Assembly: GCA_041495645.1 (NCBI GenBank) | Contig: JBGQCZ010000001.1 | Location: 1-32,296, forward strand | Reading direction: 5' to 3' | Source: Gemmataceae bacterium | GTDB lineage: Bacteria > Planctomycetota > Planctomycetia > Gemmatales > Gemmataceae | DNA: 32,296 bases | Part shown: positions 1 through 32,296 of the stretch, in pieces | Position numbering within the stretch: the stretch's first letter is position 1 | Layout: each line of letters opens with the position of its first letter | The notes under the pieces: model-generated | Seen by the model: the letters and a program-made list of their open reading frames with translations, nothing else | The model's database searches: none | What the model was told of the DNA's origin: nothing | Translations under genes and position numbers: made by a program

Positions 1-947
1 ATCGCGGCTGCAATGGCTACACCGCCACCCAAGGCATCGCCGAGCTGCGCGAGCGCCTTCAGGCCGATTTGAATGCGCGCTATCCGGGTTCGGATCGCGC
101 GCATGTTGTTACCAGCGGCACGAGCGGCGGCCTGATGCTCGCCATGTTGGCCACGGTGAATCCCGGCGACGAGGTCATTGCCCTCGACCCGTACTTTGTC
201 TCGTATCCCAACTTGATCGCGCTGTGCGGCGCGCAAATGGTCACGGTGGATACGCACCCGTCATTTGCGATCGATTTGAATCGTTTGGCCGACGCCATCA
301 CGCCGCGAACCAAGGCCATTCTCGTCAACAGCCCGTCCAATCCGTCCGGCGTCGTCATTCCGCCGCAGACATTGCGCGATTTGGCCCAACTGGCGGCGAA
401 GCGCCGGGTCTTGCTCATCAGCGACGAAATCTATCACTCGTTCAGCTACGACGCGCCGTTCCACAGCCCGGCAGAGTTCAATCCCGATGTGTTGGTGATT
501 GACGGTTTCGGCAAGAGTTACGGCATGACCGGTTGGCGCATGGGCTTCGCTCATGGGCCCAAGCGGGTGATTGAAGAGATGACCAAGCTGCAGCAATTCA
601 CGTTTGTGTGCGCCCCGAACATGGCTCAACACGCGACCCTGGCAGCTCTGGACTTTGACGTGTCGAATATCGCGGCCGATTATCGCCGCAAGCGGGATCG
701 AATTTGCGCCGGGCTCAAAGGCCGCTACGAATTCACGACTCCCGGCGGAGCGTTTTATTTGTATCCGAAGACCAGACGCGGCGCCGGAACGGCATTCGTC
801 GAAGAGGCGATTCGCAACAATCTCCTGCTGATTCCTGGCAAGACCTTTAGTCGCCACGATTCCCACTTCCGCGTGAGCTATGCGGCCACCGACGAAACAA
901 TTGATCGGGGAATTGAAATTCTTTGCCGGCTTGCGGACTCGTATTAG
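1..947 (+). CDS. Class I/II PLP-dependent (aspartate-type) aminotransferase, 5'-truncated by the window edge
   Basis: Frame 3 is open from base 3 (RGCNGYTATQGIAELRERLQ...) upstream of the track's TTG at 69, so the gene enters from outside the window. It has the NSPSNPSG motif and the PLP-lysine box GFGKSYGMTGWRMGF. Stop TAG at 945-947. Confidence 0.85.
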   Translation, partial: RGCNGYTATQGIAELRERLQADLNARYPGSDRAHVVTSGTSGGLMLAMLATVNPGDEVIALDPYFVSYPNLIALCGAQMVTVDTHPSFAIDLNRLADAITPRTKAILVNSPSNPSGVVIPPQTLRDLAQLAAKRRVLLISDEIYHSFSYDAPFHSPAEFNPDVLVIDGFGKSYGMTGWRMGFAHGPKRVIEEMTKLQQFTFVCAPNMAQHATLAALDFDVSNIAADYRRKRDRICAGLKGRYEFTTPGGAFYLYPKTRRGAGTAFVEEAIRNNLLLIPGKTFSRHDSHFRVSYAATDETIDRGIEILCRLADSY

Positions 948-1234
948 GGACGCGTTTGCGCTATTGCCAAATTGCCAAATGTACGGATGAACATATATGC
1001 GGGCCGTCCCGAAGCCGGATCGTTACAGACTCCGGATTGACGGAATCGGAAGTTGCGGCAAAATAGCGGTAGTGAAGGATCACGTTCGCTTATCCGGGGT
1101 ACGCTCCCTCCCAATGCGCCCCTTTGAAACGCCTCTGCCAGCGAATGGGTTCGCGCCCCTTGGATTTTTTTCGACCCTGGTCTTCTCTCGACACACCCGG
1201 CTGGGTTTCCGGCCGGCCGGAAAGGAACGCGGGT

Positions 1235-3814
1235 ATGACGCAGTTGTTGCGGTCGGCCATTTTGGCCGGGCTGGTGTTGGCGATTCTGGGCACGAACTTA
1301 GGCCAGGCGGCTGACGAAAAAGCCAAGCCCAAGACCTATGTCGTCTTGGTTGGCATTGGTGGATTCGCCGACCCGGCGATTCAGGCCCGGCCCACGGCGG
1401 AAAACGACGCCAAGGCCCTCTACGACCTGTTCCTGTCAGACAAATACCTGGGGGTGGACAAAGCCGACATGCGGCTGATCCTGGGAAGCGATGGCAAGGC
1501 CGCGACGAAAGAGAACATCGTCCAAGCATTCAAATGGGCGGCGGAGAAGGCCGACAAGAACGACATGGTGATCTTCGGCCTATTTGGCCGCGGAGCTCCG
1601 GTCGGCGACCGCACCTGTTTCTTCCTGCCCGCCTCGACCGTCAAGGATCGAAGCAAAGACGCGCTGCAAGCCGCCGATCTCGAACAGGAAATTGTCAAGA
1701 TCAAGAGCGAAAAGATCCTCGCCCTGGTGGACATCGACTACAAGGGTTTCACCACTAACAAACTGTCGCTCGCCGAACCCAACCTCTTGGACATGGTCAA
1801 AGTATTCGTGGGTGAGGAGGACGCCGAAGAACATCAATTGCCGCCGGGACGAATCATCTTTCTAGCCAGCAACACGGTGGCCAAACACATCGACACCGCG
1901 GACCACGGCCTTTTCGCCAAAACCGTTCTTGAGGCGCTGCGCGGCAAGGCCGACACCGAAGGCTACGAGCCGGACGGCGTGGTCACCGTTGACGAACTGC
2001 AACAGTATCTGGACACCCAGGTCATCGCCCAGGCCCGCGTGTTGGGCAAGACGCGCGAGGAAAAAGAACAGACCCCGCTCGTATGGGGCACGCGCTCCAA
2101 CCGCTTCGTTCTGACGAAGAACCCGGAGATCGCGGCAAAAACCGAGGCACGGCTCGCGAGTCTCGCAAAGGTAGATTTGCCGAATGACGTTCTCGCGGAA
2201 GGCAGCAAGTTGATCGGCCGGATGCCGAAGCTCAAGGCCCAGCAGGAACTACGCAAGAACTTCGTCAAGCTCGCGGACGGCGCGCTGAAGCCCGATGAAT
2301 TCACCGAAGCGCGCAAGAAGATTCAAGCGGAAATGAAGTTGGATAAAGAAGAGGCCGAGGCGTTTGCCCGCAAGACGCTGTCGGGCCTCGAAAGAGTCCA
2401 GCGCCGGTACGTCAAGGATTTGCTTCTGGGTGAGATGGTGCAATGGGCCGTCAAGGGCATGTACAAGGGCCTGGATGAGAAAGTCCCTGCCGACGTTCAA
2501 GCTCAATTGAACGACGCCCGAACCATGCGCCGCGGACAATTGGCCGACCTTCTCGCCGACGCCCGCGAAAGACTTGGCAAGCGCGAGGATCTGGAAAAAA
2601 ACAAAGACGTTGACTTGGCGATGAAGCGGATGATGTTCAACCTCGATCCGTACACGACCTATTACGACGAGGAAGCCATCGCCCAGATGCAAAGCCAGAT
2701 GACCGGGCAGTTCACCGGCATCGGCGTGCAAATCCGCCGCGACATGGTCCGCGACGGGCTTATGGTTATCACGCCAATCAAGGGCAGCCCTGCTTACAAA
2801 GCGGGCCTAAAGGCCGGCGACCTTATTACCGAAATGATTCGCCCGGTGGACAACAAGGGCAAACCCCTTGACCCGCCCGAAGTCATCAGCACCAAGGGCA
2901 TGAAGACCGATGAAGCGGTTAAGAAGATCCTCGGCCAACCGCGCACCGACGTCATTATCAAGGTCGAGCGCGAAGGCCACGATAAGCCCATTGAATTCAA
3001 GCTATCGCGTGCCCGCGTGGATGTGGAAACCGTCCTGGGCGTCAAGCGCAAGGACGACGATTCCTGGGACTTCACCATCGACAAGCAAAACAAGATTGCT
3101 TACATCCGCCTGACTCAGTTCTCACCGCGGTCGTTTGAGGATATGCAGGACGCCGTCAAGGCATTGGACAAGGACGGGATCAAGGGAATGATCTTGGACC
3201 TGCGCTACAATCCAGGTGGATTGTTGACTTCCGCCATCCAAATCTCCGATCTGTTCATCGACGACGGCTTGATCGTCACGATCAAGCCGCGCTCCACCGT
3301 GGGTGACGAGATTCCTTACATTGGCAAACACAGCGGCAGTTACTTGAAGTTTCCGATGGTTTGCATGGTGAATGGGATGAGCGCCAGCGGCAGCGAAATT
3401 GTCGCCGGTTGCTTGCAAGACCATCAACGCGCAATGATCCTCGGCGAACGCAGCTATGGCAAGGGCAGCGTGCAAGACATCGAGGATTTCGGGGCGACCA
3501 ATGCCAAGATCAAGTTGACCACCGCTACGTTTTGGCGGCCCAACGGCAAGAATCTCAACAAATCCAGCACATCGGGCAAGGATGAGGACGAATGGGGCGT
3601 GCGGCCCGACGAAGGGTACAACGTACCGATGACCCGAGCCGAGCGCGACGCTCTGTTCGAATATCTGCACGATCAGGAGATCATTCCCAATCGCGAGTTG
3701 AAGCCGAAGGAACCGAAATCGGAAGTGAAGGACAAGCAACTCGACTCGGCGCTCGAGTATCTGAGGTCGCAGATCAAGCCTACCGGCGGCGCGGCCGCCA
3801 AGAAAAACGGCTAG
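1235..3814 (+). CDS. Secreted multidomain protease: N-terminal caspase-like (C14-fold) domain, helical linker, PDZ domain and S41 C-terminal-processing peptidase domain
   Basis: ATG at 1235 is preceded by aaagga and followed by a signal-peptide-like MTQLLRSAILAGLVLAILGTNLGQAA. PDZ-like GIGVQIRRD...ITPIKGSPAYKAGLKAGDLI. S41 motifs GMILDLRYNPGGLL, VNGMSASGSEIVAG (Ser) and ERSYGKGSVQ (Lys). The N-terminal YVVLVGIGGF...NDAKALYDLF pattern is caspase-like. Confidence 0.8.
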   Translation: MTQLLRSAILAGLVLAILGTNLGQAADEKAKPKTYVVLVGIGGFADPAIQARPTAENDAKALYDLFLSDKYLGVDKADMRLILGSDGKAATKENIVQAFKWAAEKADKNDMVIFGLFGRGAPVGDRTCFFLPASTVKDRSKDALQAADLEQEIVKIKSEKILALVDIDYKGFTTNKLSLAEPNLLDMVKVFVGEEDAEEHQLPPGRIIFLASNTVAKHIDTADHGLFAKTVLEALRGKADTEGYEPDGVVTVDELQQYLDTQVIAQARVLGKTREEKEQTPLVWGTRSNRFVLTKNPEIAAKTEARLASLAKVDLPNDVLAEGSKLIGRMPKLKAQQELRKNFVKLADGALKPDEFTEARKKIQAEMKLDKEEAEAFARKTLSGLERVQRRYVKDLLLGEMVQWAVKGMYKGLDEKVPADVQAQLNDARTMRRGQLADLLADARERLGKREDLEKNKDVDLAMKRMMFNLDPYTTYYDEEAIAQMQSQMTGQFTGIGVQIRRDMVRDGLMVITPIKGSPAYKAGLKAGDLITEMIRPVDNKGKPLDPPEVISTKGMKTDEAVKKILGQPRTDVIIKVEREGHDKPIEFKLSRARVDVETVLGVKRKDDDSWDFTIDKQNKIAYIRLTQFSPRSFEDMQDAVKALDKDGIKGMILDLRYNPGGLLTSAIQISDLFIDDGLIVTIKPRSTVGDEIPYIGKHSGSYLKFPMVCMVNGMSASGSEIVAGCLQDHQRAMILGERSYGKGSVQDIEDFGATNAKIKLTTATFWRPNGKNLNKSSTSGKDEDEWGVRPDEGYNVPMTRAERDALFEYLHDQEIIPNRELKPKEPKSEVKDKQLDSALEYLRSQIKPTGGAAAKKNG

Positions 3815-3817
3815 AAT

Positions 3818-3858
3818 CCGCCGCTTGCGGTTTTGCGCTCGACGCAAGCCGCAGGCGG
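3818..3858. terminator. Hairpin between convergent genes (candidate bidirectional terminator)
   Basis: gcttgcg (3823-3829) pairs with cgcaagc (3843-3849). An outer ccgcc (3818-3822) pairs with ggcgg (3854-3858). It lies between the stop at 3814 (+) and the stop at 3870 (-). There is no clean U-tract. Confidence 0.35.
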
Positions 3859-3869
3859 CCAGATGTTTG

Positions 3870-4865
3870 TTATCGCGTCCCAATTCTAAGCAACACTTTG
3901 CCGCCGCGCGCATTGCTTTGTACATGCTTGGCAGCCTCGCGGATCTGCTCCATCGGATACGTGCCCGCTACGTCGATCTTGAAAGTGCCTTCACGCATCA
4001 GGCGCTTGACCAGTTTGAACACGCCAAGCATCGTGAGAATTCCTTGCCTCGGCATCCAATCCGAAAGCCAAAATCCGTCGATTCGAGTGCTGAAGGTGAT
4101 CATCAAACGCGGATCGGCTTCGATCGGTTGGCCAGAAAGCAGCCCATACAGCAAAGCCCGGCCGTGGAGACCGAGGCAGCGCACGGCCGTCGTACCGGTC
4201 TTTCCGCCCACTGCATCCAGTACAAAAGGCACACCACGGCCTACGGTGATATCCTTGACTCGCTCTTCGATCGGTTCATCAGTTTCGTTTAGACACACAT
4301 CACCACCGTATCGCTTCAATTCCTCGGCATGTTCGCGGCGGCGGACCACGTTGATCGTCTTGAAGCCGTAGAGCTTTCCGAGCCGAATGACCATTTTCCC
4401 AAGCGCGCTGCCGGCCGCGGTCTGCAACAGCCAGCTTCCCGGCGGCACCTTGAGCACATGGCGAACCATGGCGACTGCCGTGACCGGGTTCACAAAGAAC
4501 ATCGACGCTTGTTCGTCCGGTATGTCATCGGGCACCGGCACCACGTGCTTTGCGGGCACGACGCACGATTCCTGCCAGGTTCCGCCTTTGGCGTTAATCA
4601 GCGCGACGCGTTTTCCTTTGCGCAGCCGGGCAAGCAATCCGCCGCCCGCCGCCTCAACCACGCCCACGCCCTCGAATCCGGGCGTGGCCGGAAGATTGGG
4701 CAGGCGTCCGTAGCGGCCTTCGATGGTGAGCAGGTCGGAGGGATTGATGGGCGCGGCGAGCATGCGAACGCGAACCTGGCGGAGTCCGGGCTCTGGCGCA
4801 GGCACTTCGCGGATTTGCAAGACTTCGGCGGGATCGCCGTGCCGATCGAGAACAATTGCTTTCAT
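3870..4865 (-). CDS. Medium-chain dehydrogenase/reductase (zinc-independent quinone oxidoreductase / 2-enoyl thioester reductase-like)
   Basis: ATG start. N-terminus MKAIVLDRHGDPAEVLQIREVPAPEPG...PINPSDLLTIEGRYG is typical of ETR/QOR-type MDRs. Nucleotide-binding stretch LLQTAAGSALGKMVIRLGK. Confidence 0.8.
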   Translation of the reverse strand: MKAIVLDRHGDPAEVLQIREVPAPEPGLRQVRVRMLAAPINPSDLLTIEGRYGRLPNLPATPGFEGVGVVEAAGGGLLARLRKGKRVALINAKGGTWQESCVVPAKHVVPVPDDIPDEQASMFFVNPVTAVAMVRHVLKVPPGSWLLQTAAGSALGKMVIRLGKLYGFKTINVVRRREHAEELKRYGGDVCLNETDEPIEERVKDITVGRGVPFVLDAVGGKTGTTAVRCLGLHGRALLYGLLSGQPIEADPRLMITFSTRIDGFWLSDWMPRQGILTMLGVFKLVKRLMREGTFKIDVAGTYPMEQIREAAKHVQSNARGGKVLLRIGTR

Positions 4866-4940
4866 GACGCTCGCGGGATCCTAAGAGATGGAGGGGCACA
4901 CGCAAGCATTATCGAAATGGGACGAACAGGTCAAGCAAAC

Positions 4941-5825
4941 TCAATCCACGATGCGGTTGCGGCCGGCGCGCTTGGCTTGATAGAGCTTTTCGTCCGCCCG
5001 GCGAACCATTTCCTTGGTGCTAAGGGATTCGTCGCCCGTGGTGCAACAAATGCCCATACTGACCGTTATGTGGAATTCCGACTCTTCGAATCGAAAGAGG
5101 CGTTGTTCGATGCTCGATCGAATGCGCTCGGCCACTTCGATCGACTGTTGTCGGTTCGTTTCGACCAACACCAACGCGAATTCCTCGCCGCCATACCGTG
5201 AAAACAGATCCTCGCGGCGCACAATCGCTTTCACGCAGGCAGCAAGCTCGCGCAAGGCGAAATCGCCGGCCAAATGGCCCAGTTGATCGTTGACGTTTTT
5301 GAACCAATCGATGTCGAACATGACCAGCGCCAAGGGGCGGGCGTGCCGGTTCGAACGGACCAATTCGCGGTCGAGAAACTCCAACATCGATCGTTGATTG
5401 TGAGTTTGAGTCAGCGCGTCGATGATGGTGAGACGGTAAATCTCTTCGTGGTACTCGGTTTCCACATTGCCGCCCACGAGGAAGCGATAGATGCAATTGC
5501 CCACGCGCACGTAGTCGCCGTCGTGAAGAGCGGCGTTTCCGCGGATCATGACGTCGTTCACGAACGTGCCGTTGGTGCTGCCCACGTCCGTCAGCATGAC
5601 TCCATCCGGGCTGGGATCGATGCGGGCGTGCTTGCGCGACACCGAATGATCCTGAATGCGAATCTCGCAATCCTCGCCGCGGCCGATCAACAGCGGTTTG
5701 TCCGAAAGCGGGTAGCGCGAACCCATGTTCGAACCGGTCGGGTAAATATGGATGAAGCACGCATTGCTATTGGACATGGGTCGGCGAAGTGGGGTGACCC
5801 AAGTTTCCGTTGTGGGCTTTTCCAT
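4941..5825 (-). CDS. FHA domain-containing diguanylate cyclase (FHA-GGDEF)
   Basis: FHA signature LLIGRGEDCEIRIQDHSVSRKHARI...STNGTFVN. GGDEF domain with active-site GGEEF and an upstream RRED (RxxD I-site) in VRREDLFSRYGGEEF. The start is uncertain: ATG at 5825 or ATG at 5777. The track's 5951 start looks like an over-extension. Confidence 0.8.
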   Translation of the reverse strand: MEKPTTETWVTPLRRPMSNSNACFIHIYPTGSNMGSRYPLSDKPLLIGRGEDCEIRIQDHSVSRKHARIDPSPDGVMLTDVGSTNGTFVNDVMIRGNAALHDGDYVRVGNCIYRFLVGGNVETEYHEEIYRLTIIDALTQTHNQRSMLEFLDRELVRSNRHARPLALVMFDIDWFKNVNDQLGHLAGDFALRELAACVKAIVRREDLFSRYGGEEFALVLVETNRQQSIEVAERIRSSIEQRLFRFEESEFHITVSMGICCTTGDESLSTKEMVRRADEKLYQAKRAGRNRIVD

Positions 5826-5976
5826 CCGAGAGACCCCGCGCGGCGAGAGCACGAAAACTGGGGATCCGCAAGCTCGATACCGTTTTCCTATTAACTGAGT
5901 GTAGTTTACGGGAATCCGCATCGCAAACAAATGCCAACGGCGGCCACGCATGGGCCGCCGTCAAATTCGCCGCAGT

Positions 5977-7506
5977 TCACGGCCGAATCTGTACCGACGT
6001 GCTCTTAATTCCGATTAGGTGGCCTTCAGGCTTGGTCAAATCGATCAGCTGCGGTTCGGGCGATTTCACCTCGCCGATATTGCCCGCTAGGTCCCGCGCG
6101 GTCACCCGAACGAACACCCGGTACGGCAGTCGTTGCGACAGCTTCCACGCGTACGATCCCGAGTTCGGCACGTTTTGGGCGATCGGCACCCACGGGCCTT
6201 CCTTGTTGGTTGAGTATTCCAGCGAGATTGGATTCGACGCCAAGTTTTTGTCCGCGGCATTCCAGCGCAAGATCAGCGTTTCGCGGTTATTCGGATCGGG
6301 GGCCGGCGCGTACAGTTCGAGATACGGCGGCGACAGATCTACCTCGATTCGCAGTTCCGGAGCATCGCCCGGCAGCGGCGTGCCTTTGCTCAAACCCGCT
6401 CCGCTCTCCACGACGAGCCGAAAACCGAATACGCCTTCGCCCGGCAGATTGGCGGCGATGGGCGATTGCAAGTCCTTGTGATCGGCAAGTTCTTCCCAGC
6501 TGCGGCCATCGTCACGGGTCATGTAGAGTTTGATGCTCTTCACGCCGGACGGACCGACTTTGGGAACTTCGTAGTCCAAACTGATCTGAGTGCTGTTGAT
6601 GAGTTGCGTGTTGCGCATCTCCTGCCGCGGCGCCGGTGCGGATCCGCCGGCGTGCGTACTGGTAGCTAACGGCGACGAACCCGAAGTCGTTTCGCGCACG
6701 GGTTCGCTGCGAGTAACCGGAGCACTTGGAGTCTCGGTCCGCAAAGGCGGCGGTACGTCACGAATGGGCGGCGGCGGCCCATCGATCGGCGGAATCATTA
6801 CTCCGGACGGCGGTGGCGGGAGCGACGAAACGTTCGACGGCATGGGCAACTGCGGTGCCGAAGACGGCGGTGTGGCCCCGCCGGCTAACGCGACCTGGCC
6901 AATGGTTTGCGTGGTTTGTGCCTGATTTCCAGCCGCATCCTGAATCATCATGCGCACTTGAACGGCGCCCGCAACGCCCGGCCGGAACCGCGCCTGGCCC
7001 GATAGCGCCGGACTGATTTGCACCGGCTGCCATTGTCCTACTGGATCGCCCGCCGGCCGATATTCCAGCCGCAAACTATTCAATTCCGGATACTGTTCCT
7101 GAATCTCCCACACCAGCGTGCAATCGTCGCCGATCTTGTCGGCCCCGCTGATTTTCAGAATCGGCGGCTGCGTGTCGATGAGAACCATCAGACCCGGCTT
7201 TAGCTGATTCAAATCCGGCGGATCGCGCCGTCCGTTTTGGTCGATGATGCACACCTGGAACCAATAGATCCCGTCTTCCTTCGCATAGAACGGGAAGAAC
7301 TGCTTGTCCGGCGTGGCCCACGCTTCCTGTTTCCAGGTCTTGCCCTGGTCGCTGGAGACGAAGAGCATCAACTCGCGGACCTGTTGCGGCCGGTTCAAGA
7401 CGATCGGGATTTGAATCGCCCGATCCTTCATCGGCATGATTTCCGGCGGCAATGCTCCCGCCGTCAGCGACAGCAATCCCGCCAAAGCCATTGTTCCGGC
7501 GCCCAT
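5977..7506 (-). CDS. Secreted protein with four beta-rich domains (A-B / Pro-rich linker / A-B); function unknown
   Basis: ATG at 7506 is preceded by ggggag with a 7-nt spacer and followed by hydrophobic MGAGTMALAGLLSLTAGA. Asp-box-like SSDQGKTW and TRDDGRSW motifs. Paired segments LVWEIQEQYPELNSLRLEYRP...DAAGN and LILRWNAADKNLASNPISLEYS...RDLAGN. The Pro-rich linker maps to about 6619-6879. Confidence 0.7.
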   Translation of the reverse strand: MGAGTMALAGLLSLTAGALPPEIMPMKDRAIQIPIVLNRPQQVRELMLFVSSDQGKTWKQEAWATPDKQFFPFYAKEDGIYWFQVCIIDQNGRRDPPDLNQLKPGLMVLIDTQPPILKISGADKIGDDCTLVWEIQEQYPELNSLRLEYRPAGDPVGQWQPVQISPALSGQARFRPGVAGAVQVRMMIQDAAGNQAQTTQTIGQVALAGGATPPSSAPQLPMPSNVSSLPPPPSGVMIPPIDGPPPPIRDVPPPLRTETPSAPVTRSEPVRETTSGSSPLATSTHAGGSAPAPRQEMRNTQLINSTQISLDYEVPKVGPSGVKSIKLYMTRDDGRSWEELADHKDLQSPIAANLPGEGVFGFRLVVESGAGLSKGTPLPGDAPELRIEVDLSPPYLELYAPAPDPNNRETLILRWNAADKNLASNPISLEYSTNKEGPWVPIAQNVPNSGSYAWKLSQRLPYRVFVRVTARDLAGNIGEVKSPEPQLIDLTKPEGHLIGIKSTSVQIRP

Positions 7507-8163
7507 GCTTGATCTCCCCGTTTCACCGGACGAGCGCGTGCCTTCCCCCGAAAACACCGCCCGCGCGTGGCCGAACCTTCCGGTTGTATCGGCAATATCG
7601 ACCACGCCGGCCGAGAACTTCACAAAAACCCGAAGCGGCGGCGGAATCTCTAAAGCCTTGCTGTCCGCACCATCCCGAAGATCCAAAAAGCGTGCATTTG
7701 CGTGCATTTTCACATTCGGAGCCGAGCCACCAATCGTCCAGAACTCCTTATTCGACCAAGAATTGCGCCGCCCCCCCGATGCCTGCAAAAACTTTACGCG
7801 TTTGCACGCCCGCACGTACGCACTCGCGGTGGTGGTGCCGGCTGGCGCGAAGCTTTGCGTCATCTTTCCAAACATCGAACCGACGCGGAATGCCGCCCTG
7901 GAGCCCATCATGATCGATCCCTCCGCAGAGCGCGCACTATTGGGCGCTTAATTTCCCGACATATTATACACAAGTACACTTATTTGACTTTTTTGAGGCT
8001 TGCACAACAACCCCGTTTTGCGCAATAAGTCCGGGGCCTGCACAATAACTCGGTCGAACTGCGCGCGCCGATCCCCCACCAAATTGGCCAATTTCAGCTC
8101 AAGAAACCAAGCCCCGGAAGTCGTTATCTGCGCTACGGTTACAACAATGCGCAAAGAATTGGA

Positions 8164-8192
8164 TTGACATAAGTACATACCATCATTAGAAT
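8164..8192 (+). promoter_or_regulatory. Candidate sigma70-type promoter P1 (TTGACA-17 nt-TAGAAT)
   Basis: TTGACA at 8164-8169, a 17-nt spacer taagtacataccatcat, and TAGAAT at 8187-8192. It sits in the AT-rich gap upstream of the 8334 gene and points toward it. Confidence 0.4.
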
Positions 8193-8216
8193 TACGACGG
8201 CAGGAAAGAAAAGGTG

Positions 8217-8245
8217 TTGACCTGAACATTTAATGTACATACGAT
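8217..8245 (+). promoter_or_regulatory. Candidate sigma70-type promoter P2 (TTGACC-17 nt-TACGAT)
   Basis: TTGACC at 8217-8222, a 17-nt spacer, and TACGAT at 8240-8245. It shares a GTACATAC core with P1, inside the P1 spacer and running into the P2 -10 element. Confidence 0.3.
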
Positions 8246-8333
8246 AGGATATTTTTTTCCGAACTAAATAGTGGTTCGGGTGTCGAATATGCACCATGAG
8301 CAACAAGTCGAGATCGTTCGGGGCTGATAAGCG

Positions 8334-8792
8334 ATGAAGCCAGTTCTTCAGGCACTGGTGCTTGCCGAACATGTTTATACAGACGTGTCCGGAAAGAAGA
8401 TTATTGCGGGCACCTTCAACATCATCAACATTCGTCGCTTTAGTCCCGAGCAAGTAAAGGCGGGTCAGAATGTGCTTGCCCAACAGATGGGTTCGCCGTG
8501 GGCCTATTTGAGTCTGACCGATGTTGTTGACAAGACCAAAATCGCGTTGCAGTTTGTCAACGTATCAACGCATGCGGTGCTATTTCATACGGAGATTCAG
8601 ATTCTCAATCAGGATCGGCTTGCAACGGTTGAAATCGTCATGCCGCTGCCTCAATTGATGCTTTTTATGTCTGGGCCTGGAACGTATTCGCTCGACGCTC
8701 TTTGGGAGGGCGAACCCCTCGGGTCGCATCGGATTGACGCCAAAGATGTTCATAGCGACGAGAAACCGCCGTCAAACAATGGAACCAAATGA
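8334..8792 (+). CDS. Hypothetical 152-aa protein, first gene of an apparent three-gene operon with hicB-hicA
   Basis: ATG start in an ORF within the AT-richer islet. The stop at 8790-8792 is only 12 nt before the hicB ATG. The sequence looks beta-rich (MKPVLQALVLAEHVYTDVSGKKIIAGTFNI...). It vaguely recalls DUF6941-type proteins, but that is unverified. Confidence 0.65.
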   Translation: MKPVLQALVLAEHVYTDVSGKKIIAGTFNIINIRRFSPEQVKAGQNVLAQQMGSPWAYLSLTDVVDKTKIALQFVNVSTHAVLFHTEIQILNQDRLATVEIVMPLPQLMLFMSGPGTYSLDALWEGEPLGSHRIDAKDVHSDEKPPSNNGTK

Positions 8793-8804
8793 AGGGTATT
8801 TATC

Positions 8805-9173
8805 ATGCCAACAAAAACTTACGAAGCCGAAAACCCATCCAATCTTCGTCCTGAACCAGTGGAATATTGGATTGCCAAGCGCCGTCAGGAACGAGAGCCC
8901 GAGCCGGAACCAGAGCCGGAATCTAAGATAATCAAAGCATACAGCGTCGTGCTTTTCGTTTCAAAAGACGACAATGGTATTTGGTCCGCTGTTGCGCCGG
9001 GTCTGCCTGGAGCCGGAAGTTGCGGTGATACTGAGGCTCAGGCTATTGAGAACGCCAAAGAGGCAATTGCTGGCGTGCTTGAATGTTATGATTCCGACGC
9101 GGATATTCCGTGGAAAACCATTCCGGCATTGCCCAGCGACACGAAACAACTAAAGACTATCGTCCATGTCTAG
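8805..9173 (+). CDS. hicB: HicB-family antitoxin (UPF0150 fold) with an N-terminal about 45-aa extension containing an (EP)n tract
   Basis: Core YSVVLFVSKDDNGIWSAVAPGLPGAGSCGDTEAQAIENAKEAIAGVLE matches the HicB/UPF0150 pattern. It overlaps the downstream hicA by 8 nt. gaaggg lies 8 nt upstream of the ATG. No obvious C-terminal RHH/HTH domain. Confidence 0.75.
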   Translation: MPTKTYEAENPSNLRPEPVEYWIAKRRQEREPEPEPEPESKIIKAYSVVLFVSKDDNGIWSAVAPGLPGAGSCGDTEAQAIENAKEAIAGVLECYDSDADIPWKTIPALPSDTKQLKTIVHV

Positions 9174-9393
9174 AATTCCACGGATTTCGGAATCGGACGC
9201 ATTGCGCGCCTTTCAGCGCGCTGGTTTTTCTGTGGCCAGAATCAGAGGCGCTCACCACATAATGAAAAAAGAAGGGCACCGGGAAATACTCTCGGTTCCG
9301 GTGCATGCTGGCAAGACGATTGGCAAGGGGTTGCTTGGTGATCTTATCGATGCCGCAGGTTTGACCGTCGAACAATTCATAAAGCTTCTATAA
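9166..9393 (+). CDS. hicA: HicA-family mRNA interferase toxin
   Basis: MSRIPRISESDALRAFQRAGFSVARIRGAHHIMKKEG...VPVHAGKTIGKGLLGDLIDAAGLTVEQFIKLL matches the canonical HicA layout: (G)xHH, PVH, and a C-terminal LxxIxxxAGLxxEEF helix. Confidence 0.85.
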   Translation: MSRIPRISESDALRAFQRAGFSVARIRGAHHIMKKEGHREILSVPVHAGKTIGKGLLGDLIDAAGLTVEQFIKLL

Positions 9394-9437
9394 ACCTCGT
9401 TGCTCTTCGGCGTCTCATTCCCGTATGAATCTCATTC

Positions 9438-9617
9438 TCACTTTTTCCGGCCATCTCTAGCTCGGAGAGAGGCCCGCGTCATGGTGGCGCAACAGTCTTG
9501 AACTGGCGGAGGGTCCACCATCGAAATGTGTTCTCGTTCGCGCACCAGACGAGAGCCGAGAGTCTGCAGCGCTTTCACGACTCGTCGCTTCGGAGCGTCC
9601 TTCGGAAACTTGGCCAT
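9438..9617 (-). pseudogene. hicA: HicA-family toxin remnant (59-aa ORF, below the ORF-track cutoff), probably frameshifted or internally deleted
   Basis: My own translation of the minus strand gives MAKFPKDAPKRRVVKALQTLGSRLVREREHISMV, then non-HicA DPPPVQDCCATMTRASLRARDGRKK*. The ATG overlaps the hicB2 TGA by 1 nt (TGATG). The neighbouring frame reads DGGPSASSRLLRHHDAGLSPS*, resembling the missing HicA C-terminus. Confidence 0.55.
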
Positions 9618-9874
9618 CAGGTAACGACCTCGGCCTCCGCCACGAACGCCTCAATCACCGGCGATTCCACCTTCAACATCTTCCTGCCAAACGTCTGAAT
9701 GTGAAACCGGATGGCCGACTTCACGTCCGCCATCGCTGCCTCGTATGTGTCGCCTTCGCCCACGACCACGCCCTTCAACCCGAGCGGATAGGCGACATAG
9801 CCATCGCGGTGCTTTTCCACGATGATCTTGAATTGCTTCGCTGTCGCTCGACGCACGCCGTTCGATTTGCTCAT
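9617..9874 (-). CDS. hicB: HicB-family antitoxin (UPF0150), 85 aa
   Basis: FKIIVEKHRDGYVAYPLGLKGVVVGEGDTYEAAMADVKSAIRFHI is the HicB/UPF0150 pattern. ATG at 9874 with aagga 8 nt upstream. It is coupled to the downstream hicA-like ORF. Confidence 0.75.
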   Translation of the reverse strand: MSKSNGVRRATAKQFKIIVEKHRDGYVAYPLGLKGVVVGEGDTYEAAMADVKSAIRFHIQTFGRKMLKVESPVIEAFVAEAEVVT

Positions 9875-9904
9875 GATTCACGTCCTTCGGTTTCCAGCAT
9901 AATA

Positions 9905-11317
9905 TCAACTCCACACATCCGACGTTGAATCGCCCATCGGAAAGCGCATCTCATGCGCTCGGGCCGGGCCGTCGGGTTCCTTGCCGAAGTCCACGAAGAA
10001 CTTTTCGTTGAGTTTCAGGCCGCCCTTCTCGGTGTCGCAATCGACTTGCAGCATAAGCGAGCCTTGCTTGGCGATGTTGGGATAGAACTGGTTATCCCAA
10101 CTGCTGAAGAGCGAATCGGTGACGTAGAGGCGTTTGCCGTCGAGGCTGAGTTGCAGCATTTGCGGGCCGCCGGTGGCTTGTTTGCCGTGAAGCTTCGGCG
10201 CTTTGCCGATCACACCGCCGACCCAAACCTGGCCCGCCAGCTTCGGCTTCGACGGATCGCTGATGTCGTATTGCCGCACGTCGCCGTGCAGCCAGTTCGA
10301 GAAATACAGCCAGCGATCGTCCAGCGACACGACCAGATCGCTAATCAGTCCCGGCACCGGGAAGTCCCAGCCCTTCTGTTCGACTCCCTCGACCTCGATC
10401 ACCTTCTCGGCCTTCCATTCGTCGCCGTCCTTGAAGTAATGCCACATCACGCTGGAAAGAGCCGCCCCGACAAAGCCGTGCGTGCTTTGCGGATTGTGAT
10501 GGAAGCGGACTTCGAGCGGGATCATGCCCTTCTCGCCCAGGTCGATGCTCTTGGCGATCTTGCGCTTGGTCCAATCCCAGAAATGCAGATGATGCCCGTA
10601 CTTGCCGGCCTTGACGTCATCGAGCTTGAAGCCGGGTCGCGTGGTGCTCGGGGCGGCCCACTCGCTGCTGACCATGACGTTGTGCCGGGGCTGATACCAA
10701 AAATCGTAGTTGTAGTTCATCCCTTGAGTGGTCGCTTCCCAGCGGCCGTCGATCTCGAACTTGTCATTAAGCAGCAAGAATCCGCCCGGCCCGTTGAGCT
10801 TGTCGTCGCCGAGCATCGAAATCATGATGCGTCCGTCGGACAGGCAATGAATGGTGTGCGGAGCGGTCAACTTCGTCTTGCGAACGATCTCATCCGGCTC
10901 GATGACCTTGTGCAGTTTGGGTTCGTTCGCCTTCTCCGTATCGACGATGTGAATGCGCCCGGAAACCAGACCCGGAATGATCAGGTAGCGCCGTTCGCGC
11001 TTGCCGTGACAACTCGCGCAGGCATTCCAGCCGAAGTGGTGCAATTCATCGCCGACGTTCGGCATCTTGAGCCGGTGAATCACTTGCGAATAAGTCTTCG
11101 AAGCGGGATCGAGATCGATGGTGGCGAGATAATCGGGCTTGTCCAAGCCCGTGCCGGCATAGACGCCAATGACATAGGCGAGCTTTTCCGGCGGCGACTT
11201 GCGGGCATCTTCCGGCGTGGCGAAGGTTCGTTCGGGCTCGGCGGCAGCGAGGCGGCCGGCGGCGCTCAACGCGAACGGAGTTACGGCGGCAGCGGCGAGA
11301 AAATCACGACGGTTCAT
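9905..11317 (-). CDS. Selenium-binding protein (SBP56) family / methanethiol oxidase-like, Tat-exported
   Basis: ATG at 11317 is preceded by ggagg with a 7-nt spacer. Twin-arginine signal MNRRDFLAAAAVTPFALSAAGRLAAA. SBP56 hallmarks PDYLATIDLDP, GDELHHFGWNACASCHG and HTIHC. The track's 549-aa version is an upstream over-extension. Confidence 0.85.
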   Translation of the reverse strand: MNRRDFLAAAAVTPFALSAAGRLAAAEPERTFATPEDARKSPPEKLAYVIGVYAGTGLDKPDYLATIDLDPASKTYSQVIHRLKMPNVGDELHHFGWNACASCHGKRERRYLIIPGLVSGRIHIVDTEKANEPKLHKVIEPDEIVRKTKLTAPHTIHCLSDGRIMISMLGDDKLNGPGGFLLLNDKFEIDGRWEATTQGMNYNYDFWYQPRHNVMVSSEWAAPSTTRPGFKLDDVKAGKYGHHLHFWDWTKRKIAKSIDLGEKGMIPLEVRFHHNPQSTHGFVGAALSSVMWHYFKDGDEWKAEKVIEVEGVEQKGWDFPVPGLISDLVVSLDDRWLYFSNWLHGDVRQYDISDPSKPKLAGQVWVGGVIGKAPKLHGKQATGGPQMLQLSLDGKRLYVTDSLFSSWDNQFYPNIAKQGSLMLQVDCDTEKGGLKLNEKFFVDFGKEPDGPARAHEMRFPMGDSTSDVWS

Positions 11318-11532
11318 GCGATGGCCTCCATGAGTCATGTTCCAGTAGAAGTGTCCCATTTTGGCCATCGGCCCGCGGGAATTCAAGACCCGGACGTTGC
11401 TCTGCCAACAGCCGCCGCACCGCCGCGATTCGTGAACTATGAATTCAATTGGTGAGCGCCACCGCTCCTCTCGGCCTCGCGAATCAGCCAGGCCTAATTC
11501 GTCGAACAAGGGCAGCCGTGCCAGGAAGTGAC

Positions 11533-12609
11533 ATGCAGCGCGAGTCAAAATCAATGAAGTTTCTGCTCGTGGCCCCCGCGGTGCTTGCGTTTTGCCTCGC
11601 GATGCAAGCTGCCGAACAAGGCCGCGGATTTCCCGGCTTGGGCTGCCGGTTCACGTTGCCGAACCAGGATTGGTTTTGGGTTGAACCGACTCAGCCTAAC
11701 GTATTATTCGCGGCGGCGACCAAGGATGGCCTTTCGTTGACAGCGATCTGCGATCGTCCCAAATATCGTTCGTCGGTGGATCAGATCGCAGCGAATGTAT
11801 TCGAAAGGGCGTTGAACCAATCATCGGGTGGACAGCTCACCAAGCGCGGCGGGATGTTCATTACCATTCAGGGCACTCCTTGTTACCAGTTCCACGGCGC
11901 CTACCCGGACGGCCGGACGACTGTCAGCCGGTTGATTCAGACGAACGACTTCACCTACCATCTGATGCTTGTTGGCAAGAACGGGCCAGTTGAACAACGG
12001 CCCGATTTTGAACAGATCATGTCGGGGTTCGCGTTCACGGTCCCGCCTCCAGTACCCGCCGAGCCAGCGAAGGGCAGCAACGCAGATTTGATCGTCATCA
12101 TTTTCGGAATTATCTGCTGCATTGTCGGGGCGACGCTGAGACATCTCTGGCGACAAAAGCCCAAAGCACGCTCGGCGCTCCGCGATGACTTTCGGCATGA
12201 TCGGCTTCCCGCTCCGCCGCAATTCACGGGGAGCAGTCGCGCGACAGCGGCTGCGCCGGCCGCATGGGACGCGCCGCAAAACAGTGCGATTGAATTGGAA
12301 AATGGCGGCTTGGCGGAATGCCGGCATTGCGGCTATCAGTCGGTGAGCGCCGAAGCGCGGCACTGTCCGAACTGCGGTAAAGCAGGTCCTCTGCCTGGGG
12401 TCATTTCGCGCTGGGCCGGTCGAGGCGCTATGGCGGGCATGCTCTTCGGCGGGATCGGGGGAGCCGTTTGGGGTTATTCGGTTTTGGCTGGCGGAGGCGT
12501 TTCGGGGTTCATTGCCGGTGGAGTGCTGGGTTTCATATTCGGGTTGCCGCTCGGGATGGGCGGCGGGCTAGTGGCGGGAATTGCGGCACGGGTCGCGGGG
12601 CATCGTTGA
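11533..12609 (+). CDS. Hypothetical membrane protein: signal peptide, about 150-aa extracytoplasmic domain, TM helix, Cys4 zinc ribbon and C-terminal glycine-zipper segment
   Basis: ATG at 11533 with aggaag upstream. Signal-like MKFLLVAPAVLAFCLAMQAAEQ. TM LIVIIFGIICCIVGATL. CRHCGYQSVSAEARHCPNCG. The tail GMLFGGIGGAVWGYSVLAGGGVSGFIAGGVLGFIFGLPLGMGGGLVAGIAA is a glycine zipper. Confidence 0.7.
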   Translation: MQRESKSMKFLLVAPAVLAFCLAMQAAEQGRGFPGLGCRFTLPNQDWFWVEPTQPNVLFAAATKDGLSLTAICDRPKYRSSVDQIAANVFERALNQSSGGQLTKRGGMFITIQGTPCYQFHGAYPDGRTTVSRLIQTNDFTYHLMLVGKNGPVEQRPDFEQIMSGFAFTVPPPVPAEPAKGSNADLIVIIFGIICCIVGATLRHLWRQKPKARSALRDDFRHDRLPAPPQFTGSSRATAAAPAAWDAPQNSAIELENGGLAECRHCGYQSVSAEARHCPNCGKAGPLPGVISRWAGRGAMAGMLFGGIGGAVWGYSVLAGGGVSGFIAGGVLGFIFGLPLGMGGGLVAGIAARVAGHR

Positions 12610-12627
12610 TCGAGGAGGGCGGGCGGG

Positions 12628-13587
12628 ATGTTTTTCATTTGGGGTGCGTACAACTCGGATAAGCAGCGGGGCGTCGTTGGCGACAAGTGCCCAAACTGCG
12701 GCCGGTTGACCGTTCTGCGCATTACGCAGCACTATCGCACGCAGCACGTATATTTCATTCCCTTGGGTTCGGGCGCGTTGACGGCGACCGTGCGGACCTG
12801 TGGCAATTGCGGCGCGGCAACGACTTGTTCGATGAGCGCCTATCCGCGGCTGCTTCCGGAGAAAGAAACAAGTTCGTGGCCCATCGATGAGATCGTGCGG
12901 CAGAGCAACCCCCGGCTGGCGGAGGCAATGGCTTTTCGGGCACAACTGGAACAGGATGTGCTCGATGCGGATCGCCGGTCGTTCGGACGCCTCGATCCCC
13001 GCGTCAAGCTCGCCTTTGCCAAGATCGCCGAGTTGGATTGCTCCGAGCCGCAAGTGATCGAATTGCAAACGCGGCTGGCTCAATGGGAACAACTTGACCA
13101 AGAACCTCGCGCTTGGCTGCTGCGTCGCATCGATGAATTGCTCGACCGCGTCGATCGGCGTCGGTCCGCCGATTTGTTCGTCCGCCTGATCGCCCAGCGA
13201 TTCAGGCCCGAGATGGATGGCTTCCTCAAATTCGCTACGTTCGTCGCCGTATTCGCGGTGGGAATTACTGTGACGATTGTGACCGTTCGCGACCTGAATC
13301 TGGGCTTGGCCGTCGGGTTAGTAATGGCGCTCGTCGCCGCAATCGCCTCTGCCATGTTCGTCCACCGCCAACTTCAGCGCTGGGCTCACAAACGCTTCTT
13401 TCGCAAAGTGCTCTTGCGCGAGGCGGGCGACCGGAACGTCGCGGTCGATGACGTCATGGCGACCATGGATCAGGTGAACGTCTTGGACGAAAGCACGGAC
13501 GCCCAAATACGCGGAATGGCCCAGGCCGCACCATTGCTGGCTGAGGTGCTTGCTGAGAGAAGCGATCTCGTGTCCTTGACGGCTTAG
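12628..13587 (+). CDS. Hypothetical protein: N-terminal zinc-ribbon (MFFIWG...CPNCG...YFIP...CGNCG), helical middle region and two C-terminal TM helices; paralogue of the next gene
   Basis: ATG lies 18 nt after the previous stop, with gaggag upstream. Cys4 pattern. TM candidates FLKFATFVAVFAVGITVTIVTV and LGLAVGLVMALVAAIASAMFV. It aligns by eye along its full length with 13598..14605. Confidence 0.7.
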   Translation: MFFIWGAYNSDKQRGVVGDKCPNCGRLTVLRITQHYRTQHVYFIPLGSGALTATVRTCGNCGAATTCSMSAYPRLLPEKETSSWPIDEIVRQSNPRLAEAMAFRAQLEQDVLDADRRSFGRLDPRVKLAFAKIAELDCSEPQVIELQTRLAQWEQLDQEPRAWLLRRIDELLDRVDRRRSADLFVRLIAQRFRPEMDGFLKFATFVAVFAVGITVTIVTVRDLNLGLAVGLVMALVAAIASAMFVHRQLQRWAHKRFFRKVLLREAGDRNVAVDDVMATMDQVNVLDESTDAQIRGMAQAAPLLAEVLAERSDLVSLTA

Positions 13588-13597
13588 GAGCCTTGGC

Positions 13598-14605
13598 ATG
13601 TTCGTCATTGCAGGTGAGTATAACCTGGACAAGAAGCTGGGGATGGTGGCCGATCGGTGCACGATCTGCGGCAGTGTTACCTTGCTGAGTGCCACGAAAC
13701 TCGCGCGCATGGATCATGCGTACTTCATTCCGGTTAGTTCCCGCAAGCAACTTGGCACGGTGCTGGTATGCAGCGAATGCAAGGGCAAGTCCGTGTGCAG
13801 TCCGCAGTCATTCGCGTGCTTTCTTCCAGAGAAAGAGGCACGGTCGCTATCGTTGAACGAGGTCCTGTTGCGGACAAACCCTCGCCTGGCTGAATCGATG
13901 AACCACCGGGCGCGGCTTGAGCGGGAGTCCCTCGGTGCGCCGGAAGTCGCGCGGAAGGATGGTATCAACCCGCGCGTTGAGTTGGCTTTCTTGAAGATCT
14001 CGTGCCTGAGCGGCAATGACAAGCGAATCGTCGAATTGCAGGCCAAGCTGGCCCAATGGGGCGCTCTCGATTCGGCGACCCAATCTCGAATCCTGTCGGA
14101 CGTGGACACGCTTGCCGGCGAATACGAGCGGCGCGAAGCAAGCGAACACTTCTTGAATTTCGTCGCTCAGCGATTCAAGCCCGAAATCAGCGGATTGCCC
14201 AAGCTGATGTCGTTTGTGCTCCCGCTTATCCCGGGCATTGCCTTCACCATGATCTTCCTAAACGGCAACGAAACGAGAATGGCCACTGGCCTCGCACTTT
14301 CGTTCGTCCCGGCGCTTGCAGTCGGCTTACTGGCCAATTGGTATTTTCTCCGGCAAATGCACAAGCAGTTCTTTCGTTCGGTATTTCTGCCCGAGGCCGA
14401 TGAGCGGGGCCTTCGGATGGCTCCCGTCATTGAACTGCTAGGCACCGTCGACACCGACGATTTGCGGATTGACGAGCGTCATCGTGGCATGGCCCGAGCG
14501 ATTCCACTATTGAAACAAGTCCTCGCCGAACAAAATCGATACGTGGAGATGACAAACGAACTGCATGATTCGAAGCCGGAACAAATCGATGCACTGCACC
14601 AGTGA
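13598..14605 (+). CDS. Hypothetical protein, tandem paralogue of 12628..13587 (zinc ribbon plus helical region plus 2 TM)
   Basis: ATG lies 10 nt after the previous stop, and the aggag RBS overlaps that stop (taggag). MFVIAGEYN...CTICG...YFIPV...CSECKG. Blocks shared with the paralogue: LPEKE, NPRLAE.M..RA.LE, VELQ..LAQW..LD, AQRF.PE, PLL..VLAE. Confidence 0.7.
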   Translation: MFVIAGEYNLDKKLGMVADRCTICGSVTLLSATKLARMDHAYFIPVSSRKQLGTVLVCSECKGKSVCSPQSFACFLPEKEARSLSLNEVLLRTNPRLAESMNHRARLERESLGAPEVARKDGINPRVELAFLKISCLSGNDKRIVELQAKLAQWGALDSATQSRILSDVDTLAGEYERREASEHFLNFVAQRFKPEISGLPKLMSFVLPLIPGIAFTMIFLNGNETRMATGLALSFVPALAVGLLANWYFLRQMHKQFFRSVFLPEADERGLRMAPVIELLGTVDTDDLRIDERHRGMARAIPLLKQVLAEQNRYVEMTNELHDSKPEQIDALHQ

Positions 14606-14661
14606 TCCTGAACCAGCAATCTGGCTGACGACGGTGGCCCTGTCACTAATTTGATCAAGCA

Positions 14662-16035
14662 TTACGCCGTTGCCGGCCCCAGCAGATGGCGGCGGAGCCA
14701 GACGCCGAGCGCGTCCATTTTCTCGCCGCGGCGGCCGAGCCGTTCACGATGTTGCAGAAAATGCTCCAGCAACATGAGCCGGCGCTGGGCGCGAAGCAGT
14801 TTCATCCGCGCATTGTAGACCAGCTTCATTTCGGGGCGATGCCAATCGACGCGGCCCTGCGCGTCGCGTTTGAGTTGCACGCTCAGGATCAGTCCCGAGC
14901 GGCAATGCATCGTGTACATCGCCGTCACGAAGTTGCCAAGCGAATAGACGATCAGCGCTTTTCGAGGGATGCCCGTGTCGTCGCGCAGAATGCAGCCGGT
15001 TCGTTCCGCAAGCGCCGGCAAGTCGAGGCCCTGTTCGCGCATACGGGTTTCGTAACCGTTGACAAAACAGACCTCCAACGGCTGCACGACGTGCGGATGC
15101 GTGCCTATGATCATGTCCGCACCCAAGCGGACGATCTCGCGGCCCACCTGCATCAGATCGGGCGTGGGGTAAAACTCAAATTCGTGTCCCCAGTGCAACG
15201 ACACGATGCGAAAATCGACGCTGGCCGCGGCCATGTCGGTCAGCACCTCGCGCACCCGGCCCAAATCAACGGGATGCCGAACTGTTGGCACGATGCCGGG
15301 GATGGTTTCGATTTGAAACGACGTGTGATTGAGCAAGTCCGGAGCGTTGAGTCCCCAACAAGCGGCATAGAAACCGATGCGCAGGCCGGCGGATTCGATC
15401 AGCGTCCACGGCCGCTCGCCGGGCACGCGCGCTCCCGAGTGGGCGATGCTCTGTTGATCGAGGAATTCGAGCGTGTCGGCGAGCCCGTCGTCGCCTTTGT
15501 CCAAGCAATGGTTATTAGCCGTGGCCAACGCGGAAAACGTGTTGCTCCCGTTCGGCCGGGCGAACGACGTGATCAGCGACGGTTTCGAGTTGTAATGGAC
15601 GGTGTCCGGCAAGACCCGGTAAACATAGCGGCGCGCGGAGATCGGCGTTTCCAGGTTACCCACCACGATATCGTGCCCGTTGAGATGAGCGAGCACCTCG
15701 GGAGTCAGAAACTCATCCCAACTATCGCGCAGCCACATGACATCGCCGACGGCGGCCAGGCGAACGCCGGCCTCGGGCTGTTCGCTCAGCCAGCGAACGA
15801 GCCGGCGCTGCTCGTCGAAGTAACGAATCTCCTCGGGGCATGCCGACCAATGCCCGCGGCGGTATTTGCGCAGGTAGGCGCGGCCGGTCTTGATCGCCTC
15901 GCGCAGCGGCTGGCCTTCGGCACGGGCACTCGCATACCACGGCCGGTCGGTTTCTTCGGAAAACTTGTAAGGAAAATGGTCGCGCTCGGTGGGCATTGGC
16001 GGGACTCCGTGATCGATCCCGAACCAGTCAGACAT
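14662..16035 (-). CDS. CapA/PGA_cap-family metallophosphoesterase (poly-gamma-glutamate capsule synthesis protein-like)
   Basis: ATG start. Motifs AVGDVMW, VVGNLETPIS, LATANNHCLDKGDDGLADTLEFL, SLHWGHEF and IGTHPHVVQP are typical of the CapA family. Confidence 0.8.
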   Translation of the reverse strand: MSDWFGIDHGVPPMPTERDHFPYKFSEETDRPWYASARAEGQPLREAIKTGRAYLRKYRRGHWSACPEEIRYFDEQRRLVRWLSEQPEAGVRLAAVGDVMWLRDSWDEFLTPEVLAHLNGHDIVVGNLETPISARRYVYRVLPDTVHYNSKPSLITSFARPNGSNTFSALATANNHCLDKGDDGLADTLEFLDQQSIAHSGARVPGERPWTLIESAGLRIGFYAACWGLNAPDLLNHTSFQIETIPGIVPTVRHPVDLGRVREVLTDMAAASVDFRIVSLHWGHEFEFYPTPDLMQVGREIVRLGADMIIGTHPHVVQPLEVCFVNGYETRMREQGLDLPALAERTGCILRDDTGIPRKALIVYSLGNFVTAMYTMHCRSGLILSVQLKRDAQGRVDWHRPEMKLVYNARMKLLRAQRRLMLLEHFLQHRERLGRRGEKMDALGVWLRRHLLGPATA

Positions 16036-16230
16036 GCATTTCTTACGCCGGCAACCTCTCTTTTTTTACGTGAATTCTGCAAGTCCTGTTGGGTGGGTCG
16101 AGACCGGGCTCGGCGGCCAGCTCGGGTTTCTTCATGCGTGCTTTGTCGCGTTTGAAGCGGACTGTAGGGCGGGTCGAGTCTTCGAGGCCCGCCGTTGCGG
16201 TCGGCGTGCCTCGAAGACTGGGTTCAAACG

Positions 16231-17595
16231 TCACAGGCAACGGAGGAAAGCCACCAGGTCCTTCTTCTCCGCTTCGGTCAGCTTCAGTTCCAGAACGAGA
16301 TTGAAGAATTCGACCGTGTCTTCCAGGGTCAGCAACCGGTCGTCGTGCAGATAGGGCGGCGAGTCCTTGATGCCTCGCAGCGGGAAGGTCTTGATCGGTC
16401 CGTCGGCGCTCGCCTTGCGGCCGTTGATCATGACTTCCTTGAAGAATCGTTCGACCTTCAGGTTATGCATCAGGTTGTCGGTGTAGTACGGCGGCGTGTG
16501 GCAGGTCGCGCACTGGGCCTTGCCGAAGAACAGTTCCTGGCCGCGAAGTTCGCTCTCGGTGGCTTTGGCTGGACTCAGCTTGCCAAAGATATTGAGCTTG
16601 GGAGCGGGCGGGAAATCGAGGATGTTCTCGACTTCGGCCATGAAATGCACCTGGCTGCCGCGTTCGAGAATGTTCACGCCTTTCTTCGTGGCCTGAACCG
16701 GATCGCCGTCGAAATAGGCGGCGCGTTGCTCGAACTCGGTGAAATCCTCGGCGCTCTTCATGGCCCGCTGCGAACCGAACAAGCGCTGGATGTTGAGACC
16801 GCGCAGCGACGGTGTATCGATGCGGTGGCGATGCTCGTTCGGTCGAATATCACCGACGGTGTGAGTGGCGGCGGTCGTATGGCCGTTGGCGTGGCAGTCG
16901 AAGCAAGCCACGCCCTGATGGGCCTTCAACGCGCGGCGGTCATCGGTGGCATTGAACTGCGCTTGGGCGAACGGCGTCACCAGCAGTCGCAAGCCTTCGA
17001 GTTGCTTCGGATTCACGATGTCTTTGAACAAGTCGTTGAAATTAGCCAAAGTCACCAACTTGCCTTTGGACACATCGCCGAGATCGGGGCGCGTCGTGAG
17101 ATAAATGGGCGCAGGGAATTCGGGCAGGAAATGGTCCGGCAGATCGAAGTCGAGATCGAAGCGCGTCAGGTCGCGCTCGGTCTGTTTCTTGGTTTCTTCG
17201 ATAAGGAACTTGGGGAAGATCATGCCGCCAGCTTCGTGATGCGGATGCGGCAGCGGGTAAAAACCAGCCGGCCAGGCGTTCCTTTCCTTGATCTCCTCGG
17301 GCATCATGGCCGCGAGTTTCTCCCACGTCATGCCCTCGGAAAGTTTGGCCCGCACACCGGCCTGAACGGCCTTGCCGCGCGCCATCGTGACGCCGTAGGC
17401 CGCGCGGTTGGCCAAGTCATATCGCTCGGCGAGCAGCTTTTGCTGGCGTTCGGCGAATGCCGGTTTCTCTTTTTCCAAACGGCTGACGAGCGTCGGGAAA
17501 TCTTCGTCGGCGGCAAATACGGTGAAGGCCCCGCAGACAATCAGAGCGCCGGCAGCCAGAGCCGGAATTCTCGCAATAGTGCGATTCGCATTCAT
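16231..17595 (-). CDS. Di-haem cytochrome c peroxidase / MauG-family protein, secreted
   Basis: ATG at 17595 with ggaga 6 nt upstream. Signal-like MNANRTIARIPALAAGALIVCGAFTVFA. Two CxxCH haem motifs (CFDCH, CATCH) with CCP/MauG-like spacing. Confidence 0.8.
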   Translation of the reverse strand: MNANRTIARIPALAAGALIVCGAFTVFAADEDFPTLVSRLEKEKPAFAERQQKLLAERYDLANRAAYGVTMARGKAVQAGVRAKLSEGMTWEKLAAMMPEEIKERNAWPAGFYPLPHPHHEAGGMIFPKFLIEETKKQTERDLTRFDLDFDLPDHFLPEFPAPIYLTTRPDLGDVSKGKLVTLANFNDLFKDIVNPKQLEGLRLLVTPFAQAQFNATDDRRALKAHQGVACFDCHANGHTTAATHTVGDIRPNEHRHRIDTPSLRGLNIQRLFGSQRAMKSAEDFTEFEQRAAYFDGDPVQATKKGVNILERGSQVHFMAEVENILDFPPAPKLNIFGKLSPAKATESELRGQELFFGKAQCATCHTPPYYTDNLMHNLKVERFFKEVMINGRKASADGPIKTFPLRGIKDSPPYLHDDRLLTLEDTVEFFNLVLELKLTEAEKKDLVAFLRCL

Positions 17596-17682
17596 GGTTG
17601 TTCTCCAAAGGTAGGCAAATCCACTTTTTCATGCTTATTGCCGTTGAGCCGATCGCCAACCTGCGAAATGTCGCCGAGCCGG

Positions 17683-18270
17683 CTAAGCCCCGCGCGCCCG
17701 CAACCCGGCCCAGACGACATCCACCATTTTCTTGAGATCGCGTTCGCGCGATAACGAGGCGCCGTGTGCCAAAACATTGCCGAGCGCCCAGTCGTGCGCG
17801 AGGCTCGCGAGGAGCTTGGCGGCAAGGGCTGCAGACGGCATGACAATCAACCGCCGACGCTTGAGTGACGCGAGCCGCTCCGCCAGACCAGCCTGAAGTG
17901 TCGCCGGTCCGCGCGGCTGCATGCGCGCGAGCGCGTGCGGGTCGAACGACGGATGCGTCATCACGCGCACCGCCAGCGGAATGATCTCGGCATAATACTT
18001 TCCGAGCCGAACGACAACCGCGCGCAAATAGGCGAGCGCATCGTCGGGCGGGTCCTTGGGTCCAAGCAATTGTTCGATGTCCGGTCCAGTGGCATGCATG
18101 GCGGCAAAGAACAAATGGTCTTTGCTGCCGAAGCGCTGATAGAGGATGGCTTCGGAGATACCGGCGGCCTCGGCGATCTCGCGCGTGGTTGCGGTATGTC
18201 CGTGGGCGCGAAAGATATCGCGCGCGACAACAAGCACGTCCTCATCCGAAATCGTCTTATGACGCCCCAT
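17683..18270 (-). CDS. TetR/AcrR-family transcriptional regulator
   Basis: ATG at 18270 (MGRHKTISDEDVLVVARDIFRAHGHTATTREIAEAAGISEAILYQRFGSKDHLF gives the TetR HTH). The track's longer 252-aa version reads through the upstream tandem repeat (RFRGRRPRLQQG twice) and is rejected. Confidence 0.85.
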   Translation of the reverse strand: MGRHKTISDEDVLVVARDIFRAHGHTATTREIAEAAGISEAILYQRFGSKDHLFFAAMHATGPDIEQLLGPKDPPDDALAYLRAVVVRLGKYYAEIIPLAVRVMTHPSFDPHALARMQPRGPATLQAGLAERLASLKRRRLIVMPSAALAAKLLASLAHDWALGNVLAHGASLSRERDLKKMVDVVWAGLRARGA

Positions 18271-18307
18271 GCGGGCCAGTGTATGGTGGATGTGAGCCGC
18301 ATACCAG

Positions 18308-18413
18308 CCTTGTTGTAGCCGGGGTCCGTGACCCCGGAACCGGCCTCGCAGCGGCCGGCAACCTTGTTGTAGCCGGGGTCTGCGACCCCGGAACCGGCCT
18401 CGCAGAGGCCGGC
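18308..18413. repeat. Two tandem copies of a 54-bp GC-rich element, each with two stem-loops
   Basis: Unit 1 at 18308-18361 and unit 2 at 18362-18413 differ at 3 positions. Each has ccggggtc/gaccccgg (8 bp, 3-nt loop) and ccggcc/ggccgg (6 bp, 7-nt loop). It lies in the divergent region between tetR and the 18553 gene. Confidence 0.85.
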
Positions 18414-18552
18414 TACGGAATCCGGCGCGACGACTTGACATATAAGCGAGTGCTTGCTAATATATTTCTCGCGTCGCCGCCGGGTTCTTCGCGGCCGGTC
18501 CGGCGGCAAGCAGTTCTTGAACGGTCGCGGTCCTCACCACGGAGTTCCAGTC

Positions 18553-18981
18553 ATGTTGAAAATCCACAAGTTTGCCTTGCCGGTCTGCACTGTGCTGGCA
18601 ATGGTTTGTCTGTCGGCCGCCGCGGAAGACAAGAAGGACGCCAAGCCCGCCCTGTCCGGAACATGGGCGAAGAAAGGCGGGGACCTCAAGTTCGAGTTTT
18701 CCGACAAGGACGTGATGAAGATCTCCCCGCATGGGGACAAAGCCGATATCGCCATCATCTGCAAGTATTCGATCGACAAAGACGGACTGGTCAAAGCCAA
18801 GCTGACCGAACTCGCAGGGAGCGCGGAATTGAAAGAGAAGGCGAAGGGGGTTCTACCGATTGGCCTGGAGTTCAGCTTCACGTACAAAATAAAGAACGAT
18901 GCCGCCACGCTCGATGACGTTAAGGGCGAGAACATCGAGACGCTGAAGTCGCATCTGGAAGGCGAATACGAGAAGAAGTGA
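18553..18981 (+). CDS. Hypothetical secreted 142-aa protein (Lys/Asp-rich, beta-rich)
   Basis: ATG at 18553 with ggag 8 nt upstream. Signal peptide MLKIHKFALPVCTVLAMVCLSAAAEDKK. Coding-like composition. No recognisable motif. Confidence 0.65.
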   Translation: MLKIHKFALPVCTVLAMVCLSAAAEDKKDAKPALSGTWAKKGGDLKFEFSDKDVMKISPHGDKADIAIICKYSIDKDGLVKAKLTELAGSAELKEKAKGVLPIGLEFSFTYKIKNDAATLDDVKGENIETLKSHLEGEYEKK

Positions 18982-19193
18982 CTCTCGGGCACGCTCCCGG
19001 TTGGCCAACGGCCAATCGGGAACGGGCCTCGATTTATTGTTTGACCGGTCGAGGTCTTTGTTCTAGCGTTCATTAGAGCATCCGCAACCCTGGACGCGGT
19101 GCTCCCTCCAGTGCGCGCAATCTGGCCGTCGACATCTCGCCCGCCTTCTTTCCCATTTGGAGCCGGCGTCGCCGTCATCGAGGATACTGCGCC

Positions 19194-19388
19194 ATGCGTC
19201 GTTTTATCAGGCGTTTGCTGGGATTTGCGCGACGTGAAGATGGCCCGACCGGGGTCGAGTACGCGGTCATGTTGGCGCTCATCGTTGTCGTTTGCGCTGC
19301 GTCCGTCAAGGCGCTCGGCAAAGACTCGCGACGCGACTTCCGGAAGGTTTCCCGGACGATCAAGAAAGCGAACGCCGTCCACCACTGA
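19194..19388 (+). CDS. Flp/Fap-family type IVb pilin
   Basis: 64 aa. Basic leader, then the Flp motif G-x-T-x-x-E-Y (GPTGVEYAVMLALIVVV) and a hydrophobic helix. gagga lies upstream of the ATG. Confidence 0.75.
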   Translation: MRRFIRRLLGFARREDGPTGVEYAVMLALIVVVCAASVKALGKDSRRDFRKVSRTIKKANAVHH

Positions 19389-19477
19389 AGTTAGGCTATT
19401 CAGAGGCAAGTCTTGGCGCGTTTCCGAGGAATTCTCGGTACGTTTGCCATTTCTTTTCCGTACGACCGAACAACCGA

Positions 19478-21100
19478 CTACGCGCGCGACGACACGAGTT
19501 CGCGCTTCAACACTTTCCCGGCCGCGTTGCGCGGTAACTGTGAAAGGAATATAAACTCGCGCGGCACTTTGAAACGCGCGATGCGCTCTTTGAGATAATT
19601 GCGCAGGGATTCCTCATCGATTGCTTCTCCGGCGCGAACTACTACGAAGGCCTTGAGACGCTGGCCGAATTTCTCGTCGGCCACGCCGATCACCGCCGCT
19701 TCCATAACCGCCGGGTGATTCGCGAGCAGTTCCTCCACTTCGAGCGGAAAGACTTTCTCGCCGCCCGAAACAATCATGTCGTCGATCCGGCCATCGATGA
19801 ACAATCGGCCGTCGGCATCGACGTGGCCCAGGTCGCCGGTGCTCATGAAGCCGTCGATCGTCTCTTTGTTGCCGCCGCCGACGTAGCCGGCGAACACCAG
19901 ACCGGTCCGCAAAAAGACCCGGCCGATTTGCCCGGCCGCCACTTCCTGCCCGGCCGAGTCGATCAGTCGAATCGACGTGCCCGCCGGCGGATAGCCCACG
20001 GTGCCGGGCGCTGCCAGCAGATCTTCTGGCGTGGCAATCGCGCCGAAGCCGGTTTCCGAGGAGCCGTACAGATCGTAGAGACATGGGCCGAATGCCTGCA
20101 TGAATCGACTGCCGAGCGATGCGCCCAACGCCGCCCCAGACGACAGCACCGCCTTGAGCGAGGACAGATCGTATTGCGAGCGAATCGGCTCCGCAAGTTC
20201 CAAGAGCCGCTTGAGCATCGTCGGCACGGCGATCAGCACTTCCACCCGGTGCCTGACGATGTCGGCCAGAATCTCATCGGGATCGGCGCGGCGGCGCAGC
20301 ACGATGGTCGCCCCGAGCAGCAGCGCAACACCGAGAAAAGCCAGGCCGAAGCCGTGAAAGACCGGCGATGCAATCATCACCGTGGTTTTGGCATGCAGTG
20401 GAACCTTGGTCAGCAAGGTGGCGAGCGGACCGGATACCGCCCGGAACTTCGGGGCCCGGGCAGCGCCCTTGGGCACCCCGGTTGTGCCCGATGTGAGAAT
20501 GACGATCTTGCCCGACTCGCGCGAAATCGCCAGCGGTCCGGAGGATGTGCGGATCAAGTCCTCGACCGTCAACCCGTCCGATTCCGATCCCGTCACGATC
20601 CGATTGCCGGCGTAGGCCGATTGCTCGAAGGCGGGGGTAAACTCCGGATCGTGAATCGCGCAGCCCAATTGGTGATGGCCGAGGACCTGCGCCAATTGCG
20701 GGCCGGGAAACTCGGTGTTGAGCAAGAGAGCGTCGGCGCTCGCGGTCGAAGCGGCCAGCACCGCTTCGATGAACGTCCGGTGGTTGCGGCACATGATCGC
20801 CACTCCCATGTCCGGACCGACATGGAACCGTTCGTGCAGCGCGGAGGCCAGCTTTTGCACGCGATCGTAAAGCGCCTCAAAGGTGATCGTGCCGAAATCG
20901 TCCGCCACGGCGACGTGGTGTGGATCGCGCGCCGCGGCGATGGCGATGAAACTGCTCGGCCGGAAGCCGTGGGTGTGGATCGCCCGCGCCATTTTCAAGA
21001 GCGTGCGCGGGTTCCAGGTCATCAGCCCGGCCTTGCGAAAGGCCCGAGCGAGCGTTGGCCCCGCGTCCGTTTCGGTCTCGTTGGCAGCGCTTGCTTTCAC
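19478..21100 (-). CDS. AMP-dependent synthetase/ligase (acyl-CoA synthetase, FadD-like)
   Basis: ANL-superfamily motifs ILTSGTTGVPKGA, YGSSETG, TGDLGHVDADGRLFIDGRIDD and a C-terminal GKVLKREL. I place the start at GTG 21100, which forms GTGA with the upstream SDR stop. The alternative is ATG 21022. Confidence 0.8.
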   Translation of the reverse strand: MKASAANETETDAGPTLARAFRKAGLMTWNPRTLLKMARAIHTHGFRPSSFIAIAAARDPHHVAVADDFGTITFEALYDRVQKLASALHERFHVGPDMGVAIMCRNHRTFIEAVLAASTASADALLLNTEFPGPQLAQVLGHHQLGCAIHDPEFTPAFEQSAYAGNRIVTGSESDGLTVEDLIRTSSGPLAISRESGKIVILTSGTTGVPKGAARAPKFRAVSGPLATLLTKVPLHAKTTVMIASPVFHGFGLAFLGVALLLGATIVLRRRADPDEILADIVRHRVEVLIAVPTMLKRLLELAEPIRSQYDLSSLKAVLSSGAALGASLGSRFMQAFGPCLYDLYGSSETGFGAIATPEDLLAAPGTVGYPPAGTSIRLIDSAGQEVAAGQIGRVFLRTGLVFAGYVGGGNKETIDGFMSTGDLGHVDADGRLFIDGRIDDMIVSGGEKVFPLEVEELLANHPAVMEAAVIGVADEKFGQRLKAFVVVRAGEAIDEESLRNYLKERIARFKVPREFIFLSQLPRNAAGKVLKRELVSSRA

Positions 21101-22035
21101 GGCTGGTCGCCCCGGGGAGTCTTCTCGGTGTGCGAGCCCATGGCACTCGGGCTGTCCTTGCTGCGGCGGAAATAGTATCCCGCCGCCCATTCGAGCGGCC
21201 GGCGAAACAGCAGCGATAATATCTCACCGCCAAACAACCACCAAGGGGCAATTCGCTTGGGCCGGCGGACGATCGCGCGAGCCACCAGACCGGCCGCCTC
21301 TTCTGGATACATCCCCGGCAGGCTGCGAATGCTCGGCGTCGGCGCGCTCATGCGCGTGTAGACGAGCGGCATGTAGATCGACGTGGTCGCCACGCCGTCG
21401 CCGCACGATTCAATGCCCATGCTGCGAAACCAGACATCGAAGGCCGTCTTCGACGCCTGATAGGCGCCCCAACGCGGGCCGGGAAGCGCCCGCACACCGA
21501 TGGTCGAGATATTGATGATTTGCCCGCTCCGTCGCTGGCGCATCACCGGCAGCAACGCGAGAATCAGGCGAACCGGGCCGAGATAGTTCACGCCGATGGT
21601 TCGCTCGAAATCGTGGAATCGGTCGTACGACAGTTCGACTGATCGGCGAATCGACTTGCCGGCGTTGTTGACGAGAATGTCGATCGTGCCGTGGGTTGCG
21701 AGCAGTTGTTTTTCGAGCGCAGCGACGGCGTTCATGTCCATTAGATCGGCGGCATAAACCTCCGCGCTACCGCCATGCTTTCGTATTTCCGTCACGATTT
21801 CGTCGAGCTTTTCTTGGGTGCGTGCGACCAACAGAACTCTCGCGCCCGCCGAGGCGAGCAGATGAGCGCAGGCCTCGCCGATGCCGAACGAGGCACCCGT
21901 AATCAACACGGTCTTGCCCGCGACCCCGGCCCGCAACTTTCGCGGACTCGGCGCTCCGCCCGGATTGATCAACCACGAGAGGACGCGTGTGAACAGCTTT
22001 GGCCGTGGCCATTCGTTGGGGTCGAGCTCACTCAT
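21097..22035 (-). CDS. Short-chain dehydrogenase/reductase (SDR) family oxidoreductase
   Basis: ATG at 22035 (MSELDPNEW...). Rossmann motif TVLITGASFGIGEA, NNAG, and YQASK (YxxxK). The track's 433-aa form is an over-extension. Confidence 0.85.
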   Translation of the reverse strand: MSELDPNEWPRPKLFTRVLSWLINPGGAPSPRKLRAGVAGKTVLITGASFGIGEACAHLLASAGARVLLVARTQEKLDEIVTEIRKHGGSAEVYAADLMDMNAVAALEKQLLATHGTIDILVNNAGKSIRRSVELSYDRFHDFERTIGVNYLGPVRLILALLPVMRQRRSGQIINISTIGVRALPGPRWGAYQASKTAFDVWFRSMGIESCGDGVATTSIYMPLVYTRMSAPTPSIRSLPGMYPEEAAGLVARAIVRRPKRIAPWWLFGGEILSLLFRRPLEWAAGYYFRRSKDSPSAMGSHTEKTPRGDQP

Positions 22036-22109
22036 GGATGTGCGCTCTTGTTGAGACGTTAGGCTTACGCGAAACCCAATCGATTCCTTACGAAAGACCA
22101 ACCCATTCC

Positions 22110-23207
22110 TTACCGAACGACTTCGACCAAAAACAGCGGCCGAATCGGCAGGCGCGCGGAAGCTTGCGGAATTGGAAGAAAATTCACCTGAATTTCGCCC
22201 GTTCCCGGCTTTACTCCGTGAAGCGTGTACCAGAACGACAGGATGCTTTTCTTTCGCGGCGGAAAGGAACGCTGCTCCGCCGATAGACCCTTGAGGCGTG
22301 CGCGGAATACACGTCTTCCATTCGCTTCTTCGTTGGTGATTTCCGCAACGAATCGCACCATGCCTCCGGCAAGAACATGTTCGATCCCCAGACTCCAATG
22401 GCCTTCGCCCTGCGTCACGGTGACGATTCCCGAATCGATCGCTGAGCCCGAGAACTCCAGTACCGGGTCGACAAATGCCGCCGCGCGTCCGTTCAACTCA
22501 AAGGCGCTCGAAACGTCTTTCCCTACCACAATCTGTCGCGTGAGGGTCGGTTCCTTGTAGGCCAGCTTTTGTTTCACCGGCAATGCGCCGCCCGGCTGCG
22601 GACGCGAACGAAAAAAGTATCGCTGTTGATTCGGCAGCGGCTGTGTTTCCAGATCGCGGGAAACGCGAGTCGCATGCTCGACGGGCAACCCGACGAGGCC
22701 GCAGAGGCGCGCAAGCAGATCATCCGCGAAAAGCAGCGCCTTCTCCGACAGCGTCTGCAACTCATCTGCCCCGATAGGGCGTTCAAATGTCCGACTCCAC
22801 TCCTGTGCTCGCTTCTCGGGCGGCCAGTTCTTGGTTCGTCCCGGAAGCAGGCCCCTGCCCGACGCGTAGCCATCGACCTGCTTCCCGTTCTCGAAAAGAA
22901 GGAAGCCGAACACATCGCTGTCCCAAACCGCCGTAAGCAGCACGGGGCGCTTCGAGACTTCGGAAAGCTTTTTCCCCAGGCCCGTGAACTCTTCGGTAAC
23001 CGCGTCCGGATTTGAGAGATCGAGGAGAGTGACCCATGGCGGCGCGGAGACTGCAATCAGTTCGCGATCGGCCTCTCCGGAGTTGTCGATGCAGTCAAAT
23101 CCGAGCCGATCTCCCGTGACCCGCATGAGTTCTTCGAGAGGCAACTTCGGCGTTGCGCTCGAGGCATCGGGTGAAAAAACGTGAAGGGTCGCGCACGTCA
23201 GTCCCAT
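22110..23207 (-). CDS. Hypothetical 365-aa protein (two-domain, soluble, no recognisable motif)
   Basis: Long ORF with coding-like composition, downstream of and close to the 68-aa gene. Start is ATG 23207 (MGLTCATLHVF...) or GTG 23219. It is 74 nt upstream of the SDR gene on the same strand. Confidence 0.6.
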   Translation of the reverse strand: MGLTCATLHVFSPDASSATPKLPLEELMRVTGDRLGFDCIDNSGEADRELIAVSAPPWVTLLDLSNPDAVTEEFTGLGKKLSEVSKRPVLLTAVWDSDVFGFLLFENGKQVDGYASGRGLLPGRTKNWPPEKRAQEWSRTFERPIGADELQTLSEKALLFADDLLARLCGLVGLPVEHATRVSRDLETQPLPNQQRYFFRSRPQPGGALPVKQKLAYKEPTLTRQIVVGKDVSSAFELNGRAAAFVDPVLEFSGSAIDSGIVTVTQGEGHWSLGIEHVLAGGMVRFVAEITNEEANGRRVFRARLKGLSAEQRSFPPRKKSILSFWYTLHGVKPGTGEIQVNFLPIPQASARLPIRPLFLVEVVR

Positions 23208-23228
23208 TACGACACCCACATCATCGAA

Positions 23229-23435
23229 TCAGGAACGACCTTCATAGCGCAGCTTCCTGACGGCCTCATCAATGTCATCATCGGTCAAGCCGGCGGCATG
23301 AAACGCCCGCGTCGCGTCCGCACGCTCCTTATCCCATGCCTTCTGGTCGAGTTCGTCGAGCAGTCGAAACAACTCGTCACGCTCCGCGTCCGTCATTCCT
23401 CTTACGATCGTCATGACTTCTTCTACTGCGGGCAT
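23229..23435 (-). CDS. Hypothetical 68-aa acidic helical protein
   Basis: ATG at 23435 is preceded by gggagg with a spacer of about 6 nt. MPAVEEVMTIVRGMTDAERDELFRLLDELDQKAW... The stop lies 9-21 nt before the next gene. Confidence 0.55.
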   Translation of the reverse strand: MPAVEEVMTIVRGMTDAERDELFRLLDELDQKAWDKERADATRAFHAAGLTDDDIDEAVRKLRYEGRS

Positions 23436-23560
23436 TTGACCCCTCCCTTCAGGCTTCATCATTATATTGCCGCCTGCGCGCGGCCCTTGCACTTTCTACC
23501 CGCACTTTTCACAATACTTCCGTGGTCCGCACTGGGCCTTCTATCGTTCGGAATCGCGAC

Positions 23561-24271
23561 ATGCAGATCTACCCGGCGATCGACCTGCGCGGCGGTTGTT
23601 GCGTACGCCTCAAGCAGGGCGACTATGCCCAGGAAACCATTTACGACGCCGATCCAGTCGCGGTGGCACGACGTTGGGAAAAGCAGGGCGCCGGCTGGTT
23701 GCATCTCATTGACCTGGACGGCGCCAAGACCGGCCGCCCGGTAAACGGCGACACCATCCGCGCCATTCGGCGGGCCGTGAAGATTCCCTGCCAGGTGGGC
23801 GGGGGACTGCGTGACGATTCGCATGTTGATTCCGTGCTGTCGTTGGGTGTCGAGCGCGTGGTGGTAGGCACGCGAGCGTTGGCGGACCCGGCATGGTTTC
23901 GCGGCATTTGCGAGCGGCACCCCAATCGGATCGTGCTTGGCCTCGATGCTCGTGCCGGCCTGGTCGCGACGCATGGCTGGCTCGAACAATCGCAACATTC
24001 GGCGGTGGACGTGGCCCGTCTCGCCTCTGCCTGGCCGCTGGCCGCAATCGTCTACACCGACATCCTAAGAGACGGCATGCTCGAAGGTCCGAACTTCGAT
24101 TCGCTCGAGGAAATACGACAAGCCGTGTCGGTGGACGTGATCGCCTCGGGCGGGGTCACGACCGTCGCTGACGTGAAGCACCTGGCGGAATTGAAGCTCG
24201 CCGGTTGCATCATCGGCCGGGCGCTCTACGAAGGCCGGATCAATCTCGCGGAGGCTTTAGCGGTGATTTGA
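23561..24271 (+). CDS. hisA: 1-(5-phosphoribosyl)-5-[(5-phosphoribosylamino)methylideneamino]imidazole-4-carboxamide isomerase
   Basis: MQIYPAIDLRGGCCVRLKQGDY...WLHLIDLDGAK...QVGGGLR...ASGGV are classical HisA motifs. ATG at 23561. Confidence 0.9.
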   Translation: MQIYPAIDLRGGCCVRLKQGDYAQETIYDADPVAVARRWEKQGAGWLHLIDLDGAKTGRPVNGDTIRAIRRAVKIPCQVGGGLRDDSHVDSVLSLGVERVVVGTRALADPAWFRGICERHPNRIVLGLDARAGLVATHGWLEQSQHSAVDVARLASAWPLAAIVYTDILRDGMLEGPNFDSLEEIRQAVSVDVIASGGVTTVADVKHLAELKLAGCIIGRALYEGRINLAEALAVI

Positions 24272-24277
24272 TACCTC

Positions 24278-24301
24278 CGCTTGCGGGTTAAACCGCAAGC
24301 G
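24278..24301 (+). other. Perfect 9-bp stem / 6-nt loop hairpin in the hisA-EF-G spacer
   Basis: cgcttgcgg (24278-24286) pairs with ccgcaagcg (24293-24301), loop gttaaa. There is no U-tract. The same GCTTGCG/CGCAAGC core occurs at 3823-3849. Confidence 0.5.
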
Positions 24302-24319
24302 ACTCTCCCTGGAGTATTC

Positions 24320-26464
24320 ATGTCCAAGCACAAGGTGGAAGACATTCGCAACATCGCCCTGGTAGGGCACCGCGCTGCCGGCAAGACCACGCTCGCCGAC
24401 GCGGTGCTCTTCAAGGCCGGCGCCGTCGAACGGCGTGGGAGCGTGGAAGATGGTTCGAGCGTGTCCGACTACGACGAGGAAGAACACCATCGCAAATTCA
24501 CCATCGACGCGCATTTGCTCAATGCGACCCATCACGGCAAGCAACTTTACATCATCGACACTCCCGGCTACCCCGACTTCGTCGGAGGAGCGCTGGGCTC
24601 CCTCGGTGCGGTCGAGACGGTCGCCATCGTGCTTTCGGCGCCGGCCGGGATCGAAGTGAATTCCCGGCGCATGTTCAATGAAGCCGGCAAACGCGGCCTG
24701 GCCCGCATGATCGTCATCAACAAGCTCGACGCCGAAAACATTCATTTCGAGGAGCTTCTCACTCACATCCGCGACACCTTTGGCAAAGGCTGCGTGTTGT
24801 TCAACGCGCCGATCGGGATCGGGCCGAAGTTCACCGGCGTGGTGGACGTATTGAATCCGCCCGCGACGCCGCCGGCCGGCGTGGTCGTCGACCTGGCCGC
24901 CGCGAAGGTGCAATTGATCGAGGCCGCCATCGACGTGGATGAAGGTTTGACCGAAAAGTTCCTGATGGAAGAACCGATCACACCGGACGAACTCAACGCC
25001 GTCATTCCGAAGTCGCTCGCCGCCGGAAAGCTGGTGCCGATCTTTTGCACCGCAGGAAAGAAGGACATTGGCGTCGCGGAATTGCTCGAAGGGATTTGCA
25101 ACGACGCTTTGGCGCCCACTCAGGCTGCACCCAAGACCGCCGCTCCCACCAAAGAAGGCGGCGAACCGGTCGTTCTTGCGGCCAGCGAATCGGGCGACTT
25201 CGTCGGACAGGTCTTCAAGATCCTCAACGACAAATTCGTTGGCAACCTCAGCTACATCCGTGTGCTCCAGGGCAAGCTCACGCCCCACGACCATCTGTTC
25301 ACCGCCCGCGCCGCCGGAAAAGGCGCCCGCATCGCCGGGATGTTGAAGATTCAGGGCAAGACCGGCACGCCGATCACGGAGGCAATTGCCGGCGATTTGA
25401 TCGCCGTGGCCAAGGTCGAGGGCTTGCACCTCGGCGATACGGTCGGCACGCATGCCGGCGTTCCGCATTTGCCGCCGCCCAGCTATCCCAGCCCGATGTT
25501 CGGCCTGGCCGTCGAGCCCAAGTCCCGCGGCGACGAGCAAAAACTCTCTGGAAGCCTTCACAAGATCGTGGAAGAGGATCCGACCTTCAAGATGCACTAC
25601 GACGCATCGACGCACGAAATGGTCATCAACGGCATCAGCCAGTTGCACCTCGACGTGATTCAGGCTCGTTTGAAGCGCCGCTTCGAGTTGGAAATCGTCA
25701 CCAAGGAGCCGAAGATCGCCTACCGCGAGACCATCGCGCGTTCGGGCGAAGCCGATTACCGGCACAAGAAGCAATCCGGCGGCCGCGGTCAGTTCGGCGA
25801 AGTGCATTTGCGGGTCTATCCGCTGCCGCGCGACATCACCGATCAGAAATCGCTCGAGGAAAAGTTCGCCAACAAATCGAAGTTCGAAAAGTTGCGCTCG
25901 GCGCACTATCACGCGACCAATAACTTCGCGTTTATCGATCATATCGTGGGCGGTACGATTCCGAACCAGTTCATTCCGGCCTGCGAAAAGGGCTGCCTGG
26001 AGTTGATCGAACGCGGAGCGGTCGCCGGCTATCCGATTCAGGACGTTGCGGTCGAAGTGTATTTCGGTAAAGACCACCCGGTGGATAGCTCCGAAGCCGC
26101 TTTCAAGACGGCGGCGCGCATGGCGTTTCGCAAGGCCTTTCAGAATGCCGGCCCTGAACTGCTCGAGCCAATAGTGACCTTGGAAGTGACCTGCCCGAGC
26201 AACTTCACGGGAGCGATCCTGGGTGATCTCACCACCAAGCGAGCCCGTGTCGAAAACCAGGATAGCCTGCCGGGCAACCTGGCGGTGATCACGGCAAAAG
26301 CCCCGCTAGCGGAGGTCACCCGGTATGCGGCCCAGCTGGGCGGCATCACGCAGGGCCAAGGCAGCTACAGCATGGAGTTCAGCCACTACGATCTGGTGCC
26401 GCCGATGGTCAAGCAGCAGATCATCGCCAAGTCCAAGATGGCCGCCGACGAGGACGAAGAGTGA
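24320..26464 (+). CDS. fusA: Elongation factor G family translational GTPase (EF-G paralogue)
   Basis: ATG at 24320 with ggag 5 nt upstream. G1 GHRAAGKTT, G3 DTPGYPDF, G4 NKLD. Domains IV/V-like HKKQSGGRGQFG. It is not in an rpsL-rpsG-fusA-tuf context. Confidence 0.85.
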   Translation: MSKHKVEDIRNIALVGHRAAGKTTLADAVLFKAGAVERRGSVEDGSSVSDYDEEEHHRKFTIDAHLLNATHHGKQLYIIDTPGYPDFVGGALGSLGAVETVAIVLSAPAGIEVNSRRMFNEAGKRGLARMIVINKLDAENIHFEELLTHIRDTFGKGCVLFNAPIGIGPKFTGVVDVLNPPATPPAGVVVDLAAAKVQLIEAAIDVDEGLTEKFLMEEPITPDELNAVIPKSLAAGKLVPIFCTAGKKDIGVAELLEGICNDALAPTQAAPKTAAPTKEGGEPVVLAASESGDFVGQVFKILNDKFVGNLSYIRVLQGKLTPHDHLFTARAAGKGARIAGMLKIQGKTGTPITEAIAGDLIAVAKVEGLHLGDTVGTHAGVPHLPPPSYPSPMFGLAVEPKSRGDEQKLSGSLHKIVEEDPTFKMHYDASTHEMVINGISQLHLDVIQARLKRRFELEIVTKEPKIAYRETIARSGEADYRHKKQSGGRGQFGEVHLRVYPLPRDITDQKSLEEKFANKSKFEKLRSAHYHATNNFAFIDHIVGGTIPNQFIPACEKGCLELIERGAVAGYPIQDVAVEVYFGKDHPVDSSEAAFKTAARMAFRKAFQNAGPELLEPIVTLEVTCPSNFTGAILGDLTTKRARVENQDSLPGNLAVITAKAPLAEVTRYAAQLGGITQGQGSYSMEFSHYDLVPPMVKQQIIAKSKMAADEDEE

Positions 26465-26483
26465 GTTTTGGATTAAGAGGAAT

Positions 26484-26548
26484 ACCCACGGATTGAATAC
26501 CACGGATAAAATCCAATGCATTTCATCCGTGGTATTCAATCCGTGGGT
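26484..26548 (+). terminator. Perfect 24-bp inverted repeat (17-nt loop) immediately after the EF-G gene; terminator-like or REP-like element
   Basis: acccacggattgaataccacggat (26484-26507) is the exact reverse complement of atccgtggtattcaatccgtgggt (26525-26548), followed by ttt. It starts 20 nt after the stop at 26464. Confidence 0.6.
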
Positions 26549-26610
26549 TTACTCTTGAATCTCTTACGGTTTCAAAGGAACACCTGCTGATGATAGCCCG
26601 ATTGCATTGC

Positions 26611-26634
26611 ATCCGTGGTATTCAATCCGTGGGT
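26611..26634 (+). repeat. Third, unpaired copy of the 24-nt arm atccgtggtattcaatccgtgggt
   Basis: Identical to 26525-26548. The similarity extends upstream (a[at]tgcatt[tg]c) and downstream (ttt). It lies about 100 nt before exbB. Confidence 0.8.
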
Positions 26635-26737
26635 TTTAACCGAACGACAAAGTGCTTTTTTCGTTGCCCCGACCAGTCAAAATGACGATATTGACCTGAA
26701 TGACCCAAAATTCCCAACCCGATCGAGATCCACGCCG

Positions 26738-27490
26738 ATGAAAAATGCATTGTTGGACTTTATCGAGAACGAATGGTACTTCTTTTTTCCGCTCCTGATG
26801 ATGTCCATGACGGCCATGGCCCTGGTCTTTTGGCGCTTGCTGCTGAACATGGGCGCCAAGACCAACATGGGTTCGTTTTTGCCGGTTTTTCAGGCCGTGC
26901 TGCAGAAGGAAGGAATCGAAGGAGCACGAAAATTCTGCACGCTCCAAAGCGGTTTGATCCCACGCAAACTGCTTGTCGCCGGCCTGGACAACGCCAAGCA
27001 GGGCGCCTCGGCCATGCGCCGCGCCATGGCCAACGTCATCGAGCTGGAAATCCTCCCGGAGTTGAATTTCCTCCTGGCCCCAATGTTGGCCATCGCCAAG
27101 GTCGCCACGATGGTCGGCCTGCTGCTGACGGTTATTTCCATGATCGAGACGTTTAGCGCGATCGGTGAAGCGGTCAAACAAGGCGATCAGGGCGGCGCCG
27201 GCAAACAATCTGGTAAGATTGGTTTAGCGTTGTTCGCGACGGCGATGGGGCTCATCACCGCTATTCCCTTGGTGTTCACGCACGTGCTGATGAAAGCGAA
27301 TATTCACAAGTTCGAACTGAAGATGAAGAGTTCCGGTCAGAAGCTCATCACGCTGGTGCAGAACGCGAAGGACAACCCCGTCCCGCCACAGCCCGCCGGA
27401 GGCGGACCGGCAGGCGGCCAAGGTCCCGGAGGCGCTGGCGCAAAACCCGGTACCGCGCCGGTATCGCCCGTTACGGCACGTAGAGGTTGA
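26738..27490 (+). CDS. exbB: MotA/TolQ/ExbB-family proton-channel protein
   Basis: ATG at 26738. Three TM segments with the family pattern LAIAKVATMVGLLLTVISMIETF...GKIGLALFATAMGLITAIPLVFTHVLM. Gly/Pro-rich C-terminal tail. Confidence 0.8.
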   Translation: MKNALLDFIENEWYFFFPLLMMSMTAMALVFWRLLLNMGAKTNMGSFLPVFQAVLQKEGIEGARKFCTLQSGLIPRKLLVAGLDNAKQGASAMRRAMANVIELEILPELNFLLAPMLAIAKVATMVGLLLTVISMIETFSAIGEAVKQGDQGGAGKQSGKIGLALFATAMGLITAIPLVFTHVLMKANIHKFELKMKSSGQKLITLVQNAKDNPVPPQPAGGGPAGGQGPGGAGAKPGTAPVSPVTARRG

Positions 27491-27497
27491 TCCCCGC

Positions 27498-27558
27498 GAA
27501 CGGAATAAATTCCGTTCTACCTTGGATGGCGAAAAGTAGAACGAAATTCATTCCGTTC
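27498..27558. repeat. Pair of 20-bp palindromes GAACGGAAT-NN-ATTCCGTTC in the exbB-exbD spacer
   Basis: gaacggaataaattccgttc (27498-27517) and gaacgaaattcattccgttc (27539-27558), centres 41 bp apart. The flanking tac/gta extends the outer inverted symmetry. Confidence 0.75.
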
Positions 27559-27568
27559 GGAGCACAGC

Positions 27569-28279
27569 ATGTCTTCACCCAAGAAATTCTTCTTCGATGT
27601 ATGGCTGTCGCAAGGGAAGACGGTCTATAAGGACGTGCCCTACGAAGTAGTCACCGACTGGCTTCAGCAGGGCCGCTTACTGGGCGACGACCGCATTCGC
27701 CCCGCCGGAACCGAGGAATGGTTCCCGATCGCCGGGGTGCCGACGTTCGCGGGTTACATCCCGAAGAACGACCCGTTGCGCACCGATGAGAGGGCCGAAG
27801 CGCTGGAACCCGTGGAGACGGGCTGGGGCAAGAAAGAGGAAGAGGAAGAAGCCGATCCGGACATGATTCCGCTGATCGACGTCAGCCTCGTGCTGCTGAT
27901 CTTCTTCATGATCACGTCTACAGTAGCGGCTGTCACATCGATCATCTCGGTGCCCGAAGTCAAGCACGCGGAGCCGACCGTTAACGTCAACATGATCTGG
28001 ATCGGCATCAAGTACTACAGCGAGACGCAGCCCGCCGACTACACCGTCCGCCTCGACGGCGACAAGGACAAGAAGATCTTCAAGGACGGCCTGAACAAAG
28101 AACAAGTCATTCAGATGGTGAATGAGATTCTCGAAAGACAGACCGTGCCCGAAGTGCGTATCGCGGCGCACCGGCTCGTGAGTTATGATCTCCTGAAGGA
28201 CTTGCATTTGGAGCTCGAAGCCCACAAGGCCAATAGCAAGATCATCAAGATTCACGTCGAGGTGGGGGAGAAAAAATGA
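27569..28279 (+). CDS. exbD: ExbD/TolR-family protein with N-terminal GYF_2 (DUF4339)-like domain
   Basis: ggag lies 7 nt upstream of the ATG. N-terminus FFFDVWLSQGKTVYKDVPYEVVTDWLQQGRLLGDDRIRPAGTEEWFPI is GYF_2-like. ExbD TM with the conserved Asp: MIPLIDVSLVLLIFFMIT. Confidence 0.75.
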   Translation: MSSPKKFFFDVWLSQGKTVYKDVPYEVVTDWLQQGRLLGDDRIRPAGTEEWFPIAGVPTFAGYIPKNDPLRTDERAEALEPVETGWGKKEEEEEADPDMIPLIDVSLVLLIFFMITSTVAAVTSIISVPEVKHAEPTVNVNMIWIGIKYYSETQPADYTVRLDGDKDKKIFKDGLNKEQVIQMVNEILERQTVPEVRIAAHRLVSYDLLKDLHLELEAHKANSKIIKIHVEVGEKK

Positions 28280-28881
28280 GTTGGCAAATGCGGCACGAAG
28301 GTTCGCCCCACGCCACGTCCGGCCTCACGCCCAACCAGGTCTTGGAAGGGGTCCGCGACGGAATTTGGGGAATCACCGACGAGGTGCGCGGGCCGAAAGA
28401 CGTGAAATGGATCCCGCTCGAATCGCATCCGTTCTTCGAGGATGCGTTGGCCGAACTCGAGGAGCCGGCGCGCCACTCGGATATCGAGGAACACCTCGAC
28501 ATGAACCCGCTCATCGACGTGGCCTTGGTGTTGCTGATTTTCTTTATTCTGACGACGTCATACGAAGCCCTGCGAAAAGTGATTGAGATGCCGACAGCGT
28601 CCAAAAAGTCACCGCGATTCATTTCGAGAGTCGATGCGGAATCCAGGTACGTGATGGTCAAAGCTACCACGGTCGAAGGTGGGAAAGTGCTTTTCAAAGT
28701 GGACGGACAAGAGGTAGAGGAGCGATTCTTGGAAGATGCGTTCCGCCGTGCAGTTGCGCAGGGAAGAAAAGAAATGATTATCGATGCAGAGAATGTTACA
28801 TGGGGCACGGTGACCACGATCATGGATACCGGCCAAAGCGCTGAGATTCGGAGCTTCAAAATGAAAGTGAACAGAAACTAG
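28276..28881 (+). CDS. exbD: Second ExbD/TolR-family protein with N-terminal GYF_2-like domain
   Basis: ATGA overlap with the previous gene, gggggag upstream. GLTPNQVLEGVRDGIWGITDEVRGPKDVKWIPLESHPFF is GYF_2-like. MNPLIDVALVLLIFFILTTS is the ExbD TM. Confidence 0.75.
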   Translation: MSWQMRHEGSPHATSGLTPNQVLEGVRDGIWGITDEVRGPKDVKWIPLESHPFFEDALAELEEPARHSDIEEHLDMNPLIDVALVLLIFFILTTSYEALRKVIEMPTASKKSPRFISRVDAESRYVMVKATTVEGGKVLFKVDGQEVEERFLEDAFRRAVAQGRKEMIIDAENVTWGTVTTIMDTGQSAEIRSFKMKVNRN

Positions 28882-28943
28882 AAAGCGGAGGCAAACGCCG
28901 AGACTTGCTCGGCAGTTGGTCTCCCCGGCTTGGCACACAGTTT

Positions 28944-30050
28944 TTATTTGCGGCCCGGTTTGGGCTCTTGTTCGACTACCTTAAAGCTCGCTTTTCCGCC
29001 GCTAAACGTCACCAGGAATCGCGTCCGTTTGATGTCCTCTTCCTTGCGGCCGCGGAACTTCGTTTCGGCGTCGACCAGTTGTTCTTCCATCGCGTAAGGC
29101 ATGGCGGCGACAATCGCGGCGGGAATCAGATCGAGCTTTAGTTCCTCGGCGATGCCGTCGTTCGAATCCGCACGTTGGTCCACAAAGTAGACGCGATTCA
29201 TCTTCTTGATGTCTTCGTACACGGGTTTGGCCGGCCGCTCCTTCAAGTTGCGAATGAACAACAGCTTGCCGGTCTTGTCCGGGAAACCGAGGTAGCAGCC
29301 GAGCGCATCGAGCTGTTGGAGGTAGCCCGCCGCGCTGTTGAAGCGGAACTCGAGTTCCCACCGCAGCACACGCGCCCCGCGGCGCGTCCCGCCGGTGCCT
29401 GGGCCGACGCCGTCTCCGCGGCCGGTGCCACGGCCCGATCCTTCCCCGCCGCCGCTGCCCGTGCCGCCCTTGCCGATGCCCGCCAACCCGACCAGCGCGT
29501 CTTTCAAAATCGGGCCGAGGGCCTTAGGAGTCTTGTTCTGGATCTTGGCCACAAAGTCGGTCGCGTCGTCGTCAATGGTCGGCGCGTTGTCCTTTTTTAC
29601 CGTCGGATCTTCTGTCGGCAGGTCTTTGAGATCCTTCTTGTCCGGCTCGAGCGATTTCGTTTCATCCGGACGAGTTAGGTTTCCGATCTCGCCAGGAACG
29701 ACACCCTCGGTGCTGCCGCCGCCGCCGCCGGGTATGCCGTCGCCGACTTCGACCGATTCCAGTTCGGGTTCCACCGGAGTGCCGCCGCTGAACATCCACA
29801 GCACGCCCGTCAAGATGATGAGCAACATCAAGCCGTGCAACACGGCCGAACCGAGACCGGAGAGCCACGGCTCGCCGTTGGCCGCGAAATTTTCCCAAAT
29901 CGCTTCATCGGGCGGAACCCACGGCCGCTCGACTGTCACAGCCGCTACATCCGCAGCTTCGCCCGGCTTGAGCGTCGGCTTGACGATTGGCACTTTGTCG
30001 CCAGGCTTGGACACTTGAACGCTGTTCTTCGAGTTGTTCGGCGGAGGCAT
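28944..30050 (-). CDS. Hypothetical membrane-anchored protein: Lys/Pro-rich N-terminus, one TM, Gly-rich linker, about 150-aa C-terminal domain
   Basis: ATG at 30050 (MPPPNNSKNS...). TM LSGLGSAVLHGLMLLIILTGVLWMF. Linker IPGGGGGSTEG...GKGGTGSGGGEGSGRGTGRGDGVGPGTGG. Structured-looking tail from RVLRWELEFRF... It is convergent with exbD2. Confidence 0.6.
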   Translation of the reverse strand: MPPPNNSKNSVQVSKPGDKVPIVKPTLKPGEAADVAAVTVERPWVPPDEAIWENFAANGEPWLSGLGSAVLHGLMLLIILTGVLWMFSGGTPVEPELESVEVGDGIPGGGGGSTEGVVPGEIGNLTRPDETKSLEPDKKDLKDLPTEDPTVKKDNAPTIDDDATDFVAKIQNKTPKALGPILKDALVGLAGIGKGGTGSGGGEGSGRGTGRGDGVGPGTGGTRRGARVLRWELEFRFNSAAGYLQQLDALGCYLGFPDKTGKLLFIRNLKERPAKPVYEDIKKMNRVYFVDQRADSNDGIAEELKLDLIPAAIVAAMPYAMEEQLVDAETKFRGRKEEDIKRTRFLVTFSGGKASFKVVEQEPKPGRK

Positions 30051-30173
30051 ATTCTCGCCCCGAGACTGGTGGTGAATGGACGCCACTAAAGAATAGGATA
30101 CAGTTCGGCGCTTGTCTCAGGCAAGAACAAAAGCGCGATTGAAGAAGTTTGTCGCACGCCAATTGAGGCTCGC

Positions 30174-32081
30174 ATGTCGCTGTTGGATGAGGCTGCCGAA
30201 GGAATCCGAACCGTCGAAGCGGACTCTGCCCTCAAGGATGCGGCGCTCACCCACTTGCGCAGTTGGCTTACCAATGACTCGTTCACGCCCTTTCGGCCGC
30301 AACTCGAATGGCTGATTCGCACGCGGCAATGGCCGGGACTGTTGGATCGTTTCTATCAGGTTTTGCCATTCGGCACCGGGGGGCGGCGCGGCGCGGTCGG
30401 GATCGGGCCGAATCGGCTCAATGCCTGGACACTTGGCGCGAGCGTTCAGGGTCATTGCGAATACATGAAGGAAAAGTTCCCCGGAGTGTCGCGCTTGCAG
30501 GTGGCGTTGGCTTACGACGTGCGACGGTTCGAGGATCTTGGCCGAAACTACAATCCCGAGTTGAGCAACCCGCTGCTGCATCAAACGAGCCGCGATTTTG
30601 CCCGGCATGCGGCCGAGGTTTATGCCGGCAACGGCTTCCACGTCCACATTTTGCCGCCGGACAGCTCGCGTTTTCTGGCCACGCCCGAGCTGTCGTTCAT
30701 TATCCGGCAACTGGGTTGTCATGGCGGGCTCAACGTCTCGGCCTCGCACAACCCGCCCGACGACAACGGCGGGAAATTCTACGACGAACGCGGCGCGCAG
30801 CCGGTTCCACCCGACGATCAGATCATGAGCGATCTCGTGGAACAGGTGACGCAGATCAAGTCCATGCCGTGGAACGACGCCGTGCGCAATGGCCGTATTC
30901 ACTTCCTCGACGAGTCCACGCACCGCGGGTTTATCGACTTGTGCCGGCGGCAAAGTCTGGTCGCGGCCCCGCGGTTCGACGAACTGCGCGTCGTTTACAC
31001 GCCGCTTCACGGCGTCGGATCGATGACCGCCATGGAAGTGCTGGAGCAAGCGGGCTTTCGCCCAATCCCCGTGACCGAGCAAATGTCGCCCGATGGCCAG
31101 TTCCCGAATGTGACCAAATCGCCGAACCCGGAAGTGCCCGAGTCGCTCGATCGAGCGATTCAGGTCGCCAAGGATCGCGAGGCCGACCTGGTCTTGGCGA
31201 CCGATCCGGATGCGGATCGACTCGGCGCCGCGTGTGCCGACGGCCGCGGCGGATTTCGCTTTCTCACCGGTAATGAAATCCTTGCCCTGCTCACGCACTT
31301 CAAATTGAGCCAATATCTCGCGCTCGGGCGCATGCCCTCGTCGCCGATGGTGATCACAACCGAAGTCACCACGCGGCTTGTCACGCGGATCGCCAGGTAT
31401 TTCGGCGCGCAGGTGGTCAACAACCTGCCCGTGGGATTGAAGTTCGTGGCGGAAGTGCTGCGGCAACTGGAACAATCGGGCGGATACGAAGACATCAGCG
31501 GAACGCCGTCGGACTACGTGATCGGCGGAGAGGAAAGCCACGGCGTGTTGGCCATGCCGCAACTGCGCGACAAAGACGCCGCGTCGGCCTGTCTGCTGTT
31601 GGCGGAACTCGCTCTCGATTGCAAACGGCGCGGCCAGACTCTGGTGCAACATCTCGACGGGCTGTTTCGTCAGTTCGGGTATTTTCGCAATGAGCTCCGC
31701 AACCTGATGCTGCCGGGACTCGAAGGCAAAACGCGCCTGACGAAAATGATGGACCGGTTGCGAGGCGGTTCGCCAACGTCCATCGCCGGCTTGACGGTGA
31801 CGCGGTTCGAGGATTGGCAAGACGAGCTGGGTCGAATGGGCCCCCTCAAGGGCGCGACGGACGCGATGACGCGAAATGTCTTGTCGTTCCAGTTCGCCGA
31901 CTCCGCTCGATTGCTGATTCGCCCGAGTGGGACCGAATCCAAAGCCAAGGTCTATGCCGAGGTTAGCGGCGCCCCCTGCCCTGTCGGTTGTAGTACGGAA
32001 GATTGGCTTCAAGCATGTCAGCGAATTGATGGATCGGCAATTCGATTGGCCGATGAATTCGCAGATGCGCTGCTTTCGTGA
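30174..32081 (+). CDS. Alpha-D-phosphohexomutase family protein (phosphoglucomutase/phosphomannomutase)
   Basis: ATG with gagg 5 nt upstream. Active-site GLNVSASHNPPDDNGGKFY (phosphoserine loop), metal loop ATDPDADRLG, sugar loop GGEESHG, and phosphate-binding RPSGTESK. Confidence 0.85.
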   Translation: MSLLDEAAEGIRTVEADSALKDAALTHLRSWLTNDSFTPFRPQLEWLIRTRQWPGLLDRFYQVLPFGTGGRRGAVGIGPNRLNAWTLGASVQGHCEYMKEKFPGVSRLQVALAYDVRRFEDLGRNYNPELSNPLLHQTSRDFARHAAEVYAGNGFHVHILPPDSSRFLATPELSFIIRQLGCHGGLNVSASHNPPDDNGGKFYDERGAQPVPPDDQIMSDLVEQVTQIKSMPWNDAVRNGRIHFLDESTHRGFIDLCRRQSLVAAPRFDELRVVYTPLHGVGSMTAMEVLEQAGFRPIPVTEQMSPDGQFPNVTKSPNPEVPESLDRAIQVAKDREADLVLATDPDADRLGAACADGRGGFRFLTGNEILALLTHFKLSQYLALGRMPSSPMVITTEVTTRLVTRIARYFGAQVVNNLPVGLKFVAEVLRQLEQSGGYEDISGTPSDYVIGGEESHGVLAMPQLRDKDAASACLLLAELALDCKRRGQTLVQHLDGLFRQFGYFRNELRNLMLPGLEGKTRLTKMMDRLRGGSPTSIAGLTVTRFEDWQDELGRMGPLKGATDAMTRNVLSFQFADSARLLIRPSGTESKAKVYAEVSGAPCPVGCSTEDWLQACQRIDGSAIRLADEFADALLS

Positions 32082-32111
32082 CGAGCAGTATCCGACGCAG
32101 AACAACATAAG

Positions 32112-32184
32112 TTCTTGTAGTTCTTGTAGCCGCAGGCTTTAGCCTGCGCTGGCGGCTACCGCAGGCTAAAGCGTGCGGCTACAA
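32112..32184. repeat. Composite repeat after the phosphohexomutase gene: ttcttgtag x2, then a 25-bp inverted repeat (1 mismatch)
   Basis: ttcttgtag at 32112-32120 and 32121-32129. ttgtagccgcaggctttagcctgcg (32124-32148) against cgcaggctaaagcgtgcggctacaa (32160-32184). Each arm is itself palindromic (gcaggct..agcctgc). Confidence 0.75.
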
Positions 32185-32296
32185 TGAGTTGCGGCGACTC
32201 ACGGCCCATCGACCATCAAACTCCTTGAATCCTCAGCCAATTAAGGTTAACTTCAATAACGGATTCGGCGGATTGCGCAAGTTCGTTTGCGGGCAG

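Follow-up and report, generated by a model that had tools for sequence, protein, structure and literature searches.

A membrane protein with a predicted periplasmic PsbP/Mog1-like domain and zinc-ribbon/TM-hairpin paralogs encoded by a putative operon of a planctomycete-like bacterium

The three genes described here (g1, g2 and g3) lie head to tail on the plus strand of a 32,296-nt stretch of DNA, hereafter the window, and appear from their sequence context to be a single operon in a planctomycete-like chromosome. The features of the locus are as follows.

9905 to about 11317/11368, minus strand: SBP56 gene, flank preceding g1
11369..11532, no strand assigned: divergent SBP56/g1 intergenic region, presumed promoter region of the operon
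11533-12609, plus strand: g1 (ORF call), 358-aa membrane protein, alternative start at 11554
11554..11613, plus strand: g1 aa 8-27, signal-peptide-like hydrophobic N-terminal segment (hydropathy; start position kept in homologs; cleavage putative)
11620..12042, plus strand: g1 about aa 30-170, predicted periplasmic domain of PsbP/Mog1/DcrB-like fold (AF2 model and Foldseek)
12082..12144, plus strand: g1 about aa 184-204, TM helix (hydropathy maximum 2.6)
12310..12384, plus strand: g1 short cytoplasmic C4 zinc ribbon, C263/C266/C278/C281 (invariant Cys; zinc binding predicted)
12412..12606, plus strand: g1 glycine-zipper tail, putative TM hairpin of two Gly-rich helices with a basic end (composition)
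12628-13587, plus strand: g2 (ORF call), 319-aa member of the zinc-ribbon/TM-hairpin family
12628..12825, plus strand: g2 aa 1-66, N-terminal long zinc ribbon, C21/C24/C58/C61 (conservation and AF2; zinc binding predicted)
13222..13368, plus strand: g2 aa 199-247, TM hairpin (hydropathy; AF2 helices 199-220 and 227-268)
13598-14605, plus strand: g3 (ORF call), 335-aa paralog of g2
13598..13795, plus strand: g3 aa 1-66, N-terminal zinc ribbon, CxxC at aa 21 and 58 (motif and alignment with g2)
14195..14350, plus strand: g3 aa 200-251, TM hairpin (hydropathy; alignment with g2)
14662-16035, minus strand: PGA_cap gene, flank past g3

Read directly from the sequence, the g1 stop (TGA, 12607-12609) is followed after an 18-nt gap by the g2 ATG at 12628, with GAGGAGG 9 nt before that ATG, and the g2 stop (TAG, 13585-13587) is followed after 10 nt by the g3 ATG at 13598, the AGGAG of g3 overlapping the g2 stop and lying 7 nt before the start codon. 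An AGGAAG is found 4 nt before the g1 ATG at 11533. These readings confirm the layout given by an earlier sequence-only reading of this DNA (three plus-strand genes with gaps of 18 and 10 nt, each with its own SD-like sequence), as does the minus orientation of both the SBP56 and the PGA_cap genes for its statement that the flanks are on the opposite strand. The SBP56 start falls at the equivalent of 11368 or of 11317 in gene calls on identical contigs, and no sigma-70-like consensus was found in the intergenic region 11369..11532. No convincing terminator was seen inside g1-g3, the flagged hairpins being weak (3-4 GC pairs); the eight terminator-like hairpins found are not clearly above the shuffle expectation of 4.4 +/- 1.9. 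The spacing of 10-18 nt argues for co-expression. Judged by sequence comparison, all three are real genes and not chance ORFs, since homologs at 32-49% identity occur in independent metagenomes. Motif positions and hydropathy also bear out that each product combines a CxxC...CxxC pair with membrane segments.

From its N-terminus onwards, the g1 protein is predicted to have a signal peptide, a periplasmic domain of PsbP/Mog1 fold, one TM helix and a disordered linker, then a short zinc ribbon in the cytoplasm and finally a glycine-zipper tail; this architecture was found only in a small g1 family. Four sequences of this family were compared, with two further instances inferred from gene size only; the homologs of g1 (P0005, 32% identity; a 354-aa protein of L007, 34-35%; a 378-aa protein of L012, 43%) are each encoded directly upstream of a g2/g3-family gene. 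They begin at the position of g1 M8, so the ATG at 11554 may be the true g1 start. The AF2 model has a mean pLDDT of only 48.7, is poor outside the ectodomain and is not confident in the tail, while in the ectodomain the means of 10-residue blocks range over 42-83 and are mostly >60, with a weak part at aa 76-100. Compared with the PDB by Foldseek, the ectodomain model matches cyanobacterial PsbP (2xb3, E 2.8e-7, TMt 0.67), and every one of the 34 matches at E<=1e-3 belongs to the PsbP/Mog1/DUF1795 superfamily; Mog1, DcrB, EagT6/SciW, LpqN, Apa and MTC28 are also matched. None of the Pfam clan models (PsbP, DcrB/DUF1795, Lpp-LpqN, Mog1) matches the ectodomain at E<=1, and a PDB profile search gave nothing in this region. 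Several motifs are invariant in it (CRxT, WxW, KRGG, CYQFxG, DG..T..R, YHL and PxFE..GF). The PsbP/Mog1/DcrB-like fold is a binding fold and not a catalytic one, and the sensor-like exposed domain proposed for g1 appears, from the model, as a binding-type domain. Going by the superposition, it would resemble PsbP, Mog1, DcrB, DUF1795 (Eag) and LpqN, and be extracytoplasmic like DcrB, LpqN and PsbP, but it differs from that superfamily in its setting, where a TM helix connects it to a zinc ribbon in the cytoplasm and to a glycine-zipper tail.

Past the TM helix of g1 come a basic stretch and a DDF motif, the latter invariant in 4/4 homologs, and the positive residues there fit a cytoplasmic location of the C-terminal side. 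All four Cys of the zinc ribbon are likewise invariant (4/4), and the ribbon gives sub-threshold matches to the Pfam models Zn_ribbon_3 and DZR. The tail (65 aa) is 34% Gly with 11 overlapping GxxxG motifs, and its Gly positions are kept across the four homologs; no Pfam glycine-zipper model (Gly-zipper_Omp/YMGG/OmpA, Rick_17kDa_Anti) matches g1 at E<=1. Its two Gly-rich helices with repeated GxxxG recall small glycine-zipper proteins (Gly-zipper_Omp/YMGG, Rick_17kDa_Anti 2TM, GlsB/YeaQ/YmgE), a likeness of composition; the g1 segment differs in being the C-terminal tail of a larger protein, placed after a zinc ribbon. The sequence-only reading had called this tail effector-like; a conserved Gly-rich tail does exist, but nothing indicates a pore or a toxin.

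The proteins encoded by g2 and g3 are 39% identical (E 3e-79) and are, by this measure, old paralogs. With one representative taken per 50%-identity cluster, their family comprises 860 clusters, and no Pfam, NCBIfam, PADLOC or PHROG model covers it above threshold. The AF2 model of g2 is confident (pLDDT 85.1), and no structural analog of it was found in the PDB or among the viral models of BFVD. At the N-terminus, C21, C24, C58 and C61 together with G15 are invariant in 51/51 family members, G6, V17 and H40 are conserved in at least 90% of them, and the modelled strands (5-20, 27-41, 50-58 and 64-66) form beta-hairpins whose turns carry the CxxC knuckles. The likeness to Zn_ribbon_15 (PF17032) that had been noticed from the sequence is real as a resemblance: a hydrophobic beta-strand start, CxxC, H-x-Y-F-I-P and a second CxxC, and, in the model, four Cys in two CxxC knuckles on a beta-hairpin as in that family. 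Alignments covering both knuckles (profile positions 2-47) were obtained for g2, g3 and 13/51 relatives, the relatives matching at E<0.01 (best 1.3e-4), but all are sub-threshold, with 18.8 bits for g2, 14.9 for g3 and, as the best, 27.5 for the 96-aa relative P0080 against a cutoff of 28.9. In g2 and g3, moreover, the ribbon is the N-terminal part of a chain of about 320 aa whose helical domain, TM hairpin and C-terminal domain lie outside PF17032, a family that to our knowledge is uncharacterised and without known function.

Of the features described for g2 and g3, a helical domain is among their conserved parts and the TM hairpin is recovered by hydropathy, for g2 also in the AF2 model; past the hairpin we found a further conserved cytoplasmic helical domain of about 70 aa at the C-terminus, absent from the earlier account. 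The turn of the hairpin must be short, since the stretch equivalent to g2 aa 218-229 spans 4-19 residues family-wide (mostly 8-12), and both ends of the hairpin are placed in the cytoplasm because the segment past TM2 carries a mean net charge of +4.3 across the family. On this topology g2 and g3 are almost wholly cytoplasmic proteins anchored by a TM hairpin. Conservation is likewise cytoplasmic: the conserved surfaces are the zinc ribbon, the helical domain, a basic juxtamembrane helix and the C-terminal helical domain, while the TM helices are poorly conserved and without conserved polar residues. Four relatives (P0013, P0015, P0016 and P0027, the first three confirmed by blastp) have two copies per chain of the helical, TM-hairpin and C-terminal module, which suggests that TM-hairpin modules pair. 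In other relatives the N-terminal zinc-ribbon module comes fused to an additional TM segment and to a domain in the periplasm (P0023, P0029, P0069, P0120 and P0141). Two further fusions of this module involve a PD40 propeller (L009) and an FHA domain (P0157), so that FHA, PD40 and other periplasmic domains all occur among its fusions, an observation that touches on the idea of a signalling head discussed below.

The complete triad was found solely in copies of this organism. In five other lineages, two of them judged by size only, a g1-like gene lies directly upstream of one g2/g3-family gene, on the same strand and at a distance of 11-76 nt (L001, L007, L012/L013 and the P0009 and P0011 contigs, in which last two the g1-like gene is inferred by size and position only). 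One of these family genes, that of P0014, directly downstream of the g1-like gene in L012, encodes the nearest relative of g3 (49%). Hence the triad does not stand as a conserved module: outside same-organism copies the gene neighbourhoods hold only g1 and one family member. The conserved unit is this pair, and in the organism studied here the second component is present as two old paralogs. The neighbours change with the locus (SBP56 and PGA_cap here; WD40, CxxCxxCC and epimerase genes, or rpsO and a likely pnp, elsewhere), and the adjacency kept across these changing contexts argues for a functional link between g1 and the g2/g3 family. At least five family members (L002, L003, L008, L010, the P0010 contig and L014) occur without g1, so the family does not need it. 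The named relatives of g2 and g3 are Planctomycetota.

Profile searches place none of the three proteins in a characterised family, with Pfam, NCBIfam, PADLOC, PHROGs and PDB sequence searches all below threshold, and no enzyme or transporter signature was found in g1-g3. The view that they have no assignable function and no enzymatic motif is therefore upheld; the three genes encode non-enzymatic inner-membrane proteins. Nothing described matches the proteins of the g1 and g2/g3 families, and we claim no new mechanism for them.

Several explanations compete with a shared function at the envelope. One, that g1 and its g2/g3-family neighbours act independently, with g2 and g3 as redundant paralogs, would suit the family members without g1 and the restriction of the triad to one organism; we consider it unlikely, as every g1-family gene found (4 sequenced, 2 inferred) is followed by a same-strand family member at 32-43% identity in differing neighbourhoods, and the short spacing at g1-g3 speaks for joint expression. 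Cytoplasmic zinc-ribbon heads could also hold a regulator that is freed on a periplasmic trigger, in the manner of an anti-sigma factor. Planctomycetes encode many ECF sigma factors, and the fused relatives P0023, P0120, P0141 and L009 mirror the layout of ZAS anti-sigma factors, in that an N-terminal zinc module on the cytoplasmic side is connected across the membrane with a domain in the periplasm, to which the FHA fusion of P0157 may be added. However, no sigma or regulator gene adjoins any locus and no sigma gene occurs in the window, the sole sigma gene seen being about 9.5 kb from P0009, and there is neither an HxxxCxxC ZAS motif nor a zf-HC2 Pfam match, the zinc domain being in the AF2 model a beta-ribbon and not the helical anti-sigma type. 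Such a role is on this evidence distinctly unlikely. An ion-conducting or stator-like complex, with g2/g3 as the TM-hairpin subunit (as in ExbB, MotA, GldL or CorA) and g1 either as the periplasm-reaching partner or, through its tail, as a small channel, strikes us as improbable. The layout is analogous to ExbB/ExbD, MotA/MotB and GldL/GldM (large cytoplasmic helical domains, a TM hairpin, a partner that reaches the periplasm), glycine zippers are known from channels, ExbB, TolQ, MotA, PomA and CorA turn up as weak Foldseek matches, PorL/GldL turn up as weak sequence matches, and one family member matches a Bestrophin-like Pfam model (3.8e-5). But the likeness is of layout only: the Foldseek matches are non-significant (E >=0.13 overall and >=0.97 for the stator-type proteins, TM-score <=0.21; CorA 1.8), the PorL PDB profile gives E 5.8, the Bestrophin-like match concerns 1/51 members, and no MotA_ExbB or GldL Pfam match was obtained. 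The topology of g1 is inverted with respect to ExbD, MotB and GldM, no TM helix of g1, g2 or g3 has a conserved polar or acidic residue, as would be looked for in the g1 helix of a 5:2 stator, and a CorA- or bestrophin-type channel is further opposed by the poorly conserved TM helices and the lack of a GMN motif.

The sequence-only reading had suggested a membrane-acting stress or defence module. Nothing observed speaks for or against a role in stress. As a defence module, g1 would be a surface sensor and the glycine zipper or the TM hairpins membrane-disrupting effectors of an anti-phage or abortive-infection response. Segments of both types, 2-TM and glycine-zipper, are common among effectors, paralog content differs among lineages, and toxin-antitoxin genes lie close to three of the about 12 loci inspected (HicAB at window positions 8805-9393, a PIN gene upstream of P0010 and a DUF2283 gene adjoining P0011), a proximity that carries little weight because such modules are frequent in these genomes. 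The inspected loci are chromosomal and their neighbours mostly housekeeping (a likely rpsO-pnp pair, SBP56, an epimerase, RND efflux genes), no defence island was recognised among them, and the GC content at g1-g3 is that of the surrounding DNA. PADLOC-DB 2.0 gives nothing for g2 and g3 and, for the g1 zinc ribbon, one chance-level match to DruE (E 0.0067, 11 bits); PHROG gives nothing for g2 and g3 at E<=0.1 and noise for the g1 zinc ribbon; no matches of the three proteins were found in viral contigs or plasmids. What is conserved in g2 and g3 is, besides, the cytoplasmic helical domains and not the TM helices. The defence proposal finds no support in these results, and we regard it as highly improbable.

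We tentatively favour, at a probability of about 0.4, a hetero-oligomer of the inner membrane in which a binding domain in the periplasm is connected to zinc-ribbon scaffolds in the cytoplasm, and which serves in envelope sensing or scaffolding. There, the TM-hairpin modules would bring g2 and g3 together as a pair, and the two would associate in the membrane with g1 by way of the TM and glycine-zipper helices, possibly also by zinc-ribbon contacts, so that binding on the periplasmic side, to a protein or a lipid, would be coupled to the cytoplasmic zinc-ribbon scaffold. The need for a periplasmic partner is supported by the fusion of the zinc-ribbon module to periplasmic domains in other family members. 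The complex would be neither a toxin nor a defence effector, and envelope sensing or scaffolding names a class of function and not a mechanism. A bolder version, which we hold to be doubtful, is that g1 and its g2/g3-family partner are an unrecognised Planctomycetota-centred device in which a new cytoplasmic fold dimerises and a PsbP-fold receptor relays envelope information, the zinc-ribbon module being a new and widely shuffled signalling head.

Many conserved hypothetical families likewise match nothing described, so what the g1 and g2/g3 families offer at present is a well-delimited experimental target and not a functional discovery. Should g1 and its partners truly form a complex, a new family of bacterial inner-membrane proteins would be defined, with a confidently predicted fold that lacks a solved analog. 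The PsbP/Mog1 fold would then also have a new use, in a periplasmic module that is anchored to the membrane and connected to zinc ribbons in the cytoplasm. Little is understood of the envelope biology of planctomycetes, and membrane complexes that are conserved and typical of the lineage are candidates for its unusual features.

The three plus-strand genes (here g1, g2, and g3) are separated by gaps of 18 nt (g1–g2) and 10 nt (g2–g3), and make up one operon, whose products are conserved membrane proteins of established topology:

11533-12609, plus strand: g1, ORF of 358 aa
12628-13587, plus strand: g2, ORF of 319 aa
13598-14605, plus strand: g3, ORF of 335 aa

The ATG of g2 is preceded at 9 nt by GAGGAGG and that of g3 at 7 nt by AGGAG, which overlaps the g2 stop, and these junctions are as the sequence-only reading had described them. 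The CxxC pairs, the hydrophobic segments, and the Gly-rich tail of g1 that it listed are all present too, the tail with 34% Gly and 11 GxxxG motifs, and its opposite-strand flanking genes are minus-strand genes for a homolog of SBP56, a selenium-binding protein (E 2e-206), and for a PGA_cap protein. The g1 ATG at 11533 has AGGAAG 4 nt upstream, and the ATG at 11554 is an alternative start, because g1 homologs align from M8. The GC content of the module (0.59–0.62) is that of the remainder of the window, with no anomaly over the three genes, and a test for mobile elements found no meaningful flanking repeats around them. A 21-nt inverted repeat (11284-11304/14717-14737, 90% complementary) does bracket the module; since both arms lie within the flanking coding regions and encode unrelated peptides (DFLAAAA in SBP56, GRRGEKM in PGA_cap), we judged it a chance occurrence in GC-rich coding DNA.

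Outside the module, the window is ordinary chromosomal DNA, with genes for an aminotransferase, an S41 peptidase, an alcohol dehydrogenase, an FHA-GGDEF protein, HicAB, a TetR regulator, an acyl-CoA synthetase, a short-chain dehydrogenase, EF-G, and ExbB/ExbD; no tRNA genes were found in it. Several of its features deserve a line:

4941-5951, minus strand: FHA-GGDEF diguanylate cyclase
8334-8792: DUF6941 protein, within a low-GC segment
8805-9173 and 9166-9393: HicB-HicA toxin-antitoxin pair, overlapping genes
9438-9617 and 9617-9874, minus strand: two small ORFs, by eye a second HicA/HicB-type pair, no Pfam match
9905-11368, minus strand: SBP56 (selenium-binding protein/methanethiol-oxidase family) homolog, twin-arginine-like N-terminus MNRRDFLAAAAV
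16231-17595, minus strand: 454-aa protein with a signal peptide and two CxxCH haem-binding motifs (CFDCH, CATCH)
26615-28881, plus strand: ExbB (MotA_ExbB) gene, then two ExbD genes, a TonB-type energising cluster
9953-11455, 14686-16155, and 16195-17754, plus strand: long ORFs (489–519 aa) antisense to the SBP56, PGA_cap, and cytochrome genes

The low-GC segment (8001-9874; 0.487 at 8001-9000 vs. about 0.59 elsewhere) lies about 2 kb from the module and could represent a small mobile insertion. The mechanical ORF of SBP56 reaches 11554 and would run into the start of g1; on identical contigs, the called gene begins at the position equivalent to 11368 or 11317. The 454-aa protein resembles a di-haem cytochrome c peroxidase or a MauG-type protein, with no Pfam match at E<=1e-3. 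The ExbB/ExbD cluster is unconnected with the module, and the FHA-GGDEF gene is noteworthy only because one distant relative of g2 and g3 (P0157) joins their type of zinc-ribbon head to an FHA domain. The antisense ORFs were rejected as genes, being typical stop-poor frames of high-GC DNA.

The second and third proteins are paralogs (39% identity end to end, E 3e-79) and are not recent duplicates, with g3 clustering with the relative P0014 and g2 elsewhere in a neighbor-joining tree. No model of Pfam, NCBIfam, PADLOC, or PHROGs reached threshold for either, and their sole N-terminal match was Zn_ribbon_15 (18.8 and 14.9 bits vs. a cutoff of 28.9 bits). A word-indexed search gave few relatives; searching 1.84 billion representatives exhaustively with a profile retrieved 860 proteins at E<=1e-3, 339 at E<=1e-10, and 61 at E<=1e-30, mostly of 310–330 aa and aligned over their whole length. 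All bear the source name "hypothetical protein" save for one JGI label that is probably spurious; one member (P0020) carries an annotation from a Gemmataceae genome, and a remote member comes from a Phycisphaeraceae MAG. Among the GTDB species genomes, the first profile scan found none and the final one only two remote relatives (loci L009 and L010). In an alignment of 51 relatives, G15, C21, C24, C58, and C61 are invariant and G6, V17, H40, T93, N94, L150, and W153 are at least 90% conserved, and conservation falls in five places, namely the zinc ribbon, a T-N-P helix cap, an L..W..L motif, a basic juxtamembrane helix (RRxFR), and the C-terminal helices. Both TM helices are poorly conserved, with no conserved polar residues in this alignment. 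Pfam and NCBIfam returned for the 51 relatives sub-threshold zinc-ribbon matches and single-member noise (Bestrophin-like, SCO2097_fam, EccD); one member matches Pfam Bestrophin-like PF14023 (E 3.8e-5) and one NCBIfam SCO2097_fam (6.2e-5).

The AlphaFold2 model of g2, for which 10 sequences were used, is confident (pLDDT 85.1, pTM 0.67) and predicts the following layout:

aa 5-66: beta zinc ribbon
aa 78-189: helices
aa 199-220 and 227-268: TM hairpin
aa 273-318: C-terminal helices

Only a short turn joins the TM helices in this family, and TM2 is followed by a segment whose net charge averages +4.3; therefore both termini are cytoplasmic. Foldseek gave the model no structural analog: its best PDB match had E 0.13, with TM-scores no higher than 0.21, and its best BFVD match E 0.099. 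Searches of the PDB with two g2/g3 sequence profiles gave nothing significant.

Known relatives of g1 are few (P0005, 32%; a 354-aa protein at locus L007, 34–35%; a 378-aa protein at locus L012, 43%), and a metagenome scan with its profile returned only an already-known contig. They all share with g1 a signal-like segment, an ectodomain, a TM helix, and an invariant cytoplasmic DDF motif, followed by a low-complexity linker, a C-x2-C-x(10-11)-C-x2-C ribbon, PxP, and the Gly-rich tail with a basic end. The AlphaFold2 model of g1 is poor overall (48.7) and moderately confident in the ectodomain, for which Foldseek returned only structures of the PsbP/Mog1 superfamily, PsbP before all (2xb3, E 2.8e-7, TMt 0.67), then Mog1, DcrB, EagT6/SciW, LpqN, Apa, and MTC28; the sequence profile of g1 matched nothing significant in the PDB. 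As modeled, g1 carries a PsbP-like ectodomain, and the exposed domain proposed earlier has a recognizable fold. The PsbP/Mog1 fold is a non-catalytic binding fold. Directly upstream of the g1-like gene at L012 (2324-4924), an 866-aa multi-domain membrane protein carries the same domain (shared motif KRGG...C.Q...TTVSR...PDFE.IMSGF) between a large helical periplasmic region and several TM helices; therefore the ectodomain family has other architectures.

The complete triad was seen only on identical copies of the source organism's locus in three other datasets, and the conserved unit is a pair rather than the three-gene module first proposed. A g1-like gene precedes one g2/g3-family member on the same strand at L001 (gap of 32 nt; the contig ends within the second gene), L007 (11 nt), and L012/L013 (76 nt), where g3's closest relative, P0014 (49%), is the partner. 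By size and position only, g1-like genes also lie upstream of P0009 (373 aa, 44-nt gap, upstream genes as in L001) and of P0011 (359 aa, 23-nt gap). No g1-family gene was found without a partner, and the partner family also occurs alone (L002, L003, L008, the P0010 contig, L010, and L014/L015). Gene surroundings differ at every locus. The g1–partner adjacency is conserved, and it seems unlikely that the genes are simply independent neighbors.

Four relatives (P0013, P0015, P0016, and P0027) have the helical region, TM hairpin, and C-terminal domain duplicated in tandem within one chain bearing a single zinc ribbon, a repeat backed by blastp for the first three; the P0013 gene, on a 237-kb scaffold (L014), is solo and seems to be monocistronic. 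Three others (P0023, P0029, and P0069) have in addition a third TM helix together with a periplasmic domain, which support a need for periplasmic exposure, not homology with the g1 ectodomain; the idea that these fusions are Rosetta stones for it was dropped as they share no sequence similarity. The N-terminal ribbon is also joined to other TM and periplasmic bodies (P0120, P0141), to a PD40 propeller (L009), and to an FHA domain (P0157), so that the first 100 residues act as a self-standing cytoplasmic head module that is repeatedly wired to periplasm-exposed or signaling domains.

Both families are undescribed: literature searches on Zn_ribbon_15 (PF17032), on zinc ribbons with glycine zippers, and on zinc ribbons of Planctomycetes turned up no description of either, and Pfam, NCBIfam, PADLOC, and PHROGs gave for the three proteins only sub-threshold zinc-ribbon matches. 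The verdict of no assignable function therefore stands, PDB profile searches included. Zn_ribbon_15, the nearest named entity for the N-terminus of g2 and g3, is sub-threshold and itself uncharacterized; the g1 ectodomain resembles the PsbP/Mog1 superfamily at fold level only, and its tail glycine-zipper membrane peptides in composition only. Membership tests placed the proteins in none of the characterized systems, and identities as an ExbB/MotA/GldL-type stator, a CorA or bestrophin channel, or a ZAS anti-sigma factor were rejected on them. Signaling by sequestration of a regulator appears a little less probable than chance neighborhood, and a channel or stator more doubtful again. A role in defence or abortive infection is the least probable, and the defence or stress role suggested from the sequence found no support. 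The module bears no signature of an enzyme, a transporter, a defence system, or a phage, a scan of viral contigs gave no module relatives, and a plasmid blastn gave no match.

The reading we favor, tentatively and with a joint probability of roughly 0.4, is one of envelope sensing or scaffolding. Mainly because of the in-chain repeat of P0013, P0015, P0016, and P0027, we propose that g2 and g3 would pair with each other; the pair would associate with g1, and together they may couple binding in the periplasm to a zinc-ribbon scaffold in the cytoplasm.
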